In this document: positions 1-64,000 of the stretch, piece after piece | How the letters are laid out: each line of letters starts with the position of its first letter | Numbering within the stretch: the stretch's first letter is position 1 | Assembly: GCA_902525575.1 (NCBI GenBank) | Contig: CABZHU010000001.1 | Location: 51,376-115,375 of the forward strand | DNA: 64,000 nucleotides | From: an uncultured Pelagibacteraceae bacterium | GTDB taxonomy: Bacteria > Pseudomonadota > Alphaproteobacteria > Pelagibacterales > AG-422-B15 | Direction: 5' to 3' | Position numbers and translations under genes: made by a program | Notes under the pieces: model-generated | Told to the model about the DNA's origin: nothing | Seen by the model: only the letters and a program-made list of their open reading frames with translations | The model's database searches: none

Positions 1-1429
1 CTTTTGCCGCCAAGTCTTGAATCCAACCATAAAAAGGCGCATGCCTCATTTCAATTGATACAAAAAGCATTTTGTAAATCGCAAAGAAGAAAGGGATTTG
101 AATCAGTATAGGTAAACATCCTGATATCGGATTCACTTTTTCTTTTTTGTATAATGCCATCAACGCTTGTTGTTGTTGGGTTCTATCATCTTTATAGAGA
201 TCTTTTATTCGAGTCATTTCTGGTTGAAGCATTTTCATTTTTGCCATTGAAACGAATGACCAGTTTGCAAGTGGGAAAAAGACTATTCTTGTTATGACTG
301 TTAGGTAAATAATAGCTAAGCCGAAATTACCTGACAATTGAGAAAAAAAGTAAATAACATTAAACAATGGTTTAGTTAAGAAGTAAAACCAACCCCAATC
401 AATGGCAAGATCAAAATTATAGATGCCATAATCTTCTTTGTATCTATCAATTAATTTAGCTTCTTTGGCTCCAATAAAAATTTGACTATCAACGGTATGC
501 GTTTCACCACCGGGCACATTCGTAGCGTTTAAAGATCTATAATAAGCAATATAGCCATTGTCATACGTATAAATGGCTTTGAAAGATTTTTCTTGATCAG
601 GTATCAATGCAGCCAGCCAGTATTTATCAGTTATACCAACCCAGCCATTATCACTTTCAAAATTAAGTGTTTCTTGATCATCTTTCAAATCACTATAGTC
701 GATAAGTTCAAGTTTTTCTTTGAGAACCCCAAGCAATCCTTCGTGAAGAATAAACATTCCTGATAAAGATGGTGATTGTTTCCGAGTTACTTTGCTTGCA
801 TTGTTAATAACTATATTATCAGTGGAGTTATTGATGACTTTTTGAGTGACATCGAACATGTAATCTTCATCAAGAGTTATGCTTGTGATAAAAGTTTGTC
901 CGGTTTTATTTGACCATTCAAATTCAACTTCATTTGACGTATCTAAAACTGAAACATTATTTTTGATTTCCCACACTGTTTCAGCATTTGGTGTTTCAAA
1001 TGCAGCATCTTGATTTTTTATCCATCCAAAAGTTACTTCGTATCCATCAAAGGTGTCTAAGGGTTGAAGAAGTCTAATGTTTTCTGACTCTTCTTCCTGC
1101 GTTTCATTATATTTCTTTAAAACAATGTCATCGATTTTAAGACCTTTTAAATTAATTGAACCAGAAATACTCTGAGTATTTATATTAACTCTTTGATCTC
1201 TGTTTAGGGCTTCACTCAAATCAATAGTATTCCCATTATCTATGCCAAGTGAGTCTTCAATCTCGGCTATCGCTTCCATGTCTAGTTCGTCTGAGTTAAC
1301 TTCAGATACTTCTTCATCAAGACTAAACTCGTCTAAATTTTGCTGCTCAGGAGCTTCAAAAAAGAAACTCCATATGAAAAGTACTCCAATTGAGAGAATT
1401 ATCGCAAAAATTAAGTTTCTGCTTTCCAT
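1..1429 (-). CDS. yidC: Membrane protein insertase YidC (first 476 codons; 3' end runs off the window)
   Basis: Not in the ORF track because it is open at the window edge. My minus-strand translation from ATG 1429..1427 gives MESRNLIFAIILSIGVLFIW... and ends ...CLPILIQIPFFFAIYKMLFVSIEMRHAPFYGWIQDLAAK, the conserved YidC/Oxa1 core. It follows rpmH-rnpA-yidD in the classic order. Confidence 0.85.
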   Translation of the reverse strand, partial: MESRNLIFAIILSIGVLFIWSFFFEAPEQQNLDEFSLDEEVSEVNSDELDMEAIAEIEDSLGIDNGNTIDLSEALNRDQRVNINTQSISGSINLKGLKIDDIVLKKYNETQEEESENIRLLQPLDTFDGYEVTFGWIKNQDAAFETPNAETVWEIKNNVSVLDTSNEVEFEWSNKTGQTFITSITLDEDYMFDVTQKVINNSTDNIVINNASKVTRKQSPSLSGMFILHEGLLGVLKEKLELIDYSDLKDDQETLNFESDNGWVGITDKYWLAALIPDQEKSFKAIYTYDNGYIAYYRSLNATNVPGGETHTVDSQIFIGAKEAKLIDRYKEDYGIYNFDLAIDWGWFYFLTKPLFNVIYFFSQLSGNFGLAIIYLTVITRIVFFPLANWSFVSMAKMKMLQPEMTRIKDLYKDDRTQQQQALMALYKKEKVNPISGCLPILIQIPFFFAIYKMLFVSIEMRHAPFYGWIQDLAAK

Positions 1430-1669
1430 TTACTTATTTCTTCCCTTCGGTACCGGGTCATATCCCTCAGAGCCACCAAGAAATTTTATCGGATGGCACT
1501 TGCTAATTCTTTTAATTCCAAGGTATGTTCCTTTGAGTGCACCGTGATATTGAATAGCTTCTTTTGTATATTCAGAGCATGTTGGCATAAAACGACATGA
1601 ACTTGGAAAATAAGGTGAGATTAACCTTTGATAAATGGTAATTAAGAATAGAAAAAAATATTTTATCAT
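1430..1669 (-). CDS. yidD: Membrane protein insertion efficiency factor YidD
   Basis: 79 aa. The motif [31 protein letters not shown] is typical of YidD. Its stop abuts the yidC start (TAAATG on the minus strand). Confidence 0.85.
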
Positions 1670-1673
1670 AAAA

Positions 1674-2006
1674 TTATCTGTGTATTTTTTTTAATGCTGT
1701 AAGCATTTCATTTTCTAATTTTTCAAAATCTTCAACCATTGCATTTTTTTTTCCAATGATGACATAATTCCATTTTTTAGTGCCATAGTTCGCTAATACT
1801 GTATTTGCTAGCACTCTTAATCTTCTTTTAATTTTATTACGTACTACGGCATTTCCATTTTGTTTTGAGACGGTATACCCAACCTTAATTTCATTGCTAT
1901 TCTTAACCTCAAATGCTTGTAAAAGAAAGGATCTACTCCGATAAAATAGACCTTTTTTAGCCTCTAGAAAATCCTTAGAGGATTTAAGTGTAGCTAGACT
2001 TTTCAT
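1674..2006 (-). CDS. rnpA: Ribonuclease P protein component
   Basis: 110 aa, basic, with the RNR-like motif [13 protein letters not shown]. It lies between rpmH and yidD. Confidence 0.85.
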
Positions 2007-2020
2007 AATGGAATGATTAT

Positions 2021-2155
2021 TTAGGCTGAAAGAACTTTTCTACCTTTAGAGCGACGTCTAGCCAAGATTATACGACCATCTTTAGTAGCAGACCGGGCTC
2101 TAAAACCGTGTCGTCTTTTCTTTACTAGATTACTGGGCTGAAACGTTCTTTTCAT
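2021..2155 (-). CDS. rpmH: 50S ribosomal protein L34
   Basis: Too short for the ORF track. Hand translation of the minus strand gives [44 protein letters not shown] (44 aa), a textbook L34 sequence. Confidence 0.9.
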
Positions 2156-2239
2156 AATAAATTAATTAGATTGAATTTGTGAAATGGCTTATAAATTGCA
2201 TTCATTATATAGTCAATTAATATTCATTAATTAAGTTAA

Positions 2240-2929
2240 ATGTTCAAAAACAAGATAATAAACACCATCATTGGCATCTCCTTATTTGTGAGTGTTCTCT
2301 ATTTACTCGGCAAATATAACCCCATATCAATGGAATTTTTAATTAATCAGCATGGTTTAATACAAGATTATATTATTGCAAATCCCGTTTTATCCGTATT
2401 TCTCTGTGCATTGATTATAGCGCTGATGATCTCAATTATGGGACCAATTACACCTGTATGTATTTTAGCAGGTTTCTACTTTGGCATATACATTGGATTG
2501 ATCATTGCAATCATAGGAGAAGTGGTCGGGGCTATGGTTGTATTTGTTTATGCACGGTATTTCTTTAAAGAATATATTCTGAGACAGTTTGGTTCAAGAT
2601 TTGATAAGTTTAAAGAGGGGTTTAATCGCAATGCAATAAGTTATCTTCTTTTTATAAGAGTAATTGGGGGAGTACCTTTTGGAATTCAGAATTTACTTCC
2701 CGCAGTATTGGACATGAAATTAAGAGACTACTTTATTGCAACTATTTTTGGAGTAATCCCCTGGGCATATATTCTTGTTAGTATTGGAAATGGCATTCAA
2801 AATATAGTAGATACACAAAGTTTCTCTAGTGAAGATATTCTTAAAGTAGAGTATTTGCTTCCAGTTCTTTTAATTAGTGTAATTGTTATAATTCCAGTTA
2901 TTTATAAATTTATTAAAAAAAGATTTTAG
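2240..2929 (+). CDS. TVP38/TMEM64 (DedA/VTT-domain) family membrane protein
   Basis: 229 aa and polytopic. The block GEVVGAMVVFVYARYFFKEY...LLFIRVIGGVPFGIQNLLPA resembles the SNARE-associated/VTT domain. Confidence 0.65.
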   Translation: MFKNKIINTIIGISLFVSVLYLLGKYNPISMEFLINQHGLIQDYIIANPVLSVFLCALIIALMISIMGPITPVCILAGFYFGIYIGLIIAIIGEVVGAMVVFVYARYFFKEYILRQFGSRFDKFKEGFNRNAISYLLFIRVIGGVPFGIQNLLPAVLDMKLRDYFIATIFGVIPWAYILVSIGNGIQNIVDTQSFSSEDILKVEYLLPVLLISVIVIIPVIYKFIKKRF

Positions 2930-2967
2930 TTTATTAATAAAAGAGTAGCTTATAAATAATTCTACAT

Positions 2968-3044
2968 GCGCCGGTGGCTCAGCTGGATAGAGCACCAGAC
3001 TACGAATCTGGGGGTCGGGAGTTCGAATCTCTCCCGGCGCGCCA
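2968..3044 (+). tRNA. tRNA-Arg (anticodon ACG)
   Basis: Cloverleaf read by eye. Acceptor stem gcgccgg/ccggcgc, D-arm ctcagctggatagag, anticodon stem ccaga/tctgg with loop ctACGaa, T-arm gggagttcgaatctccc, encoded CCA. 77 nt. Confidence 0.9.
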
Positions 3045-3053
3045 AAAAATATT

Positions 3054-3935
3054 ATGTTTGAAAAACTATCAAATAAACAAAAAGGAACATTACTTGCTTT
3101 TATAGGTGTCATGATTATTACTCCAGATGCGCTTATTATAAGATCTGTGAGTGTTGAGACATGGGATCTTTTATTTTACCGCTCACTTTTACCAGGCCTT
3201 GCTCTCTTAGTGGGATATTTTATTTTTTTTAATCATAGAGCCTTAGATGATTTTATGAGTATTGGTGTGCCAGGCATCATTAACGCATTATTAGTTCTTG
3301 GAGCTAATGTAACTTTCGTGATGGCTCTTGCGAATACAGATGTAGCAAATGCACTTATCATGATTAGTTTGGTACCAATAATTGCTGCAATTTTTTCTTT
3401 TATTTTCTTGCATGAAAAGCCTGAGATAATTACGTGGTTTTGTTCTTTTGGATGCCTATTAGCTGTAATTTTCATTTTTTATGAGTCATATGAACTCAAT
3501 AAATACCTAGGAGACTTCTATGGACTGCTATGCGCAATTTTTGTAGGCGCTAGTCTCACGGTCATGAGAAGGTCACCCAAAATAAATTTTGTACCCTCAT
3601 ATATTTTAGGTAAATTAGCTACTGCTGTACTATCAGCATTTTTTGTCTCGTCATTTTTCATTGAAACTTACGATTTATTATTGATTTCTCTTATGATTAT
3701 AACTGTAGGAGTATCTTTTGTATTTATTAGTATAGCTCCTCAGTATATTAGCTCGCCAGAAGTTGGCATTTTTTTTCTTCTTGAAACTTCGCTGGGTCCT
3801 TTATGGGTATGGCTTTTTATATTTGAAGAACCTACTCAGAAAACCTTGATAGGTGGAATATTAATTATACTTATAGTATTTGGACATTCTTATTACATGA
3901 TTAAAAAAGAAAATATTGATAAAGTACCTCTATGA
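3054..3935 (+). CDS. EamA/DMT-family transporter
   Basis: 293 aa with about 10 hydrophobic segments and a duplicated EamA-like organisation. Confidence 0.65.
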   Translation: MFEKLSNKQKGTLLAFIGVMIITPDALIIRSVSVETWDLLFYRSLLPGLALLVGYFIFFNHRALDDFMSIGVPGIINALLVLGANVTFVMALANTDVANALIMISLVPIIAAIFSFIFLHEKPEIITWFCSFGCLLAVIFIFYESYELNKYLGDFYGLLCAIFVGASLTVMRRSPKINFVPSYILGKLATAVLSAFFVSSFFIETYDLLLISLMIITVGVSFVFISIAPQYISSPEVGIFFLLETSLGPLWVWLFIFEEPTQKTLIGGILIILIVFGHSYYMIKKENIDKVPL

Positions 3936-4996
3936 GAGTTTTAATACTGTTTTCTTTTTTATTAATTTTTTCATGTGCTCAGCCTCAAACAAAGCTTCCA
4001 GAATACAGTACGGTCCTTACCGATAAAGAACGAGACATTCAAAATCAGATGTTCGCAGACTCTTGGTTAAACACTTACATTCCATTTTCTATAATGGGGA
4101 CTGATATTTTGTTTAGTGCTGCAGATCTTTGTGAGGAAGATGACCGCATTTATTCACTTGGTATGAACTTGGGAAATGAAAATTCGGCATATGAGAGTAT
4201 TCGAGAAGAGGTCAATCAATCATTAGGTCTAGGCTCTAAGTTAAAGGTTGTAAGTCTTGGCTCAGTTTCACCAGCTGGTAAAGCTGGAATATTAGCTGGA
4301 GACGAGATTCTTGAAATTGATGGAGAAAAAATCAAACAAGGTAAGGATGCATATTCCTCTTATATCGAGAAGGTAGATAGAAAATATAAAAAATTGTATG
4401 ATTTAAAAATCTTGAGAAATAGTGAGATTATTGATTTTCAAGTTCGAAGTGAGCAGAGATGTAGATTTGATTTTGTGATTGACCTCGATAACAATACATT
4501 TAATGCATTTGCAAATGGCGACATCATGGGTTTTTCACTGAGAATGGCTAAATGGTTAGTGATGAATGAAACAGGTGCAGCAATTGTTTTTGCTCATGAA
4601 CTGGGTCATAACGCAAACAAGCATGTTGCTGATAAAATTGAAAACGCTCAAGCAGGAGCACTTCTTGGTTTACTTCTAGGCATTTATGTTGGTCTCCCTC
4701 AAGATATGATGGAAGTAGGACAGAGTATAGGAGCCTCAGCATATTCAATTGATTATGAGAATGAAGCAGATTACTTGAGTATGTATATTCTTCAGAAAGC
4801 AGGTTATAATCTTGATGACACAGTTGATTTTTGGAGGAGGTTTGCAGTAGAGGTTCCAAATTCAATTTATTCAGAGGGAGGAACTCATCCCTCAACTGCT
4901 GAGAGATATGTTAGAATGGAAGCAACAATAAAGGAAATTAAGAATAAAATAAAAAATAATGAACCGCTAATTCCCAGTTATGAGAAAGCTAATTAA
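3932..4996 (+). CDS. M48-family zinc metalloprotease lipoprotein with PDZ domain
   Basis: Lipobox LLIFSC near the N-terminus. PDZ-like GSVSPAGKAGILAGDEILEIDGEKI. HExxH motif (AHELGHNANKH) plus a downstream ENEADY. Confidence 0.7.
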   Translation: MRVLILFSFLLIFSCAQPQTKLPEYSTVLTDKERDIQNQMFADSWLNTYIPFSIMGTDILFSAADLCEEDDRIYSLGMNLGNENSAYESIREEVNQSLGLGSKLKVVSLGSVSPAGKAGILAGDEILEIDGEKIKQGKDAYSSYIEKVDRKYKKLYDLKILRNSEIIDFQVRSEQRCRFDFVIDLDNNTFNAFANGDIMGFSLRMAKWLVMNETGAAIVFAHELGHNANKHVADKIENAQAGALLGLLLGIYVGLPQDMMEVGQSIGASAYSIDYENEADYLSMYILQKAGYNLDDTVDFWRRFAVEVPNSIYSEGGTHPSTAERYVRMEATIKEIKNKIKNNEPLIPSYEKAN

Positions 4997-5079
4997 AAAA
5001 TGAGTTTAATGAATGCTGTAATATGTGTAATAGTAATTTTATTGGTATTTTCTTTTAGCTTAAGTTTAATTTTAAATTT

Positions 5080-5538
5080 TTAATTACTTATTCTAAACTT
5101 TTTTTTTGCTTTTCTTCTTTCACGTACTTTGCTAAGAGGCTGGTAAGCCTGCTTATAATGTGATTGACAATATACAACTCCTTCTTTGGTGTTCCTGCCA
5201 CAAAACTTAAAATCGATTTCCTCTGGTTCACCTAAGGGCCATCGGCAAAGTCCATCTTTTATATCCTGAAATGCTGTTGGATTCATCGGTTCGTCGATGA
5301 CGGGCGAAATATCTATTATCTTTTGTGCTTGAGAGATATTTACCCTTTTCTTTCTTATAATTGAGATGCCACCATTAGACTTTTTTGATGCCATTCTTCC
5401 TGAGAGTCCAAGTCTATGGGCTTTACCAATTACTGCATTTCTGGTCACTTCTCCAAGTTCAGCCGCAATTCTACTAGCTGTAAGTCCTTCTTCCCACAAT
5501 TGCTTGAGTTTTTCTACTCTTTCATAAGTCCAAGACAT
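5080..5538 (-). CDS. gcrA: Cell-cycle regulator GcrA
   Basis: N-terminus MSWTYERVEKLKQLWEEGLTASRIAAELG..TRNAVIGKAHRLGL and C-terminal CRWPLGEP...FCG are GcrA hallmarks, restricted to alphaproteobacteria. Confidence 0.85.
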   Translation of the reverse strand: MSWTYERVEKLKQLWEEGLTASRIAAELGEVTRNAVIGKAHRLGLSGRMASKKSNGGISIIRKKRVNISQAQKIIDISPVIDEPMNPTAFQDIKDGLCRWPLGEPEEIDFKFCGRNTKEGVVYCQSHYKQAYQPLSKVRERRKAKKKFRISN

Positions 5539-5727
5539 TGTAATCTCCTTATTTATTAAAATCTTACCACTACATTTTGATTAAATTCAATAGAAATATA
5601 CTAAATATTGAATTATTTTAATTTTCTTGTGAGTAGAAATAAATTTTCATTAAATTTCAGGTAAATAGTTATCTTATTGAAATTTAAATATTAATGACAT
5701 TTTACGAAATATATTTAAATAGTCGCT

Positions 5728-6495
5728 ATGAATTACAACCCTATAGGTTTTATCACTCTTTATAAAAAGGAAGTCCAAAGATTTACAAAAATACCTTTGC
5801 AAACAATTGCTGCGCCTGCTTTAACAAGCTTGTTATTTTTAATCATATTCACAACCGCCATTGGCTCCGTAAGGGTAGACTATCCACTAGAAAGTTTTAA
5901 AAATTTTCTTTTTCCCGGACTTATCATGATGACTATCATTCAGAATGCGTTTATGAATAATTCATCATCAATTTTAATGTCAAAGGTACAAGGAAATATT
6001 GTAGATTTGCTTATGCCTCCACTTAGTAACGTTGAAATTATTTTAGCATTCACTCTTGCTGGAATAACTCGTGGTCTTGCTTCAGCTGTAGCGTGTGCTT
6101 TAGTTATGATGCCATTCATTGAGGTTACTATTTATAATTTATGGATTATTTTAATCTTTGCAATTCTAGCATCAGCTATAATGTCATTAATTGGTATGAT
6201 ATCTGGTATCTGGGCTGAAAAATGGGACCATTTAGGTACAGTTGGCAATTTTGTGATCGTACCACTATCTTTTTTATCTGGAACTTTTTATTCAATTACA
6301 GTCCTACCGGATGCAATACAAACGGCAAGTCTCATTAACCCATTCTTTTATATGATAGATGGCTTTAGGTTTGGATTCTTAGGTGCAAGCGACTCTTCAA
6401 TTTTACATGCATTTACTATATTGATTATGGTTCTGATATCTCTAATAGTTATTAATTATTTAATGTTAAAAACTGGTTATAAATTAAGAGCTTAA
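5728..6495 (+). CDS. ABC-2 type transporter permease
   Basis: 255 aa, 6 TM, YadH/NodJ-like layout. No cognate ATPase is adjacent. Confidence 0.6.
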   Translation: MNYNPIGFITLYKKEVQRFTKIPLQTIAAPALTSLLFLIIFTTAIGSVRVDYPLESFKNFLFPGLIMMTIIQNAFMNNSSSILMSKVQGNIVDLLMPPLSNVEIILAFTLAGITRGLASAVACALVMMPFIEVTIYNLWIILIFAILASAIMSLIGMISGIWAEKWDHLGTVGNFVIVPLSFLSGTFYSITVLPDAIQTASLINPFFYMIDGFRFGFLGASDSSILHAFTILIMVLISLIVINYLMLKTGYKLRA

Positions 6496-6496
6496 A

Positions 6497-7666
6497 ATGA
6501 ATAATATATTACCAACATACCCAAGGTCTGAGTTAACGTTTACTCACGGTGAAGGAAGTTATCTATACGAAAAATCAGGTAAAAAATATTTGGACTTTGG
6601 AACAGGTATAGCAGTAAATTCATTAGGGTACTCCCATCCATATTTAAATCAAAAACTAAGGGAACAATCAGAAAAGCTCTGGCACCTTTCAAATGTATAT
6701 CAAATTCCTGAGCAAGAACTATTAGCTTCACGTTTGTGTGAATTATGTTTTGCGGACTATGCGTTCTTTTGCAATTCAGGCACAGAAGCAGTAGAGGCAA
6801 GTATAAAAATTGCTAGAAGATATTTTCATAAAACTAAAAATTCTAAAGCGAAGAAAGAGATTATTAGTTTTAGTGGATCTTTCCATGGAAGAACCATAGG
6901 CGCGCTTGCGGCTCAAGGCCCTGAAAAAATGGAAACATTTAATACAGCTGTGAATGATTTTAAGCTTCTTGAGTTTGGTGATCATGAATTATTAAAGAGT
7001 TCAATTAATGAAAATACTGCAGCGGTAATTATAGAACCCATTCAAGGTGAAGGGGGAGTAAGAGAAGTTCCTCCATTTTGCTTAGATGCGATTAGGAAAT
7101 TATGTGATGAAAATGAAGTTTTGCTTATATTTGATGAAGTGCAATGTGGAATGGGTCGAACAGGAAAAATGTTCGCATATCAGTGGTCAAATATAGAACC
7201 AGATATAATGACTATAGCAAAGGCAATTGGTAACGGTTTTCCAATCGGAGCATGTTTAACTTCTAAAAAGGTCGGTGACGCTATGGAGTTTGGGTCACAC
7301 GGATCTACCTTTGGCGGAAATCCTTTAGCGTGCAGTGTTGGAAATGCTGTGCTAGATTTGATGACTTCTTCTAAATTTTTTAGTGAAGTTATCACAGTCT
7401 CTGAAAAATTATTATTAGATCTTAATAAAGTTGCTAATGATTACCCAGATATTATTGAGGGTATAAGAGGTAAGGGTTTTATTCTAGGATTAAAATGCAA
7501 CATTAATAATGAAGATTTTGTTAAACAAGCACGTAAAAATTACATTTTAACGGTTAAGGCCTCTGATAATGTTGTAAGGCTTCTTCCCCCAATAAATTTA
7601 TCTAATTCAGAATGTGAAGAAGCAATTGATAAAATTAGATCGACTTGCAAAGAGCTATCCTCGTGA
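6497..7666 (+). CDS. argD: Acetylornithine aminotransferase (class III PLP aminotransferase)
   Basis: 389 aa. Motifs FCNSGTEAVEA, FDEVQCGMGRTGK and STFGGNPLA. It sits directly upstream of argF. Confidence 0.85.
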   Translation: MNNILPTYPRSELTFTHGEGSYLYEKSGKKYLDFGTGIAVNSLGYSHPYLNQKLREQSEKLWHLSNVYQIPEQELLASRLCELCFADYAFFCNSGTEAVEASIKIARRYFHKTKNSKAKKEIISFSGSFHGRTIGALAAQGPEKMETFNTAVNDFKLLEFGDHELLKSSINENTAAVIIEPIQGEGGVREVPPFCLDAIRKLCDENEVLLIFDEVQCGMGRTGKMFAYQWSNIEPDIMTIAKAIGNGFPIGACLTSKKVGDAMEFGSHGSTFGGNPLACSVGNAVLDLMTSSKFFSEVITVSEKLLLDLNKVANDYPDIIEGIRGKGFILGLKCNINNEDFVKQARKNYILTVKASDNVVRLLPPINLSNSECEEAIDKIRSTCKELSS

Positions 7667-8571
7667 AAAACTTTATAGATATTAAAGATTTTACCGCTGC
7701 TGAAATTAATGCTGTGCTTAATTCAGCGATAGAAAATAAAAATCACAACTTAAGCTCAGAAGAAATATTGTCGGGAAAAAACCTGATTTTATTTTTTGAG
7801 AAAAATTCGACAAGAACAAGGCTTTCATTTGATCTTGCAGTTAAGCAACTTGGCGGTTCATCAATTATACTCAACGGCTCCGATATACATTTGAGCAGTG
7901 GCAAGGAAAGTCTTTCAGACACAATCAAAACTTTCGGTCTCTATTCTGATGGGGTTGTTATGCGAGTAAATAACCACCAGACCATATTAGACACTATAGA
8001 AGTTTCAAGTGTGCCTGTTATTAATGGACTTTCAAATTTATCTCATCCGTGCCAATGTATGGCGGGTCTAATGACCATCATTGAAGAAAAAGGTTCTTTA
8101 GAAAATTTAAATATTAGTTGGTTTGGCCCTATAACCAATGTAGCGCATTCATGGATTGAAGCTCATTCCAAAAATTTAGGATTTAAATTCAGTATTTTTT
8201 CTCCTGACAGATCGAGAGATTTATATTTATCTAAAATTAGTGATTATAAAGAGAACTTAAATATAGAGAGTATTATTCATAATCAAATTGATGATGAAAT
8301 TTTATCTGTAGCCGATGTAATTATGACAGACACATGGCAGTCTATGGGTGAAGAAACTGATGAACAAGTGATTAGAGAGTTACATGATTATAGAGTTACA
8401 AAATCCTTAATGAGTAAGGCAAAAAAAGATTGTCTGTTTATGCATTGCTTACCAGCAAATAGGGGTCAAGAAGTTGAAGAGCTCGTAATTGATGCAGATA
8501 ACTCAAGAATTTGGCAAGAGGCCTCGAATAGACTCTATGTCCAAAAACAAATCCTTAGAATATTAATATAG
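7645..8571 (+). CDS. argF: Ornithine carbamoyltransferase
   Basis: Motifs STRTRLSF, HPCQ and HCLPANRGQEV. The track start is TTG at 7645. An in-frame GTG at 7663 overlapping the argD stop (GTGA) is an equally plausible start. Confidence 0.85.
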   Translation: MQRAILVKNFIDIKDFTAAEINAVLNSAIENKNHNLSSEEILSGKNLILFFEKNSTRTRLSFDLAVKQLGGSSIILNGSDIHLSSGKESLSDTIKTFGLYSDGVVMRVNNHQTILDTIEVSSVPVINGLSNLSHPCQCMAGLMTIIEEKGSLENLNISWFGPITNVAHSWIEAHSKNLGFKFSIFSPDRSRDLYLSKISDYKENLNIESIIHNQIDDEILSVADVIMTDTWQSMGEETDEQVIRELHDYRVTKSLMSKAKKDCLFMHCLPANRGQEVEELVIDADNSRIWQEASNRLYVQKQILRILI

Positions 8572-10026
8572 TTATTTTTTCCAAAAGGCAGGATGAAGTA
8601 TCACTAGAACAGTAAGAATCTCAAGCCTTCCCAATAGCATTGAAAAAATCAATACCCATTTTGCAAATATGCTAATTTCATTAAAGGAATTTTCAGGACC
8701 AATCATTTCACCAAGACCAGGCCCGACATTTGCAAGTGATGTTGCAGCAGCTGACAAACTCGTCACAAAATCTAGCTCTGTTGTAGAAAGTAATAATGTA
8801 ATAACAATAAAACTCAAAATAAATATAAAGAAAAAACTCATTACTGACGAAGTTACATCTTCTTCAATTTTTTTATGATTATAGTGAGGAACAAAAACTC
8901 CATGAGGATGAAGCAGTTTTTGAATTTGCATTTTTAATGTCTGGAACAAGATTTGGAATCTAAATACTTTTATTCCACATGTTGTTGAACCAGCACAACC
9001 TCCAATAAACATTCCAAAAAATAAAAGATAAATTGGAAAAGGTCCCCATAAATTATAATTATCGGATGTATAACCAGTGCCAGTAATTATAGATATAACA
9101 TTGAATGCTCCACTTCTAATTGACTCTTCAATACCTTTTATATCAGTGAACCATAAATATAATATTACCAACAGAGAGCTAAAAAATATTATTCCAAGAA
9201 ATGTAAGTATCTGTGTGTCTGAAATTATTCTTTTGAAACCATCCTTGAATGCTTCAAGATAAATTAATATTGGAAGACTACTCAGTACCATAAAAATTAT
9301 TGCAATATATTCCAACGACTGACTGTTAAAACTAGCAAATGAATTATTTTGAGTTGAAAATCCACCAGTAGCAATTGTTGTCATTGAGTGAACTAGAGCA
9401 TCAAAGAAGTTCATCCCACCTAACCAATATGCAACTAAGCAAACTAATGTGAGCGTAAAATAAATTATGATAACAGCTGAGGCTATCTGCGTTGTTCTCG
9501 GAAGAATTTTATCTGTTGTATCTGAGTTTTCTGCTCTGAATACCTGCATTCCCCCAACCCGAAGAACAGGCAAAATACTTACAGCCATCACGATAATTCC
9601 AATGCCACCCATCCATTGCAATAAACCTCTCCATATTAACATTCCCTCAGTTAATGACTCAACATTTTGAATAACGCTCGATCCAGTTGTTGTAATTCCC
9701 GACATTGACTCAAATATTGAGTTTGTAATATCCAAACCGTCTTCAGAAAAATAAAAAGGAAAAGCAGCAAATATACTAATTGATAACCAGGATAATGAAG
9801 TAATTAAAAATGCATCCTGCATCAAAATTTTATTATTTTCTTCATTTCGAGTAGATATTAGGAATGTAACACCAAATCCAAATGTTATAATCGCACTCGT
9901 AATAAAAGACTTCCATGTATTATTACCCATTCCAAGATCAATTATCATTGGGATAAGCATTACGAGACTAAGGGCAATTAAAAGATACCCTAATACATTA
10001 AGTATTATCTTAAAATTTATCATCAA
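8572..10026 (-). CDS. trkH: Trk-type potassium uptake protein TrkH
   Basis: 484 aa and polytopic. Repeated pore-loop motifs (TTTGSS, ATGGFS, TGTGYT, SLANVGPGLG) are characteristic of TrkH/KtrB. Confidence 0.85.
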   Translation of the reverse strand: MMINFKIILNVLGYLLIALSLVMLIPMIIDLGMGNNTWKSFITSAIITFGFGVTFLISTRNEENNKILMQDAFLITSLSWLSISIFAAFPFYFSEDGLDITNSIFESMSGITTTGSSVIQNVESLTEGMLIWRGLLQWMGGIGIIVMAVSILPVLRVGGMQVFRAENSDTTDKILPRTTQIASAVIIIYFTLTLVCLVAYWLGGMNFFDALVHSMTTIATGGFSTQNNSFASFNSQSLEYIAIIFMVLSSLPILIYLEAFKDGFKRIISDTQILTFLGIIFFSSLLVILYLWFTDIKGIEESIRSGAFNVISIITGTGYTSDNYNLWGPFPIYLLFFGMFIGGCAGSTTCGIKVFRFQILFQTLKMQIQKLLHPHGVFVPHYNHKKIEEDVTSSVMSFFFIFILSFIVITLLLSTTELDFVTSLSAAATSLANVGPGLGEMIGPENSFNEISIFAKWVLIFSMLLGRLEILTVLVILHPAFWKK

Positions 10027-10035
10027 ATTTAATTA

Positions 10036-10641
10036 TTAATTCTTTTTAAGAATAGATCCTTGATTGATCATACTATAAAACTCTCTCCTAGTAGAGGAGT
10101 CAGTTCTAAATTTGCCTAAAAGTTGACTTGTGACCATAGAAATACCTGGTGTACCAATTCCTCTTGTTGTCATGCATTGGTGCTGCGCTTCAACAACAAC
10201 TGCTACACCTTTTGGTTTAAGAACATCTTGAATACAATTAGCAATTTGAGCAGTTAGCTTTTCCTGGATTTGCATTCTTTTCATATAAATACGCGTAATT
10301 CTTGCAAGCTTACTTATTCCTACCACTCTTTTATTGGGTAAATATGCTACATGCGCCGAACCGATAAAAGGGGCAATATGGTGTTCACAGTGCGACTCAA
10401 TCCTGATGTCGCGTAGCATAATAATTTCATCATAACCCTCAAGTTCGTCAAAAGTTTTTGATAATACTTCTTTAGGATCATCATTGTAACCTGAAAACCA
10501 ATCTTCATAGGCCCTTACAACTCTTTTAGGAGTTTCTAATAAGCCTGGTCTATCAGCATTCTCTCCTACAAAAGATAATAGGGTTTTAACTGCTGCCTCT
10601 GCTTCCTGACGAGTAGGCTTTATATTTTTCTTTTTTTTCAT
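10036..10641 (-). CDS. folE: GTP cyclohydrolase I
   Basis: 201 aa. Motifs ESHCEHHIAPFIG and QERLT, and the C-terminal QHQCMTTRG. Confidence 0.9.
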   Translation of the reverse strand: MKKKKNIKPTRQEAEAAVKTLLSFVGENADRPGLLETPKRVVRAYEDWFSGYNDDPKEVLSKTFDELEGYDEIIMLRDIRIESHCEHHIAPFIGSAHVAYLPNKRVVGISKLARITRIYMKRMQIQEKLTAQIANCIQDVLKPKGVAVVVEAQHQCMTTRGIGTPGISMVTSQLLGKFRTDSSTRREFYSMINQGSILKKN

Positions 10642-10776
10642 GATTTTGAAGTCAGATTACTATATGAAAATCTATAAAATATATAGTTTTATTATTTACG
10701 AAAAAAACCAATTAATTATCAGAATAGACAATAATATATAAAATTTGTTAATTTTTCAGCGATTTACAAGAATAAT

Positions 10777-12351
10777 ATGGTAATGTCCAGAAATATGCCG
10801 TCAATACGTGAAATTAGTAAAGATGCGAAAGCATGGCCATTTGTTGAGGCTAAGAAAATAATAAAAAAAGCTCAAACTAATAATAAGCAAAAAATTAAAT
10901 TACAAACTGGATATGGTCCAAGTGGATTACCGCATATTGGTACATTTGGCGAGGTCGCAAGAACAACAATGATTCTAAATGCCATAAAATCATTATCAGA
11001 TATTGAAGTAGAACTTATTGCCTTCTCTGATGATATGGACGGACTTCGTAAGGTACCTGACAATGTCCCTAATCAAAAAATATTAGAAGAAAATCTTCAT
11101 AAGCCACTCACATCAATTCCAGATCCATTTGAGATAAGTAAGAGTTTTGGTGACCATAATAATGAAATGTTGCAAGAATTTTTAGATAAATTTGATTTTA
11201 AATATACCTTTAAAAGTGCGACTGAACTTTACACTTCGGGGTTTTTTGATAATCAACTTATTAATGTATTGAATAATTATGAGTCAATTAAAAATATTAT
11301 TCTACCAACATTAGGAGAAGAAAGAAAAAAAACATACAGCCCATTTCTTCCAATATGCCCTGACTCTGGACATGTTCTGGAAGTTGAAATTGTTTCAATT
11401 AATCCTGAAAAAAATACAATTACATATTTAAGTAAGAATAAAGAAGTTGAGCAATCTATTTTAAAAGGAAAATGTAAACTTCAATGGAAAGTTGATTGGG
11501 CAATGCGATGGGGTGCCCTTGATATTGATTATGAAATGTACGGAAAAGATCTAATACCTACATTCCAACTTTCTGCAAAAGTAAGCCGAGCACTTGGTTA
11601 TCCTCCTCCAGAGAACTATTTTTATGAACTGTTTCTTGATCAAAATGGGGAAAAAATATCGAAGTCTAAAGGAAATGGATTAACTATAGAGGAATGGTTG
11701 TCATACGCACCTAAAGAAACGTTAAGTTATTTTATGTATCAAAACCCAAGAAGGGCCAAGAAACTCTTTCCTGGTATCATCCCAAAGTCATCTGATGAGT
11801 TCTTAAGTCATTTAAACAAATTTAATACTCAATCTGATAAAGAAAAAATTGAAAATCCAGTTTGGCATATTATGAACGGTGAAAACTCTATTGGAAATGT
11901 AAATGTAACATATAATCTTATATTAAATCTCGTTGCTGCAAGTGGAAAAAATGATCCTGCAATTATTTTAGATTTTGTTAAGAAATACGATGAAAATATT
12001 AGTAGTTTTAATAGTCAATTTATTAATGATTTAATAAAAGGGGCAATTAATTTTGAAATAGACATTACTTCAGAACAAATAAATTATAAGACCCCATCAA
12101 GTGAGGAAAGAAAAATCTTTGAGGATCTAATAAATAGATTGCGTAGTCAGAGTGAAAATGCCGATGCTGAAACCATTCAAACTGAGATATATCAAATAGG
12201 AAAAGATTACAATTTTGAAAACCTCAGGGATTGGTTTAAACTTATTTATCAAGTACTTTTTGGCAAAGAAGACGGACCAAGATTTGGAACTTTTATCGCT
12301 ATATATGGAATAAAACAGACCATTGAGTTGATTGAAGAAAAGTTAAAGTAA
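10777..12351 (+). CDS. lysK: Lysyl-tRNA synthetase, class I
   Basis: 524 aa. HIGH-like PHIGTFGEV and KMSKS-like KISKSKGNG, with a length and layout matching class I LysRS as found in alphaproteobacteria and archaea. Confidence 0.85.
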   Translation: MVMSRNMPSIREISKDAKAWPFVEAKKIIKKAQTNNKQKIKLQTGYGPSGLPHIGTFGEVARTTMILNAIKSLSDIEVELIAFSDDMDGLRKVPDNVPNQKILEENLHKPLTSIPDPFEISKSFGDHNNEMLQEFLDKFDFKYTFKSATELYTSGFFDNQLINVLNNYESIKNIILPTLGEERKKTYSPFLPICPDSGHVLEVEIVSINPEKNTITYLSKNKEVEQSILKGKCKLQWKVDWAMRWGALDIDYEMYGKDLIPTFQLSAKVSRALGYPPPENYFYELFLDQNGEKISKSKGNGLTIEEWLSYAPKETLSYFMYQNPRRAKKLFPGIIPKSSDEFLSHLNKFNTQSDKEKIENPVWHIMNGENSIGNVNVTYNLILNLVAASGKNDPAIILDFVKKYDENISSFNSQFINDLIKGAINFEIDITSEQINYKTPSSEERKIFEDLINRLRSQSENADAETIQTEIYQIGKDYNFENLRDWFKLIYQVLFGKEDGPRFGTFIAIYGIKQTIELIEEKLK

Positions 12352-12359
12352 AAATTTAA

Positions 12360-13403
12360 ATGAGAAGGATATTTTTTAATATACTAAAGAACCTTGACCC
12401 CGAAGTTGCCCACAAGTTAACAATAAATGCGCTTAAACTTCCAAATCCATTTATTGAAAGCAATAATGATTTCTCTATTTTAAGCAATGATATTAACGGA
12501 CTAAGTTTTAAGAATCCTATCGGCATGGCTGCAGGATTTGATAAAAATGCTGAAGTTATAAATTCATTATTCAATTTAGGATTTGGTTTCACCGAGTGTG
12601 GAACTGTCACACCAAGACCTCAATTTGGAAATGTTAAACCTAGGGTATTCCGATTAACATCGGATAAAGCTATCATAAATAGACTAGGCTTTAATAATAA
12701 TGGCATTGAAAAATTTTTGATGAATATGAGTAAATCAAACAAAAATGGAGTCCTCGGAGCAAATATTGGGCCCAACAGAGACACAGAAAATTTTGTTGAT
12801 GATTATATTAATTTATACTCTCAAGTAGTTGATTATTCAGATTACGTTACTGTAAATGTATCTTCACCAAATACTAAGAATTTAAGAGAGATACAAGAGC
12901 ACAATACATTAAATACACTGCTCAGCGAATTATCTCAATTAAGAAAAAATATGAAGACACAAAAAAAGATTATCCTTAAAATTGATCCTGATAGTACTAA
13001 ACAGCACTACAGCATGATACTTAATTTAGTTCAGAAATACAAAATCGACGGCATAATTGCTACTAATACAACTATTTCTCGTCCTCAAGATTTAAGAGAC
13101 GAGTATAAAGATGAAGTAGGGGGCATTTCAGGACAGCCACTTAAAGAATTATCAAATAAAGTGTTAAGTTTCCTCTCAAAAGAAACAAACGGAGAATTGC
13201 TTCTTATTGGTGTGGGAGGCATTTCTAATGCAGAAGATGTTTATACTAAAATTAAGTTGGGAGCGTCATTAGTTCAATTGTATACAGCACTTACTTATAA
13301 TGGACCTCAAATGATAAATAACATTAAAAAAGATTTATCATATCTTTTGCAAAATGATGGATACAAAAATATCTCAGATGCAGTAGGTATTATTCATTCA
13401 TGA
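12360..13403 (+). CDS. pyrD: Dihydroorotate dehydrogenase (quinone), class 2
   Basis: 347 aa. Motifs GMAAGFDKNAE, GFGFTECGTVTP, NRLGFNN, NVSSPNT and IGVGGI. Confidence 0.9.
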   Translation: MRRIFFNILKNLDPEVAHKLTINALKLPNPFIESNNDFSILSNDINGLSFKNPIGMAAGFDKNAEVINSLFNLGFGFTECGTVTPRPQFGNVKPRVFRLTSDKAIINRLGFNNNGIEKFLMNMSKSNKNGVLGANIGPNRDTENFVDDYINLYSQVVDYSDYVTVNVSSPNTKNLREIQEHNTLNTLLSELSQLRKNMKTQKKIILKIDPDSTKQHYSMILNLVQKYKIDGIIATNTTISRPQDLRDEYKDEVGGISGQPLKELSNKVLSFLSKETNGELLLIGVGGISNAEDVYTKIKLGASLVQLYTALTYNGPQMINNIKKDLSYLLQNDGYKNISDAVGIIHS

Positions 13404-14014
13404 ACAAAATAATGGATATTCCATTTCATCAAAGAAAAAGACAAATTAATAAAAAAAATAATCGTGAGTCTATAATAACTTCCTCAAGAAAGATTCTTAC
13501 TGAAAAAAGTATCGATAATGCAAGCGTTAGAGAAATCGTTTCAATCGCTAAACTTGGTTCTGGTACATTTTATAATTACTTTGATGATAAAAATGCAGTT
13601 TTTTTAATAATCATTGAAAGGCTAGTCAATGAATTCAGCAATTACTTTATGAAAAAAATAAATGAAGCTCAATCTTTCGATCAGACTGTTGAGATAGCCT
13701 TTAATAGTTGGTTTAATTGGATTTTAGATGAAGAAGAAAATTACTTATTTATAAAAAATAATAGAAAATACATATTAGACTTAAAGTGGCTTTCGGCTCA
13801 TTCAAAGGAGTATGCGAGATTTAATAGTAATTTGTATGAATTCGTAATTAATCTCTCAAAAAAAACAAAATTTCCTCAAAACGATATTTCTTTTATGATC
13901 ACATCTGTCATGGCAGTATGTATAAATCTTGGTGATGAAATGTTGACACGCAGTGATGTATCCCCTGATGATGCTTCAAACTTTGCGACTAAACTTTTTT
14001 TGAAGGGCTTATAA
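13400..14014 (+). CDS. TetR-family transcriptional regulator
   Basis: The N-terminal HTH ASVREIVSIAKLGSGTFYNYFDDKNAVF is a typical TetR_N motif. The gene overlaps pyrD by 4 nt. Confidence 0.75.
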   Translation: MNKIMDIPFHQRKRQINKKNNRESIITSSRKILTEKSIDNASVREIVSIAKLGSGTFYNYFDDKNAVFLIIIERLVNEFSNYFMKKINEAQSFDQTVEIAFNSWFNWILDEEENYLFIKNNRKYILDLKWLSAHSKEYARFNSNLYEFVINLSKKTKFPQNDISFMITSVMAVCINLGDEMLTRSDVSPDDASNFATKLFLKGL

Positions 14015-14017
14015 TTT

Positions 14018-14821
14018 ATGGCAAAAAGTATATTTATTACTGGGGCAGCATCTGGCATTGGCAAAGCAACAGCAATATCATTTGCTGAAAAAGGTTGGAA
14101 TGTTGGTTTGTTTGATATCAATGAGGAAGGTCTCAAAGAAGTAGCCAATGAAATTGGACATAACAAATGCATGTATCAGAAGCTAGATGTGACAAGTATT
14201 CAGGATTGGAAAGAAGCTGAAAAAAGTTTCTCAGAATATACATCAGGAACATGCAATATTCTTTTTAATAATGCGGGCATAGCTAATTTTGCTGGAGCTT
14301 TTGAAGACGTACCTGTCGATGAAATTTATAAAATAATAGATGTTAATTTTAAAGGAGTTGCAAATGGATGTATTTCGATGCTGAGTTTGTTAAAGAATAC
14401 AGAGAATAGTCTTCTTTTAAATACCAGTTCAGTAGCAGGGCTAGTGCCCACACCCGGTATTGCTATCTATGGAGCAACCAAGCATGCAGTAAGTTCACTA
14501 ACTGAGTCTTTAAGAATTGAATATGAAAGACATGGCATAAGAGTTTCTGAAATTAATCCATGGTTTACAGAAACGCCAATCCTTGAGGCGAGAAACGTGT
14601 CATCTGATATGCAAAGTCAATGGGAACGAGATTTTGTAAATGAGCGAACTAAGATATACCCGGTTTCAAAAGTCGTTGATAAAGTCTGGCTGGCATATAA
14701 AAGTAAGAAAATCCATCATACTGTAGGATTAGAAGCAAATCTTGCTTCATTCTTAATGCGTTTTATTCCTTCTTTCATAAGAAGAATGAGCAAAAAACTT
14801 TTCAAAGATACTTTTATTTAA
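14018..14821 (+). CDS. Short-chain dehydrogenase/reductase (SDR)
   Basis: TGAASGIGKA dinucleotide motif, NNAG, and the catalytic YGATKHAV. Confidence 0.75.
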   Translation: MAKSIFITGAASGIGKATAISFAEKGWNVGLFDINEEGLKEVANEIGHNKCMYQKLDVTSIQDWKEAEKSFSEYTSGTCNILFNNAGIANFAGAFEDVPVDEIYKIIDVNFKGVANGCISMLSLLKNTENSLLLNTSSVAGLVPTPGIAIYGATKHAVSSLTESLRIEYERHGIRVSEINPWFTETPILEARNVSSDMQSQWERDFVNERTKIYPVSKVVDKVWLAYKSKKIHHTVGLEANLASFLMRFIPSFIRRMSKKLFKDTFI

Positions 14822-15711
14822 ACTGATCTTTTAGCCTTATCGGCGTCATTTGAGGATTTAATCATATTTCTTAGCATTTCCCACTCCTGATCAGTTACAT
14901 CTTTTAACATTTCATAGAAATTTCCTGCATGGTTTAGCCATTGAGCACCATCTATCGCTACAATTTCACCTGTTAAATATTCACAGCCATCTGCCATTAA
15001 AAAAGTTGCAAGATTTGCAAGTTCACTTAATTCGCCAGTTCTTTTCATTGGAACTGAATTCATTAAGTCTGCCCCTTTCCCTCCAGGCGCCAATCGATCC
15101 CAAGCCCCCTTGGTAGGAAATGGTCCAGGAGCAATTCCATTTAGTCTTATCCCTCTATTTCCCCATTCAGCGGCAAGTGATCTTGTCATTGTCGCTAAGC
15201 CAGATTTCGACATCGCTGATGGAACTGTATATGGCCCACTACTGTCAACCCAAGTAGTTAGAATAGAAATAATACTTCCTTTTAGGTTCTCTTTTAACCA
15301 TCTTTTACCAATGGCATTAGTCATATAAAAAGTTCCATTAAAAACTATATTAGAGATAGCAGTAAAAGCTCTTGGAGATAAATCTTCTGTTCTAGAAATA
15401 AAATTACCTGCTGCATTGTTTAGTAGTCCTGTGAGAGGTCCTTCACTCCAAATTTCATTAACCATATCCTCGATGGCCTCAGGGACTTTAATATCACATG
15501 AAATAGCTTTCACAGATCCACCGTGTAAATCCATTAATTCTTTTGCAGTTTCATCTAAAACTGATTTTCTTCTACCGCAAATATAAATATCTGCCCCAAG
15601 TTCCAAATATCTTGTAGCCATTGCTTTTCCAAGGCCAGACCCTCCACCGGAAATCAAAATTCTTTTATCTTTTAATAAATCTTTTTGAAACATATTTACT
15701 CCTTTATCCAA
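14818..15711 (-). CDS. SDR oxidoreductase, 2,4-dienoyl-CoA reductase-like
   Basis: Motifs SGGGSGLGKA and NNAAGNF, and a DECR-like length (297 aa). An alternative start MFQKD lies 6 codons in. Confidence 0.65.
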   Translation of the reverse strand: MDKGVNMFQKDLLKDKRILISGGGSGLGKAMATRYLELGADIYICGRRKSVLDETAKELMDLHGGSVKAISCDIKVPEAIEDMVNEIWSEGPLTGLLNNAAGNFISRTEDLSPRAFTAISNIVFNGTFYMTNAIGKRWLKENLKGSIISILTTWVDSSGPYTVPSAMSKSGLATMTRSLAAEWGNRGIRLNGIAPGPFPTKGAWDRLAPGGKGADLMNSVPMKRTGELSELANLATFLMADGCEYLTGEIVAIDGAQWLNHAGNFYEMLKDVTDQEWEMLRNMIKSSNDADKAKRSV

Positions 15712-16435
15712 ATTGCGTTAAGAACGGAAAATACTTTATAAAAAAGAATGCCAATTCTTGAATTCTATTAGTTAAAATTAGAATACCAAATATTACAAGT
15801 AATACACCAGTAAAAATTTCTATAGCTCTAATATAATTTCTTATTTTTGATAAAAATCTCATGAAGCCATTAATAGCGTATGCAGCGAGTAGAAATGGAA
15901 TACCAAGGCCTGCCGAGTAGAGCGTTAAAAGAACAATCCCATAAGCAACAGTTTCTGAACTTGCCGCTATTGATAATACACTGCCTAAAATTGGCCCTAT
16001 ACATGGTGTCCATCCAAAGGCAAAAGAGAGTCCAATTACGTAAGATCCAACTATTCCAGGTCTATAGCTTTCAATTTGGTACCTTGTATCTCTATTTAGG
16101 AATGGAAGTTGGATAATTTGCATAAAATGAATACCAAAAATGATGATAATAATTCCACCAACAACTCTCAATATATCTAGGTATTCATAAATTAGGCCAC
16201 TTAATAAAGTCGCTGATGCGCCCAATAAAATGAACACAGTAGAAAATCCAATAACAAAACTTAACGCAAAGTAAAATGCATTCCTTTCTTTTGAAGCGTC
16301 CTCACCCGAGGCAATCTTGTCTAAACTTGTACCCGCTAAAAAACATAAATAACCAGGCACAATAGGTAATACACAGGGTGACAAAAAGCTGAGTAGTCCT
16401 GCTAGGACAACGTAAAAATATGATATTTCTGCCAT
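15704..16435 (-). CDS. ccdA: Cytochrome c biogenesis / thiol-disulfide transfer protein CcdA (DsbD-family)
   Basis: 243 aa, 6 TM. Motifs LSPCVLPIVPGYL and FGWTPCIGPILG carry the two conserved Cys. Confidence 0.8.
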   Translation of the reverse strand: MAEISYFYVVLAGLLSFLSPCVLPIVPGYLCFLAGTSLDKIASGEDASKERNAFYFALSFVIGFSTVFILLGASATLLSGLIYEYLDILRVVGGIIIIIFGIHFMQIIQLPFLNRDTRYQIESYRPGIVGSYVIGLSFAFGWTPCIGPILGSVLSIAASSETVAYGIVLLTLYSAGLGIPFLLAAYAINGFMRFLSKIRNYIRAIEIFTGVLLVIFGILILTNRIQELAFFFIKYFPFLTQFG

Positions 16436-17223
16436 TAAACTTTTCTAAATCTTTTAAATACTTCTGCGCCACTCAAGCCTATAAGTATAGCTATTAGAAG
16501 GGAAATCAATCCGTAAATCAAAGGATAGTTTTTTGAAAAGGAATAGATTGCTTCTTCAATACCTACTCTGGTTACCATAAAATTATAAGAATATTCATTC
16601 GAAATTTTATTATCTATAATCAAATACAAATTAACCTTGTATTGGCCGACAGGAACGGTATTGGGTATTTCAATATAAGATCTAAATAAATTTCCATCAA
16701 TTATTTGAATTTCCCCATTGACCTTTCTGTACACGTCTTCACTTTCTTTTGTTCTTATTAGCGCATCATAAAAAGTGTCTTTTTCTTTTTGGTTTTTAAC
16801 ATTGCCCCAGTCAATATTAAGTGCACTCCAGTCTATAAGCTGAGTATCTTTTTTATTTAATAGACCAATATTGTTTTTATTTAAAAATTCATTGGTTATC
16901 TCATTTGTACTTGAAAGATAATAAAATCCAGGAACATCATTAAACCCAACACTTTTTGAATTCAGCCAGAAACCAAAAAAAGATTCCTTTTTTCTTATGA
17001 CTACATCTTCTGACGGACCAACTACTTCAATAAGAATATCACTCTTATCATCTCTTGCTTGCGAGGGATCTGAATAAAATGCTCCAAATACAAGAAGATT
17101 TTTTCCTGAAAAATTAGCATCAATGTATATTTCTTCTTCATCAGATCCAATCACAAGTGCTGAGGCTGACGAGATTAAAAATAATACAAATAATTTAATT
17201 AATAAAAATATTTTAAAATGCAT
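16435..17223 (-). CDS. TIGR02186-like (alpha-proteobacterial) secreted/membrane-anchored protein of unknown function
   Basis: Signal peptide, a roughly 200-aa periplasmic part and a single C-terminal TM. Its position directly after a TauE/SafE gene matches what I recall for this family. The assignment is from memory and is not searched. Confidence 0.45.
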   Translation of the reverse strand: MHFKIFLLIKLFVLFLISSASALVIGSDEEEIYIDANFSGKNLLVFGAFYSDPSQARDDKSDILIEVVGPSEDVVIRKKESFFGFWLNSKSVGFNDVPGFYYLSSTNEITNEFLNKNNIGLLNKKDTQLIDWSALNIDWGNVKNQKEKDTFYDALIRTKESEDVYRKVNGEIQIIDGNLFRSYIEIPNTVPVGQYKVNLYLIIDNKISNEYSYNFMVTRVGIEEAIYSFSKNYPLIYGLISLLIAILIGLSGAEVFKRFRKV

Positions 17224-17224
17224 T

Positions 17225-18148
17225 TTAGAACAAAGCCCTGATGACAGTAATATTAAAAATTTCGTTTGGTTCTACTAGTAAGTCTAGTGCTATTTTAGTA
17301 GCAACACCAAGTACAATAATTGCGAGGAGTGCTCTTATTTCTTCACCTCTTAATTTATTAGCAGCTAATACTCCTAATTGTGCACCGATAACGGAGGCGA
17401 TTATTAGAAAGAATGCTAAAACTGCATCAACAGCAAATGTAGTTGTTGCATGGAGTAATGTTACAAGGGCAGTTACAAATATAATCTGAAATAACGATGT
17501 TCCGATTACCTTGGATGTTGGCATTCCAAGAAAATAAATCATAGCAGGGATTAATATGAATGTTCCCCCAATACCCATTGTTGCAGACAAAACGCCAATA
17601 ACAAATCCAATGATGATAGGAGGTATTGCGCTAATATATAATTTAGATTTATAGAATTTCATTTTGAATGGCAATTTGTGTGCCCAGTTATGGTAATGAA
17701 TTTTTCTCTTTACCGTTTTTCTTCTTACTCTATCCCTGATGACCTGAGAGCTTTCAATGAGCATAATTAGACCAATTGAAGTAAGTAGAGCAAAATATAG
17801 AATTGATATGACAGTATCAATTTGACCGAGGACGACTAATCTGCTAAAAATCCACACGCCTAATATAGATCCAAAGAATGAGCCGATCAGCAAGACACCA
17901 CCCATTTTAAAGTCAACTAAGCCTTGTCGCCAGTAACCAATTGTTCCAGAAATTGATGAAGCGACAATTTGATTAGCTGACGTTGCTACAGCTACATTTG
18001 TTGGAATACCCATAAATATGAGGATAGGAGTCATTAAAAATCCTCCACCTAAACCAAACATACCTGACAAAAAACCGACTACACCACCTATTGATAGTAG
18101 TAAAATAATGTTAACTGAGAGCTCTGCAATTGGCAGATAAATACTCAT
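17225..18148 (-). CDS. TauE/SafE-family anion (sulfite-type) exporter
   Basis: 307 aa, two 4-TM halves with the motifs GGGFLMTPIL and GIGGTFILIPAM. Confidence 0.75.
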   Translation of the reverse strand: MSIYLPIAELSVNIILLLSIGGVVGFLSGMFGLGGGFLMTPILIFMGIPTNVAVATSANQIVASSISGTIGYWRQGLVDFKMGGVLLIGSFFGSILGVWIFSRLVVLGQIDTVISILYFALLTSIGLIMLIESSQVIRDRVRRKTVKRKIHYHNWAHKLPFKMKFYKSKLYISAIPPIIIGFVIGVLSATMGIGGTFILIPAMIYFLGMPTSKVIGTSLFQIIFVTALVTLLHATTTFAVDAVLAFFLIIASVIGAQLGVLAANKLRGEEIRALLAIIVLGVATKIALDLLVEPNEIFNITVIRALF

Positions 18149-18263
18149 ATTTTCACACTTTTCAGACTTTCCCCTACGACATGGATAGCAAAATTAGAGA
18201 TTTGCAATTTATTAGACAATGATTATATATTAAAATTAAATTACAATAATTATTCATAGACCT

Positions 18264-20033
18264 ATGTCTTACAAAAGTCCAACAGAAGATTTCAAATATA
18301 ACCTTGCTATGCTCAATTACGATGAGATAATTGCTGGCATAGATAAATTCAAGGATTATGACTCTGATACGCTAATGAGCGTAGTGAGTGAGATTGGCCG
18401 TTTGAATGAATTAGAGGTTGTTGATAGTAACAAAATTGGTGATCGCGAAGGTCTCAAGTATCTTCCTGATGGCCCTGAAGGCCCTGAAGTTCATACTCCA
18501 AAAGCGTTTAAAAAAATATATGAAGTTGTAAAGGAATCTGGGTACGTTGGTGCTACGATGCCAACTCAATATGGAGGCGGTGGAGCTCCTTTCACAACAG
18601 CTATTCTTGCAGGAGAAGTTGGAATTGCATCTAACATGGCATTTTACATGGGTCCAGGACTTAGCCATGGCGCAATGAAAACCATATTAAAAAAGGCGAC
18701 TGAAGAATTGAAAGATAAATACTTGCCAAACATGACCTCTGGTGAGTGGATGGGAACCATGTGTCTCACCGAGCCACAATGTGGAACTGATTTGGGTTTA
18801 ATCAAAACAACAGCCAAGCCAGTTGATGATCATTATGAATTAAATGGACAAAAGATCTGGATTTCATTTGGTGAACATGATCTTACAGAGAACATAATTC
18901 ATCTTGTTTTAGCTCGAACACCCGATGCGCCAGCAGGAATAAAAGGAATAAGTCTATTTTTAGTTCCAAAGAGGTTAGATGACAATTCGAGAAACCCTAT
19001 TTTTTGTGGTGGTCTTGAACATAAACTTGGCATTAACTCATCTCCAACATGTGTCATGAATCTAGATAATGCCAAAGGTTGGCTTGTAGGTGAAGAAAAT
19101 AAAGGCATGGAAGCAATGTTCCTAATGATGAATGATGCTAGGTTAAAAGTTGGTTTACAAGCTATAGCAATGTCTGAAATTTCTTATCAAAATGCATTAG
19201 AGTTTGCAAAAGAGCGTAAGCAAATGAGATCAGTAGTAAAAGAAAAACAGGATCCTGATAGTAAAGCGGATAGTATTCTTGTTCATCCTGATGTTAGACG
19301 GATGCTGATGAATGTTAAATCTACAACGGAAGCAATGAGAGCACTTTGTATATACACAGCTATGAAAATTGATCTCGCAGAAGATCATCCTGATGAGCAA
19401 GTGAGACAGGATGCTGACGATTTTGCGGCTTTAATGACGCCGATAATAAAAGCTTATTGTACAGAAAAAGGTTTCATGAATTGTTCTGAAAGTCTTCAAG
19501 TACTCGGGGGTAGCGGTTTTACTCAGGAATACCCTCTTGAACAATACTTAAGAGATGTAAGAATTACTATGATTTATGAAGGTACTAATGGTATTCAAGC
19601 ATTAGATTTAGTTGGAAGAAAACTCACAATGCACAAAGGCAGAATGTTACAAAACTTCCAAAAAGAAGTTCAAAGCTTTTTAAATGAAAATAAAGATAAC
19701 AATGAAATCGCAACCTTCATAAAGCCGTTAGAAAATGCATTAAAAGAAGTCACAACTTCAACTATGTGGCTAATGCAAAATGGAATGCAGGATCCCGAAA
19801 ATGCTCTATCATCAGCAACAGATTACCTTAATTTAATGGCTTTATCTTCGATGACCTACATGTGGGCTAGAATGGCTAAGTTTTCAATAGGAAAAAATGA
19901 GCCAATTCATAAGAACAAAATTAAAACAGGTACATATTTTGTTCAAAAAATTATGCCAGAATTAATAATGTATTCTAAAAAAGTTCAGGCAGGAAAATCT
20001 TCTATGATGGATATGGAAGTAGCTGAGTTTTAA
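18264..20033 (+). CDS. Acyl-CoA dehydrogenase, long form with C-terminal extension
   Basis: 589 aa. Motifs CLTEPQCGTDL and QVLGGSGFTQEYPLEQYLRDVRITMIYEGTNGIQ. Confidence 0.85.
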   Translation: MSYKSPTEDFKYNLAMLNYDEIIAGIDKFKDYDSDTLMSVVSEIGRLNELEVVDSNKIGDREGLKYLPDGPEGPEVHTPKAFKKIYEVVKESGYVGATMPTQYGGGGAPFTTAILAGEVGIASNMAFYMGPGLSHGAMKTILKKATEELKDKYLPNMTSGEWMGTMCLTEPQCGTDLGLIKTTAKPVDDHYELNGQKIWISFGEHDLTENIIHLVLARTPDAPAGIKGISLFLVPKRLDDNSRNPIFCGGLEHKLGINSSPTCVMNLDNAKGWLVGEENKGMEAMFLMMNDARLKVGLQAIAMSEISYQNALEFAKERKQMRSVVKEKQDPDSKADSILVHPDVRRMLMNVKSTTEAMRALCIYTAMKIDLAEDHPDEQVRQDADDFAALMTPIIKAYCTEKGFMNCSESLQVLGGSGFTQEYPLEQYLRDVRITMIYEGTNGIQALDLVGRKLTMHKGRMLQNFQKEVQSFLNENKDNNEIATFIKPLENALKEVTTSTMWLMQNGMQDPENALSSATDYLNLMALSSMTYMWARMAKFSIGKNEPIHKNKIKTGTYFVQKIMPELIMYSKKVQAGKSSMMDMEVAEF

Positions 20034-21221
20034 TTAAGATCTATATCCTAATTGTCTTGCAGCTAAGTCATACATAATTTCTTCTGAACCGCCACCAATT
20101 GCATTAACTCTTACTTCTCTGTAGATCCTCTCAACCTTACCAGGACCACTGTTTGCTCTGAGGTATCCTGCACCGCCAAGAATTTGCATTGCTTCTCGCG
20201 CACACAATTCCATAGCCTTACTTGCATGAACTTTTAGCATAGCTAAATCTGCAATAGGACTTTCTCCATTCATGACTCTCCAAGATAATAATTCAGTCCA
20301 CGCTCGAGATGTTCTTACAACTCTATTCATTTCAACAAGTTTATGTTTGATAACTTGATTATCAATGAGTGGCTTACCAAAAGTTTTTCTTTCCTTGGCC
20401 CAGGCTACAGCTTCATCAATGCAGATTTGCGAATAAGCATTCATTCCAGCAGCCATACCAAGTCTTTCCTGACTAAAATTACCCATAACCCCAATCCAAC
20501 CACTATTTTCGCCACCTATTAAATTTTCAACAGGAACTTTGCAATCATCAAAATATAGAACAGCTGTATCAGAACTTAACCATCCCATTTTTTTAAGTGG
20601 AGTTTGGGTAAAGCCAGGAGTATCTTTTTCAATTACAAGCACAGAGATTCCTGAGGCTCCTTCACCACCGGTTCTTACTCCAACAACAAAAGTGTCTGCT
20701 CTCATACCACTTGTAATGAACATTTTTGAACCGTTAACTACAAAATGGTCATCCTTCCTCACAGCTTTCGTTTTTAAGCTCGCAACGTCAGAGCCACCTG
20801 AAGGTTCGGTCATTGCGAGGGCTGCTATTTTTTCACCTTTAACAACAGGTGGAATAAATTTTTCTTTTTGTTCTTCAGTTCCAAGAGATTGTATTAAAGG
20901 AATTGCAATATTATGTGAAAGTAGACTAGCAGAAACACCACCACACCCTTGAGCAAACTCTTCTGCTGTTACAATGCCATGGAATATATCAATACCTTCT
21001 GTGGTACCACCGTATTTTTCATCATAACCCATACCCATCAGACCAACCTCGGCGGCTTTTTTGTATAATTCTCGTGGGAATTCTCCTGCTTCTTCCCATT
21101 CCTCCACAAATGGCGCTATTTCTTTTGCTACAAACTTTCTAACTTCATCTCTCCAAGCGTAATGAGAGTCATTATAAAATAAAGGTTCTTTTCCTTCAGC
21201 TACTCCAACTTTTGGTATCAT
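20034..21221 (-). CDS. Acyl-CoA dehydrogenase
   Basis: 395 aa. Motifs AMTEPSGGSDV, QILGGAGY and REVRVNAIGGGSEEIM. Confidence 0.85.
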   Translation of the reverse strand: MIPKVGVAEGKEPLFYNDSHYAWRDEVRKFVAKEIAPFVEEWEEAGEFPRELYKKAAEVGLMGMGYDEKYGGTTEGIDIFHGIVTAEEFAQGCGGVSASLLSHNIAIPLIQSLGTEEQKEKFIPPVVKGEKIAALAMTEPSGGSDVASLKTKAVRKDDHFVVNGSKMFITSGMRADTFVVGVRTGGEGASGISVLVIEKDTPGFTQTPLKKMGWLSSDTAVLYFDDCKVPVENLIGGENSGWIGVMGNFSQERLGMAAGMNAYSQICIDEAVAWAKERKTFGKPLIDNQVIKHKLVEMNRVVRTSRAWTELLSWRVMNGESPIADLAMLKVHASKAMELCAREAMQILGGAGYLRANSGPGKVERIYREVRVNAIGGGSEEIMYDLAARQLGYRS

Positions 21222-22066
21222 GTTATTTCACTCACTCCGTTCTTAATCACAATTTTATCTCTCTCTTTTACTTTTGATTGATAGTAAACCTTACTACCGT
21301 CCTTCCACATCTCAGTAACAATTGTTTCACCAGGATATACAGGAGATGAAAAACGGCAATCAAATTTTTTTAATCTTTTTGAATCACCCTCACATACACT
21401 TTCTACGACTGAGCGACACGCTATGCCATACGTACACATGCCATGCAGAATGGGTTTTTCAAATCCTGCAGTCTTTGCAAAATTAGGGTCGGAGTGTAGC
21501 GGATTAAAGTCGCCTGATAGTCTAAATATTAAAGCTTGATCTGGCTTTGTTTTAATTTCATGAATGATATCTGGATTACCTTCCGGCTCAAATACTTCAC
21601 TTTTTGGAGATTCAGGACCTCCAAACCCTCCATCACCTCTCGCAAACGTGGTACTTACAAGTTTACAGATTTCAGTATTATCTTTTTTTAGGTTGATTGT
21701 AGTCTCCACATCTATTATCGCACCTTTACCGGCGCCTTTATCATAGCATCCTATTACTTTTGCATTAGAAATAAAATCTCCAGATACCGGCAGAGGATTT
21801 GAAAAAGACAGTTTTTGCTCACCATGCACTACTAAAATGAAATTTATATTAGCTTTTAAAAGTAGAGGTGAATGATATTGGAAGTTTGTAGCCATTGAAG
21901 GTAAAGCAACTTGTGAATTCTCATAAACATATTTTAACTCTGCCATATTCATTGGGTCATTACCTAGTCCAACTCCAAGGCTATAAAGAATTGAATCCTT
22001 ATCAGAGTAAGAAATTTCAACATTCTCAGATGTCATAGACATTATTTCATCATAATTAATAGGCAT
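21218..22066 (-). CDS. MaoC-like (R)-specific enoyl-CoA hydratase, double hot-dog
   Basis: 282 aa. The C-terminal half has LSGDFNPLHSDPNFAK...ILHGMCT, the hydratase-2 motif. Confidence 0.75.
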   Translation of the reverse strand: MPINYDEIMSMTSENVEISYSDKDSILYSLGVGLGNDPMNMAELKYVYENSQVALPSMATNFQYHSPLLLKANINFILVVHGEQKLSFSNPLPVSGDFISNAKVIGCYDKGAGKGAIIDVETTINLKKDNTEICKLVSTTFARGDGGFGGPESPKSEVFEPEGNPDIIHEIKTKPDQALIFRLSGDFNPLHSDPNFAKTAGFEKPILHGMCTYGIACRSVVESVCEGDSKRLKKFDCRFSSPVYPGETIVTEMWKDGSKVYYQSKVKERDKIVIKNGVSEIT

Positions 22067-22125
22067 TTTTTATGTATTTTAGTAAGTTTTAAATATATAT
22101 ATAGTTTATATAGTTCAAATATTTA

Positions 22126-22995
22126 ATGCGAGTAAAAAATATGTCTAAACCATTTGATGTCGAAATAAACAATTCTATAGCTCATATAAGGTTCAACAGG
22201 CCTGAGAAAAGAAACTCAATGAATGAGGATTTTTGGAATTTATTTCCTAAAGAAGTTGAAGATTTAGACAGTAGTGGTGAAATCAGAGCCTTGGTTGTTT
22301 CATCAACAGGTCCTCACTTTTCATCTGGCATAGATTTGAATATGTTTAAGGATGATGTAGTTGAAAACCAAAGTGAAAATGAACTTGGAAGAAGCAGAGG
22401 TTACTTCTTACAACAGCTACATTATTTACAGAACGCAGCTACTTGTTTGGAAACAGCTCGGTTTCCAGTAATAGCAGCTGTTCAAGGTGGATGTATTGGT
22501 GGAGGAATAGACTTAATCACTGCAGCTGATATTAGATTATGTACAAAAGATGCTTTCTTTTTAATAGAAGAAATTAATGTTGGACTTGCTGCAGACATTG
22601 GCACTATTCAAAGACTACCCAAAATTATTCCTGCTGGTATTGCGAGAGAATGGACAATGATGGGAGAGAAAGTTTCTGCGGATAGAGCAAAAGAGGTAGG
22701 ACTTGTAAGTTCTCTGCATGAAAATCATGAAGAAATGCTGGATAGTGCATTTAAAATTGCTGAAAGACTTGCTTCAAAAACACCTTTAGCTATGTGGGTT
22801 ACTAAAGAAGTTTTAAATTATTCTAGAGATCATTCGGTAAAAGAGGGATTAGATAATGTAGCATTATGGAATGCGGCGACCCTTCACAAAGAAGATGTGA
22901 TGAATACCATGATGGCAAAAATGCAAAAAAAAGATCCTGAATATAGGAACTTAAGGAATAAAAATTTCCTAAAACGTAAATCTGATAAGCAGTAA
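22126..22995 (+). CDS. Enoyl-CoA hydratase/isomerase (crotonase), dienoyl-CoA isomerase-like
   Basis: 289 aa. Motifs FSSGIDL and AAVQGGCIGGGIDLITAADIR. Confidence 0.8.
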   Translation: MRVKNMSKPFDVEINNSIAHIRFNRPEKRNSMNEDFWNLFPKEVEDLDSSGEIRALVVSSTGPHFSSGIDLNMFKDDVVENQSENELGRSRGYFLQQLHYLQNAATCLETARFPVIAAVQGGCIGGGIDLITAADIRLCTKDAFFLIEEINVGLAADIGTIQRLPKIIPAGIAREWTMMGEKVSADRAKEVGLVSSLHENHEEMLDSAFKIAERLASKTPLAMWVTKEVLNYSRDHSVKEGLDNVALWNAATLHKEDVMNTMMAKMQKKDPEYRNLRNKNFLKRKSDKQ

Positions 22996-23015
22996 ATCAG
23001 ATATAAAAAATTTAA

Positions 23016-23885
23016 ATGAGATTTAAAAAAGGAATTATTCTTGCCGCTGGTAAGGGAACTCGACTGTTTCCATCATCTGAAGCGGCATCAAAGCCTTTAC
23101 TACCTTTGTATGACAAGCCATTGCTTTATTATGCACTGTCCAATTTAATGCTTGCAGGCATTAGGGAAGTATTATTTATTTCACGTAAGCAGGATATGCC
23201 GAGTTTTAAAAAACTGTTTGGCACAGGTAATCAGTTAGGTATGCGTTTTAAATATTCTTTCCAGGCGAAACAGAAAGGCATTCCTGACGCAATAAATGTT
23301 GCTAATAAATTTATTACTCACCAGCCTTTTGTCCTATCCTTGGCGGACAATCTTTTCATTGGAGAAAGTTTTCAAAAAACACTAAAGCAAGTGCAATCAA
23401 TAAATTCGGGTGCTGCAGTCTTAGCCGTAAAAACCAAATATCCCTCAAAATCTGCAGTTATTGATCTTGGAAAAAAAGGGAAAATCAAATCAATTATTGA
23501 AAAACCAAAGAAACCCAAAAGTAATTTAACTATACCTGGATTATATTTTTATGACTTCAGGTCTAAATCGGCAGTTAGAAAACTTAAACCTTCTAAAAGA
23601 GGAGAGTTAGAAATCGTTGATGTACATCTTGCATATTTAGAGAAACAACTGCTCAATGTATTTCCACTCAAAAAAGATATAAAATGGTTTGATACAGGCG
23701 ATGCCGCCGAAATGCTTGAGGCTTCTAATTATGTTCAAAGATATCAAAAAAATAAAAAAACCCTAGTTGGCTCAATTGAATTAATTGCCCTAAAAAATGG
23801 CTGGATTTCAAAAAAGAAATTCAGTTTAATCATTAGTAAATATCCAAATTCGCAGTATAAAAAAAATCTTCAAAAGTTTAGTTAA
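23016..23885 (+). CDS. Sugar-1-phosphate nucleotidyltransferase, RmlA-like
   Basis: N-terminus GIILAAGKGTRLFPSSEAASKPLLPLYDKPLLYYALSNLMLAGIREVLFI closely resembles glucose-1-phosphate thymidylyltransferase. No rmlBCD genes are nearby. Confidence 0.7.
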   Translation: MRFKKGIILAAGKGTRLFPSSEAASKPLLPLYDKPLLYYALSNLMLAGIREVLFISRKQDMPSFKKLFGTGNQLGMRFKYSFQAKQKGIPDAINVANKFITHQPFVLSLADNLFIGESFQKTLKQVQSINSGAAVLAVKTKYPSKSAVIDLGKKGKIKSIIEKPKKPKSNLTIPGLYFYDFRSKSAVRKLKPSKRGELEIVDVHLAYLEKQLLNVFPLKKDIKWFDTGDAAEMLEASNYVQRYQKNKKTLVGSIELIALKNGWISKKKFSLIISKYPNSQYKKNLQKFS

Positions 23886-23887
23886 TA

Positions 23888-24385
23888 ATGGATCGAGAAG
23901 GTTTAATTGACTTACTCAATAAGAAATCTATTCGATTTAAATTAACTGAACACAAACCATTATTTACAGTGGAAGACTCAAAAAATTTAAGAGGTCAGAT
24001 CGAAGGAGCTCATTCAAAAAATCTCTTCTTAAAGGATAAAAAAGATAAATTTTATTTAGTTAGCTTCATAGAAGATATTGTTGCTGACCTTAAGAAAGCT
24101 GCAAATCCGCTAGGCTCAAAGAAACTATCATTTGCGAGAGAAGAATATCTTTTGCAATATTTAGGCATTAAGCCAGGATCTGTATCGCCGTTTGGATTAT
24201 TAAACGATTATGAAAAAAAAGTTAAATTCTTCTTTGACTCGGAATTTATGAACTTTGATATTGTTAATTTTCATCCGCTAGTTAATACTGCAACAGTTTC
24301 TATTGCACCAAGTGATCTGATTAATCTTATTGAAGAGCATCATTCAAAAGTAGAATTTATTAATATGCGTCAATTTCAAAAATAA
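23888..24385 (+). CDS. YbaK/ProX-type aminoacyl-tRNA deacylase domain protein
   Basis: 165 aa. HSKNLFLKDKK...PGSVSPFG is typical of YbaK/prolyl-tRNA-synthetase-associated domains. Confidence 0.65.
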   Translation: MDREGLIDLLNKKSIRFKLTEHKPLFTVEDSKNLRGQIEGAHSKNLFLKDKKDKFYLVSFIEDIVADLKKAANPLGSKKLSFAREEYLLQYLGIKPGSVSPFGLLNDYEKKVKFFFDSEFMNFDIVNFHPLVNTATVSIAPSDLINLIEEHHSKVEFINMRQFQK

Positions 24386-24386
24386 A

Positions 24387-24914
24387 ATGAAAAAAGCAAA
24401 ATTCATTAAAACAAAAAAAAGTATTGATACTAATGTATTTAAACTTCAGTTAGATGAAGTCATTTGGGTAAATGGTAGAAGAGCCACAAGAGATGTTATT
24501 CGCCATAATGGGATAACTGCTATAGTGCCAATTGTAGATAAGAAATATATTATCTTGATTAAGCAGTATAGGTATGGAGCTGACAAGATCATGTTAGAAG
24601 TGCCGGCAGGAACGATTGACCCTGGTGAAAAACCATTACAATGCGCAAAACGTGAATTAATTGAAGAAACTGGTTATCATGGAAAGCAATGGAGACTCAT
24701 AGGCAAATACTTTCCTACCCCAGCTTATAATACATGTGTTATTCATTCATATTTAACACATTGTTATCAACAAACAGAAACAAATTTTGATGATGACGAA
24801 GTCTTAGAAACAAAAATCTTCTCAGTAAGCGAAATAAAAAAAATGTTAAGAAGTAATAAGTTTTCCGATATTAAAACTTATATAAGCCTAGAGAGATTTA
24901 CTAAATATTATTGA
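24387..24914 (+). CDS. NUDIX hydrolase (ADP-ribose pyrophosphatase-like)
   Basis: Nudix box GTIDPGEKPLQCAKRELIEETG. Confidence 0.8.
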   Translation: MKKAKFIKTKKSIDTNVFKLQLDEVIWVNGRRATRDVIRHNGITAIVPIVDKKYIILIKQYRYGADKIMLEVPAGTIDPGEKPLQCAKRELIEETGYHGKQWRLIGKYFPTPAYNTCVIHSYLTHCYQQTETNFDDDEVLETKIFSVSEIKKMLRSNKFSDIKTYISLERFTKYY

Positions 24915-25345
24915 TTAAGTATTTTCCAGATACCTGAAGCTGACAAAATAATTTTATCTTTTGAAATCAAGTTTCCTTCTACAAATACAAGAGATTTTGT
25001 TGTTTTGGTAACTTTTCCATCACACTCAATAATGTCATCTTGTAGACCTGGGCTTACAAAATTACAATTTAAAGAGATAGTACTGCAAGGTTTCTTTCCG
25101 CACGCAGTAAACACCATTGAGCCTAAAAAAATATCTGCTAATGACATTGAGTATCCACCATGTGCAATTCCATGAGCATTCAAGTGTTTGTCTAAAATTT
25201 TTGTAATGAATTTAAAGTTTCCGTCATCTTCTTTTTTAAAATACATTGGTCCAATGAGTACATCAAAACCTGCATGCCACCCAAGTTTTTTATAACCTTC
25301 AGGAACCCAGTTAGGAAGAGACATTTCTGTTTTAAGCATTACCAT
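24908..25345 (-). CDS. PaaI/hot-dog fold acyl-CoA thioesterase
   Basis: 145 aa. LNAHGIAHGGYSMSLAD matches the PaaI-type thioesterase signature. Confidence 0.7.
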   Translation of the reverse strand: MVMLKTEMSLPNWVPEGYKKLGWHAGFDVLIGPMYFKKEDDGNFKFITKILDKHLNAHGIAHGGYSMSLADIFLGSMVFTACGKKPCSTISLNCNFVSPGLQDDIIECDGKVTKTTKSLVFVEGNLISKDKIILSASGIWKILNQ

Positions 25346-25535
25346 TTTAGATTCGTGTGTTATTAGGAATGCGATTTTTTAGCCTCGTAATTAAATCTGG
25401 TCAAGCATAATAAAGAAATTTATATGCCAAAATATAAGGCTATTTTAAGCGTCTTTGGATATATTAAATTTTAACTTTTTTTTTCATATAAAAAGTTTAT
25501 GTTACGTTTTTTAATATTTTCAGGGAAATAATCGT

Positions 25536-26717
25536 ATGAGAGAAGCTGCAATAATATCAACTGCCAGAACTGGTTTAGCAAAAGCTATGCGTGGTGGATT
25601 TAATAAAACTCATGGAATTACGATGGGTGGCCATACTGTAAAACATGCAATTGAGAGAGCAGGAATAGAATCTGGTGAAGTAGAAGATATTATATTTGGT
25701 TGCGGACAACCTGAAGCTGCAACTGGTCATAACATTGGAAGAAATGTAGCGATAGCCGGCGGATGTCCTGTTACTGTTCCCGGTACTACAATCAATAGAT
25801 TTTGCTCATCAGGACTTCAAAGTATTGCTGTTGCAGCTCAAAGAATTATTGTTGATGGCATCAAAGTTGCAATAGGTGGTGGAGTTGAGTCAATTTCAAT
25901 GACGCAGCAGAACTTAAATATGAAATACTTGATAGAGCCTGAATTGCAAAAAATCTGTCCTGCTTTATGGATGCCAATGATTAATACAGCAGATATTGTT
26001 GCTGATAGATACAAAGTAAGTAGGGAACAGCAAGATGAATATTCACTTCAAAGTCAACAGCGTACAGCTGAAGCGCAAAGTGCTGGAAAATTTACAGATG
26101 AAATCGTTCCTTTGAAAACAAAAATGGACGTTATGAACAAAGAAACAAAAGAAGTTACTGAGCAAGAAGTAACAGTTGATAAAGATGAGTGTAACAGACC
26201 TCAGACAACTTTAGAAAGTTTAGCTGGACTCATGCCAGTCATGGGACCTGATAAATACGTTACTGCAGGTAACGCAAGTCAGTTATCTGATGGAGCATCA
26301 TCGTGTGTCTTAATGGATTTAAAACAAGCAGAAAAAAGAAACATTGAACCAATGGGAATTTTTAGAGGATTGTCAGTCGCAGCTTGCGAACCGGATGAAA
26401 TGGGTATTGGTCCAGTTTTTGCTGTGCCAAAATTGTTAGAACAACACGGCCTATCCGTTGATGATATTGACATTTGGGAACTAAATGAAGCTTTTGCTGT
26501 TCAAGTCTTATATTGCCGTGATAAACTTGGAATCGATAACGAGAAGCTGAATGTTAATGGTGGTTCAATCTCAATTGGTCACCCATACGGTATGACAGGT
26601 TCACGTATGACAGGTCATATTTTAATAGAGGGCAAAAGAAGAAATGCAAAATACGGTGTCGTCACAATGTGCGTTGGCGGTGGAATGGGAGCGGCAGGAC
26701 TTTTTGAAATTTTATGA
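25536..26717 (+). CDS. Acetyl-CoA C-acyltransferase (thiolase)
   Basis: 393 aa. Active-site Cys context NRFCSSGLQ, C-terminal NVNGGSISIGHPYGMTG and CVGGGMG. Confidence 0.9.
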   Translation: MREAAIISTARTGLAKAMRGGFNKTHGITMGGHTVKHAIERAGIESGEVEDIIFGCGQPEAATGHNIGRNVAIAGGCPVTVPGTTINRFCSSGLQSIAVAAQRIIVDGIKVAIGGGVESISMTQQNLNMKYLIEPELQKICPALWMPMINTADIVADRYKVSREQQDEYSLQSQQRTAEAQSAGKFTDEIVPLKTKMDVMNKETKEVTEQEVTVDKDECNRPQTTLESLAGLMPVMGPDKYVTAGNASQLSDGASSCVLMDLKQAEKRNIEPMGIFRGLSVAACEPDEMGIGPVFAVPKLLEQHGLSVDDIDIWELNEAFAVQVLYCRDKLGIDNEKLNVNGGSISIGHPYGMTGSRMTGHILIEGKRRNAKYGVVTMCVGGGMGAAGLFEIL

Positions 26718-27085
26718 TTGATACGATAAAATACATTGAGAAAATTGCTTTAGTAATAATTATTTTTGCGACAGTTATTGCTATTGGCTATGAGATTTTC
26801 GCAATGTATGAGAAATCGCTTGTTGAATTGGCTGATCTATTGTTACTATTTATATACTTAGAAGTTATTCAAATGATCAGGGAGTATTGGACGCTCAATA
26901 GGATCAGAATAAGCATTCCATTGTTTATTGCAATTACTGCTGTAGCTAGATTAATTATACTTCAGGGCAAGACAATGGATCCTAGCATGTTGTTATATGA
27001 AGGTGGTGCAATATTGCTCATAGCAATCGCAGTTCTTATTCTAAAAGCGAGAAAACTAAAGATGTTTTCCGATGTTGAAGATTAA
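26714..27085 (+). CDS. Small integral membrane protein (PsiE-like, tentative)
   Basis: 123 aa, 4 predicted TM, 4-nt overlap with the thiolase gene. The family call is a weak recollection. Confidence 0.4.
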   Translation: MIDTIKYIEKIALVIIIFATVIAIGYEIFAMYEKSLVELADLLLLFIYLEVIQMIREYWTLNRIRISIPLFIAITAVARLIILQGKTMDPSMLLYEGGAILLIAIAVLILKARKLKMFSDVED

Positions 27086-27503
27086 AATATTTAGCTATTT
27101 TCAAATACTCATTTTATCTTTCTTCATTCAAAGTGGAGCAAATGCTCTTACTGCTTTTGACGAAGAACAAATAATATCAGTAGTAAGTGCACAGTTGCAG
27201 GCATTTCAAGATGATGATTTTGAAAAAGCGTATTCATATGCGTCACCAACAATTAAAACTATTTTTCCTGATTATAAAAAATTTAGAGATATGGTGGTGG
27301 GTCAGTATCAAGCTGTTTATAGACCAAAAAGTATAAACTTTGGAAATGTTACAATCCAAGGGGGGACCACTTTTCTTGAGGTATATTTAGTTGATCCCGA
27401 TGGCATATTTGTAACCGCAATTTATACAATGCAGCAGCAAGAAGATGATAGTTGGCTTATAAATGGATGTTTTCTCAATCAAGCTAAAAGTGATCAGATT
27501 TAA
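27072..27503 (+). CDS. DUF4864-like secreted protein
   Basis: Signal peptide followed by QLQAFQDDDFEKAYSYASPTIKTIFPDYKKFRDMV, which resembles the DUF4864 (NTF2-like) signature as I recall it. Confidence 0.5.
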   Translation: MLKIKIFSYFQILILSFFIQSGANALTAFDEEQIISVVSAQLQAFQDDDFEKAYSYASPTIKTIFPDYKKFRDMVVGQYQAVYRPKSINFGNVTIQGGTTFLEVYLVDPDGIFVTAIYTMQQQEDDSWLINGCFLNQAKSDQI

Positions 27504-28748
27504 TTATGAAGATTTTTCTATAATCTCTTGATAAAATTTTAAACTTTTTTTACTTTTTCTCACAAGAGTTTCTCTGTCAACTTCTATGAGTCCAAATCTT
27601 GGTTTATATCCATACAACCATTCAAAATTATCGAGGAATGACCAATAATAATAACCTCTAATATCTAATCCATCGTCAATACACCGCTGAAGTCCCTCCA
27701 AAGCAGTTTTTACATAACTTATTCTTTGCTCATCATCATCGGTACCGATTCCATTTTCAGTAACAATCATCGGACAATTAATTTTAGGTGCTACATATCT
27801 CAAGACATTTTCAAGTGATTCTGGATAGTATTCATACCCCATCACGAGCATGGTTGATTCATTTGTATTAGGTTTCAAAATTCCCTCAGGGCCATATGTA
27901 TGACGTGTGTATGTTTGTATGCCTATAAAGTCGTCATTTTTTACCTGATCTAAGCATATATCTACTGACTCAGCATGAGCCTTATCTCTCATTGCTTCCC
28001 CACCATCAATACATTGGTAATCCATAATTGAAAGTGTTATTCCAACTGGTTGATTTTTATTTAAGTTACCTTTGATAACTGAAAATGACTTTACGTGAGC
28101 TTCCATCATGCAATCTCTTATTTTAAATGGATGTCCAAACAAAAAAGGTCCAAAGTTTTCAAGGTTTGAACCACATGATTTTGCTGCTTCACTAACAAAA
28201 GGCATAATCGTTTTCATCCCACCCTCTGGGTAGCTAGGAAAACTATGAGCAAAACAAGAGGTTAGGTTTGCCTCATTAATAGTGCATACTGTATCCATGT
28301 AATCGTCCAATTCTTTTGACACTTTTTCTGAGTATCGAACAAACAAATCGACATTATCTTGATTTTCCCAACCGCCTCTTGCAGTAAACCACAGTGGTGA
28401 TGTAAAGTGTTGAAAGGTCACACAAGTCTTCAAGCCTTTCTTTCGACAATAATCTAGAACTTTTTTGTAGTGATCTATTGCCTCTTGAGAAAATTGACCT
28501 TCACTGATTTCAATTCGAGCCCATTCAACTGATAAGCGATAAGCTTGGATGGAATGATCAGCCATAATGTCGATATCTTCTTCATATTTATTCCATTGAT
28601 CACAAGCAATACCTGAAGGTTCTGCAAACGTCGTATCTTTAGTATGCTCTAAGTGCCAAAAATCTGAATTAGTATTGTTGCCTTCAACTTGGTGTGCTGC
28701 AGTTGCAGTACCCCATATAAAATCTCTAGGTAAATTTTTTAAAATCAT
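27504..28748 (-). CDS. Glycoside hydrolase family 1 (beta-glucosidase/beta-galactosidase)
   Basis: 414 aa. N-terminal FIWGTATAAHQVEG, acid/base TINEAN, nucleophile IVTENGIG, and C-terminal WSFLDNFEW. Confidence 0.85.
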   Translation of the reverse strand: MILKNLPRDFIWGTATAAHQVEGNNTNSDFWHLEHTKDTTFAEPSGIACDQWNKYEEDIDIMADHSIQAYRLSVEWARIEISEGQFSQEAIDHYKKVLDYCRKKGLKTCVTFQHFTSPLWFTARGGWENQDNVDLFVRYSEKVSKELDDYMDTVCTINEANLTSCFAHSFPSYPEGGMKTIMPFVSEAAKSCGSNLENFGPFLFGHPFKIRDCMMEAHVKSFSVIKGNLNKNQPVGITLSIMDYQCIDGGEAMRDKAHAESVDICLDQVKNDDFIGIQTYTRHTYGPEGILKPNTNESTMLVMGYEYYPESLENVLRYVAPKINCPMIVTENGIGTDDDEQRISYVKTALEGLQRCIDDGLDIRGYYYWSFLDNFEWLYGYKPRFGLIEVDRETLVRKSKKSLKFYQEIIEKSS

Positions 28749-29776
28749 ACAAATTTTGCCTTATTATAATTCTCTAATATCATTTTTTTGAATTCTTCTA
28801 CTTTATCATTTTTCACCAGTGTTACAACTGCACCTCCAAAACCTGCCCCCGTCAACTTTGATCCCAATGCGCCAAAAGAATTAGACAGGTTGACTAATGT
28901 ATTCAATTCATCTGTTGAGACACCATAATACTCTGATAAAGATGAGTGACTTTCTGTCATCAGTTTCCCAAATTCTTTGGGATTATCATCTTTAAGGAAC
29001 TGAACAGCTTTTTTTACTCTTTTATTTTCCTCTACAACATGTCTACATACTTTAATTTCTTCACTAGATAATAATTGAATATCATTTTCGCTTATAATCT
29101 CTTTTTCACACAGATTTTTTAAATTCATCTTCTTTGCTGCACTAAGGCACAACTCTTTTTTTTGATTAAACTCACTGCTTGATAAAATTCTTTCAGTATT
29201 ACTATCAATAATTAGAAAATTATAATCATCAAAAATATTAACTAATTCGTAAGATCTACTAAGAGTATTTAGGTATAAAGCCTGATTGTGATTACCTAAT
29301 ACAGAAACAAATTGATCCATTATGCCACCACCAACTCCCACAAAACTATTTTCAATGTCATATGCTAAATCGATTAGTTCATCATCAGACATATTTGTTT
29401 TATAAAAATTGTTAAGAGCCTTTAATGTGCTTACCGTTATTGCAGCTGAGGACGAGAGTCCGATTCCTAATGGAAGGGTACTGCTTATATTAAAAGACAG
29501 CTCTTTAATTACTATTGAATATTTTTCTCCAAAGAATAGGCATGAACCAATAATAAAATCTGCCCAATCATCTCTTTTCTCCAATTTTTCAATTGATAAT
29601 TTTATTTGATATTTGTCTGAGATTATAGAAACACATTCAATTTCAGAGTTCTCACTTAATTCGCAGATTATTGAGTTTTTTATCTGTAAAGGTAATACAC
29701 ATCCCCCATTATAGTCTAAATGTTCACCAATTAAGTTTACTCTCCCATAGCCTTCACCAACTGAGACTGCTTTCAT
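28745..29776 (-). CDS. galK: Galactokinase-like GHMP sugar-1-kinase
   Basis: Galactokinase signature GRVNLIGEHLDYNGG, GHMP ATP motif PLGIGLSSSAA, and C-terminal TGAGFGG. At 343 aa it is shorter than E. coli GalK. Confidence 0.75.
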   Translation of the reverse strand: MKAVSVGEGYGRVNLIGEHLDYNGGCVLPLQIKNSIICELSENSEIECVSIISDKYQIKLSIEKLEKRDDWADFIIGSCLFFGEKYSIVIKELSFNISSTLPLGIGLSSSAAITVSTLKALNNFYKTNMSDDELIDLAYDIENSFVGVGGGIMDQFVSVLGNHNQALYLNTLSRSYELVNIFDDYNFLIIDSNTERILSSSEFNQKKELCLSAAKKMNLKNLCEKEIISENDIQLLSSEEIKVCRHVVEENKRVKKAVQFLKDDNPKEFGKLMTESHSSLSEYYGVSTDELNTLVNLSNSFGALGSKLTGAGFGGAVVTLVKNDKVEEFKKMILENYNKAKFV

Positions 29777-29785
29777 AATTTAATC

Positions 29786-31111
29786 TTATCTTTGTTCTAA
29801 CTCAGCAAATACTCTTTTATAAAAAATACTATCGTATTTATTTAAGTACATTACAACGATCGCTATTGTCCCCGCAATCGATGGAAAAATATAGCCCATA
29901 ATGAAAAGACCATCCAATGTCTCTTCACTTTGTATTGCTGAATTTGCAATATAATTTGTGCTATCTAATATTACTCCTGCTAACCATGCACTAAAGCCAA
30001 CACTTAACTTGAATACAAATACATGAGCAGAATTAAGTATTCCTTCCGCTCGAAATCCTGATTTCCACTCGCCATACTCAACCGTATCAGCAATCATTGA
30101 CCAGGCCATTACACCTGCCATGCCAAAACCAACGAACCCAGGGCTAGCAATGAATGCCAATAACCAAAAGTTTTCATAACCAGTGATAAAATAAATTATT
30201 AAATCTGTAAAAACATAAAGAAAAGTTCCAATCATGAATAAAGTCTTCTTTTCGAATCTGTGTTTTACTAAATTTACTATATATGCTCCAAGCATAATTT
30301 GTAGAATCACACCCAGTAAAATTGGACTAAAGTATGCTTCTAATTGTAAGTTATATTTAACAAAATAGATTACTGTAAGTTGTTTAATATTATTCGCAAT
30401 CCAAGTAGTAAGAAGAGCTAATACTACAAAGTGTAATGGAAAATTTGTAAAAACCATTTTTATGATTTTTTTTAATCCAACACGTTTTTCATATGGCTTA
30501 GAATAAATCTCTTTAGTATTAAAGAAGCAAAGAAAAGCAAAAATTGCTCCCATGAAAGCTAAACAGCCCACCACAATTGGGAATCCATATTGGGGTGAAC
30601 TAAATAGGCCAACTAAAGGCAATGTTAATACTGCAACAGCAATTGATCCCGAACTGGCCCCTAAAAATCTGAATGAAGCTAAAGAAGTCCTTTCATTTCG
30701 ATCTTGGGTCATGGCAGGAATTAATGAGCCAACCGGTATAGCAATAATTGTATATAGTGTAGTGAAAGTAATGTAGGTGAAAAGAGCCCAGTAAAATTTT
30801 CCTGTTTGAGATAAATCGGGTGAAGTAAAACACAGTATGATCATTATTAAAGCAGGTACAGATCCAAATAAAATATAGGGTCTAAATTTCCCCCATCTTG
30901 TAGAAGTATTATCTGCTATGTACCCCATTATGGGATCAGTAAATGCATCCCAGACTTTCGCTATGAAAAATACCAACCCTGCCTGTGTTGGCGATAAACC
31001 GAAAATATCTGTGTAGAAAAACAGTAGGTAAAATACGGTTAACTGCCACATAATATTGATTGCAAAATCTCCACCGCCATAAAATATCTTTGATCTGGTA
31101 CTTAGTTTCAT
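29786..31111 (-). CDS. Glycoside-pentoside-hexuronide (GPH):cation symporter (MFS)
   Basis: 441 aa, 12 TM. The N-terminal DAFTDPIMGYIADNTSTRWGKFRPY is the GPH/MelB family signature. Confidence 0.8.
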   Translation of the reverse strand: MKLSTRSKIFYGGGDFAINIMWQLTVFYLLFFYTDIFGLSPTQAGLVFFIAKVWDAFTDPIMGYIADNTSTRWGKFRPYILFGSVPALIMIILCFTSPDLSQTGKFYWALFTYITFTTLYTIIAIPVGSLIPAMTQDRNERTSLASFRFLGASSGSIAVAVLTLPLVGLFSSPQYGFPIVVGCLAFMGAIFAFLCFFNTKEIYSKPYEKRVGLKKIIKMVFTNFPLHFVVLALLTTWIANNIKQLTVIYFVKYNLQLEAYFSPILLGVILQIMLGAYIVNLVKHRFEKKTLFMIGTFLYVFTDLIIYFITGYENFWLLAFIASPGFVGFGMAGVMAWSMIADTVEYGEWKSGFRAEGILNSAHVFVFKLSVGFSAWLAGVILDSTNYIANSAIQSEETLDGLFIMGYIFPSIAGTIAIVVMYLNKYDSIFYKRVFAELEQR

Positions 31112-32250
31112 AAATTTTTATAAGTTGTTTCTACTAACTTTAAAGCACGTTGGTCACCTAACATCGATCCAGTAAGTAAATTCATAGTGTAAGCAAAACT
31201 CAGTCCGTTTTCAGGATCACCGAAAGCCATAGAGCCACCCCAACCAGTATGACCAAACGCTTTGCTGCTCTTTCCAAAAAGTTTACCACCTCCCACACTG
31301 TACCCTGCGCAGCTCCATTGCATAGGCGATTTCATAACATTGTCATCACCGCTGACGGCAACCGCTGTTACTAATTTAAAAGTATCATTTGATATGAAGT
31401 TATTTGACTGATGATTTATAAAATGATCATAAATTTTAGCGATTGATCTTGAGTTTCCATGACAATTCATTGCTGGTATTTCGGCCAGTCTCCATTCTGT
31501 TGTATTTGCTGTTTTGGTTCTGTTAGCTGGATTAAGGAATGCAGTAACTAAATAATTATCAACATTTTCTGGATTACTAAAAGCTTTACGTAAACTTTCA
31601 GAACTTATTAACTCAGCAATATTGTCGTGATGTATTTCAGGGGTTCCAATAAAGCACTTTGCTTTCAGAGGCTCACTAAGAAGTTCATGCAAATTTTTTC
31701 CAACTGATTTTTTTGTAATTCTCTTTATTAATTCTCCAACCAGAAAGCCAATAGTTTTAGGATGATAGCAAATTTCTTTGTTGGGTTCATGGAAAGGTTT
31801 TTGTTTTGCAAGCAACTCACAAACATAATCCCATTTATAAAAATCTGTTTCATCAAGAGGTTCTCTCCAACCATAAAGACCTGCTTGATGAGATAAAAGT
31901 GTATTTACCTTAATATCATTTTTTCCATTTTCAGAAAATTCTGGCCAATAATCGCAAACTCTTTTTTCTAATTCTAAATCACCATTATCAATGAGTTTTG
32001 CAACTATCATGGCGACAATTCCTTTACTGGTTGAATGAATATTGACCATTGTTTCTTTATTCCAGCTAATTTTTTTTTCACGGTCTTGAAAACCACCGTA
32101 AAGATCTATGATTGGCTTGCCATCTTTATAAACAGCAAATGATGCACCAACTTCCTCATCACTTTCAATATTTCTCTTAAAAAGTTCATAGGTTTCATGG
32201 AACTTTTCTTCAAATTCTCCATACTTTGTAACAGAACTGATAGTACTCAT
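31108..32250 (-). CDS. Serine hydrolase, class C beta-lactamase/esterase family
   Basis: 380 aa. SxxK motif (HSTSKG), and the HTGWGG region corresponds to the KTG-like box. Confidence 0.7.
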   Translation of the reverse strand: MSTISSVTKYGEFEEKFHETYELFKRNIESDEEVGASFAVYKDGKPIIDLYGGFQDREKKISWNKETMVNIHSTSKGIVAMIVAKLIDNGDLELEKRVCDYWPEFSENGKNDIKVNTLLSHQAGLYGWREPLDETDFYKWDYVCELLAKQKPFHEPNKEICYHPKTIGFLVGELIKRITKKSVGKNLHELLSEPLKAKCFIGTPEIHHDNIAELISSESLRKAFSNPENVDNYLVTAFLNPANRTKTANTTEWRLAEIPAMNCHGNSRSIAKIYDHFINHQSNNFISNDTFKLVTAVAVSGDDNVMKSPMQWSCAGYSVGGGKLFGKSSKAFGHTGWGGSMAFGDPENGLSFAYTMNLLTGSMLGDQRALKLVETTYKNL

Positions 32251-32296
32251 TTATAGTGTAATAAAATTAAATTTATATATTCTTCTTTTAGATTAT

Positions 32297-33205
32297 ATGA
32301 GCGAAGTAAATAACAAAACATATTTAATTGGTTTTATTCTAGCATTATCCGCTGGTTTGATATGGAGTTTTGGTGCACCTACGGTTCGCTATATGGTCGA
32401 TGCTGAAATTTATCAATGGCATTACCTATTTTGTAGAGGCATTGTGGTAGCAACAATTCTCTTAATCTTTCTAATTTATCAAGAAGGATTAGCATTCAGA
32501 CATAATTTTAAAAGGGTAGGTATTTCAGGTTTAATTGGTGGTGTGGGTCTAGCTTCAGCATTTATTTTTTTCATATTTGGAATGACTTTTACTTCTGCAG
32601 CAACAACGTTATTTATGATTGGAACTCAACCTTTATTTGCGGGACTGTTTGCTTACATTTTTCTTAGGGAAAAAGTTGGAATAACAACAGCCATTGCATG
32701 TTTCGTGTCGTTGTTTGGTATGTTTTTAATGGCATACAATGACTGGTATGCTGGCACATTTTTAGGTTGGACTTTTGGATTATTTTGTTCAATTGGTTTT
32801 GCAATATTTGCTTCGACTTTAAGATGGCAGCCTGATACACCAAAATTTACAACGATCATTATTGCTGGGATTGCATGCTCATTATTTTCGATGTGTATGA
32901 TTCTTTATCTTAATGATGGTTATACGATGCCGCTTAGAAATATACTATTGAGCATGATGCATGGTTCTTTTGTAGCAATAGGGTTAATACTTTTAAGTAT
33001 AGGCGCACGCTATTTGCCGGCTGCTGAATTCATGCTTCTCTCTCTTACTGAAGTAGTAGGGGGAGTCATATGGTGTTGGATACCTCTTTTTGGAGTAAAC
33101 GAGGTGCCTTCATCATTCACTCTTATAGGCGGTATGATTATAATTATCGCAATCAGCTTCTATGCTTTAGGCTCCAAACAGAAAACTTCACCACCGACTT
33201 TATGA
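32297..33205 (+). CDS. EamA/DMT-family transporter
   Basis: 302 aa, 10 TM. Confidence 0.65.
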   Translation: MSEVNNKTYLIGFILALSAGLIWSFGAPTVRYMVDAEIYQWHYLFCRGIVVATILLIFLIYQEGLAFRHNFKRVGISGLIGGVGLASAFIFFIFGMTFTSAATTLFMIGTQPLFAGLFAYIFLREKVGITTAIACFVSLFGMFLMAYNDWYAGTFLGWTFGLFCSIGFAIFASTLRWQPDTPKFTTIIIAGIACSLFSMCMILYLNDGYTMPLRNILLSMMHGSFVAIGLILLSIGARYLPAAEFMLLSLTEVVGGVIWCWIPLFGVNEVPSSFTLIGGMIIIIAISFYALGSKQKTSPPTL

Positions 33206-33223
33206 GTAAGAAGAGATTGTTGA

Positions 33224-34387
33224 ATGAATGAAATAGTATCTAATAACTGGAACTATCCGACGCCTATATGGTTTGGGCTTTCACGTAGACTTGAAATTAT
33301 AGGGGCGCTTAATGAGTTAAATATAACCAAACCAATGATTGTTACAGACCCAAATTTTGCAGAAAATGAAAATTTTATTGATATCCTTGCTATTCTTAAA
33401 AAAAATCAGATCGAATTCTCAGTATTTTCAAATATAAAAGGAAATCCCACGGGCAAGAACGTAACGGATGGTGTTGCTCAATTTAATTCAAGCAAAAGTG
33501 ATGGTATAATTATTATTGGCGGAGGAAGTTCTTTGGATGCAGGAAAGGCCATTGCTTTCATGTCGAAGCAAAGGGAGGACCTATGGTTTTTTGAAGATGT
33601 CAGCGACAATTGGAAACAAGCTGTAACTGATAATCTGCCACAAGTAATTGCAATGCCAACAACCTCAGGAACTGGTTCAGAGACAGGAAGAGCTTCGCTT
33701 ATTGTTGATGAAGCAAATATGACAAAAAAAATTATTTTCCACCCATCTTTCTTGCCGGACTTAGTCGTTCTTGATCCTGAGTTAACTTTGAGCTTACCCC
33801 CTCACTTAACTGCTGCCACAGGAATGGATGCACTTGCACATTGCTTAGAAGCCTATTGCGCACGAGGGTTTCATCCAATGGCAGATGGGATAGCTATAGA
33901 GGGAATTAAAAATGTTAAGGATCAATTGGTTACTGCTTATAACGAACCAAAAAATATTCATGCCAGAAGCAAGATGTTAGTAACCTCATCCATGGGTTCC
34001 ACAGCTTTTCAAAAAGGGTTAGGAGCTATTCATTCATTGTCACATCCGATAAATGCAGTAAATGATATTCATCATGGTTTATCAAATGCCATTTTCATGC
34101 CTTATGTTCTTAACTTTAATAAAGATGTAATTGAAGATAGAATTATTTCTCTATCAAAATATTTAGATCTAAAAAAGAAATCATTTGACGGATTCATGGA
34201 ATGGATCTTGGACTTGAGAAGTAATCTTTCTATACCTCATACACTTAAAGAGTTGAATGTTGATTTTGATTTTGACTTACTATCAGAAATGGCCATAAAA
34301 GATCCATCTACTCAACCTAATCCCAAGGACATATCTTTAGATCAAATGAAGAATCTTTACATAAATTCATACGAAGGTATTCTATAA
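33224..34387 (+). CDS. Iron-containing (group III) alcohol dehydrogenase
   Basis: 387 aa. Motifs GGGSSLDAGKA, TTSGTGSE, GMDALAHCLEAY and HSLSHP. Confidence 0.85.
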   Translation: MNEIVSNNWNYPTPIWFGLSRRLEIIGALNELNITKPMIVTDPNFAENENFIDILAILKKNQIEFSVFSNIKGNPTGKNVTDGVAQFNSSKSDGIIIIGGGSSLDAGKAIAFMSKQREDLWFFEDVSDNWKQAVTDNLPQVIAMPTTSGTGSETGRASLIVDEANMTKKIIFHPSFLPDLVVLDPELTLSLPPHLTAATGMDALAHCLEAYCARGFHPMADGIAIEGIKNVKDQLVTAYNEPKNIHARSKMLVTSSMGSTAFQKGLGAIHSLSHPINAVNDIHHGLSNAIFMPYVLNFNKDVIEDRIISLSKYLDLKKKSFDGFMEWILDLRSNLSIPHTLKELNVDFDFDLLSEMAIKDPSTQPNPKDISLDQMKNLYINSYEGIL

Positions 34388-34389
34388 CT

Positions 34390-35130
34390 ATGATTAAAAC
34401 AGAAAAATTAATCTATGGCGCACTTAATTCTGATCAAAAATTTGAAGGATCAATCAGTTATGATGATAGCATAAGTAATCATCGTCCTGGTATCCTTGTT
34501 TGCCATGCATATGGCGGGCATTCATCTTTTGATATTGCAAAAGCTGAAAAATTGGCTGAATTAGGTTATTTTGCTTTTGCAATTGATCTCTATGGTCAGG
34601 GTAGACGAGGTTCTAATCCAGAGGAATCAATGGCACTTATGAATGAATTTAATTCAGATAGAGTATTGCTTCAAGAACGCATGATAAATGCGTTTGAAAC
34701 TCTTAAAAACTTTGATCAAGTTGATAAGAATAAAACTGGGGCCATCGGGTTTTGTTTTGGTGGCAAGTGCGCTCTTGATCTTGCAAGGTCTGGGGAGGAT
34801 ATTAAAGGAGTTGTTAGTTTCCACGGACTTTATGATGCTCCAACAGCGAGTACTGGAAAGCAGTTAAAAGGGACATTAAAAATTGATAGTTCGATCTTAA
34901 TTTTGCATGGCTATGATGATCCTATGGCTACTCCAAAAAGTGTGATTGAACTCGCTGATGAACTAAATTCAAAGAAAGCTAAATGGCAAATTCACGCATA
35001 TGGTAATGTGGGCCATGCTTTTACTAATCCAGAAGCTAATCAGAAAGAAAGCGGATTATTTTATGACCAATATGCTGATGAGCATTCTTGGAATGAAATG
35101 AAAAATTTCTTTTCAAAATTATATTCATAA
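34390..35130 (+). CDS. Dienelactone hydrolase family protein
   Basis: 246 aa. Nucleophile context GFCFGG, and C-terminal HAYGNVGHAF. Confidence 0.8.
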   Translation: MIKTEKLIYGALNSDQKFEGSISYDDSISNHRPGILVCHAYGGHSSFDIAKAEKLAELGYFAFAIDLYGQGRRGSNPEESMALMNEFNSDRVLLQERMINAFETLKNFDQVDKNKTGAIGFCFGGKCALDLARSGEDIKGVVSFHGLYDAPTASTGKQLKGTLKIDSSILILHGYDDPMATPKSVIELADELNSKKAKWQIHAYGNVGHAFTNPEANQKESGLFYDQYADEHSWNEMKNFFSKLYS

Positions 35131-35133
35131 ATA

Positions 35134-36201
35134 TCAGTTAATATTAGTGATTTTGACTTTTTCAGAACCAATCGGCAGTATCGCCATAGTTCCATCATCT
35201 GCTAATGACCAATTGTTTGGACGTACTTCATTAACGCCTCTCACAAAAATTATTTTCGCAATGAAATTTTGAGGGGCTGGTGTCAGATGATAGAATATTA
35301 ACTCTTTTACATTTGCTTCATTGGCAGCTTGGGCAGCCTCAATTGGAGAAGCATGATAATCCTGAATATCGTAATAGACAGTGGATAATAAAGGATTAAC
35401 GTCTTTAGAAATTTCTTCTAATCTTCCTATCATATTTTGAGAGAGAGCATCATGAAACAGTAAGTCTGCATTTTTAGCTTGTTCAACTAAATTTTCACTG
35501 TAGTCGGTATCACCACTTATCACTATGGATCTGCCTTTATAATCGAAGCGAAAACCTAGCGAAGGATCAACTGGAAAATGCTCAACTTCAAAAGCTGTTA
35601 TCTTAAGTTTACCATCATCAAAAATAACTGGATCATTTAAATTAATTATTTTTGTATCAAAGCCGGCAAAGTCAGAAGGGGCTACTTCTTCTCCATGATG
35701 AAGTGTTCTCCACTCAGTGTCTAACTCATATGCTTTTGTTATCCCCTCAGTTACGAGATTGGTACCCAATGGCCCATATACTGGCAGTTTTTTGCCTCTA
35801 TTTTGAGTTACCCATGAGTAGAGGTGAAAGTCAGCTAAATCGGAAATATGATCTGAATGCAAGTGAGTTAATAAAACTGCATCTAAATTACCAAGATTAA
35901 TACTCCAATTTAAAAGGTTTTGCCTGCTACCATCTCCAGTATCAACCACAAACATATGATCAGGAGTTTTTATCATTATGCAAGGCTCGGCTCTTCCCTT
36001 ACCAGGTAAGGGTCCCCGGGATCCACAAACAAGACCAATAATATAATCACCATCAAAACTTATTAATTTATCCTGATTATTCCATTGCCTATCAAAATCA
36101 AATTCTATCAAAAGATTTTGAACAAAAGTAGTTCTTATTCCGATAAGCGCAATAATGAGTATTAAAATTGCGGTTATCAAAAAAAAATAAATTTTTTTCA
36201 T
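35134..36201 (-). CDS. Membrane-anchored MBL-fold metallo-hydrolase
   Basis: N-terminal TM followed by LTHLHSDHISD (the HxHxDH motif). Confidence 0.7.
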   Translation of the reverse strand: MKKIYFFLITAILILIIALIGIRTTFVQNLLIEFDFDRQWNNQDKLISFDGDYIIGLVCGSRGPLPGKGRAEPCIMIKTPDHMFVVDTGDGSRQNLLNWSINLGNLDAVLLTHLHSDHISDLADFHLYSWVTQNRGKKLPVYGPLGTNLVTEGITKAYELDTEWRTLHHGEEVAPSDFAGFDTKIINLNDPVIFDDGKLKITAFEVEHFPVDPSLGFRFDYKGRSIVISGDTDYSENLVEQAKNADLLFHDALSQNMIGRLEEISKDVNPLLSTVYYDIQDYHASPIEAAQAANEANVKELIFYHLTPAPQNFIAKIIFVRGVNEVRPNNWSLADDGTMAILPIGSEKVKITNIN

Positions 36202-36203
36202 AT

Positions 36204-36581
36204 TTATTGGCTAGACATTCTCTTCGATGTTACAAGCAATAAAGTAATAATTAATATTTCAATAATAATAAATTGAGTTGCAAAGGTTGCATCATGTGCT
36301 GCCCATGAGATCACTCTAAATAAAGCAGTAACACCTAAAAGCATCGCGGGTGCATAAAACCAAATACTTCTTAAAGTATAAGCTGCAAGAATCATCATTA
36401 AACCAATGCAAAAAAAATAGCTTCCTACATCACCAATTAGACTACTTCGACCTAATCCTTCGGAAATTTCTAATATACCAAAGTTAGCTCCAGCTTCGTA
36501 GGGAGAAATCACCCAAAGGAGACCAATTGCGATAAACAATACCCCATTGATAGCATTTAAAACGACTAAAAATTTATTCAT
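36204..36581 (-). CDS. Small 4-TM membrane protein (DUF4345-like, tentative)
   Basis: 125 aa and hydrophobic. The family recollection is weak. Confidence 0.4.
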   Translation of the reverse strand: MNKFLVVLNAINGVLFIAIGLLWVISPYEAGANFGILEISEGLGRSSLIGDVGSYFFCIGLMMILAAYTLRSIWFYAPAMLLGVTALFRVISWAAHDATFATQFIIIEILIITLLLVTSKRMSSQ

Positions 36582-36646
36582 AATCTTTCCCCTTTAGTAT
36601 TATTAAATAATGTTTATTTTAATTATAATCAATAATAAGGTTCAAT

Positions 36647-36766
36647 ATGAAAGTTAAAAATAAGATATATTCCACCAAAGATCAGATGAGGGGGGTTTTT
36701 TTGAAACTGCAACTGACAATGAAACATTCTATATGGCTAACTTATATTTTGAAACTAAAGAAATAA
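36647..36766 (+). other. Candidate 39-codon upstream ORF whose stop abuts the GST start (TAAATG)
   Basis: Hand translation: MKVKNKIYSTKDQMRGVFLKLQLTMKHSIWLTYILKLKK. It contains the GGGTTTTTTTGAAACTGCAAC motif (36693..36713), which is shared with 48587..48609. No homology support. Confidence 0.25.
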
Positions 36767-37453
36767 ATGATTGAACTATATACTTCGCCTACACCAAATG
36801 GATATAAGATTTCTGTTGCATTAGAGGAACTTGAAATACCTTACAATGTTCACGTTGTTAACCTACAAGCTGGAGATCAAAAAAAACCTGAATTCTTAGC
36901 AATGAATCCAAATGGACGCATCCCTGTGATTGTTGATATAGAAAATAATAATCTTTCAATCATGGAAAGTGGCGCCCAACTCATTTATTTAGCTGAGAAA
37001 GCAGGAAAACTTTTACCTACCAAAACAACTGCTCGTTCTAAAGTGATTCAATGGTTGATGTTTCAAATGGGAGGAATTGGTCCCATGATGGGGCAGGCAA
37101 ACGTTTTTTTTCGGTATTGGCCTGGCGATAAAATCCAAGCGGCTGTAGATCGTTATCAAAATGAAGGTCGACGATTATTTGAAGTAATGGAAACACGCTT
37201 AAAGGATAATGAATTTTTAGCGGATGATTTTAGTATTGCTGATATTGCTAACTGGTGCTGGGTAAGAACATATAAGTGGTCAGGTATCAAAATAGATGGC
37301 CTGACAGGTCTTCAAAGATGGATGCAAATGATGGAAGATCGACCGGCATGTAAAAAAGGTGTAGCTGTTCCAATTGATATTATGGAGTTGATGAGAAATA
37401 TGAAACAATCAAAAGACTTAACGGATACAGGTTCGAAAATTATACAGAAATAG
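36767..37453 (+). CDS. Glutathione S-transferase, YfcG-like (Nu class)
   Basis: [52 protein letters not shown] closely parallels the E. coli YfcG N-terminus as I remember it. Confidence 0.8.
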
Positions 37454-37462
37454 ATAGATATA

Positions 37463-38500
37463 ATGAATTTACCAAATCCATTAGTAGTACTTGGCGGAGT
37501 GGGGTCACCTTATACTCGCAAAATGCTCTCTTACCTACGGTATAAAAGAATTCCCCATAAAATGATCTGGGGAGACCCTTCAAAATATCTAGATCAGGAA
37601 GGAATAGAAAAACCAAAACCTAGTTTGCTGCCAACGTTTGTATTGCCTGATCAAGATGGAAATTTGAAAGCAGTAACTGACTCCACTCCATTGATAAGAA
37701 GAATTGATGCGGTGGTCAGTGAACGAAGCACCATACCATCTGACCCCGCCCTTGCGTTCGTTAATTATTTAATAGAAGATTTTGCCGATGAGTGGGGTAC
37801 TAAATATATGTTTCATTATCGGTGGCACGATCATAAAGATGCAAATAATGCAGGCACTATCTTACCACTACAAACTATTGGGATGATGCCAGATGAAATG
37901 CTAAAAAATGTTAAAGAAATGATCAGTAAAAGACAAATTGACAGATTGTGGGTAGTTGGTTCAAATAATGATACAGCGCCAATCATAGATGCAAGTTTAA
38001 GGCGCTTATTAGGTATTCTTGAAAAGCATTTTGCATCTGCATCTTACCTATTAAGTAAAAGACCTTCTTCAAGTGATTTTGCTTTATATGGTCAACTATC
38101 CCAGCTTGTTAACTTTGATCCAACTCCGAGAGAAATTTGTCACGAAGTATCTTTGAGAACAGTTGCATGGGTTGGTTTAATTGAAGACCAGTCCGGCATT
38201 GAAGTTACCGATGAACAATGGGGGTCAATTGAACGTTTGCCATCAACAGTCAAAGATTTTCTAACTGAAATTGGAAATGGGTATGTGCCTGCGCAATTAG
38301 CAAATGCCAAGGCTATAGAAAATGGAGATAAAGAATGGGAAACAGAAATTGATAATTGCCTCTGGAAGCAAAAATCATTTCCCTACCAGGCAAAATGTCT
38401 TAAATGGGTAAACGAGGAATATCAGGCACTTGAAGAAAACGATCGAAAAAAAGTTGATAATCTTCTCGATGGCACAGGATGTGAGAGGTTGTTATTTTAA
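37463..38500 (+). CDS. GST-like / thioredoxin-fold protein (long form)
   Basis: 345 aa. The N-terminal GVGSPYTRKMLSYLRYKRIPH resembles a GST_N (Ser-type) domain, and the C-terminal half is helical. Confidence 0.5.
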   Translation: MNLPNPLVVLGGVGSPYTRKMLSYLRYKRIPHKMIWGDPSKYLDQEGIEKPKPSLLPTFVLPDQDGNLKAVTDSTPLIRRIDAVVSERSTIPSDPALAFVNYLIEDFADEWGTKYMFHYRWHDHKDANNAGTILPLQTIGMMPDEMLKNVKEMISKRQIDRLWVVGSNNDTAPIIDASLRRLLGILEKHFASASYLLSKRPSSSDFALYGQLSQLVNFDPTPREICHEVSLRTVAWVGLIEDQSGIEVTDEQWGSIERLPSTVKDFLTEIGNGYVPAQLANAKAIENGDKEWETEIDNCLWKQKSFPYQAKCLKWVNEEYQALEENDRKKVDNLLDGTGCERLLF

Positions 38501-38502
38501 AT

Positions 38503-39144
38503 ATGAAAGTAGATTTATATTTTTCTTTTAGAAGTCCATATTCTTATTTAATTTTGCCACGCATTGTTGAATTGAGGGATAAACATGGCGTAGATGTTAA
38601 TTTTAAGCAAGTTTACCCTCTTGCAATAAGGGAACCAGAATTTTTTAAAGGTAAAAATCTCTTTACTTACTTTTTAATCAGAAGAATTGATTATGTCAGA
38701 CAAGCAAAAAAAAATAATATGGTTTTTGCCAAACCAAATCCTGATCCAATAAATCAAAACTTGGTGACTGGAAAAATTTCTGACCATCAGCCTTATATTT
38801 TTAAGTTAGCGCATTATTGTCAAGCTATTCAAAAAGATAAGCAGCTTGATTTTGCCGTTGTGGTTTCAAATAAAATATGGAGTGGTCTCAAGAACTGGAA
38901 TACAGATGAGTCAATAGCTGATGCTACTTCAAAAGTTGGACTGAAGTTTGAAGATATTGAAAAAATACGCATCGAAAATGAACAAGCATTAATTGATGAA
39001 ATTAAGTTAAATCAAAAAGAACAGCTCGAAGCGGGACATCATGGAGTTCCTCTATCTGTTTACAAAGACAAATTCTTTTTTGGCCAAGACCGTTTTGATG
39101 ATCTGGTTAGTGAATTAAAAAAAGATGGATTAGTAATCAGCTGA
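38503..39144 (+). CDS. DsbA-like 2-hydroxychromene-2-carboxylate isomerase family protein
   Basis: 213 aa. The N-terminal DLYFSFRSPYSYL and C-terminal HGVPLSVYKDKFFFGQDR are typical of the HCCA isomerase/kappa-GST family. Confidence 0.7.
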   Translation: MKVDLYFSFRSPYSYLILPRIVELRDKHGVDVNFKQVYPLAIREPEFFKGKNLFTYFLIRRIDYVRQAKKNNMVFAKPNPDPINQNLVTGKISDHQPYIFKLAHYCQAIQKDKQLDFAVVVSNKIWSGLKNWNTDESIADATSKVGLKFEDIEKIRIENEQALIDEIKLNQKEQLEAGHHGVPLSVYKDKFFFGQDRFDDLVSELKKDGLVIS

Positions 39145-39179
39145 TAAGAAACAAAGGATTTCCTGAGCTACAATATATA

Positions 39180-40052
39180 CTATTGTGCTGATATTCCTCT
39201 TATTCTCTCAGATCTTCTTCGTAATAATTCTGTTACGATCAGAATTAATGTTGAAAGAACAATTAAGCAAGTAGCTACAGCCATAATCGTTGGACTAAGC
39301 TGCTCTCTTAATCCTGTCCACATCTGAAGAGGTATAGTTGTTAAGTTCCTATCGCCTCCAGCAACGAATAAGATTACGACTATTTCATCAAATGACGTAA
39401 CGAATGCAAAGAGTGCACCTGAAATAATTCCTGGTGTAATAAGAGGTAATGTAATTTTAAAAAATGTATTGGTTGGTGTACTGCCAAGACTTGATGCAGC
39501 TCTTGTAATACTGTCATCAAAACCACTTAAGGTAGCAGTTACAGTAATGACAACAAATGGGGTTCCTAAAATTATATGAGCGATTACGATGCCAGGAAAC
39601 GTTGCTGCAAGACCTAATTTAGCAAGAGAAAAGAAGATTGCTGAGCCAGAAATGATAAGTGGGATGATCATTGGTGAAATTAAAATACTCATGATCAATT
39701 GTTTATAAGGCATATATCGACTGCTAAGTCCAAGAGCAGCAACAGTCCCTAAAACTGTAGCACCTATCGTTGCGAAAAAGGCATAATAAATGCTGTTTCT
39801 CGCAGCTATTCCCCATGGATTTTTGGTACCATAGACCATATCTTCATACCATCTAAGCGAGAATGCCTCAGGTTGAAGAGCTAGCATCCCATCAGAAAAA
39901 TGAATGTATTGCTCTGCATTAAATGAAAGTGGAATGATGACAAATAGTGGAGCAATTAGAAAAAAGAAAACGGCAATACAAATAATAATGTATGAGTAGT
40001 GCCAGACTCTGTATCTAGTTTCAGTATATTTAGGTAAAGCCACCTTATCCAA
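39180..40052 (-). CDS. ABC transporter permease (PotC-like)
   Basis: 290 aa, 6 TM. EAA-loop region AASSLGSTPTNTFFKITLPL. Confidence 0.8.
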   Translation of the reverse strand: MDKVALPKYTETRYRVWHYSYIIICIAVFFFLIAPLFVIIPLSFNAEQYIHFSDGMLALQPEAFSLRWYEDMVYGTKNPWGIAARNSIYYAFFATIGATVLGTVAALGLSSRYMPYKQLIMSILISPMIIPLIISGSAIFFSLAKLGLAATFPGIVIAHIILGTPFVVITVTATLSGFDDSITRAASSLGSTPTNTFFKITLPLITPGIISGALFAFVTSFDEIVVILFVAGGDRNLTTIPLQMWTGLREQLSPTIMAVATCLIVLSTLILIVTELLRRRSERIRGISAQ

Positions 40053-41292
40053 GCCTCATGTTATCTATGCCGACAATCTTATTGTAAAGCCAATAAACTA
40101 TTAACACAGCTACCAATAAAACAGCTGCCATAGCTGTTGCTAGAGACCAGTCAAGTGATTGCTGCATGTGATACGCAATTCTATTACTGATTAATGTTCC
40201 CTTAGCACCCCCAACTAATGCAGGAGTGATATAATATCCAATAGAAAGAACAAAAACTAAAATTGAGCCTGCACTTATACCAGCATATGTGAGCGGGAAG
40301 TAAATTTTTCTGAATGCAAGAAAAGGAGTAGCCCCCATCGAAGTTGCTGCTCTCATTAAACTTGGTGGTATAGTTTTCATAACGCTATAAAGTGGAAGAA
40401 CCATAAATGGTAAAAGTATTTGTGTCATCGCGATAAATGTACCGGTCATGTTATACATTAATTCAAGCCTTCCTTCATCTGCAACGATACCCAGAGAAAC
40501 AAGAGTATCATTTAAGACCCCCTGTTTTTGGAGCAGGACCATCCAACTAGATGTACGCACAAGCAAAGAGGTCCAAAACGGAAGCAGTACGCAGATCATT
40601 AGTAAATTTGAATATCGAGTTGGTAAAACGGAAAGTAAATGTGATATAGGGTATGCAAGTAGGAAACAGCAGAACGTAACACCAGCTGCAACAAAAATAG
40701 TTCTTAACCAGAGAGTAACATTTATTCGTTTCTTTTCAGGTATTCGTTCAATCGAGCCATCAAATTTTTGTTCGTAGTCAAACGTAGTTAAATATTTTCT
40801 GAAATGATAAGCATCCGTTCCTCTTTTTAGAGCAAGCCAGTATTCAATATCACCCCATTTTTTATGAACATCAATAAACTGATCAAGAAAATTTCCATTT
40901 TGATCGAAATCTTTAAGTTTTCTTGCTGTTTTTTTTATAAGGCTTGTAAAACCTCCTTTTTCATAATTGAGTCTTGTCGCTATTTTGCCGTGATTTTTTT
41001 CTTCTACCAATCCCTTGAGCTCATAAAAGAATGTTGAGGTTACATCTTCCCCGGGCATTTCAGTCCCATCCCAAGTTTGCATAACTTCGTGAGTCTCACT
41101 TAAAAATTCATTCATCTGAACGTTATCGATGCTTCTTCCAAGCATTTGAAATATCGGTATCACGTAGGCAAAAACGATAAAGAAAAGTAATGGCGCAGCC
41201 AACAAGAACGCTGTAGTTCTTCGTCTTCGTTCAACTTTTCTGAGTTTTACAGAGAGGAGCTCTCCGTCCGATGTTCTAATTTCTGCTGACAT
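40045..41292 (-). CDS. ABC transporter permease (PotB-like, with large periplasmic insertion)
   Basis: 415 aa. EAA loop AATSMGATPFLAFRKIYFPL. 8-nt overlap with the downstream permease. Confidence 0.8.
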   Translation of the reverse strand: MSAEIRTSDGELLSVKLRKVERRRRTTAFLLAAPLLFFIVFAYVIPIFQMLGRSIDNVQMNEFLSETHEVMQTWDGTEMPGEDVTSTFFYELKGLVEEKNHGKIATRLNYEKGGFTSLIKKTARKLKDFDQNGNFLDQFIDVHKKWGDIEYWLALKRGTDAYHFRKYLTTFDYEQKFDGSIERIPEKKRINVTLWLRTIFVAAGVTFCCFLLAYPISHLLSVLPTRYSNLLMICVLLPFWTSLLVRTSSWMVLLQKQGVLNDTLVSLGIVADEGRLELMYNMTGTFIAMTQILLPFMVLPLYSVMKTIPPSLMRAATSMGATPFLAFRKIYFPLTYAGISAGSILVFVLSIGYYITPALVGGAKGTLISNRIAYHMQQSLDWSLATAMAAVLLVAVLIVYWLYNKIVGIDNMRLG

Positions 41293-41320
41293 TAAGTATG
41301 AGGATACTTAATTTAAAGGG

Positions 41321-41346
41321 CTTGGGCAACCCATAGGTTGCCCAAG
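41321..41346 (-). terminator. GC-rich perfect 11-bp stem-loop between the SBP gene and the permease genes (intra-operon attenuator or mRNA-stabilising hairpin)
   Basis: Plus strand reads cttgggcaacc-cata-ggttgcccaag, followed by tttt. On the minus (mRNA) strand the same hairpin is followed by ccctttaaatt. It is the only strong hairpin I found in the window. Confidence 0.5.
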
Positions 41347-41356
41347 TTTTAGTCTC

Positions 41357-42478
41357 TTATAAGTTAGCTTTCCAAGCTTCCCATGCGTCGTTGATATCAG
41401 TATTGTTATCAGCGTACCACTCTGGGTTCATAAGAACATAGTTCTTAGTGTTTGCTGGAGCTGTAGGCATGTGAGGCATAATCTCAACTGCACCTGCTTG
41501 AGGTGAATTAAACCACGGCTCATCAGCCATGATTATGTCAAGAGATGAGATTCTGAAAGGTGCGTAAGCGATATGCTTTGCACTTCCAGCCAATCCTTCA
41601 GAGCTTGTGAAGTATTTCAATGCTTCCATTGCTTCAGCTTGGTTAGGACCACCTTTTACAAGTACGAAGTACTCATAATCAAGAATTTGACCATCCCAAA
41701 CCATTTTCATTGGTGAACCTTCGTTCACAATGGCGTTGAAATGACGTCCGTTCCAACCAGTAGCCATAATAGCTTCACCAGAAACTAACTGCTCAGGTGG
41801 TTGTGCACCAGCTGACCAGAAGATGCAACCACCGTTAGGGTCGTTACAAAGTTCTGAAAGCTTATCAAGAGCTCTATCGATTCCATTTTCTTCCATGTAT
41901 TCATACACTTCACCTCCTGGAACACCATCTGCAACTAGTGCAAACTCAAGGTTTGACATGGCAGAGCTATAAAGAGATCTTACTCCTGGATATTTGCTTG
42001 GATTGAAGAAGTCTTCCATTGAGTCAGGATAACTTCCGTCAAAATTTATGTTATCGGTGTTGTAAGCGTAGTTCCATGAGTAAAGAATGTTACCCACAGC
42101 ACAGTCACTTGGCATTGGAGCAAAGAAGTCGTCACTTGCTTTCATACCATTTACACCTGCTGGGAAGTCATTGTCGAAATCAAATTCTACAAATAATCCT
42201 TCGTCACAACCGATAATTGTATCACGCGCATACACATCGATGATGTCCCAAGTAATTGCTCCAGACTCGACCTGAGCTTTAATTTCACTCAAACCTCCGC
42301 TGTAGTCAATCCAGTTTACTTGAACACCACTCTTCTCTTGATATGGGTCCCCATAACCGAGTTTTTGACTTTCAGTATAAGCACCACCCCATGATACTAC
42401 ATTTACTTCCGCAGCTGTAGCCATTGTAGGTGCCACCAATAAAGCAGCCAAAGACATTATTTTTGTTAATCTTAACAT
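41357..42478 (-). CDS. ABC transporter periplasmic substrate-binding protein (PotD/PotF-type family 1)
   Basis: 373 aa with a signal peptide ending ATAAE. VVSWGGAY...W matches the polyamine/opine-type SBP layout. A strong AAGGAG Shine-Dalgarno lies upstream. Confidence 0.8.
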   Translation of the reverse strand: MLRLTKIMSLAALLVAPTMATAAEVNVVSWGGAYTESQKLGYGDPYQEKSGVQVNWIDYSGGLSEIKAQVESGAITWDIIDVYARDTIIGCDEGLFVEFDFDNDFPAGVNGMKASDDFFAPMPSDCAVGNILYSWNYAYNTDNINFDGSYPDSMEDFFNPSKYPGVRSLYSSAMSNLEFALVADGVPGGEVYEYMEENGIDRALDKLSELCNDPNGGCIFWSAGAQPPEQLVSGEAIMATGWNGRHFNAIVNEGSPMKMVWDGQILDYEYFVLVKGGPNQAEAMEALKYFTSSEGLAGSAKHIAYAPFRISSLDIIMADEPWFNSPQAGAVEIMPHMPTAPANTKNYVLMNPEWYADNNTDINDAWEAWKANL

Positions 42479-42600
42479 GATTAATCGTCTCCTTTTTTTA
42501 TATAAAGAAGATATTACATAGGGGCTTTAACAAAAACGCAACAAAAAAAGGTAAATTTTTTCAATATTTTAGGATTGAATCTATATGTAGTATCAAAGGT

Positions 42601-43689
42601 TTAGTAATCTAGTGCTCGACAGTCCTGAGAAGACCAGCCTAAATTTACTTTGTCTCCAAGATTAAGCTTTGAATTACTACTTGCGTTTGGAACTTTAAGA
42701 ATAAAATCATCATTGCCCAGCAAATTCACGCGCACTCTTGTATGATCTCCATGGTAAATGATTTCTTTTATTTCAGCTTCAAATCGATTCTCAATTTGCT
42801 CAGTCGGATTTATGTTAACCCTTTCAGGTCGAAGTGAAATTCTTGATTTTTCACCAGCAGAAGATACTGCAATCGGGTTCGCTATTATTATCTCGCCTGT
42901 ACTTGTCTCAACTTTTGCAGCGCCAGAAGCTAGTTCTTTTACAGTTCCGGTAAACGTATTGTTTTCCCCAATAAAGCTAGCAACAAAAGAATTAACCGGT
43001 GTTTCATATAATTCATTCGGACCTGAAAGCTGTTGAACCTTTCCATCATTAAAGACAGCAATTCTGTTAGACATAGTTAACGCTTCACCTTGATCGTGAG
43101 TTACATATACGACTGTAACTCCCAGTGTTTCATGAATATGTTTTAACTCGTACTGCATACTCTCACGTAAGTTTTTGTCTAACGCACCTAAAGGTTCATC
43201 CATCAAAACTAATTTAGGATCAAATACTAATGCTCTTGCAACAGCAACACGTTGCTGTTGACCACCAGATAGTTGTGCAGGCATTCTATTTTCAAAGCCC
43301 GTTAGTGAAACCATTTTTAAGGTTTTATTTATACGTTCTTCAATTTCTGCCTTATCAATTTTTCTAACTTTCAATGGAAATGCTAAATTTTCAAATACTG
43401 ATAGATGTGGAAAAAGAGCGTAGTTCTGAAAAACCATACCAATACCCCTTTTGTGAGGAGGTATATTATTGATTGGATTGCCATCAAAATAAATCTCGCC
43501 ATTGGTGGGCGTTTCAAAGCCTGCAAGCATCATCAATGTAGTTGTTTTACCGGAACCTGAAGGCCCTAATAAAGTTAAAAACTCGCCTTCAGCAATATCA
43601 AGGTCTAGACCTTTTACGACCAGTTCTTTACCGTCATAACTTTTGTCAACTTGTTCAAATTTTACAAAATCTGACTTTTTTTCACCCAT
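42601..43689 (-). CDS. ABC transporter ATP-binding protein (PotA-like)
   Basis: Walker A GPSGSGKTT, signature LSGGQQQR, Walker B LVLMDEP, and a C-terminal TOBE-like domain. Confidence 0.9.
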   Translation of the reverse strand: MGEKKSDFVKFEQVDKSYDGKELVVKGLDLDIAEGEFLTLLGPSGSGKTTTLMMLAGFETPTNGEIYFDGNPINNIPPHKRGIGMVFQNYALFPHLSVFENLAFPLKVRKIDKAEIEERINKTLKMVSLTGFENRMPAQLSGGQQQRVAVARALVFDPKLVLMDEPLGALDKNLRESMQYELKHIHETLGVTVVYVTHDQGEALTMSNRIAVFNDGKVQQLSGPNELYETPVNSFVASFIGENNTFTGTVKELASGAAKVETSTGEIIIANPIAVSSAGEKSRISLRPERVNINPTEQIENRFEAEIKEIIYHGDHTRVRVNLLGNDDFILKVPNASSNSKLNLGDKVNLGWSSQDCRALDY

Positions 43690-43807
43690 GATTTCAGACT
43701 AAGGTAAAAATAGTTGGGAATCTAGGGTTATTTAAACTAAATTAATCACAGATAAAAATTATAATAAAGTTCGTTAATTAGCCAAAACAAGATATTACAA
43801 AGTACAA

Positions 43808-45241
43808 ATGAAAAAATATCAACATTACATAAATGGAGAGTGGATTGACTCCACAGGTAATGAAGTTATTGCCGTTGTCAATCCAGCGACAGAAGAAGTA
43901 ATAGGAGAAATTTCGGCTGCTAATAAAAATGATATTGATCTGGCTGTTGCAGCGGCAAAAGTAGCTTATGAGTCACGAGTGCTAGTCGACATGAATCCTA
44001 TGGAGAGAGCAAAGTTGATGCGTAGCGTTGCTGATGAATTAAGAAAGATTAGCAAAGATGGTGGCGCATTATTGTGTGAAGAGAATGGAAAATTATTAGC
44101 TGCGTCAGTGTATGAATTTTTGGATGCGGCAAACTATTTTGACTATTACAGTGGATTGACTGATAAAATTGAAGGTCAAACCATACCAGTAAATAATCAA
44201 GTGATGGATTACACTTTGTATGAACCTTATGGTGTTTCAGGTCATATTGTTCCTTGGAATTTTCCAATTTCAATGTTGGCACGTTCTCTAGCCTGTTCAT
44301 TTGCCGCCGGAAATTCAACAGTTATAAAACCAGCTGAGCTAACTCCTCTAGCAACTACATCATATTTCGCACAGGCTGTTCATAATGCGGAAGTACCAAA
44401 GGGACTAATTAATATAGTAACTGGATATGGTGTTGAGGCAGGAGCTGCATTGACATCAAATAATGATGTCGCTCAAATCACATTCACGGGATCTGTGAAA
44501 ACTGGAAAGACAATACTTCACGCAGCTGCTGAAAGAGCTGTACCAGCTGTTGTAGAGCTAGGGGGCAAATCAGCTGCTGTTGTGTTACCTGATGCTGATA
44601 TTGATAAAGTTGTTAATGCAACAAAAGTTGGAATATTTAGTCAAGCTGGACAAATATGTTCTGCAATGTCACGCATGATTGTACATAAGTCTATTAAAGA
44701 TGAGGTATTAGACAAGTTATCGGAATTAGCCAAATCAATAAAAGTTGGACCAGGCAATGAAGAAGGCGTTGACCTAACACCTGTAATATCAGAGGAACAA
44801 CTTCAAAAAGTTGAGAACTATGCAAGATCAGGTTTACAAGCTGGAGCCACAGCAATATCAGGAGGTAGTCGTGTTGATCGAAAAGGATATTTCTTTGAGC
44901 CAACAATTTATGCAGATGTAAAGCCAGATATGACCATCGCTCAAGAAGAAATTTTCGGCCCATTCCTATCTGTGCTTGATTATGAAGATCATGAAGAAGC
45001 AATTCATATTGCAAATGATACAGACTACGGTTTAGCGGCAGGTGTATTTACAAAAGATGTTGATATGGCAACTAAGACAGCAGCTAAGCTTAATGGTGGA
45101 CAAGTCTACGTGAATAGTTGGTTTACCGGCAGTATTGCAACTCCTTTTGGAGGGTATAAACAATCAGGCTATAGTCGTGAGAAAGGTCAGCAAGCTATAA
45201 AGAGCTATTTGCAATTAAAGAATGTTGGAATTCAACTTTAA
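43808..45241 (+). CDS. NAD(P)-dependent aldehyde dehydrogenase
   Basis: 477 aa. Motifs VPWNFP, FTGSVKTGK, ELGGKS, catalytic Cys context GQICSA, and EEIFGP. Confidence 0.9.
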   Translation: MKKYQHYINGEWIDSTGNEVIAVVNPATEEVIGEISAANKNDIDLAVAAAKVAYESRVLVDMNPMERAKLMRSVADELRKISKDGGALLCEENGKLLAASVYEFLDAANYFDYYSGLTDKIEGQTIPVNNQVMDYTLYEPYGVSGHIVPWNFPISMLARSLACSFAAGNSTVIKPAELTPLATTSYFAQAVHNAEVPKGLINIVTGYGVEAGAALTSNNDVAQITFTGSVKTGKTILHAAAERAVPAVVELGGKSAAVVLPDADIDKVVNATKVGIFSQAGQICSAMSRMIVHKSIKDEVLDKLSELAKSIKVGPGNEEGVDLTPVISEEQLQKVENYARSGLQAGATAISGGSRVDRKGYFFEPTIYADVKPDMTIAQEEIFGPFLSVLDYEDHEEAIHIANDTDYGLAAGVFTKDVDMATKTAAKLNGGQVYVNSWFTGSIATPFGGYKQSGYSREKGQQAIKSYLQLKNVGIQL

Positions 45242-45856
45242 TTAATCATTATCTTCAAGTCCGGCGCCAGCGGCCGTAGTTTTCAATTTCTCATTTTCTT
45301 CAACAAATGTATCTGTTGATAATGCATATAGCTCATCCCAGACCTCTTGGGTGAATGAGTCATCATTTTCAAATGTGGACACTTTAATATTTTTAGCTTT
45401 TTTTATTACCAAGGAATTAACGTCGCTATCACTAAACATATACTTATCTAAATTAAATCTAAATACATGCTCATCTATATTTATACTTACTCTTTTGCCA
45501 ATTAGAAACGACAGTCTGCTTATAAAGGGAATCATAAGAAGAGGGTAGCTTACATTAAAAAAATTGATTTCTTTTAAAAGCTCTACTTTTTTAAAATCAT
45601 CAATAAGGCATACTCCAGTTAGGATTGGACAAAGGCATTCATTATCAATTTTATTTTGCAATTCTATGGCATGTGGACCAATTGGTGTTTTCTTTTGTAT
45701 ATCTCTTAAATATGATTTTAAATTTTCTATACCTGCGATTCCTATCAATTCCAATATATCAATATTTTTTCCAACTTCTTCAGCCACACCCCATGAGTAC
45801 CCCGCAGCTTTAGTAGCTCTTTTTGATACTGTAATGATTTCGCTCGAGGACCTCAT
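45242..45856 (-). CDS. Conserved hypothetical protein (DUF3726-like, tentative)
   Basis: 204 aa. The N-terminal block KRATKAAGYSWGVAEEVGKNI is what I associate with DUF3726. It is the last gene of a tightly packed three-gene operon. Confidence 0.4.
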   Translation of the reverse strand: MRSSSEIITVSKRATKAAGYSWGVAEEVGKNIDILELIGIAGIENLKSYLRDIQKKTPIGPHAIELQNKIDNECLCPILTGVCLIDDFKKVELLKEINFFNVSYPLLMIPFISRLSFLIGKRVSINIDEHVFRFNLDKYMFSDSDVNSLVIKKAKNIKVSTFENDDSFTQEVWDELYALSTDTFVEENEKLKTTAAGAGLEDND

Positions 45857-45860
45857 AAAG

Positions 45861-47519
45861 TTATGAATAAATCCATCTGTCGTTACTTTGACTTATCTCA
45901 TTCATTAAAGGAGCTCCTTGATACATGCATATTCTCAACCATTTATCGGAACGAGGGTCAAATTTTTGCGCCCCAAAAAAAGACAACTTTAATCTCAGCA
46001 TATCAATGGGCATTAAATTTGAACCAATTGAATTATCTTGAATTTCAGAGTACGGCAGCTTCTCAGCTATAAAGCATCTTCTTACCACATGTCTTAAATC
46101 GCTATTATTCCTCAAAAACTCTGACAAAATTTGGTCCTCAGGAACTTCCAAAAGACGGAAATACAGTGCATTTATATCACGAGCTATGGCAAGAGGCTGT
46201 TCCAACTCAGATCCTTCGTCATCAAATCTGTTTGCTAACCTTGGCTCCTCTTTATTTTTGGAAATAAACCAGAATTTTTCGTTTGGCTCATTTTTTGAGA
46301 AATCAATCTTAATAATACCTCTATAACCTTTATGAATTATATTCTTTAACTCGCTTACTTTTTTATAAGTTGGAATGTTGAAATATAAATCTTCGTCAGA
46401 ACTCATTTTTGATATTAAAGGATAAACAATAGAATTATAAGGTTCCATCATTAGTGAAACGATAAATTCAATACCTTCAAAACTTAGATGTTTTTCAATC
46501 CATTTATAAAGATGATTCCAAAGATTCTCTCTATCTACAGATAAGGTTGGAAGATATTCACTTTCAAATTTTTCAATATCGTTTCTTAAATCTTTTATTT
46601 TCTTTATTTGATACTCACTTTTTGTTTCCCAGGTACTGATCATATTTTTAGAAAGTTTTAGACATTCCTTAAATATACTTAACTCACTTTCCTTTACTTT
46701 ATTTATTTCTCTAATTTGTCTTAACGCATCTTCTTTAGCAAAAATCCACTGATGTAACAGAGATGGATGATTAATAATAAAAGGAGCCATGCCAAGTCCT
46801 GTAGAATTACCTATTCCAAGTTTACGTGCTATTGATTGATCTAGCGTGACAGCCAATTTGGGATTCTTCTTTTTAGCAATGTGATTAACCTGGTCAAAAG
46901 TAAACTGACGCACTAAATAAACCAACATCATTTCTAGTCGGAAGGGACCATTAATTTCTTTGCGATCTTTAATTCTATATCGATCAGCTAATCCAAATTT
47001 ACCAGATCCATAAACCGCTGTGGTTCGATAGAGGTAGCCAACTTTTTTTATCAAAGATAAATCAGGTTGAACTCCATTCGAAAGTCTTTCAACAACATGA
47101 TTAAAAATTCTTACAGACTTATTTGCTCGCGATAATGTTAATTCTTTATAACTGCATCTACCTACTTCCTGCTTAGGAACATTCAATTTTAATCTTTGAA
47201 TATCTTTTTCAGTTGGGATTCCATCGTGAAGAACAAATGCTGCATCCCATTTCGTAGCAATTACTCTGTCGGACCTTTCAGAAGAATCAAGTTCATTAGC
47301 AAAACAGATTAATGAATAGGTGCGACTATCTTTATTAACTGAATAAACTGCAGTTCCAAAACCATGTTCATCAAGATCAAACAAATCAGATTTAAATGTC
47401 CAACTTTTAAATTCTCTTACAAAACTTCTTAGAAAAGATAGCTTTGTTTGATGAAAGGAACCTAATCGCTTTAGCGTCATCACTTCATGAGGGTCGCGGT
47501 GCTTAATTTGCTTATGCAT
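45861..47519 (-). CDS. Hypothetical protein, 552 aa, no family recognised
   Basis: A long uninterrupted ORF in an AT-rich genome. It has a 1-nt overlap (47519) with the upstream dipeptidase gene and a 4-nt gap to the downstream gene. Soluble, with no recognisable catalytic motif. Confidence 0.6.
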   Translation of the reverse strand: MHKQIKHRDPHEVMTLKRLGSFHQTKLSFLRSFVREFKSWTFKSDLFDLDEHGFGTAVYSVNKDSRTYSLICFANELDSSERSDRVIATKWDAAFVLHDGIPTEKDIQRLKLNVPKQEVGRCSYKELTLSRANKSVRIFNHVVERLSNGVQPDLSLIKKVGYLYRTTAVYGSGKFGLADRYRIKDRKEINGPFRLEMMLVYLVRQFTFDQVNHIAKKKNPKLAVTLDQSIARKLGIGNSTGLGMAPFIINHPSLLHQWIFAKEDALRQIREINKVKESELSIFKECLKLSKNMISTWETKSEYQIKKIKDLRNDIEKFESEYLPTLSVDRENLWNHLYKWIEKHLSFEGIEFIVSLMMEPYNSIVYPLISKMSSDEDLYFNIPTYKKVSELKNIIHKGYRGIIKIDFSKNEPNEKFWFISKNKEEPRLANRFDDEGSELEQPLAIARDINALYFRLLEVPEDQILSEFLRNNSDLRHVVRRCFIAEKLPYSEIQDNSIGSNLMPIDMLRLKLSFFGAQKFDPRSDKWLRICMYQGAPLMNEISQSNDRWIYS

Positions 47520-48490
47520 TAATGAATATTCTCTTTGTAAAAATTAAACCAGTTGTCACCTAATATTGCATCTACCTCTTTGTCATCAAAGCCAATTTCT
47601 TTTAAGCCTGTTGCAAGGTTGTTAAACCCTAATGTATTTTCAAACCAATCTGGCTGCCGAGGAAATGCTGCATCACTTTTAGACCCTTCTCCATAATCCT
47701 TAGTTTTTGTCCATGTCCCATTTCTCATCCACTCAACAACAGAGTCAGGTTGATGAAGGCATAAATCTGATCCAATACCTACATGATCAATGCCCATGAG
47801 GTCTACAGTCCTTGCTGTCATTTCACAAAAACTTTTAAGAGTACAATTAGTTCCTCCAAGAAGATGGTGAGGATAAAGCGAAAGACCAATAATCCCTTTT
47901 GACTGACTAAGTGCTTTTAATAGCTCGTCTGACTTATTTCTTTTAGCTGGATGCCAAAAGGAAGGATTGGCATGAGTGATGGCAATCGGTTTTTCTGAAA
48001 TATTGATCGCATCCAAGGTTGATTGTTCTGCTGAGTGTGACATGTCTATAACTATTCCAACTCTATTCATTTCTTTAATGACTTCTCTGCCCATTCGCGT
48101 GACACCACTGTCATTTTCTTCATAGCAACCTGTTGCAAGCAAAGATTGGTTATTATACGTGAGCTGCATAAAGACTGCTCCTAAATCATGCACAGCTTCA
48201 ACGAGTTTTATATCGTCTTCAATAGGTGAACAGTTTTGGAAACCAAAAAAGACAGCAGTTTTTTTTTCTGCTTTTGCTTTTTCTATATCTTTGTAGGTTC
48301 TTCCATGAATCAATAAATTATTAAATTCTTCAAAGTAAGAATCCCATTGCTCTACATTATTTTTTACTTCATCAAAATCTTCATGATAAGCAATGGTTAC
48401 ATGAATTGCATTTAAACCCGCTTCATTATTGATTTTAAAAATTTCTTCTGACCAATTACAATATTGTAAATTATCGATTCTATAGGTCAT
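47519..48490 (-). CDS. Renal-dipeptidase (M19) family protein, divergent metal site
   Basis: 323 aa. Family blocks VIDMSHSAEQS, IAITHANPS and HVGIGSDL are present. The N-terminal IDGHND-type HxD appears as IDNLQY, and the EGG-type Glu position appears as GFQN (by-eye alignment). Confidence 0.7.
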   Translation of the reverse strand: MTYRIDNLQYCNWSEEIFKINNEAGLNAIHVTIAYHEDFDEVKNNVEQWDSYFEEFNNLLIHGRTYKDIEKAKAEKKTAVFFGFQNCSPIEDDIKLVEAVHDLGAVFMQLTYNNQSLLATGCYEENDSGVTRMGREVIKEMNRVGIVIDMSHSAEQSTLDAINISEKPIAITHANPSFWHPAKRNKSDELLKALSQSKGIIGLSLYPHHLLGGTNCTLKSFCEMTARTVDLMGIDHVGIGSDLCLHQPDSVVEWMRNGTWTKTKDYGEGSKSDAAFPRQPDWFENTLGFNNLATGLKEIGFDDKEVDAILGDNWFNFYKENIH

Positions 48491-48530
48491 ATAACTCTAA
48501 TTCTTTGATCATAGTTTCTACTCATATACT

Positions 48531-48635
48531 ATGAAAGCGCTGAGAGGGAATCAATGCCAAGAAAATCAATTTTTTGCGCCATTTAAGGGTTTTTTATTGA
48601 AACTGCGACAATTTTGGCCCCAATTCTCCATCTGA
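48531..48635 (+). other. Candidate 34-codon small ORF carrying the shared GGGTTTTTT-TTGAAACTGC motif
   Basis: Hand translation: MKALRGNQCQENQFFAPFKGFLLKLRQFWPQFSI. The motif at 48587..48609 is read in the same frame (G-F/V-L/F-L-K-L-R/Q) as in the 36647..36766 ORF. No homology support. Confidence 0.2.
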
Positions 48636-48698
48636 ACTTCTTTCTTTCTTCATTTAAGATATTATATTTACAAAGATACTAATTTTTAAAACTATTTT

Positions 48699-49298
48699 AT
48701 GTATACACCCATTAACCAATATATTGAGAGATTAGAAAATATCTCTTTTGATGTTGATGAATTGAACAAAGCAGTATCTGATCTTGTAAAGATCAGACCG
48801 TTTGAGAATGAAAATATAAAGCCAGGAATGCTAAAGTCCAATGCAATTTGTCTTAACTATGATGAAAAAGAACTTGATGAGTGGTTTGGCGGTAATATCA
48901 GAGGCAAATATTGGACAAAGCCTGACTCTTCTTTTGAGGAAATGGAGCGCGAGCCGTACATAGACGAATCCAGATACACACTATTCAACCCAAAGCTTAA
49001 TAATACTTACTTTAAGTATGTTTATGATAAAATTAATGAGTTCTTCGAAGTGGGCAGATGTAGAGTTATCAAGATGCCTCCAAGAACGACACTAAGTTGG
49101 CACCGTGATCCTGAAAAACGTATACATGTTGCAATTAAGACAAATTATGGCGCTAGGATGTTTATTGAGCATACTGGTCACCACATACCGGCTGATGGAA
49201 ATATTTATCTAACAGATAATACGAAGTACCACACAGCAATTAATGGTGGCGAAGAGGATCGAATTCATTTAGTTGCAACGGTATTGGGTACAAAATAG
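48699..49298 (+). CDS. Cupin-fold protein, aspartyl/asparaginyl beta-hydroxylase-like 2OG-Fe(II) oxygenase (tentative)
   Basis: 199 aa. WHRDPEKRIHVAIKTN....KYHTAINGGEEDRIHLV gives an HxD...H facial-triad-like pattern. Confidence 0.45.
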   Translation: MYTPINQYIERLENISFDVDELNKAVSDLVKIRPFENENIKPGMLKSNAICLNYDEKELDEWFGGNIRGKYWTKPDSSFEEMEREPYIDESRYTLFNPKLNNTYFKYVYDKINEFFEVGRCRVIKMPPRTTLSWHRDPEKRIHVAIKTNYGARMFIEHTGHHIPADGNIYLTDNTKYHTAINGGEEDRIHLVATVLGTK

Positions 49299-49300
49299 TT

Positions 49301-50620
49301 TTAGCAATCAATAATATTTTTTCTTTCCCAATCTTTTTTGTTTTCATCATTAACTTTATTGTGTTCTGCAATCTCTCTTTTTTTAAGTTTTACGTATTGA
49401 GAGACAACTTTTGAACCTATAGATTTTTTTACAATTTCACTGGCTTTAAATTTATCTAGTGACTCTGTAAGAGACTGAGGCAGCTTTTTGATTCTTTTTA
49501 ATTTGTGACCTTGTGAATACATATTCACATCAATTCTCTTGCCTGGACTTCTCTTATTTTTTATTCCTTCTAATCCCATTGCTATTAATCCAGCTTGTAG
49601 AAGATACGGATTAACTGCGCCATCAGCGGGTCTGAATTCTATTCGCCCTGCATCTGGTATTCTGATCATGTGTGTTCGATTGTTACCTGAGTACGTTACA
49701 GCAGTAGGTGAATACGTTGATCCTGAATTTGTTATTCTCGCATTCAAACGATCATAACTATTTAATGAAGGGTTAAACCATGCAGAAAAAGAGTCCACGC
49801 ATTTTATAATGCCACCAATAAAGTGGTAGCCCATTTTGGATAAGCCAAGATCATTATCCTGATCAAGAAAATAGTTTTTCTTTTTTTTTAAATCCCATAG
49901 AGATACGTGAGCATGGCAACCATTACCCGTCAGATCATCAAATGGCTTGGGCATAAAAGTTGCTCGTAATCCGTGTTTCTCAGCAATAGATTTCACCATA
50001 AACTTAAAAAAGACATGTCTGTCTGCAGTCGTAAGTGAATCAGTGTAATCCCAATTCATTTCATATTGACCATTAGCATCCTCATGATCGTTTTGATAGG
50101 GCTTCCACCCAAGCTTGATCATGGAGTCACAAATTTCCTTTAAAATATCATAGCGCCTCATCAATGCTGCAACATCATAACAAGGCTTTGGTGCATCATC
50201 CCTAGAGTCAGCAACTTCAGTCCCTTCTTCATTGAGTATAAAAAATTCACATTCCACACCAGTCATCATTTTAAAATTAAGGTCTGTCATGTGGTTAATT
50301 TGTTTTTTGAGTATGACACGTGGGCACTGATCCATCGGCCCATTGTTAATCACCAGATCACTGGCCAACCAACCAACATCAGGTTGCCATGGCAATTGTA
50401 TGAGACTTTCAGGGTCTGGGACAGCAAACATATCTGGGGCTGCAAAATCAAGGTCTAGGTAAGTAGCAAAACCGCCAAACCCAGCACCGGTTTTTTGCAT
50501 TTCAGAAATTGCGCGGGCTGGCACTAATTTCGCGCGTTGGATGCCGAACAAATCAACAAAGCTAATTAAGAAGTATTTGATTTTCTTTCGCTGAGCGATC
50601 TTAGCTAAATTGCTTTTCAT
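49301..50620 (-). CDS. Glutamine synthetase-family gamma-glutamyl-amine ligase (PuuA/GmaS-like)
   Basis: 439 aa. Motifs GVECEFF, ATFMPKPF..GNGCHAHVSLW and NSYDRL are the GS catalytic blocks. Substrate cannot be told from sequence by eye. Confidence 0.8.
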   Translation of the reverse strand: MKSNLAKIAQRKKIKYFLISFVDLFGIQRAKLVPARAISEMQKTGAGFGGFATYLDLDFAAPDMFAVPDPESLIQLPWQPDVGWLASDLVINNGPMDQCPRVILKKQINHMTDLNFKMMTGVECEFFILNEEGTEVADSRDDAPKPCYDVAALMRRYDILKEICDSMIKLGWKPYQNDHEDANGQYEMNWDYTDSLTTADRHVFFKFMVKSIAEKHGLRATFMPKPFDDLTGNGCHAHVSLWDLKKKKNYFLDQDNDLGLSKMGYHFIGGIIKCVDSFSAWFNPSLNSYDRLNARITNSGSTYSPTAVTYSGNNRTHMIRIPDAGRIEFRPADGAVNPYLLQAGLIAMGLEGIKNKRSPGKRIDVNMYSQGHKLKRIKKLPQSLTESLDKFKASEIVKKSIGSKVVSQYVKLKKREIAEHNKVNDENKKDWERKNIIDC

Positions 50621-50690
50621 GATTAGAATTATGACTTTTCAAATATTAAATTCAATAATGAATTATAATGTATATTTATGTTACGAAAAA

Positions 50691-50701
50691 CCCAATTTGG
50701 G
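50691..50701. promoter_or_regulatory. Inverted repeat CCCAATTTGGG, 15 nt upstream of the tandem-wHTH gene
   Basis: Seen directly. Pattern CCCAA-NN-TGGG, shared with 54624..54634. Confidence 0.25.
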
Positions 50702-50715
50702 CATACTATTAAATC

Positions 50716-51780
50716 ATGGATCCAAACCTAGATGCAAAAAAAGAAAAAGTTATCAATCTCATTAATAATCTAGATGATGGTAATTTTGCATTGTTGTTGC
50801 TAATTCACATCTCCAGGTATCAAAATTTATTTTTACATACAGAGCCTGATTGGGAAAACAGCCCAACCAATTGGTTAACAAAAAACAGACGACTGCAAGA
50901 TGAGTCTATCGGAGTTCTATCGTTCATCATTCTTTTTTCTCTTACCAATGCGCATGTGAATGAAGACCTTTTTCCTGAATTTAGAAAGCAAATCAAGGCA
51001 ATGCATCTTGATGACTTTTTGGATAATAATTTTTTTACTGGCCCATTTAATAAGTTTATTGAAAAAAAAATATCTCTAAAAGTTCTTGAAGCATTTTTTT
51101 CTATACCTCGTGAAAATATAAGACGATACCTAAAGTCTTTAATAGAGGCTGGATTTGTTAATAAAGATAAAAAGTATGGTTACCTTGTAAACATGGAGGC
51201 GTATGTTCAATATATATTTACTGATTCTCTTGGTAAAATTATGAAGTCGCTCATGAGAACATTCGATGACATTCTCTTAAATCTTGAAGACAAGTATCAA
51301 TGTAAATTAAATGTAAAACCCATCTCAACGATAAATTTAAAGACAGTAAAACCAGAAATCTGGAATCGAATTAGATTGCCCATGTATCTCTTTTGGGTAA
51401 GAGTTTTAACGCTAGAAGGTAATGATCCAACCTTAAGTCCTAATGATCGCGTTGTCTTGTCTGCATCGATCTATTTTAGGAAACACACTGGAATTTTAAA
51501 TTTCAATGATGTTGCAGAGCTATATGAAAATGGTTATCTCTTGCCGACAAATATTTCATCAATTTCTGAAGCTTCTAAAATGCCACGAGAAACTGTGAGG
51601 AGGTGTAGTAATAAATTAATAAAGATTGGACATTTAGAAAAAAGAGGACGTCAATTGTTTAGGATTAATTACGCTCGCAAAGATGGAGAGATAGCAACTT
51701 TTATCAAGAACAAAGCAGTAACAACACGTGATATGATGAATTTTTACTTTAGTATTTATGATGATCTAGCTCAGTCTTAA
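50716..51780 (+). CDS. Predicted DNA-binding protein with two winged-helix-like repeats
   Basis: 354 aa with an internal duplication. IPRENIRRYLKSLIEAGFVNKDKKYGYLV (about 51103-51190) and MPRETVRRCSNKLIKIGHLEKRGRQLFRI (about 51577-51665) both look like MarR/Crp-type recognition helix plus wing. Confidence 0.45.
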   Translation: MDPNLDAKKEKVINLINNLDDGNFALLLLIHISRYQNLFLHTEPDWENSPTNWLTKNRRLQDESIGVLSFIILFSLTNAHVNEDLFPEFRKQIKAMHLDDFLDNNFFTGPFNKFIEKKISLKVLEAFFSIPRENIRRYLKSLIEAGFVNKDKKYGYLVNMEAYVQYIFTDSLGKIMKSLMRTFDDILLNLEDKYQCKLNVKPISTINLKTVKPEIWNRIRLPMYLFWVRVLTLEGNDPTLSPNDRVVLSASIYFRKHTGILNFNDVAELYENGYLLPTNISSISEASKMPRETVRRCSNKLIKIGHLEKRGRQLFRINYARKDGEIATFIKNKAVTTRDMMNFYFSIYDDLAQS

Positions 51781-54548
51781 ATTGAGCACATTAATATAAT
51801 TTCTTCATTACATACTAGTTCAGCTTCAACAATGGAGCTATTTTGGGAACTTAATTGTGTATCGAGAGCTTCCAGCATAGACTTTGCTTCACCCGTTGGT
51901 ACTGGACCTACAATGACGGAATAGTCATTTTTGTCAAATTTATCGACATTGATGTCATATTTAAGGAATCTGCTGTCAAATCCCATTACATCATAAATGT
52001 AATTCATAAAACTGAATGCAGAATTACCACGCGTATAAGATCCGATTTTTATATAAACAAATTCAGCATCGCTGGTATCAATTATTAATTCAGTCTCTTC
52101 AATATCACTTGCTTGGGCACTAAAAGCATTTGATGCTACTTCCATTGGTTCTTCAATGAGTTGAGTTAAATCTTCTAACGCTTGAGATGCCTCTTCAGCT
52201 AATTTATTCTCTAATTCAGCAGTATTGTTCAATTCTGTAAGTAAATCTCTTGCAGTAGTTGCTTCTTCTACGAGGCTATTCTCATCAACTGTATTTAAGA
52301 TTTTCTTTTTTGGTAATATACCAACAGGATCTAAAGTTTCTTCACTATTGTCAACTGACACTTCGTCATCAAGTATTATTGGTTCACTCACTTGATTTTC
52401 TATTGCATTAATATCTGTAATGGCTTCTTCATTTTCAACTGAAGCATCATCTAGTATAGTTTGAGCTTTTTGAAGAGTGTTATCAACAGAGTCTAATAAA
52501 TCATTAAGACTATCAGCATCATTAATGATCATTTCATTCGAAATAGCAAATTCGTCTAAATCTATTTTTTGCTCATCATTAATTTCTAAATTTTCAGGAA
52601 TTTCTTCATTTGACTCTACGACTTCTCCATTAGATTCAACGTCATTTTCTACCGCGAGGTTGATAGCTTCTTTTCTATCTAAACCCAACTGGATAAGTTT
52701 TTGCCTTGCACCTTCGGCTTCTTGAGCGAGAAATTCACCCTCATCCATAAACTGAAGCGTGAATGTATCTTCAACAGAGACCAGCGCATTCGCAACTGAG
52801 ACTTTTAACTTTATCCCCGATACGTCATTGGGAGGATTGCCCACAAATGATAAATCAGACGTTAAAAAAGCAAGCCATCTGGGCAGAGGAGTCCCATCTT
52901 CTTGCATTGCTTGATAGCGTATTTTACCTGGCCCACTAATATTAAAAGTATTGTCAGAAATTTGAAATTTATTACTCGTTTGCTGCGTATTTATTGGATC
53001 ATTTATAATCAGAAGCATGGGACCTTGTTCGCTGATGGGAACATCTACTACTGCTTGATAAACTTCTCCCCACTCAGATAGATTGGTTTCAATATTTTTG
53101 CTCACATCGTCGATAGATAAATTTTGATGATTATCAGGAAGAATATCTTTTCCTATTGATGCGTAAATTTGACCGATACTGTGCTGCATTTCGGAAAATG
53201 CTAGATCTCGTCTGAGTTCTGCAACGAGTAAACTCGCTTCTTCCCGAATGACTTCAAGTTCGCCAAATCGAGAGACTTTTTGGGCATTTTGAACTTGTTT
53301 ACTGATCCTTTGTGCAACATCTAAGTATCTTTGTGCTGTATCATATTCTTCAATCGCGAGGGCATAATTCATATTTGAAAGATGAACTTGAGACAGTACT
53401 GTCATAGCTATCGCAAGGTGACGTTCTGCAATTAAATCTTTACTGGCTTTAGATGATTTTTTTACAGCCCCTAATGAAAACACGTTAAAAAGGTTAGCTC
53501 CAATGGATGCGCCGTATTCTGTTGAGTCTTGGTTCAACAAATATTGATTGCTTGAATAACCGTAAGTCGCATTAAATTTTATACTTGGAATCAGGCCTAA
53601 AATGGCGGCTCTTGTATCCTTGCCAGTAATCCTTTTTTGATATCGGCTTTCCATGAGTTCAGGTCTTGAGACAAGTGCAATTTCTTCCATCTTTTCAATG
53701 TTCATATTTATATTGGTCAGGTAACTGTCATCACTTGATAAGCTAAACTTTTGACCAGGCAGTAATCCCATGAGTATTGCAAGTTCATTTTTGGAATTGA
53801 TCAATGCACGTTGCTGCGTTTGTAGTGTTCTCTGTACATCAAGTAATTCTTTTTGATAAAGCAAAGAGTCCATAGGTGCAGATATAAGAAGTTCTTCAAT
53901 ATATTTTGAGTCAGCGAGAGCTTCTTCAACTCTCTCAAGAAGAGGATTCAATTTTTTTAGAAGATTTTCTGATGCTTGTGCTTTCCAATAAGCACGAATA
54001 ATATCACGAGCAATATTCTGAGTTGCTTTTCTCTCAAGCTCTTTAGCAATCAGATATCGATCTGCTTGCTGACCTGCTCTGATATAGGATAAACCAAAAT
54101 CGAGAGCATTCCATGTGAATTCAATATTTTTAGTTCTCAGTCCTCTATCACGAGAAACAGTATAACTTTGTGTTCCATCAAGATCAGGTGCAGGCTCACT
54201 ATCATTAGGAACTGTAATACTTGTTGAGGGTTGTAACTCAGTAAACTCTGAATAACCTGCATTGAGTGCAATATCAGGCAGCATATCAAATCGTTGAAGA
54301 TCATTTTGTCTTTGAGCTAATGCAGACTCCATAACACTTATTCTTAAGTCACGGTTGTTTTTAATACCAATAGCAATTGCCGTGTGCAGGTCTATGTTTT
54401 CAAGAGGTGCGTCAACTGCAAGCAATGATAGATCTTTTTGAACACTTACATTTAATTTTTCTGCATCGATAACATTCGGTGTTCGAGCGCAGGCGCTAAG
54501 TGCAATACATAGGCAAAATATAATAATTTTTGTACTAATCTTTTTCAT
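51777..54548 (-). CDS. TolC-like outer-membrane efflux lipoprotein with a 440-aa C-terminal extension (cadherin-like module, acidic linker, SPOR-like domain)
   Basis: Lipobox LSAC. Two OEP-type repeats occupy about nt 54470-53150. Next comes ...EDGTPLPRWLAF...VSGIKLKVSV..FTLQF (about 52972-52750), then a D/E/N-rich linker (about 52750-52075), then FVYIKIGSYTRGNSA....YSVIVGPVPTGEAKSMLEALD (about 52072-51860), which fits the SPOR pattern. Confidence 0.8.
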   Translation of the reverse strand: MKKISTKIIIFCLCIALSACARTPNVIDAEKLNVSVQKDLSLLAVDAPLENIDLHTAIAIGIKNNRDLRISVMESALAQRQNDLQRFDMLPDIALNAGYSEFTELQPSTSITVPNDSEPAPDLDGTQSYTVSRDRGLRTKNIEFTWNALDFGLSYIRAGQQADRYLIAKELERKATQNIARDIIRAYWKAQASENLLKKLNPLLERVEEALADSKYIEELLISAPMDSLLYQKELLDVQRTLQTQQRALINSKNELAILMGLLPGQKFSLSSDDSYLTNINMNIEKMEEIALVSRPELMESRYQKRITGKDTRAAILGLIPSIKFNATYGYSSNQYLLNQDSTEYGASIGANLFNVFSLGAVKKSSKASKDLIAERHLAIAMTVLSQVHLSNMNYALAIEEYDTAQRYLDVAQRISKQVQNAQKVSRFGELEVIREEASLLVAELRRDLAFSEMQHSIGQIYASIGKDILPDNHQNLSIDDVSKNIETNLSEWGEVYQAVVDVPISEQGPMLLIINDPINTQQTSNKFQISDNTFNISGPGKIRYQAMQEDGTPLPRWLAFLTSDLSFVGNPPNDVSGIKLKVSVANALVSVEDTFTLQFMDEGEFLAQEAEGARQKLIQLGLDRKEAINLAVENDVESNGEVVESNEEIPENLEINDEQKIDLDEFAISNEMIINDADSLNDLLDSVDNTLQKAQTILDDASVENEEAITDINAIENQVSEPIILDDEVSVDNSEETLDPVGILPKKKILNTVDENSLVEEATTARDLLTELNNTAELENKLAEEASQALEDLTQLIEEPMEVASNAFSAQASDIEETELIIDTSDAEFVYIKIGSYTRGNSAFSFMNYIYDVMGFDSRFLKYDINVDKFDKNDYSVIVGPVPTGEAKSMLEALDTQLSSQNSSIVEAELVCNEEIILMCSI

Positions 54549-54623
54549 TAATTAAGGATAAGCTTACTAGTATTTGTTAGTAGGGAATATAGACAAATGG
54601 CAGAAAACTTACAAAAAAATTTG

Positions 54624-54634
54624 CCCAAAATGGG
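54624..54634. promoter_or_regulatory. Inverted repeat CCCAAAATGGG in the divergent OMF / giant-protein promoter region
   Basis: Seen directly. It lies 76 nt from the OMF start and 99 nt from the giant-gene start. Confidence 0.25.
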
Positions 54635-54732
54635 TTATTTAGGCTTGTGAGAGTACCCTTACAATTTTAGTAATGTATAAAGAAAAGGCTAAATATCAAT
54701 AATTATGTTGGTTTGAAAAATTATATATAAAA

Positions 54733-57700
54733 ATGAGCAATAAACTTATTCAGGCTTTGGAACCTCGTCTTATGCTGGATGGTGCTGCAGTAGCAACGGC
54801 AATTGATGCGGTTGATGATTTAGCTCAGTTTCAAAAATCAGATAATGATAAATCATCTAAAGCTGATCACTTTAAAGTTGATAAAGATACAAAGTTACCT
54901 TTTGTAAATGTAGATGCATCATCTCAAAGTGCAAAATCAAGACAGATTATATTTATTGATAGTACAGTTGAAGATATTGAAACTCTGATTAACAGTTTTG
55001 ACAACAATACTGAAGTGCATGTCATACAAAGTGATCAAGATGGATTTGTTACCATGCAAAATATTTTATCATCTCAAGAAAATATCGATGCAGTTCACGT
55101 CATTGGTCACGGTAGTGTAGGACAGATTGCATTTGGTACAGCTGTATTGAACAGTGACACATTAAATGCTTATGAAAATATTCTCCAAGAGATTGGAGCT
55201 AGTCTTTCAGAGGACGGAGATATTTTATTTTATGGTTGTAACGTAGCTGCAGATCAAAGTGGTGAGATCTTAATCAAACAGATTGCAGACATCACGGATG
55301 CTGATGTTGCGGCATCAGATGACATTACTGGTAAAGGCGGGGATTGGGACCTTGAAAAACATACAGGAATTATTGAAACTGAAAATGTTTCAGTTGTAGG
55401 TTATCAATATGCCCTGACTAACGGCGTAACAGCAACTCAAAATGCTGTTGAAATACATAATTCAAATATGAATTTCATGGCTGGTGGTGGATCCTATAAT
55501 AATAACACTGGAGGTCAAACAGATCCAGGGGGAACCCGATACATCGTCACGCTTGAAAGAGATAATGTGACGACTGGAAGTAATTTGGTTTTTGATTACG
55601 CTGTAGCTTCATCGAGTCACGATCCAGACAATGATGGTGCTGTTAATGTTTATATGGTCTATCTCAATGACGACGTAAATAGAAGATCCTTAAACGATCG
55701 AGGTATTATAACGTTTGATAATGAAATTCTAGGTATTTTTACCACTCCAGAAAATACAATAGCAAAATCTGGATATGATATGTCCACTGGTACCTATCCT
55801 CTAACAACCGGATCTAAAAAAGTGCAGATGAGAGATTTAGAGTATCAAAATGATGGAGTACCCCCAGGTGTAATGGGATCAGGAGATGCTTTTACCGTAA
55901 CAGGTTCAAACAAAATTTTAACCATGGCTACTGATAATGGATTGAAGGGTGACTTCGTGAGGGTAGTAACAAGAGTAGCCTCTACAAATCAAGATCCTGT
56001 TGGTAATAACGACACAGGCGCTGTTAATGAAGATGCAAGTGTCTCAGTAAGTGCAGGTAGTGGTGTTTTGTCAAATGATACAGATGCTGATGGCGATACT
56101 TTAACAGTTGATGCTATTTCAGGAGGCTCTCTTGGATCAGCTCTGGATGGTAATTATGGACAACTGACTTTAAGTGGAGATGGAAGTTATACTTATAACG
56201 CAAATAAAGATCTAGCAGACCCTCTAGATCCAGGTGATACAGCAACGGACACATTTACTTATACGGTATCTGATGGAAACGGTGGAACAGATACAGCAAC
56301 GCTTACGATAACTATAACGGGAGTAAATGATCCAATAACAGCAATAAATGATACAGATGCAGTGAATGAAGATGCAACAATTAATCGAAGCACTTCAGAC
56401 TCCGAAGAACTTGATCATGACGATACTGATCCAGATGGTGATGACGTCTCTGGAAGCTTTACGATTACTGCAATTCGTACAGGCAGGGAAGGTGCAAGTG
56501 GAACCAGTGGTACGGTTGGACAGGCATTGACGGGAACGTATGGTGTGCTGACAGTTCAATCAGATGGAAGATATAGTTATGCGGCAACAACGAGTGGTGC
56601 AGATGGTTTAGCGCATGGCGTGACTGCTATAGATTATTTTACATATACAGTAAGAGATCACAGTGGTGGCGATACAGATACTGCTGAACTTGCAATTACA
56701 GTTACAGGAGTTGGACCAGTAGCAGCGAATGATACGGGTGCAGTTGACGAAAATGCTACGCTATCTAAAAACGCAGGTGCAGGCGTAATTGCAAACGATA
56801 CAAGTGGTGATACAGAAAGCCTTGCCGTTACAGCCATAAGAACTGAAGCAGAAGACTCAGGAAGTGGAACAAGTGGAACAGTGGGACAAGCCTTAACCGG
56901 TACTTATGGTGTGTTAACATTGGATGCTGATGGAAGTTACACATATATTGCCAATACTGCAGCTGCTGAAGCGTTAGATGATGGAGACAGTGTAACAGAT
57001 GTCTTTACTTATACTGTGGCAGATGATGATGATGCAAGTACAGACACGGGAACATTAACAATCACCATTACAGGAGTTGATGATGATCCGGTCGGCGTTA
57101 ACGATACTGGTGCTGTTAACGAGGATGCAACACTTGATGTTGACCAGGCAAGTAGCGGTGTTTTGTCAAATGATACTGATGCCGATACTGATGCAACTTT
57201 AACAGTTTCAGCAATTTCTGGCGGAACTGTAGGACAAGCAAAAAATGGCACATATGGTGCACTTACCTTAGCTTCTGATGGTACTTATACTTATGTAGCC
57301 AATCAAAGTGGGGCGGACGGCCTTGCTGCTGGAGCTACAGCAACAGATACATTTACTTATACCGTAAGTGATGATAACGGCGGAACCACTGATACAGCCA
57401 CTTTAACAATAACTGTTACGGGTATTGGACCTCAGGCTGTAAATGATACGGGAGCAGTTGATGAAGATGATACTCTAAATGTCAATGAAGCATCGGGCGT
57501 TATAAGTAATGATGATGATAATAGTAGTTTCGATAGTGAGAGTTTGGCAGTTACAGGAATACGAACAGGGACTGAGTCTGGAAGTGGATCTGCAGGCTCT
57601 ATTAATTCCGCACTAACAGGAATCTATGGTCAGTTAACCATTCAAGCAAACGGTAGTTATGCTTATGTTGCTAACCAAGCTGCAGCTGATGCTCTTGATC

Positions 57701-60700
57701 CAGGTGATACTGTTACGGATACATTTACTTACACTGTTAAAGATGATGATGATAAAAATGCTGACACCGGTGAACTCGTTATCACCATAACGGGTGTCAA
57801 TGATGATATTACAGCAGTAAATGATACAGATGCCGTAAATGCAAATAATACTATTTCACGAAGTACATCAGATACTCAAGAACTTGATCACGATGATACA
57901 GACCCTGATGCTGATGATGTATCGGGATCGTTTGAGATTACAGCAATCCGAACTGGAGCAAGTGAAGGCGCTGGAACCGCAAAGACTATTGGTCAAGCAT
58001 TCACTACCACATATGGAACCATGACAGTGAATGCTAATGGATCATATACTTATGCCGCTGATCAAAGCGGATCGACTAATTTAAGCAATGGAGTTACCGC
58101 AACTGATAGCTTCAATTACACGGTTCGAGACCACAATAGTGGTGATACTGATATTGCAACTTTAGTTATCACAATTACTGGAAGAGTTGATCCAGTTCCC
58201 TCAGCTAGTGATGATGCTGGTTACATTAATGAAGACGCTACATTAACTGTCACAGATGGTACCAGTGCTAATGACAGTACTCCTGATGCTACTGGTGAAC
58301 ACACGGGTGATGTTCTGTTAAACGATACGCATTCTGGCGGTGATTCATTAACTGTTGTTGACATTTCAAATGGTTCAGTCGACAGCGCTGCTACAGGAAC
58401 ATTTGGTCAATTAACAATTGCTGCGAATGGTAGCTACACGTATGTTGCCAATCAAAGTGCAGCTGATGCCCTTGATTCTGGTGATACTGGAACGGATATA
58501 TTTACTTACACAGTTGAAGACGAAAATGGAGACCAAGATACAGCAACAATTACATTTACTGTTGCAGGTTTGAATGATCCCATAACAGCAGTAAATGATA
58601 CTGATTCAGTAAATGAAGATGCAACAATAAACCGAAGCACTTCAGATACGCAGGAACTTGATCATGACGATACCGACCCAGATGGTGATGATGCATCTGG
58701 AAGCTTTACCATAACAGCAATCAGAACGGGCAGAGAAGGTGCGAGTGGAACCAGTGGTACGGTTGGACAAGCGCTTACTGGTACGTATGGTGTGTTAACT
58801 GTTGCTGCGGATGGCGGTTATAGTTATGCAGCGACAACAAGTGGTGCAGATGGATTAGCTCATGGAGCAACAGCTATTGATTACTTCACCTACACAGTCA
58901 GAGATCACAGTGGTGGTGTCACTGATACGGCTGAACTCGCAATTACAGTTACAGGAGTTGGACCAGTAGCAGCGAATGATACGGGAGCAGTTAATGAAGA
59001 TGCTACGTTATCTGTAAATGCCGGTTCTGGAGTTACATCAAACGATACGAGTGGTGATACTGAAAGCCTAGCGGTCACAGCAATTAGAACAGGCGCTGAA
59101 ACAGGCAGTGGATCATCTGGTACTGTTGGTCAATCATTAACAGGTACTTACGGCACACTGACTATGAATGCCGATGGAAGCTATACATATGTGGCTGATC
59201 AAGCTGCAGCTGATGCTCTTGATCCAAGCGAAACTGTGACAGATACATTCACTTACACAGTGGCAGACGATAATGACGCTAGTACAGATACTGGTGAGAT
59301 TGTAATAACAGTTACTGGTACAAATGACGATATTGTTGCCGTAAATGATACCGATGCAGTGAATGAAGATGCCACCATCAGTCGATCAACGAGTGATACG
59401 CAGGAACTGGACCATGATGATACAGATGTTGACGGCGATGATGTTTCAGGATCATTTACAATTACTGCGATCAGAACAGGTTCAGAAAGTGGCTCAGGTA
59501 ATTCAGGTACAATTGGGCAAGCATTAACAGGTACATACGGTACACTTACAGTTAATGCTGATGGATCATATACATACGTGGCTGATCAAAATGCAGCTGA
59601 CAGCATTGTAACTGGGCAGACAGCAACAGATACATTTACCTATACGGTTCGAGATCACAACAGTGGATCCACAGATACAGCAGAGCTCTCCTTTACTGTA
59701 ACAGGTATTAACGATGAAAATCCTGTGGCAGTTGATGATACGGATACTGTTCCAAAAGGTGAAACAATTACGAGAGCAGCTGATACAACGTCTGCACTTA
59801 ATGCAGACGATACTGATGCAGATGGTGAGTCGTTAACAATTTCTGCAATTAGAGTAGGACAAACTGAAGGTGGCGGTGCATCAGGTACACTCGGCAATGC
59901 ACTTGTTGGAACGTATGGTACGCTTACACTTAATGCTGATGGAAGTTACAGCTATGTTGCTGATCAGGCAGCTGCAGATGCATTAAAACGTGGCCAAAGT
60001 GCAATAGAGTACTTCAACTACACAGTAACTGATGGAACAAATGAGGACATTGGTGTGCTTGCAATTACTGTTACCGGTAAGAGTGATCCTCCCGTACCGG
60101 ATGACGACATACTTGCAATCGATGCAGGTGCGACAGGTGTAAAAGATGCCTCCAAAGGTGTATTAAACAATGATACAGATCCCGATGGTGACAGCTTAAC
60201 TGTAAATACGATACGAACAGGTGAGGAAACTGGCACTGGGACATCTGGATCAATTGGATCACCTCTTACAGGAGCGTATGGGGATTTAACAATTAACGCC
60301 GACGGCAGCTATGAATACAAGGCTAATAATGCGAAAGCATTAAACCCAGGAGTAATAGCAACTGAATACTTTACGTATACCGCAACGGATGGAGAAACTC
60401 CTGTAGAAGCTCAAATTGCCGTGACTGTGACAGGTAAAAATGACCCACCTCAAGTTTTATACCCTGTTCAAGATCCAAATACAATTACAGGTGCAACAAT
60501 CATTATCAAACACAAACAAATTTTTGATGATCCAGATACAGGTATTTATGACATCGCAGAATATAAGATTATTGACCCTGAAGATGGCACAGAAGTAAGT
60601 CTTCCCGATGGACTAAGATTAAAACAAAATAAGATTCATGGATCCATTAGTACACCTGGAATATATTCGATAACGATAAGAGCCATTGATGGTGAAGGGC

Positions 60701-61824
60701 TTTATGCAGATCATACATTCACAATCACAGTAAACCCTGCGCCAGGAGAAATAGTTGAAAAGGAAACTACCGATGAAGAAATACCATCCAATTATGATAC
60801 AGTTGTCATTAAACCAAAGAAAGATTATTTAGCTGCATTACAAGAATTTAATGAGGGTTCATTATCTATAACAGATGATGGCTTTAATTTGGATACTATA
60901 TCAATTGCTGATACTGCATCCCTTTCAAAACCCCTAAAATTCAATGGAGGTTTGAGATTGATGGATGCTGTCGCCAATGAAACATCTGGCAATGAAGAAT
61001 CCGATTTATCAGTAGGTATTAAATTAAATGATGATAACCAGAAAAATGTTGAACTATATTCAGGAAAACTCTCTGATGGGAAAGCCTTGCCTGAGTGGAT
61101 ACAAGTCAATCCTGAAACAGGAGAAACAACTGCCGATATGCCTGAGGGAGTTCAAGAGGTTGAAGTACAGCTTGTTGCGCTGGATAAAGACGGAAACACA
61201 AGAGATATTAATATTGTGCTAGATAAGGCAAAAATTAAAAATGACCAAGACTTTACTAGAGGTACAGTTGGTGAAACTAGGGTTGTTGTTGATAACGATG
61301 CAAATGTAAATCTTATTCGTAAAACTGATGGAAGAACAAATCAAGTTGCGTCAAATAATTTAAATGCTGAAACTGATTTCCTAGGAACCATGAAACTGAG
61401 TGATATTCAAGTTGATGCAGGCAAGTATACGTTGGATGTTATCGATGACAATCAATCGAATGTAAAATTGTATAAAGCTGAGATGAAAGATGGAAGCTCT
61501 TTGCCAGAATGGATTACCATTGATCCTGAAACAGGAGCCATCTCAGCAGACCCATCAATAGGACGAACGGGTTCTGCAGCCCCAGCATTTTTAACAAATA
61601 GTCTTCAAGTCCTTGAGTTAAAAATTATTGCTGAAGATGAAGATGGTAAAGAGAGAATAATTGAAGTTGATATTAATCTTGATGAAATTGCTACTCCGTC
61701 TGCAACTGAAGAGCAAGCTGAGGAAACTGATGAAGTTTCGTTTATTCCTCTTGATGAACAACTTAGGGTACAGTCTCAGAAAATAGATAATTATGGCGAA
61801 AAAATTATTAGTCTTGTAAGCTAA
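54733..61824 (+). CDS. Giant (2363 aa) secreted repeat protein: N-terminal LEPRLMLDGAA motif, DUF4347, unknown beta-rich domain, 12 VCBS/cadherin-like repeats, 3 dystroglycan-type cadherin-like modules, acidic C-terminus
   Basis: A single uninterrupted 7.1-kb ORF. The DUF4347-like block is IIFIDSTVED...VHVIGHGSVGQIAFG...ILFYGCNVAA..G...IADITDADVAASDD (about 54941-55365). Repeats have the form NDTGAVNEDATL..SNDTDADGDTLTV...G.YG.LTL..DGSYTY.A......L..G...TDTFTYTV.D..G..DTA.LTITVTG. No GGxGxD nonapeptides. Confidence 0.9.
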   Translation: MSNKLIQALEPRLMLDGAAVATAIDAVDDLAQFQKSDNDKSSKADHFKVDKDTKLPFVNVDASSQSAKSRQIIFIDSTVEDIETLINSFDNNTEVHVIQSDQDGFVTMQNILSSQENIDAVHVIGHGSVGQIAFGTAVLNSDTLNAYENILQEIGASLSEDGDILFYGCNVAADQSGEILIKQIADITDADVAASDDITGKGGDWDLEKHTGIIETENVSVVGYQYALTNGVTATQNAVEIHNSNMNFMAGGGSYNNNTGGQTDPGGTRYIVTLERDNVTTGSNLVFDYAVASSSHDPDNDGAVNVYMVYLNDDVNRRSLNDRGIITFDNEILGIFTTPENTIAKSGYDMSTGTYPLTTGSKKVQMRDLEYQNDGVPPGVMGSGDAFTVTGSNKILTMATDNGLKGDFVRVVTRVASTNQDPVGNNDTGAVNEDASVSVSAGSGVLSNDTDADGDTLTVDAISGGSLGSALDGNYGQLTLSGDGSYTYNANKDLADPLDPGDTATDTFTYTVSDGNGGTDTATLTITITGVNDPITAINDTDAVNEDATINRSTSDSEELDHDDTDPDGDDVSGSFTITAIRTGREGASGTSGTVGQALTGTYGVLTVQSDGRYSYAATTSGADGLAHGVTAIDYFTYTVRDHSGGDTDTAELAITVTGVGPVAANDTGAVDENATLSKNAGAGVIANDTSGDTESLAVTAIRTEAEDSGSGTSGTVGQALTGTYGVLTLDADGSYTYIANTAAAEALDDGDSVTDVFTYTVADDDDASTDTGTLTITITGVDDDPVGVNDTGAVNEDATLDVDQASSGVLSNDTDADTDATLTVSAISGGTVGQAKNGTYGALTLASDGTYTYVANQSGADGLAAGATATDTFTYTVSDDNGGTTDTATLTITVTGIGPQAVNDTGAVDEDDTLNVNEASGVISNDDDNSSFDSESLAVTGIRTGTESGSGSAGSINSALTGIYGQLTIQANGSYAYVANQAAADALDPGDTVTDTFTYTVKDDDDKNADTGELVITITGVNDDITAVNDTDAVNANNTISRSTSDTQELDHDDTDPDADDVSGSFEITAIRTGASEGAGTAKTIGQAFTTTYGTMTVNANGSYTYAADQSGSTNLSNGVTATDSFNYTVRDHNSGDTDIATLVITITGRVDPVPSASDDAGYINEDATLTVTDGTSANDSTPDATGEHTGDVLLNDTHSGGDSLTVVDISNGSVDSAATGTFGQLTIAANGSYTYVANQSAADALDSGDTGTDIFTYTVEDENGDQDTATITFTVAGLNDPITAVNDTDSVNEDATINRSTSDTQELDHDDTDPDGDDASGSFTITAIRTGREGASGTSGTVGQALTGTYGVLTVAADGGYSYAATTSGADGLAHGATAIDYFTYTVRDHSGGVTDTAELAITVTGVGPVAANDTGAVNEDATLSVNAGSGVTSNDTSGDTESLAVTAIRTGAETGSGSSGTVGQSLTGTYGTLTMNADGSYTYVADQAAADALDPSETVTDTFTYTVADDNDASTDTGEIVITVTGTNDDIVAVNDTDAVNEDATISRSTSDTQELDHDDTDVDGDDVSGSFTITAIRTGSESGSGNSGTIGQALTGTYGTLTVNADGSYTYVADQNAADSIVTGQTATDTFTYTVRDHNSGSTDTAELSFTVTGINDENPVAVDDTDTVPKGETITRAADTTSALNADDTDADGESLTISAIRVGQTEGGGASGTLGNALVGTYGTLTLNADGSYSYVADQAAADALKRGQSAIEYFNYTVTDGTNEDIGVLAITVTGKSDPPVPDDDILAIDAGATGVKDASKGVLNNDTDPDGDSLTVNTIRTGEETGTGTSGSIGSPLTGAYGDLTINADGSYEYKANNAKALNPGVIATEYFTYTATDGETPVEAQIAVTVTGKNDPPQVLYPVQDPNTITGATIIIKHKQIFDDPDTGIYDIAEYKIIDPEDGTEVSLPDGLRLKQNKIHGSISTPGIYSITIRAIDGEGLYADHTFTITVNPAPGEIVEKETTDEEIPSNYDTVVIKPKKDYLAALQEFNEGSLSITDDGFNLDTISIADTASLSKPLKFNGGLRLMDAVANETSGNEESDLSVGIKLNDDNQKNVELYSGKLSDGKALPEWIQVNPETGETTADMPEGVQEVEVQLVALDKDGNTRDINIVLDKAKIKNDQDFTRGTVGETRVVVDNDANVNLIRKTDGRTNQVASNNLNAETDFLGTMKLSDIQVDAGKYTLDVIDDNQSNVKLYKAEMKDGSSLPEWITIDPETGAISADPSIGRTGSAAPAFLTNSLQVLELKIIAEDEDGKERIIEVDINLDEIATPSATEEQAEETDEVSFIPLDEQLRVQSQKIDNYGEKIISLVS
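55993..60435 (+). repeat. Twelve tandem coding repeats of about 360-390 nt (VCBS-type) in three sequence subtypes, including a higher-order duplication
   Basis: Repeat boundaries were read from the recurring ...T(I/V)TG(V/I/T/K)(N/D/G)D... junctions. Units 2-3 (56323..57075) and 8-9 (58570..59319) align at an offset of 2247 nt and share a 47-nt identical run (56692..56738 = 58939..58985). Confidence 0.85.
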
Positions 61825-61836
61825 TTCTATAAATAA

Positions 61837-62556
61837 ATGAATAAAGTTAAAATATCGTTAGCAGCGTTTTGCTTTCTTTTTATATCTTTTGAGGCACTAG
61901 CTGAAGAAAGATCAACACGTATTTTAGTTACTGCAACTGAAGAGGCGACTTTATCAAGTGAAATTGCAGCAAAAATAATCTCTATTCCTATAAAAGTAGG
62001 AAATAACTTTAGTAAATCAGATATTTTAATTGAATTTGACTGCTCTTTTTTTGAAGCCCAAAAAGATGTTGTTCAAGCAGAACTTGATGGTGCTAGGGTA
62101 ACTTTAAAAAGCAATCAAGAGCTTGCTGCGATGAGATCTATTGGAGAGTACGAAGTTCAACTATCTCAAATAGCAGTTGATCGAGCACAATCAGAATTAA
62201 ATATTGCGGAACTCAACACTGATCGTTGTATTATTCGAGCACCCTATGACGGAGTTATGTCCAAAGTTTTTGTAAATGAGTACGAAAGTATTGAAAGGCA
62301 ACAGCCATTGATTGAAATTATTGGGTCAGGCACATTGGAAGCAAAACTTATGATATCAAGTAAATGGCTATCATGGTTATCTGAAGGATACCCTCTAAGT
62401 ATAGTTATTGATGAGAATGGCTTAGAGTATAGTGCACAAATACATTCTTTGGGTGCAGATATAGATCCGGTAAGTCAGACGATTGATGCTACCGCACAAT
62501 TTGATGAAAATTATGAAACATTACTTCCAGGAATGAGTGGGACAGCAACGTTTTGA
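61837..62556 (+). CDS. Small periplasmic adaptor (membrane-fusion/HlyD_D23-like) protein with signal peptide
   Basis: 239 aa. Signal peptide ...SFEALAEE, a lipoyl-like hairpin (ATLSSEIAAKIISIPIKVGNNFSKSDILIEFD...IIRAPYDGVMSKVFVNEYESI) and a coiled-coil between the two halves. Confidence 0.6.
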   Translation: MNKVKISLAAFCFLFISFEALAEERSTRILVTATEEATLSSEIAAKIISIPIKVGNNFSKSDILIEFDCSFFEAQKDVVQAELDGARVTLKSNQELAAMRSIGEYEVQLSQIAVDRAQSELNIAELNTDRCIIRAPYDGVMSKVFVNEYESIERQQPLIEIIGSGTLEAKLMISSKWLSWLSEGYPLSIVIDENGLEYSAQIHSLGADIDPVSQTIDATAQFDENYETLLPGMSGTATF

Positions 62557-63896
62557 ATGATAATTCTTCAATAAAAATTGCACGACTAATTACACTTGAA
62601 AAAAAGTTTCGTAACGCTGAAAGTGAAACAGAACTTGGTTTTATTTGTGCTAACGAATTACGGAGTATAGTTGACTATAATTTCTTATTTCTTCTCAACA
62701 GATCAAGCATAAACCGGCTTAAAGTGAATACTATTTCTGATTTATCAGTCATTGATAGAACTGCTCCAACCGTTACTTTTATTGAGGGATTACTTAATAA
62801 GAAAGGAATGATCAATAGTGATGAAGTATCTGCAATCAGTCTTCAATCCCTTAATTTAGATAAATTAAATCTAAGCATTCCTGAAAATTTTCCAAATCAT
62901 TTAGTTTTTGTTCCTTTGTCTTCACGAATAGAAAAAAATATTGGTTACTTAGTTCTTGTAAGAACAGAACCAGTTACAAGTTCAGAAAAAGATTTATTAT
63001 TGCACATCTCTGAAAGCTTTAGTCACGCGCTTACTGCTTTCGGTAAAAAAAAATCATTATTAACAAGTATCAGTCGCATATTTTCAGGATGGGTAAAGTG
63101 GCTAGTGATTGCATCTATAACTGTGGTGATGTTCTTTCCTATCAGCATGTCAGCTCTCGCACCAGTAGAAGTGGTTGCGAAAGATCCAACGATTGTCACA
63201 TCACCCGTGAATGGAGTTGTTGAAAAAGTTTTAATTAAGACCAATGAAAATGTAAAACCAGGCACAGAACTAGTTAAACTGGACGATTTAAATTTTAAAA
63301 ATCAGTATGAAATTGCACTTCAGACACTTGAAGTAGCTGAAGCCGAGCTGTTAAGAGTCAAACAGTCATCATTTTCAAATGAAGATGACAAAGCACGCCT
63401 GGTTGAGCTTTCAACTGAAGTAGGTTTAAGAAAAAAAGAAGCCACTTATGCAGAAGAGCAGCTGAAATACTCAATTATTTCTGCTGAGCGAGAGGGTATT
63501 GCAGTAGTTGAAGACTTTACTGATTGGCAAGGGAGACCTGTTACCATTGGTGAAAAAATATTAACCATAGCTGATCCTCAACAAATTGAATTTGAAATCT
63601 TCTTGCCTACTAAAGACTCTCTTTTGATCAAGAAGGAAGCCAGAGTAAAAGTTTTTTTAGATAGTGACCCTCTCAATTCTTTAGACGGTAAGGTATTGCG
63701 TACTTCATATAAGCCTGCGCTTACATCTGAGAATATTTTAGCTTATCAGATTTTTGCAAAATTAGATGGAAACCAAGGAGAAGTACCAAGAATAGGTTTA
63801 CGAGGCACAGCAAAAATTTATGGAGAAAAAACAAGTATTTTTTACTACATATTCCGTGTTCCAATAAATCTTACGAGACAATTTTTAGGTTTTTAG
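62553..63896 (+). CDS. HlyD-family adaptor with N-terminal cytoplasmic GAF-like domain and one TM
   Basis: 447 aa. Residues 1-170 are soluble, ending ..IGYLVLVRTEPVTSSEKDLLLHISESFSHAL (GAF-like). TM segment WVKWLVIASITVVMFFPI. Then SPVNGVVEKVLIKTNENVKPGTELVKLDD, a coiled-coil, and IISAEREGIAVV...GRPVTIGEKILTI (MFP lipoyl and beta-barrel parts). 4-nt overlap with the upstream adaptor gene. Confidence 0.7.
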   Translation: MNDNSSIKIARLITLEKKFRNAESETELGFICANELRSIVDYNFLFLLNRSSINRLKVNTISDLSVIDRTAPTVTFIEGLLNKKGMINSDEVSAISLQSLNLDKLNLSIPENFPNHLVFVPLSSRIEKNIGYLVLVRTEPVTSSEKDLLLHISESFSHALTAFGKKKSLLTSISRIFSGWVKWLVIASITVVMFFPISMSALAPVEVVAKDPTIVTSPVNGVVEKVLIKTNENVKPGTELVKLDDLNFKNQYEIALQTLEVAEAELLRVKQSSFSNEDDKARLVELSTEVGLRKKEATYAEEQLKYSIISAEREGIAVVEDFTDWQGRPVTIGEKILTIADPQQIEFEIFLPTKDSLLIKKEARVKVFLDSDPLNSLDGKVLRTSYKPALTSENILAYQIFAKLDGNQGEVPRIGLRGTAKIYGEKTSIFYYIFRVPINLTRQFLGF

Positions 63897-63897
63897 A

Positions 63898-64000
63898 TGA
63901 CTGTTCCATACTTAAGACAAGATTTGAAATTGAGTGAGGGTCCCAAAAAAGAGGATGGCTCTTCATCGTGGCTACTTTATGACTCTTTAAGAAATAAATA
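63898..64000 (+). CDS. 5' end (34 codons) of an ORF resembling HlyD-associated M50/site-2-protease-family membrane proteins
   Basis: Hand translation: MTVPYLRQDLKLSEGPKKEDGSSSWLLYDSLRNK. The pattern P-LR-DL-L..GP...DG...W.LYD..RN matches my recollection of the N-termini of M50-type proteins encoded next to paired HlyD genes. It starts 2 nt after the previous stop and is truncated by the window end. Confidence 0.35.

Follow-up and report, generated by a model that had tools for sequence, protein, structure and literature searches.

Three tightly packed genes of an ocean SAR11 bacterium (Pelagibacteraceae) raise the question of which compound they act on, and by which reactions. They are located on the minus strand of the window, i.e., the whole stretch of 64,000 nt analysed here, in the order of a gene for a relative of the M19 dipeptidases (47519..48490, 323 aa, Pfam PF01244), a gene for a 552-aa protein of an orphan family (45861..47519, 1,659 nt) and a gene for a DUF3726 protein (45242..45856, 204 aa, 615 nt, PF12525). 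A preliminary description had presented them as a three-gene operon with spacings of -1 and 4 nt. The open reading frames and the junctions, which were read directly in the sequence, agree with this: the stop codon of the M19-like gene overlaps the start of the 552-aa gene in TAATG, and the stop codon TAA of the latter is followed by CTTT and then by the ATG of the DUF3726 gene. This overlap and the 4-nt spacer argue for co-transcription of the trio, within which the terminator scan detected no terminator-like site. The 208-bp divergent intergenic region 5' of the M19-like gene (48491..48698) is presumed, from its position, to be the promoter region for the trio and for a divergent AspH-like gene; the promoter-like matches within it were no better than chance. 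An aldehyde dehydrogenase (ALDH) gene (43808..45241, plus strand, PF00171) runs convergently to the trio, and its stop codon abuts that of the DUF3726 gene (TTAATTAA). The gene at 50716-51780 encodes a protein of 354 aa whose HTH matches are weak.

Correspondence to the homarine operon

The homABCDER operon for homarine catabolism was published in March 2026 (Ferrer-Gonzalez et al., Nat Microbiol 2026; PMC13236597). Its order in Cobetia is homE-homA-homB-homT-homC-homD-homR, and SPO3188-SPO3192 of R. pomeroyi are homA, homB, homC (a peptidase), homD (an ALDH) and homR; SPO3188-3191 and ACFLL8_11495-11515 were tested genetically (PMC13236597). Homarine induces the operon, and the homB, homC, homD and homR mutants did not grow on homarine. 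Labelled homarine was converted to N-methylglutamate, glutamate and the intermediates C7H9NO5, C6H9NO4 and C6H9NO3, where the conversion to N-methylglutamate was shown for R. pomeroyi and Cobetia only (PMC13236597). According to the same study, homA (about 700 nt) and homB (about 1,700 nt) are adjacent in 97.7% of genomes, and HomC is described as a predicted peptidase. The HMMs for homA and homB are specific, whereas those for homC and homD have off-target matches (PMC13236597), as expected from a pair of orphan families and from members of the M19 and ALDH families. The operon was reported in SAR11 (without homE), SAR116, Rhodobacterales and Vibrionales. The evidence for SAR11 consists of gene presence and in-situ transcripts, not of homarine use by a culture, and the in-situ homB transcripts, which track the homarine concentration, were partly attributed to Pelagibacter (PMC13236597).

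The trio of the window fits this gene set in families, sizes and order: an orphan gene of 615 nt, against about 700 nt for homA, lies directly beside an orphan gene of 1,659 nt, against about 1,700 nt for homB, with a 4-nt spacer, and the M19-like gene, in the place of the peptidase gene homC, overlaps the homB-like gene by 1 nt. The family of the 552-aa protein was found in SAR11, SAR116, Rhodobacterales and Vibrionales, and SPO3188 carries the annotation 'hypothetical protein'. From gene content and order, the DUF3726 protein thus probably corresponds to HomA, the orphan protein to HomB and the M19-like protein to HomC. This mapping draws on the genes present, their order and sizes, the taxa and the annotations, and with it we consider the trio, with good confidence, to be the SAR11 homC-homB-homA, the core of the operon for the catabolism of homarine (N-methylpicolinate, N-methylpyridinium-2-carboxylate). 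What speaks against this assignment is that no LysR-type homR was found near the trio and no mgd or sox genes in the window, whereas homABCDER is accompanied in other taxa by an ALDH and a LysR-type regulator, and that the ALDH of the window appears not to be an orthologue of HomD. The earlier statement of an unknown function no longer holds, given the match to the published genes (PMC13236597), while the proposed role in small-amine metabolism is borne out insofar as the genes belong, by this match, to the catabolism of N-methylated, betaine-type compounds. The function of the trio is already known, but only at the level of the pathway.

Among the metabolites of phytoplankton, homarine is an abundant one, and no bacterium of the ocean is more abundant than SAR11. 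The trio genes should therefore mark a real flux of carbon and nitrogen, a link that was published in 2026.

Features of the HomC-, HomB- and HomA-like proteins

HomC matched Pfam PF01244 with an E-value of 2e-71, only from profile position 44 onward, and the motifs DMSHS, ITHAN, GIGSDL, IDNLQY and GFQN were all found in it. The metal ligands were mapped by profile alignment to Sco3058 (PDB 3id7). His152 and His173 fall on the beta-metal ligands His191 and His212 of Sco3058, and Asp242 on the catalytic Asp320, so that the His/His/Asp blocks are kept as described before. On the other hand, Gln85 falls on the bridging Glu123, in line with the replacement first noticed in GFQN, and Tyr112 on His150, the substrate-binding His of the LTHN motif. 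The mapped positions are invariant in seven members of the subfamily, down to 41% identity. At the N-terminal HxD, HomC reads IDNLQY in place of IDGHND by pattern, in a segment left unaligned by HMMER. The closest solved relative, PDB 2i5g, an 'amidohydrolase' (E = 3e-51), reads IDGLII at this site and carries the same ligand substitutions. HomC shares with DPEP1 and Sco3058 the TIM-barrel amidohydrolase fold, the beta-site histidines and the catalytic Asp, but it has a Gln for the bridging Glu and a Tyr for the LTHN His, and its alpha-site ligands appear to be replaced. Judging from the sequence, HomC probably lacks one metal site and is mononuclear and not a dipeptidase; an ordinary binuclear dipeptidase is very unlikely given the replaced ligands, as had been suspected.

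HomB is an orphan by every search made. The 552-aa protein had been described as having no placeable motif, and no Pfam, NCBIfam or PDB sequence match was obtained, also when its family profile was compared with PDB and Pfam. It has more than 8000 relatives, in 1372 clusters at 50% identity, all of which are unnamed or called hypothetical. The AF2 model (pLDDT 94.6, pTM 0.93) had no Foldseek match in the PDB (best E = 0.28), and according to this model HomB is a new fold. No redox-cofactor motif and no oxygen-activating cofactor site were recognisable, and no Cys was found among the conserved residues.

The DUF3726 label of HomA was confirmed by its match to PF12525 (E = 2e-16), which covers residues 2-55 only. 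The C-terminal tail is conserved as TFVEExExxKxxAAGAGLxDND. Fusions of the orphan protein with DUF3726 occur naturally in at least four representative sequences from other bacteria, and a HomB::HomA fusion, modelled with an alignment of natural fusions and unpaired rows, gave a pTM of 0.92. With this fusion model, the only meaningful Foldseek matches in the PDB were type-2 malate/lactate dehydrogenase (Ldh_2) enzymes, i.e., YiaK (1s20), AllD and 1vbi. YiaK matched with a probability of 1.0 and a TM(target) of 0.41, and the Ldh_2 matches as a whole had about 175 aligned columns, an rmsd of 4-5 Å and E-values of 0.05 to 1. The hhalign comparison of DUF3726 with Ldh_2 was weak and limited to the first 44 residues (E = 0.0025, probability 12%), and there was no Pfam Ldh_2 match. 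Ldh_2 enzymes (YiaK, AllD, DpkA) are nevertheless the sole PDB folds that resemble the DUF3726 domain, and the N-terminal helix pattern aligns. The differences are the length (about 340 aa for Ldh_2, about 200 aa for DUF3726), the SHG histidine of Ldh_2, whose position reads G-I-A-G in DUF3726, and the GAGAG..DND tail, which distinguishes DUF3726. The model thus suggests that DUF3726 is a truncated Ldh_2-like domain and not evidently a flavoprotein. Only DUF3726 and the Ldh_2-like fold were found in HomA here, whereas FAD-binding motifs were stated for it in the hom study, which also predicted a HomA-HomB heterodimer (PMC13236597). HomB and HomA are likewise predicted, by the indirect evidence of the natural fusions and of our fusion model, to act as one complex.

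Gene neighbourhoods and alternative readings

The order of the trio was constant in all 80 related SAR11 loci examined (L001-L080), with differing flanks, and the trio was also found together in Alpha-, Beta- and Gammaproteobacteria, so that the synteny on which the preliminary description depended is real. In 24 of these loci (L001-L024), as in the window, a pot-like ABC transporter is encoded next to the trio; a type III glutamine synthetase (GS) also adjoins it in 22 of the 24 (TIGR03105, with 598 bits above the cutoff), and most of them carry an AspH-like gene and an ALDH as well. In the other 56 loci (L025-L080) the neighbours are entirely different, and this second context contains OpuA, a Rieske oxygenase and a DmdA-like gene. 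An ALDH of the window type is absent from these 56 loci and from L008. The window ALDH is closest to betaine-aldehyde dehydrogenase, with a score below the cutoff, and is 32-35% identical to the operon ALDHs outside SAR11. The latter share 59-82% identity among themselves and come closest to alpha-ketoglutarate-semialdehyde dehydrogenase (KGSADH). The window ALDH might functionally replace HomD. That SAR11 loci lack an orthologous ALDH and regulator matters for inferring homarine use from gene presence.

Outside SAR11, the conserved partners of the trio are a LysR-type regulator, transporters of the BCCT or OpuA type and a KGSADH-like ALDH, whose gene is the fourth one conserved in the module. 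The operon LysR / ALDH-M19-(BCCT)-orphan-DUF3726 was found in Phaeobacter, Vibrio, Roseateles, Mesorhizobium and a Burkholderiales MAG; in Vibrio campbellii it reads LysR / RidA-ALDH-M19-BCCT-orphan-DUF3726. The families of the window are arranged in mirror image to the published hom operon in V. campbellii, in two Phaeobacter inhibens operons and also in Roseateles, Mesorhizobium, the Burkholderiales MAG and L084. R. pomeroyi was not among the matches when the orphan protein of Phaeobacter was used as the query of a protein search. In Mesorhizobium and Roseateles, DUF3726 is followed by full-length Ldh_2 genes. Operons outside SAR11 have sox-like genes, folD and purU as neighbours, which fits the link to N-methylglutamate dehydrogenase described for the pathway (PMC13236597). 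HomC of the window is 55-60% identical to the operon M19 proteins of Phaeobacter, Roseateles and Vibrio.

Several observations raise the question of whether the SAR11 copy uses the same machinery on another N-methylated heteroaromatic compound or betaine, e.g., trigonelline or a further pyridinium or cyclic betaine. Two paralogous operons are present on one Phaeobacter plasmid; their orphan proteins share 64% identity and lie at about the same distance (45-46%) from the SAR11 protein, so that substrate specificity within the family may vary. Divergent branches have other partners, such as an ABC transporter and a class III aminotransferase around the orphan, DUF3726 and M19 genes of S. meliloti, and further sets in Bosea, L081 and L093; and the two SAR11 contexts differ, with a pot-type ABC transporter in one and OpuA, a Rieske oxygenase and a DmdA-like gene in the other. 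However, Pelagibacter was counted among the carriers of the hom operon, with homB transcripts that track homarine (PMC13236597), and the M19 protein of SAR11 shares 60% identity with the copies in the Roseobacter operons. We therefore regard another substrate as unlikely. Still less probable is that the M19 and DUF3726 proteins are a general helper for amine-demethylating dehydrogenases, which would hydrolyse an iminium, carbinolamine or oxazolidinone intermediate, with the 552-aa protein as the dehydrogenase partner in SAR11. According to the literature, the pair does occur beside dimethylglycine genes, as had been noted for pseudomonads: PA5396-PA5397-dgcA-dgcB, PP_0308-9 and pepD_hp_dgcAB_fixAB of V. 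natriegens carry it without the 552-aa protein, their partners being DgcA, DgcB and ETF. Their M19 proteins, and 2i5g as the closest solved one, belong to the same subfamily with identical substitutions in a setting of quaternary-amine catabolism, and PP_0308-9 show unexplained fitness defects on carnitine, choline and betaine. Against this, genetics tie the four-gene set to homarine (PMC13236597), neither a redox-cofactor motif nor a conserved Cys was recognised in the 552-aa protein, and the P. putida phenotypes could be due to polarity on dgcAB.

A polyamine or gamma-glutamyl-amine pathway, in which the M19-like protein would replace gamma-glutamyl hydrolase beside its neighbours in the window, the pot-type transporter, the ALDH and a type III GS-like ligase, is suggested by L001-L024. 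It is very improbable, because the other 56 SAR11 loci keep the trio order among entirely different neighbours and the partners outside SAR11 are not GS or pot; the gamma-glutamyl compounds of the preliminary description found no specific support. The strong Pfam M19 match would also fit an ordinary dipeptidase with two unrelated passengers, to which we give hardly any credence: throughout the subfamily other residues invariably stand at the bridging Glu and the substrate His, the HxD is replaced by pattern, and the translational coupling and the synteny across Alpha-, Beta- and Gammaproteobacteria count against passengers. A novel choline-type dehydrogenase, a hydroxyproline-betaine/pipecolate route (prompted by KGSADH-like ALDH, RidA and Ldh_2 neighbours), hydrolysis of creatinine or N-methylhydantoin, ectoine hydrolysis and a gamma-glutamyl-polyamine route were set aside for lack of specific support, and the literature on DUF3726, on SAR11 with dipeptidase and on BCCT with dipeptidase and RidA yielded nothing useful.

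Proposed reactions of the putative homarine genes

For homarine as the substrate, the pathway consists of import, ring opening with the N-methyl group kept and loss of one carbon to give N-methylglutamate, which N-methylglutamate dehydrogenase converts to glutamate and a C1 unit; HomAB was proposed to work like TgnAB (PMC13236597). In the hom pathway, as in that of TgnAB, TgnC and TgnD, an N-methylpyridinium carboxylate is opened with the methyl intact, followed by dehydrogenase and hydrolase steps, but the end product is N-methylglutamate rather than succinate semialdehyde and methylamine. The trigonelline pathway of Acinetobacter baylyi is reportedly the subject of Perchat et al. in PNAS of 2018. 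No flavin reductase or oxygenase domains of the TgnAB type were detected in HomA or HomB with Pfam and NCBIfam, and no sequence or fold relation to TgnAB was found, HomB being without a PDB fold match and HomA resembling an Ldh_2 fragment, not the flavin reductase of TgnAB.

We tentatively propose, with more doubt than confidence, that HomB, which has no solved or curated relative, and the degenerate Ldh_2-like HomA with its invariant GAGAG..DND tail open the N-methylpyridinium ring unlike the flavin-dependent TgnAB, that HomC is a mononuclear M19 'dehydropeptidase' that deformylates a dehydro-amino acid, and that a pair of the HomC/HomA type was independently recruited by the DgcAB system. 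M19 enzymes are classically dehydropeptidases, as established for DPEP1. The ring would be opened between C5 and C6 by HomB/HomA to give N-formyl-N-methyl-dehydroglutamate semialdehyde (C7H9NO4); this mechanism is a guess, since no oxygen-activating cofactor site is recognisable in HomB. The semialdehyde would be oxidised by an aldehyde dehydrogenase to C7H9NO5, HomC would remove the N-formyl group to yield formate and C6H9NO4, and the resulting enamine or imine would be reduced to N-methylglutamate. The HomB fold, the Ldh_2-like HomA, the natural fusions and the lost metal site of HomC make the single steps testable. The formula arithmetic of the scheme reproduces the reported C7H9NO5 and C6H9NO4, and the scheme is now testable as well.

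Gene layout and correspondence with the homarine operon

Three ORFs were called on the minus strand of the window (G+C about 34%), exactly at the coordinates in the preliminary description: those of an M19-like protein (47519-48490; 323 aa), an orphan protein (45861-47519; 552 aa) and a DUF3726 protein (45242-45856; 204 aa). Direct reading of the sequence showed that the M19-like stop and the start of the 552-aa gene share TAATG, and that four bases lie between the 552-aa stop and the DUF3726 ATG, in agreement with the spacings of -1 nt and 4 nt described earlier. A scan for terminator-like sites within the trio found none. The DUF3726 gene converges on an ALDH gene, and the two stop codons touch with zero intergenic bases (45239-45244; TTAATTAA). 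No terminator-like structure was present at these convergent stops, and the two transcripts must either overlap or each terminate within the opposite gene.

An operon for the catabolism of homarine (N-methylpicolinate), homABCDER, was reported in March 2026 (PMC13236597). The order in Cobetia is homE-homA-homB-homT-homC-homD-homR, with homT for a betaine-type transporter, and SPO3188-SPO3192 of Ruegeria pomeroyi are homA, homB, homC, homD and homR (PMC13236597); for SPO3188 the annotation is 'hypothetical protein'. The homC product is a predicted peptidase, that of homD is an aldehyde dehydrogenase, and homA and homB, of about 700 and 1,700 nt, encode a predicted heterodimer (PMC13236597). These two genes were adjacent in 97.7% of 11,755 genomes and their HMMs were specific, whereas the HMMs of homC and homD caught many other proteins (PMC13236597). 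The operon is reported from SAR11, SAR116, Rhodobacterales and Vibrionales, and homE was absent from 120/120 Pelagibacter genomes (PMC13236597). Mutants of homB, homC, homD and homR did not grow on homarine (PMC13236597).

We assigned the DUF3726 protein to HomA, the 552-aa orphan to HomB and the M19-like protein to HomC, not by direct alignment to the tested genes but because the same gene content, order, sizes, predicted complex and taxonomic range were found independently. The trio is probably the core of a known operon in a new genome, and the enzymology of the individual Hom steps is its remaining interest. The preliminary description had read the trio as an uncharacterised step of small-amine or gamma-glutamyl compound metabolism other than dipeptide hydrolysis; it was right about methylated-amine catabolism and about the dipeptidase, and has otherwise been overtaken by the literature on the hom operon (PMC13236597).

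Features of the three proteins

The M19-like protein matched Pfam PF01244 with an E-value of 2e-71, beginning at profile position 44, and no NCBIfam model gave it a name. Its nearest solved structure was 2i5g, deposited as an 'amidohydrolase' (E 3e-51). A profile of seven subfamily members, with identity down to 41%, was aligned to the binuclear M19 dipeptidase Sco3058 (3id7). Gln85 of the window protein aligned with the bridging Glu123, Tyr112 with His150, His152 with His191, His173 with His212 and Asp242 with Asp320, and all five residues were invariant across the profile. The loss of the bridging Glu and the retention of the His/His/Asp set, both described earlier, were therefore borne out by the alignment; the proposed loss of the N-terminal HxD is probable, by pattern, since IDNLQY stands for IDGHND in a segment that HMMER could not align and 2i5g has IDGLII. 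From these ligand replacements and established knowledge of M19 and the amidohydrolase superfamily, the protein is most likely an amidohydrolase with one metal ion or none, and not a binuclear dipeptidase. The earlier view that it is not a true dipeptidase is very probably right.

The 552-aa protein had no Pfam or NCBIfam match, and a 55-sequence profile of its family found nothing among PDB sequences and Pfam, which agrees with the earlier failure to place any motif in it. The family has more than 8000 relatives in a 90%-identity collection, every one unnamed or 'hypothetical', and clustering at 50% identity divides it into 1372 groups. Its conserved positions are often Arg, Gly, Trp, Glu or His; no Cys was found at invariant or near-invariant positions, and no Rossmann motif.

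The 552-aa protein has many longer homologues, of 760-940 aa, in which the added C-terminal part is a DUF3726 domain. Fusions of 760-810 aa include P0122, P0123, P0124 and P0145, and entries from loci L082, L083 and L089 are also natural fusions, as is MEO8247817.1. In a longer class of 850-940 aa (P0222, P0235, P0251 and others), DUF3726 is barely or not detectable in the C-terminal extension of about 350 aa. Gene fusion is a classic sign of the joint working of two proteins, and these natural fusions are classic evidence that the 552-aa and DUF3726 proteins act together.

The P0122 fusion, from a Burkholderiales MAG, was modelled with a pLDDT of 90.5 and a pTM of 0.92, and disorder was limited to the linker. 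The only meaningful PDB folds for this model were type-2 malate/lactate dehydrogenases (YiaK, AllD, 1vbi and 1z2i), with probability up to 1.0 over about 175 columns, at an rmsd of 4-5 Å and E-values of only 0.05-1. When the 552-aa protein was searched by itself these folds did not come up, and they therefore belong to the DUF3726 part. By hhalign, DUF3726 matched Ldh_2 weakly over its first 44 residues (E 0.0025, probability 12%), and DUF3726 does not keep the SHG histidine of Ldh_2. The C-terminal tail of DUF3726 is conserved as (T/S)(F/Y)V..(S/T)E.S(R/K)..GAGAG..D(N/S)D-COOH (window 45242-45300). It spans SAR11, Roseobacters and Burkholderiales (seen in L084, L086, L090, L094, P0122 and P0123). 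In distant copies, those of S. meliloti, L081 and Vibrio, it is changed or missing. FAD-binding motifs were reported in HomA (PMC13236597), but were not reproduced here by Pfam or fold search; speculatively, the glycine-rich GAGAG tail may be what was taken as a dinucleotide-binding motif.

Genomic contexts within and beyond SAR11

The trio was syntenic in other genomes. The 80 related loci fetched were all from Pelagibacteraceae, which places the window in SAR11, and the order M19, orphan, DUF3726 was constant in 80/80; beyond SAR11 the three genes belong to a larger operon. The arrangement is RidA / LysR / ALDH-M19-orphan-DUF3726, adjoining dmd genes, and soxBDAG / LysR / ALDH-M19-BCCT-orphan-DUF3726 in the two operons of Phaeobacter inhibens DSM 17395; LysR / RidA-ALDH-M19-BCCT-orphan-DUF3726 in Vibrio campbellii; soxBDA / GlxA-type regulator / LysR / ALDH-M19-orphan-DUF3726-Ldh_2-OpuA-purU-folD in Roseateles; ALDH-M19-fusion-Ldh_2 in Mesorhizobium; ALDH-M19-BCCT-fusion-RidA in the Burkholderiales MAG; and ALDH-M19-orphan-DUF3726 in L084. 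The ALDHs of these operons share 59-82% identity and are closest to alpha-ketoglutarate-semialdehyde dehydrogenase, below its cutoff; translational coupling links the ALDH gene to the M19 gene in most operons.

The Phaeobacter operons are paralogous and share plasmid pPGA1_262 (L086, L094), one with a BCCT transporter beside sox-like genes and the other beside dmdABCD. Identity between them is 82-85% for the ALDH and M19 proteins, 64% for the orphan and 47% for DUF3726, and given these paralogues the specificity may differ within the family. In distant branches (23-33% identity), the orphan and DUF3726 pair was retained while its partners changed. S. meliloti pSymB (L087) has IclR-orphan-DUF3726-like-M19-ABC(pot-like)-class III aminotransferase, the partners differ again in Bosea, and L081 and L093 have the pair only, both close to phnGHIJ C-P lyase genes.

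Within SAR11 the trio has at least two unrelated contexts. In the window type the neighbours are genes for a pot-like ABC transporter, an ALDH, a type III glutamine-synthetase-like ligase and an oxygenase resembling AspH. This block (39180-45241 and 48699-51780) accompanies the trio in one subgroup only (L001-L024) and includes a 354-aa HTH protein; the AspH-like 2-oxoglutarate oxygenase (199 aa) is 87-99% conserved, and the ligase scored 598 bits against TIGR03105, above cutoff. Speculatively, the product of the ligase could be gamma-glutamylmethylamide, which is isomeric with the 'N-methylglutamine' of the homarine study (PMC13236597). The ALDH adjoining the window trio shares only 32-35% identity with the operon ALDHs elsewhere, is more like betaine-aldehyde dehydrogenase, and is missing in most SAR11 loci. 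No LysR regulator was found near the window trio, and no mgd or sox genes within the 64-kb window.

The second context (L025-L080, most of the SAR11 loci) has purEK on one side and a DmdA-like GCV_T, an MTHFR-like protein, OpuA and a Rieske oxygenase on the other, as exemplified by L070 10430-16674 of Ca. Pelagibacter communis. The neighbours are an unannotated 181-aa gene, the 452-aa GCV_T (below the DmdA cutoff), the short MTHFR-like protein, OpuAB/OpuAC and the Rieske oxygenase, which is weakly GbcA-like. This context is another uncharacterised methylated-compound cluster.

Proposed chemistry and remaining genes

The pathway from homarine through N-methylglutamate to glutamate was shown by others (PMC13236597). 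Labelled homarine gave N-methylglutamate, glutamate and N-methylglutamine, with the methyl group kept through ring opening, and the features C7H9NO5, C6H9NO4 and C6H9NO3; action of HomAB like the trigonelline oxygenase TgnAB is the authors' hypothesis only (PMC13236597). We infer four steps. Cleavage of C5-C6 with O2 and two reducing equivalents would convert homarine (C7H7NO2) to N-formyl-N-methyl-dehydroglutamate semialdehyde (C7H9NO4), which an ALDH would oxidise to C7H9NO5; hydrolysis of the N-formyl amide would then yield formate and C6H9NO4, whose enamine/imine would be reduced to N-methylglutamate (C6H11NO4). This scheme matches two of the reported formulas and assigns every enzyme class a task, and C6H9NO3 could be N-methyl-5-oxoproline.

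N-acyl dehydro-amino acids are the classic substrate type of the M19 'dehydropeptidases', and by this analogy HomC is plausible as a deformylase. The probable loss of its alpha-metal site could stem from a substrate without a free amino group, and the RidA and Ldh_2 neighbours would suit the hydrolysis or reduction of an enamine/imine. Alternatively, HomC could open the pyridinium ring hydrolytically to N-methyl-2-aminomuconate semialdehyde, of formula C7H9NO3, the reverse of the known reaction in which 2-aminomuconate semialdehyde cyclises spontaneously to picolinate; this would account for the ALDH-M19 translational coupling in most operons.

M19 and DUF3726 genes also head dimethylglycine demethylase operons (PA5396-PA5397-dgcAB, PP_0308-PP_0309 and V. 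natriegens pepD_hp_dgcAB_fixAB). Their M19 protein is of the same subfamily, as is 2i5g, but the 552-aa gene is absent. PP_0308-9 showed significant fitness defects on carnitine, choline and betaine, unexplained according to the authors, and the homarine assignment does not explain either these defects or the M19 and DUF3726 genes in such operons.

Elsewhere in the window (51777-61824), where G+C rises up to 0.43, a 923-aa TolC-like outer-membrane protein with OEP and He_PIG domains and a long acidic C-terminal extension adjoins a 2363-aa protein of VNDxP/TxxDxD-type repeats. The two probably form a type I secreted adhesin system.

What the first reader, a model, noticed from the sequence alone, without database searches (positions are those of the whole stretch)
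54733..61824. A 7.1-kb DUF4347/VCBS giant surface protein without RTX repeats in a streamlined genome
Seen in sequence: one ORF takes up 11 percent of this window. Its architecture runs as follows:
- an N-terminal LEPRLMLDGAA motif and a DUF4347-like domain;
- an unassigned roughly 190-aa domain;
- 12 repeats of about 120 aa rich in D-x-D-x-D-G-D-type acidic clusters (NDTDADGDTLTV, DHDDTDPDGDDVSG);
- three modules with L-P-(D/E)-(G/W) motifs;
- an acidic C-terminus (…EEQAEETDEVSFIPLDEQL…LVS).

Established knowledge: VCBS and cadherin-like repeats are Ca-binding extender modules of bacterial adhesins, and DUF4347 heads many giant T1SS-type substrates.

Inference: this is a calcium-rigidified filamentous surface protein. 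It is a costly investment for an organism whose other genes are compacted to overlapping stop codons, which argues for strong selection such as particle or host attachment, phage decoy or grazing defence.
Basis: partly seen in the sequence, partly recalled or inferred. Interest (0 to 1): 0.6.

Follow-up and report, generated by a model that had tools for sequence, protein, structure and literature searches.

The report
Giant SAR11 surface protein, unusual exporter
The 7.1-kb gene is real and encodes a 2,363-residue, very acidic, calcium-type repeat protein of the abundant ocean bacterium SAR11. It always sits beside a conserved outer-membrane channel, two adaptor proteins and a membrane metalloprotease, not the usual ATP-driven exporter, which points to an undescribed way of putting giant proteins on a cell surface.

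Summary
The ORF is 54733..61824 (+), 2,363 aa. It has an N-terminal LEPR motif, DUF4347, an unassigned roughly 200-aa beta-rich domain, exactly 12 VCBS/cadherin-like repeats, three He_PIG modules and an acidic tail. There are no RTX repeats.

The organism is SAR11 (Pelagibacteraceae).

New findings:
1. The gene belongs to a five-gene cassette: TolC-like lipoprotein with a He_PIG extension, giant, adaptor 1, adaptor 2, and an M50 metalloprotease fused to a HlyD domain. All 80 related loci carry the cassette core, including gammaproteobacteria. No ABC exporter is seen next to it.
2. DUF4347 models as a caspase/CPD-like cysteine protease. Its His126/Cys169 align with the proposed dyad of P. aeruginosa Tce1, and Cys169 is the protein's only cysteine.
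3. The repeats are homologous to the Ca2+-stiffened AhLap extender (PDB 6XI1), and most Ca ligands are kept.
4. A conserved C-terminal tail motif marks the giant next to the cassette in all 80 loci where its C-terminus is held.
5. Repeat number is fixed at 12 in 25 other species-level genomes, although the repeat arrays are mosaic alleles. Other SAR11 lineages carry 1,366 to 9,101 aa versions.

"T1SS-type" is only partly supported. How the protein is exported and what it does remain inferred.

The parts
51777..54548 (-). TolC/NodT-like outer-membrane factor, 923 aa. It has a lipoprotein signal (..LSAC), OEP repeats at aa 54-480, then a 440-aa C-terminal extension: a He_PIG Ig-like domain (aa 515-599), an acidic linker and an unassigned terminal domain.
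   Evidence: Pfam OEP 9.4e-35 and He_PIG 1.6e-06. Sequence. N-terminal hydrophobic segment aa 3-21. A TolC_N+TolC_C ORF is found wherever the upstream DNA is held: divergent in the SAR11 loci, on the same strand in L082 and downstream in L076.
54549..54732 (.). 184-bp divergent intergenic region between the TolC-like gene and the giant gene, presumed to hold the promoters.
   Evidence: Sequence. The consensus promoter scan found no more sites than shuffled sequence, so no promoter is claimed.
54733..61824 (+). Giant protein gene, 2363 aa.
54748..54807 (+). LEPR-XLL N-terminal motif (aa 6-25, ..ALEPRLMLDGAAVATA..).
   Evidence: NCBIfam NF012209 scores 16.8 bits against a cutoff of 17. The motif ALE(P/Q)R[LIMV]MLDGA is kept in every complete orthologue, including Marinobacterium. 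It also accompanies DUF4347 in proteins with no cassette nearby.
54946..55386 (+). DUF4347 domain (aa 72-218), a clan-CD (CPD/caspase-like) cysteine-protease-type fold. The candidate dyad is His126 (55108-55110) and Cys169 (55237-55239).
   Evidence: Pfam 8.8e-49. Y167-G168-C169 is invariant, and H122, H126 and G127 are at least 90% conserved in 50 diverse sequences. AlphaFold2 pLDDT is above 90 over this domain. Foldseek gives Tce1 9qpe_G at E 5e-5, then caspase-3/-7 and legumain. A profile alignment puts His126/Cys169 on Tce1 His186/Cys240.
55408..56007 (+). Unassigned beta-rich domain (aa 226-425). It exists as at least two allelic classes about 45% identical.
   Evidence: No Pfam hit at E<=5. 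AlphaFold2 predicts beta strands with pLDDT of roughly 55-90. Its identity is uncoupled from the flanking genes: L016 has 88% here with MFP2 at 68%, while L008 has 47% here with MFP2 at 82%.
56008..60447 (+). Twelve VCBS/bacterial-cadherin-like extender repeats (aa 426-1905), net charge -209.
   Evidence: Repeat boundaries. Alignment and identities. Homology to the AhLap tetra-tandemer 6XI1, E 5.5e-34. Ca-ligand positions. Charge.
60448..61740 (+). C-terminal region with three He_PIG (dystroglycan-type Ig-like) modules carrying LPDG or LPEW motifs (aa 1906-2336).
   Evidence: He_PIG, 3 stretches, 2.7e-14. Modules 2 and 3 are conserved in the SAR11 and other alphaproteobacterial loci of the sample (L076, L078, L080), and module 3 also in the gammaproteobacterial versions.
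61741..61821 (+). Conserved C-terminal tail, FIPLDEQLRVQSQKIDNYGEKIISLVS (aa 2337-2363). Candidate cassette-specific export or sorting signal.
   Evidence: The motif F-x-x-[LF]-x-x-[QLA]-[LI]-x(6-11)-[DENQ]-x-Y-G lies 7-11 residues from the C-terminal end in 78 of 80 giants that sit upstream of the cassette. The other two have Y in place of F.
61837..62556 (+). Periplasmic adaptor 1 (MFP1, 239 aa) with an N-terminal signal peptide. It starts 13 nt after the giant gene's stop codon.
   Evidence: HlyD_3 8.8e-15 and RND_mfp 1.5e-28. Hydrophobic segment aa 4-22. Present in the SAR11 and other alphaproteobacterial loci and in L082 wherever that position is held, but not detected in five gammaproteobacterial loci, L073, L074, L075, L077 and L079.
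62553..63896 (+). Adaptor 2 (MFP2, 447 aa, TTG start overlapping the MFP1 stop). It has an unassigned cytoplasmic domain of about 180 aa, one transmembrane helix (aa 184-202) and a HlyD-type periplasmic part.
   Evidence: HlyD_3 8.4e-14. Profile hits to EmrA, MacA, MexA and LipC. Transmembrane helix. 520 homologues at E<=1e-5. Relatives in 302 species-level genomes.
63898..64000 (+). First 34 codons of the M50-HlyD fusion gene, cut by the end of the window. The full protein is 701 aa in relatives.
   Evidence: The window sequence MTVPYLRQDLKLSEGPKKEDGSSSWLLYDSLRNK is identical to the start of the 701-aa product in L001. That protein has Peptidase_M50, HlyD_3 and daptide_HExxH at 2e-37. HELGH and NxxPxxxxDG are conserved across 75 distinct sequences, with each catalytic residue invariant.

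Best explanation
What the protein is. The gene encodes a native SAR11 extracellular or cell-surface filament.
- SHOWN by homology: a rod of 12 Ca2+-binding beta-sandwich extender repeats, carrying Ig-like (He_PIG) modules at the C-terminal end.
- SHOWN at the level of fold and motifs, activity not shown: a head made of the LEPR-XLL motif plus a CPD/caspase-like cysteine-protease-type domain (DUF4347).

How it gets out.
- SHOWN: it has no Sec signal.
- INFERRED from strict gene linkage across Alpha- and Gammaproteobacteria: it is exported in one step through a dedicated envelope-spanning apparatus encoded around it. The parts are a TolC-like lipoprotein channel, a soluble adaptor (MFP1), a membrane-anchored adaptor with a cytoplasmic domain (MFP2), and an inner-membrane M50 (site-2-protease type) zinc metalloprotease fused to a third HlyD-type adaptor domain.
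- The layout is like a type I system, but the ABC exporter is replaced by, or at least never linked to, the cassette.

Most likely sequence of events (INFERRED):
1. The conserved C-terminal tail (F-x-P-L-x-x-Q-L...Y-G) is the cassette-specific recognition signal. It is engaged by a cytoplasmic domain of MFP2 or of the M50 fusion, and it leads export C-terminus first.
2. The extenders fold and stiffen with seawater Ca2+ outside the cell.
3. The N-terminal head is the last part out. It acts as a stopper or processing module: the M50 protease and/or the DUF4347 Cys/His site trim or release the protein.

Selection.
- In the window's lineage, selection holds the array at exactly 12 repeats, a fixed reach of several tens of nm by analogy with solved extenders.
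- At the same time the repeat block and the unassigned domain are swapped between lineages as divergent alleles. That is the pattern expected of an exposed molecule under pressure from phages, grazers or ligand diversity.
For: Protein features:
- ORF and domains.
- No hydrophobic segment, net charge -291.
- No RTX motif.

Extender repeats:
- Homology to AhLap 6XI1, E 5.5e-34.
- Ca-ligand columns kept: Asp220 in 12/12 repeats, Glu143 in 9/12, acidic at Gln202 in 10/12, ND or DD linker in 7/12.

Cassette:
- Present in the window.
- All 80 genome loci carry MFP2 (the search anchor), and 79 hold the M50 fusion (L052 ends first). All but L036, L054 and L081, whose contigs start inside or just before the adaptor genes, hold a giant gene next to them. 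The TolC-like gene is seen wherever the DNA extends that far. Taxa include Marinobacterium, Halopseudomonas and Rhodobiaceae.
- No ABC transporter within about 20 kb in the Marinobacterium versions. None among the ten large ORFs of the window that I annotated.
- M50 catalytic motifs conserved.
- M50 fusion architecture.
- MFP topology.

Termini:
- Tail motif in 78/80 giants, plus 2 conservative variants.
- DUF4347 fold and dyad.

Evolution:
- Native codon usage, and dN/dS of about 0.05 between the duplicated repeats R2 and R8.
- 12 repeats and 2328-2390 aa in 25 other species-level genomes.
- Mosaic alleles with loss of positional orthology.
Against: - No energy-coupling component was identified. 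A 250-kDa polypeptide crossing the inner membrane without an ATPase has no precedent. A T1SS-type ABC exporter could be encoded elsewhere in the genome, and I could not scan whole SAR11 genomes.
- Surface location, Ca2+ binding, protease activity and expression are all untested.
- The idea that the N-terminal domain of the M50 fusion is a PqqD/RRE-type peptide-binding domain is weakly supported: WgkC at E 1e-3 below cutoff, Pfam PqqD in 2 of 23 members with best E 0.077, nothing in the PDB profile search, and AlphaFold2 pLDDT below 50 in that region.
- The LEPR motif is not specific to the cassette, so it cannot be assigned to the M50 protease.
- SAR11 is a free-living plankter, so a classical adhesin role is not obvious.
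Confidence: 0.55

Rival explanations
1. It is an ordinary type I secretion substrate. The giant protein is exported by a canonical ABC/HlyD/TolC system whose ABC gene lies elsewhere in the genome. The linked M50-HlyD protein and the extra adaptors only process, anchor or regulate it.
For: - The layout (OMF plus MFPs next to a giant acidic repeat protein with no Sec signal) is T1SS-like.
- The extender repeats are homologous to those of an RTX adhesin.
- Some DUF4347 proteins elsewhere do carry RTX repeats (P0225 with PF00353).
- M50 proteases are not known to be translocases (established knowledge).
Against: - No RTX repeats and no T1SS C-terminal domain model hit.
- No ABC gene in the cassette in any of 80 loci across two proteobacterial classes. 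That includes large genomes, where nothing forces the genes apart.
- The three adaptor-type proteins and the OMF are tightly linked with the M50 gene, with overlaps or 1-13-nt spacers.
Confidence: 0.25
2. It is a released toxin-like or effector-like protein, similar to MARTX or TcdB. The CPD-like DUF4347 domain is the business end. It would be activated in a eukaryotic grazer or host to self-process or to cleave targets, and the repeats only serve delivery.
For: - DUF4347 shares its fold and dyad with Tce1/Tce2. The authors compare these to the TcdB and MARTX cysteine protease domains, and Tce2 is toxic to yeast through its Cys.
- The single conserved Cys.
Against: - No recognisable effector or pore-forming domains.
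- More than 60% of the protein is extender repeats with adhesin-type Ca sites.
- The repeat number is fixed, which suggests a structural length constraint.
- A protease head is equally consistent with self-release of a tethered filament.
Confidence: 0.1
3. It is an envelope or periplasm-associated structural protein, or a phage-receptor decoy shed into the water, rather than an adhesin. The cassette's main product is a protective coat or a shed decoy.
For: - Mosaic, recombining alleles of the repeat block and of the unassigned domain.
- Extreme length polymorphism between SAR11 lineages, 1,366 to 9,101 aa.
- SAR11 is free-living (established knowledge).
Against: - Nothing here separates this reading from a ligand-binding filament.
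- No phage or receptor data.
- Ig-like terminal modules are typical of binding proteins.
Confidence: 0.1

Closest known systems
RTX 'long adhesion proteins' exported by T1SS (AhLap, MhLap, MpIBP, LapA, SiiE)
   Same: - Giant, very acidic protein with no Sec signal.
- Tandem beta-sandwich extenders. The repeats here are sequence homologues of the AhLap extenders (6XI1, E 5.5e-34), and most of the three-calcium ligand set is kept.
- Encoded next to a TolC-type channel and HlyD-type adaptors.
   Different: - No RTX nonapeptides.
- No ABC exporter in the locus.
- No LapG/LapD partners seen.
- The head is LEPR-XLL plus DUF4347, not a LapA-type retention module.
- The C-terminal tail is a conserved sequence motif.
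- Three adaptor-type proteins, one of them fused to an M50 protease.
Clan CD cysteine protease domains: P. aeruginosa T6SS cargo Tce1 (PA0256, a DUF4347 protein; PDB 9qpe), and by the authors' comparison the CPDs of TcdB and MARTX
   Same: - Best Foldseek hit, followed by caspases and legumain.
- His126/Cys169 align with the proposed Tce1 dyad His186/Cys240.
- The Cys is invariant across 50 diverse DUF4347 proteins.
   Different: - Here the domain heads a 2,363-aa repeat protein next to a TolC/MFP/M50 cassette. It is not a 310-aa cargo carried in an Hcp ring.
- No protease activity has been shown for any DUF4347 domain. Tce1 itself was inactive in the yeast assay.
RiPP leader peptidases of the M50 family (NCBIfam 'daptide biosynthesis intramembrane metalloprotease'), and in logic the peptidase-containing ABC exporters (PCATs) that cleave a leader during export
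   Same: - Residues 23-390 of the fusion match the daptide HExxH protease model at 2e-37.
- Intact HExxH and NxxPxxxxDG motifs.
- A protease physically joined to export-type parts.
   Different: - The score (129 bits) is far below the family cutoff of 300, so it is not a member.
- It is fused to a HlyD-type periplasmic domain.
- The linked substrate is a giant protein, not a small peptide.
- There is no ATPase domain.
Classical tripartite T1SS or efflux assemblies (HlyBD-TolC, MacAB-TolC, EmrAB-TolC)
   Same: - OMF with two OEP repeats.
- Adaptors with lipoyl, beta-barrel and alpha-hairpin parts.
   Different: - No ABC, RND or MFS inner-membrane transporter gene in the cassette.
- The OMF carries a 440-aa C-terminal extension in SAR11. 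In Marinobacterium a second OMF of 872-875 aa with an AMIN domain lies just downstream of the cassette.

Membership tests
DUF4347 (PF14252) | Match to the Pfam model above the gathering score | tested here: met
   165.8 bits against a cutoff of 24.6, aa 72-218.
LEPR-XLL domain proteins (NCBIfam NF012209) | N-terminal ~24-aa LEPRxLL signature above the model cutoff | tested here: inconclusive
   16.8 bits against a cutoff of 17 for the window protein. The Marinobacterium cassette homologue passes at 17.6. The motif ALEPRLMLDGA is plainly present and conserved.
VCBS / bacterial cadherin-like extender repeats (TIGR01965, PF17803, PF17963) | Tandem matches above cutoff | tested here: met
   12 VCBS stretches (376.7 bits), 13 Cadherin_4 and 12 Big_9. 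An own repeat HMM gives 12 units.
Ca2+-rigidified adhesin extenders (AhLap type, PDB 6XI1) | Conservation of the inter-domain Ca2+ ligands (Glu143, Asp144, Asp160/162, Gln202, Asp220, Asn234-Asp235) | tested here: met
   Asp220 in 12/12 repeats. Glu143 in 9/12. Asp144 as D in 8 repeats and N in 2. Acidic at Gln202 in 10/12. ND or DD linker in 7/12, with GP in 3. The DxDG loop is aligned by HMMER. Actual Ca2+ binding cannot be tested here.
RTX adhesins / RTX proteins | C-terminal GGxGxDxUx nonapeptide repeats | tested here: not met
   No GGxGxD anywhere in the 2363 aa. No HemolysinCabind hit.
Type I secretion system substrate | Dedicated ABC exporter (HlyB type) with MFP and OMF | tested here: not met
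   MFP and OMF are present, but there is no ABC gene in the cassette in the window or in any related locus, nor within about 20 kb in Marinobacterium. An ABC gene elsewhere in the genome could not be excluded.
LapA-type retained adhesins | N-terminal retention module with a LapG di-alanine site, plus LapG/LapD partners | not tested
   No LapG- or LapD-like gene among the annotated neighbours. The 'GAAV' within the LEPR motif is 'GAGA' in other SAR11 lineages, so it is not a conserved di-alanine site. No specific model was run.
Clan CD cysteine peptidases (C80 CPD / caspase-like) | Caspase-hemoglobinase fold with His then Cys after consecutive central strands | tested here: met
   AlphaFold2 pLDDT above 90. 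Foldseek gives Tce1 at 5e-5, caspase-3 at 8.5e-4 and legumain at 1.4e-3. H126-G127 follows strand 118-124, and C169 follows strand 158-167. The Cys is invariant.
Clan CD cysteine peptidases (C80 CPD / caspase-like) | Proteolytic or autoprocessing activity | not testable with these tools
   No activity has been shown for any DUF4347 domain. Tce1 was inactive in yeast, and Tce2 toxicity depended on its Cys.
Peptidase M50 / site-2 protease (the downstream fusion protein) | HExxH and NxxPxxxxDG zinc-binding motifs in transmembrane segments | tested here: met
   HELGH at 195-199 and NISPFMRFDGYY at 288-299, with each catalytic residue invariant in 75 distinct sequences. Pfam 38.3 bits against a cutoff of 27.2. 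The window itself holds only codons 1-34, which are identical to L001.
PqqD/RRE leader-peptide-binding domains (N-terminus of the M50 fusion) | Match to PqqD-type models, or a winged-helix beta3-alpha3 fold | tested here: inconclusive
   WgkC at E 1e-3, 19 bits against a cutoff of 110. Pfam PqqD in 2 of 23 members, best E 0.077. No PDB hit. AlphaFold2 pLDDT below 50 for residues 1-40 and 88-125.

The most novel reading that the evidence does not exclude
The five-gene cassette would be a previously unrecognised envelope-spanning secretion system. Its parts are a TolC-like lipoprotein with a periplasmic extension, two HlyD-type adaptors, and an M50 metalloprotease fused to a HlyD domain. It would be independent of any ABC transporter and dedicated to giant LEPR-XLL/DUF4347 proteins, which it would recognise by a conserved C-terminal tail motif and process with a membrane metalloprotease and/or a built-in caspase-like domain. 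It would be near-universal in the sampled SAR11 lineages, where it exports filaments of 1,366 to 9,101 aa (up to about 2% of the genome), and it would also occur in Gammaproteobacteria.
Probability: 0.35. Interest if true: 0.85.

Novelty: new variant of a known kind. Interest (0 to 1): 0.65.

Why it matters
SAR11 is the most abundant bacterial lineage in the ocean and the textbook case of genome streamlining.
- Here it keeps a cassette of about 14 kb, roughly 1.1% of a 1.3-Mb genome.
- In other lineages the giant gene alone reaches 27 kb.
- The cassette makes and exports one giant Ca2+-type filament. Its length is held fixed while its sequence is shuffled between lineages.
- That implies an important and so far unstudied surface function for a supposedly smooth, free-living cell. 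Candidates are interaction with phages or grazers, contact with particles or other cells, or nutrient capture.

Mechanistically, the strict linkage of giant non-RTX proteins to a TolC/adaptor/M50-protease set with no ATPase would extend the known range of Gram-negative secretion systems if confirmed. It would also give a function to DUF4347, to LEPR-XLL and to thousands of "site-2 protease family" annotations in marine metagenomes. The gammaproteobacterial versions (Marinobacterium, Halopseudomonas) make this testable by genetics.

Tried and rejected
- Recent slippage or an assembly artefact of the repeats. Rejected: Tandem Repeats Finder finds nothing, DNA identity is 50-83%, and dS is 0.92 between the closest pair.
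- Horizontal acquisition suggested by the GC bump. Rejected: GC3 equals that of the neighbours.
- The LEPR-XLL motif as the cassette-specific leader for the M50 protease. Weakened: the motif travels with DUF4347 even where no cassette is nearby.
- A PqqD/RRE domain at the N-terminus of the M50 fusion. Not established.
- A SPOR domain at the C-terminus of the TolC-like protein, which I suspected by eye. No Pfam support even at E<=5.
- Pfam on the unassigned domain and on the MFP2 N-terminal domain. No hits.
- Representative-library search with the last 140 aa. It was swamped by generic He_PIG repeat proteins and says little about the tail.
- The 354-aa helix-turn-helix-like ORF next to the TolC-like gene as a cassette regulator. 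It is not conserved next to the cassette.
- Promoter and terminator scan. Uninformative.
- Exact-sequence look-up of the window's MFP1. Not on record.
- Literature searches for DUF4347, LEPR-XLL, M50+HlyD, a SAR11 giant protein, SAR11+VCBS and daptide+metalloprotease. They found no description of this cassette or of the SAR11 protein. The library is partial, so this is not proof of novelty.
- I did not run a fold search on the low-confidence M50 model.


Full report
OBSERVATION

Every listed feature checks out.
- The LEPR motif lies at aa 10-20. NCBIfam LEPR-XLL scores 16.8 bits against a cutoff of 17.
- DUF4347 covers aa 72-218, E 8.8e-49.
- An unassigned stretch at aa 226-425 has no Pfam hit even at E<=5.
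- Twelve repeats of 109-125 aa span aa 426-1905. I delimited them with an HMM built from the first repeat. They score as VCBS, Cadherin_4 and Big_9.
- Three He_PIG modules follow, and then an acidic tail.
- No GGxGxD motif occurs anywhere.

The protein has no hydrophobic segment, so it has neither a Sec signal nor a membrane anchor. Its net charge is -291 and it contains a single cysteine.

The repeats are old.
- Tandem Repeats Finder sees nothing, and pairwise DNA identity is 50-83%.
- The closest pair, R2 and R8, is 93% identical in protein but has dS 0.92 and dN 0.048.

The GC bump over the gene comes from first and second codon positions. GC3 is 0.22, the same as in the neighbouring genes, so the gene is native.

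ORGANISM AND LOCUS

The genes around the ORF form a secretion-type cassette.
- Upstream and divergent is a 923-aa TolC/NodT-like lipoprotein. After its OEP repeats it carries a 440-aa extension with a He_PIG domain and an acidic linker.
- Thirteen nucleotides after the giant gene's stop comes a 239-aa HlyD-type adaptor with a signal peptide (MFP1).
- Overlapping its stop is a 447-aa adaptor (MFP2). It has a cytoplasmic domain of about 180 aa of unknown type and one transmembrane helix.
- One nucleotide after the MFP2 stop a further gene begins, which the window end cuts off.

Close relatives of MFP2 (96% identity) lie in Pelagibacteraceae single-cell genomes. In those genomes the cut gene encodes a 701-aa protein whose first 34 residues are identical to the window's. 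That protein has three parts:
- an M50/site-2-protease membrane domain, with HELGH and NISPFMRFDGYY conserved and each catalytic residue invariant in 75 distinct sequences;
- one further transmembrane helix;
- a HlyD-type periplasmic domain with a long alpha-hairpin.

No ABC transporter is present in the cassette.

CONSERVATION OF THE CASSETTE

I anchored a search of one genome per species on MFP2. It found relatives in 302 genomes, and the best 80 loci were fetched.
- All 80 loci carry MFP2, and 79 hold the M50 fusion (L052 ends first). All but L036, L054 and L081, whose contigs start inside or just before the adaptor genes, also hold a giant gene next to MFP2.
- MFP1 is present in the SAR11 and other alphaproteobacterial loci and in L082 wherever that position is held. 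It is not detected in five gammaproteobacterial loci: L073, L074, L075, L077 and L079.
- Wherever the DNA reaches far enough, a TolC-like gene with a He_PIG extension lies divergently upstream.
- The carriers include cultured Pelagibacter strains, a Rhodobiaceae genome and two unclassified alphaproteobacterial genomes, and the gammaproteobacteria Marinobacterium and Halopseudomonas.
- In Marinobacterium the order is OMF-MFP1-giant-MFP2-M50. A two-component system, IalB, a second OMF with an AMIN domain and a second DUF4347 giant gene follow. Again there is no ABC gene within about 20 kb.
- The flanking genes differ between SAR11 lineages: urease, peptidase S9, or photolyase and glnA. The five genes therefore travel as a unit.
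- Public sources name the M50 fusion only "site-2 protease family protein" or "putative peptide zinc metalloprotease".
- I found no paper describing the cassette, LEPR-XLL, or a SAR11 giant protein.

THE HEAD

In 50 diverse DUF4347 proteins, Y167-G168-C169 is invariant and H122, H126 and G127 are nearly so. Cys169 is the only cysteine in the protein. A single cysteine is also found in all 25 complete 12-repeat orthologues.

AlphaFold2 models the domain with pLDDT above 90. In the Foldseek search of the PDB:
- the best match is chain G of 9qpe, the P. aeruginosa T6SS cargo Tce1, itself deposited as a DUF4347 protein (E 5e-5);
- caspase-3, caspase-7 and legumain follow.

A profile alignment puts our His126 and Cys169 on Tce1 His186 and Cys240. 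The authors propose that pair as a catalytic dyad by comparison with the TcdB and MARTX cysteine protease domains (PMC13323088). DUF4347 is therefore a clan-CD, CPD/caspase-like domain. No activity has yet been shown for it.

The LEPR motif lies about 84-198 residues upstream of the His-Gly in most DUF4347 proteins. That holds even for proteins with no TolC or M50 neighbours. LEPR plus DUF4347 is thus a general head module, not a feature specific to this cassette.

THE ROD

The repeats match the Aeromonas hydrophila long adhesion protein tetra-tandemer (PDB 6XI1) at E 5.5e-34 over four stretches. In that structure three Ca2+ ions per domain interface stiffen the rod (PMC7493085).

I mapped the published ligands onto the 12 repeats:
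- Asp220 is kept in 12/12.
- Glu143 is kept in 9/12.
- Asp144 is D in 8 repeats and N in 2.
- The Gln202 position is acidic in 10/12.
- The Asn-Asp linker is ND or DD in 7/12.
- The D-x-D-G loop is present.

Binding itself is untested.

THE TAIL

Downstream of the He_PIG modules, 78 of 80 cassette-linked giants end with F-x-x-[LF]-x-x-[QLA]-[LI]-x(6-11)-[DENQ]-x-Y-G, placed 7-11 residues from the C-terminal end. The other two have Y in place of F. The motif is kept from SAR11 to Gammaproteobacteria even where the repeats are unrelated. It is the one feature of the giant that tracks the cassette, so it is my candidate for the export or sorting signal.

POPULATION PATTERN

- In 25 other species-level genomes of the window's lineage (MFP2 at least 67% identical), the protein always has 12 repeats and 2,328-2,390 aa.
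- The repeat block falls into divergent allelic classes. Some genomes keep position-by-position orthology at 85-99%. Others, with nearly identical flanking genes, share only about 55-65% and lose positional orthology.
- The unassigned domain also has at least two classes, about 45% identical, distributed independently of the flanks.
- Other SAR11 lineages carry between 4 and at least 15 repeats, and proteins of 1,366 aa and upward. Two long-read contigs with an identical M50 protein have called giants of 6,339 and 9,101 aa.
- Length is thus tightly held within one lineage and very different between lineages, while sequence is exchanged. This is the behaviour of an exposed molecule under diversifying pressure.

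MECHANISM (INFERRED)

The protein has no Sec signal and sits in a conserved channel-and-adaptor neighbourhood. I therefore think it leaves the cell in one step through the cassette's TolC-like channel.
1. The C-terminal tail is recognised on the cytoplasmic side, by the unassigned MFP2 domain or by the N-terminal domain of the M50 fusion.
2. The rod folds with Ca2+ outside the cell.
3. The LEPR/DUF4347 head comes last and is trimmed, or used for release, by the M50 protease and/or its own Cys/His site.

The weakest point is energy. No ATPase or other motor is linked, and I could not scan whole genomes for an orphan ABC exporter. The attractive idea that the N-terminus of the M50 fusion is a PqqD/RRE-type peptide-binding domain remains unproven. 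It matches the N-terminal part of the daptide leader-peptidase model (2e-37 overall), but specific PqqD evidence is weak and the AlphaFold2 model is poor.

VERDICT

The Ca2+-extender reading is supported by homology. The "T1SS-type" label is only partly right.

The protein itself is a new member of the giant non-RTX VCBS/cadherin-like class. Its export cassette looks like an undescribed variant of tripartite secretion. The SAR11 setting, with fixed length, mosaic alleles and up to 2% of the genome in one gene, makes it worth following up.

Noticed in passing
window 51777-53108 (- strand; aa 481-923 of the TolC-like protein): The outer-membrane factor carries a 440-aa C-terminal extension: a He_PIG domain, a long acidic low-complexity linker, and a terminal domain of about 100 aa (..FVYIKIGSYTRGNSAF..VIVGPVPTGEAKSMLEAL..). 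By eye the terminal domain resembles a SPOR-type peptidoglycan-binding fold, but Pfam gives no hit. In Marinobacterium a second OMF just downstream of the cassette instead carries an AMIN domain (L082 16891-19515, L079 7232-9847). OMFs associated with these loci seem to acquire wall-associated domains repeatedly.
   Followed up: partly
L085 1-7944 and L086 1-7944 (long-read SAR11 contigs of 458 kb and 1.23 Mb): Two contigs encode an identical M50 fusion protein but have called giant genes of 6,339 and 9,101 aa. That is a very large length polymorphism within one close lineage, and up to about 2.2% of a 1.23-Mb contig in one gene.
   Followed up: partly
L042 5604-9265 (Candidatus Pelagibacter sp. 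Uisw_116, complete genome): The giant gene is split into two overlapping ORFs (800 aa and 456 aa) in different frames. This is either a frameshifted, possibly decaying copy in a cultured strain or a sequencing error. L050 shows a similar split in the M50 gene.
   Followed up: no
window 58210-58581 (repeat R7, aa 1160-1283): Repeat 7 has a 15-residue insertion (..TSANDSTPDATGEHT..). It has no positional orthologue above 56% even in genomes whose other eleven repeats are 85-99% identical to the window's. This is a single replaced or fast-evolving unit inside a conserved array.
   Followed up: partly
L001, L006, L007, L009, L012, L017, L019, L022, L030 and others (locus starts): Many single-cell and metagenome contigs begin or end inside the giant gene, and gene callers often start it at the internal Met of the LEPR motif (MLDGAG..). 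The gene is therefore systematically fragmented and mis-started in public data. That may be why it has escaped notice.
   Followed up: partly
window 50716-51780 (+): A 354-aa ORF with two weak helix-turn-helix matches (TrmB/IclR type) converges on the TolC-like gene, and their ends overlap by 4 nt. It is not conserved next to the cassette in other lineages; only weak relatives occur in L038 and L039.
   Followed up: yes
window 45861-47519 (-): A 552-aa ORF with no Pfam match at E<=0.001 and no relative in any fetched locus.
   Followed up: no
window 27504-31111 (-): A glycoside hydrolase family 1 gene lies close to an MFS_2 sugar transporter, with a 343-aa ORF that I did not annotate between them (28745-29776). 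This looks like a small sugar-use module in an otherwise housekeeping stretch that also holds acyl-CoA dehydrogenases, a thiolase, lysyl-tRNA synthetase and TrkH.
   Followed up: no
L082 19527-21005 and L079 9859-14472: Marinobacterium genomes carry a second DUF4347-headed giant gene a few kb downstream of the cassette, after a 7TMR-DISM sensor kinase with a response regulator (annotated in L082), IalB and a second OMF. One apparatus may serve two substrates, under two-component control.
   Followed up: no
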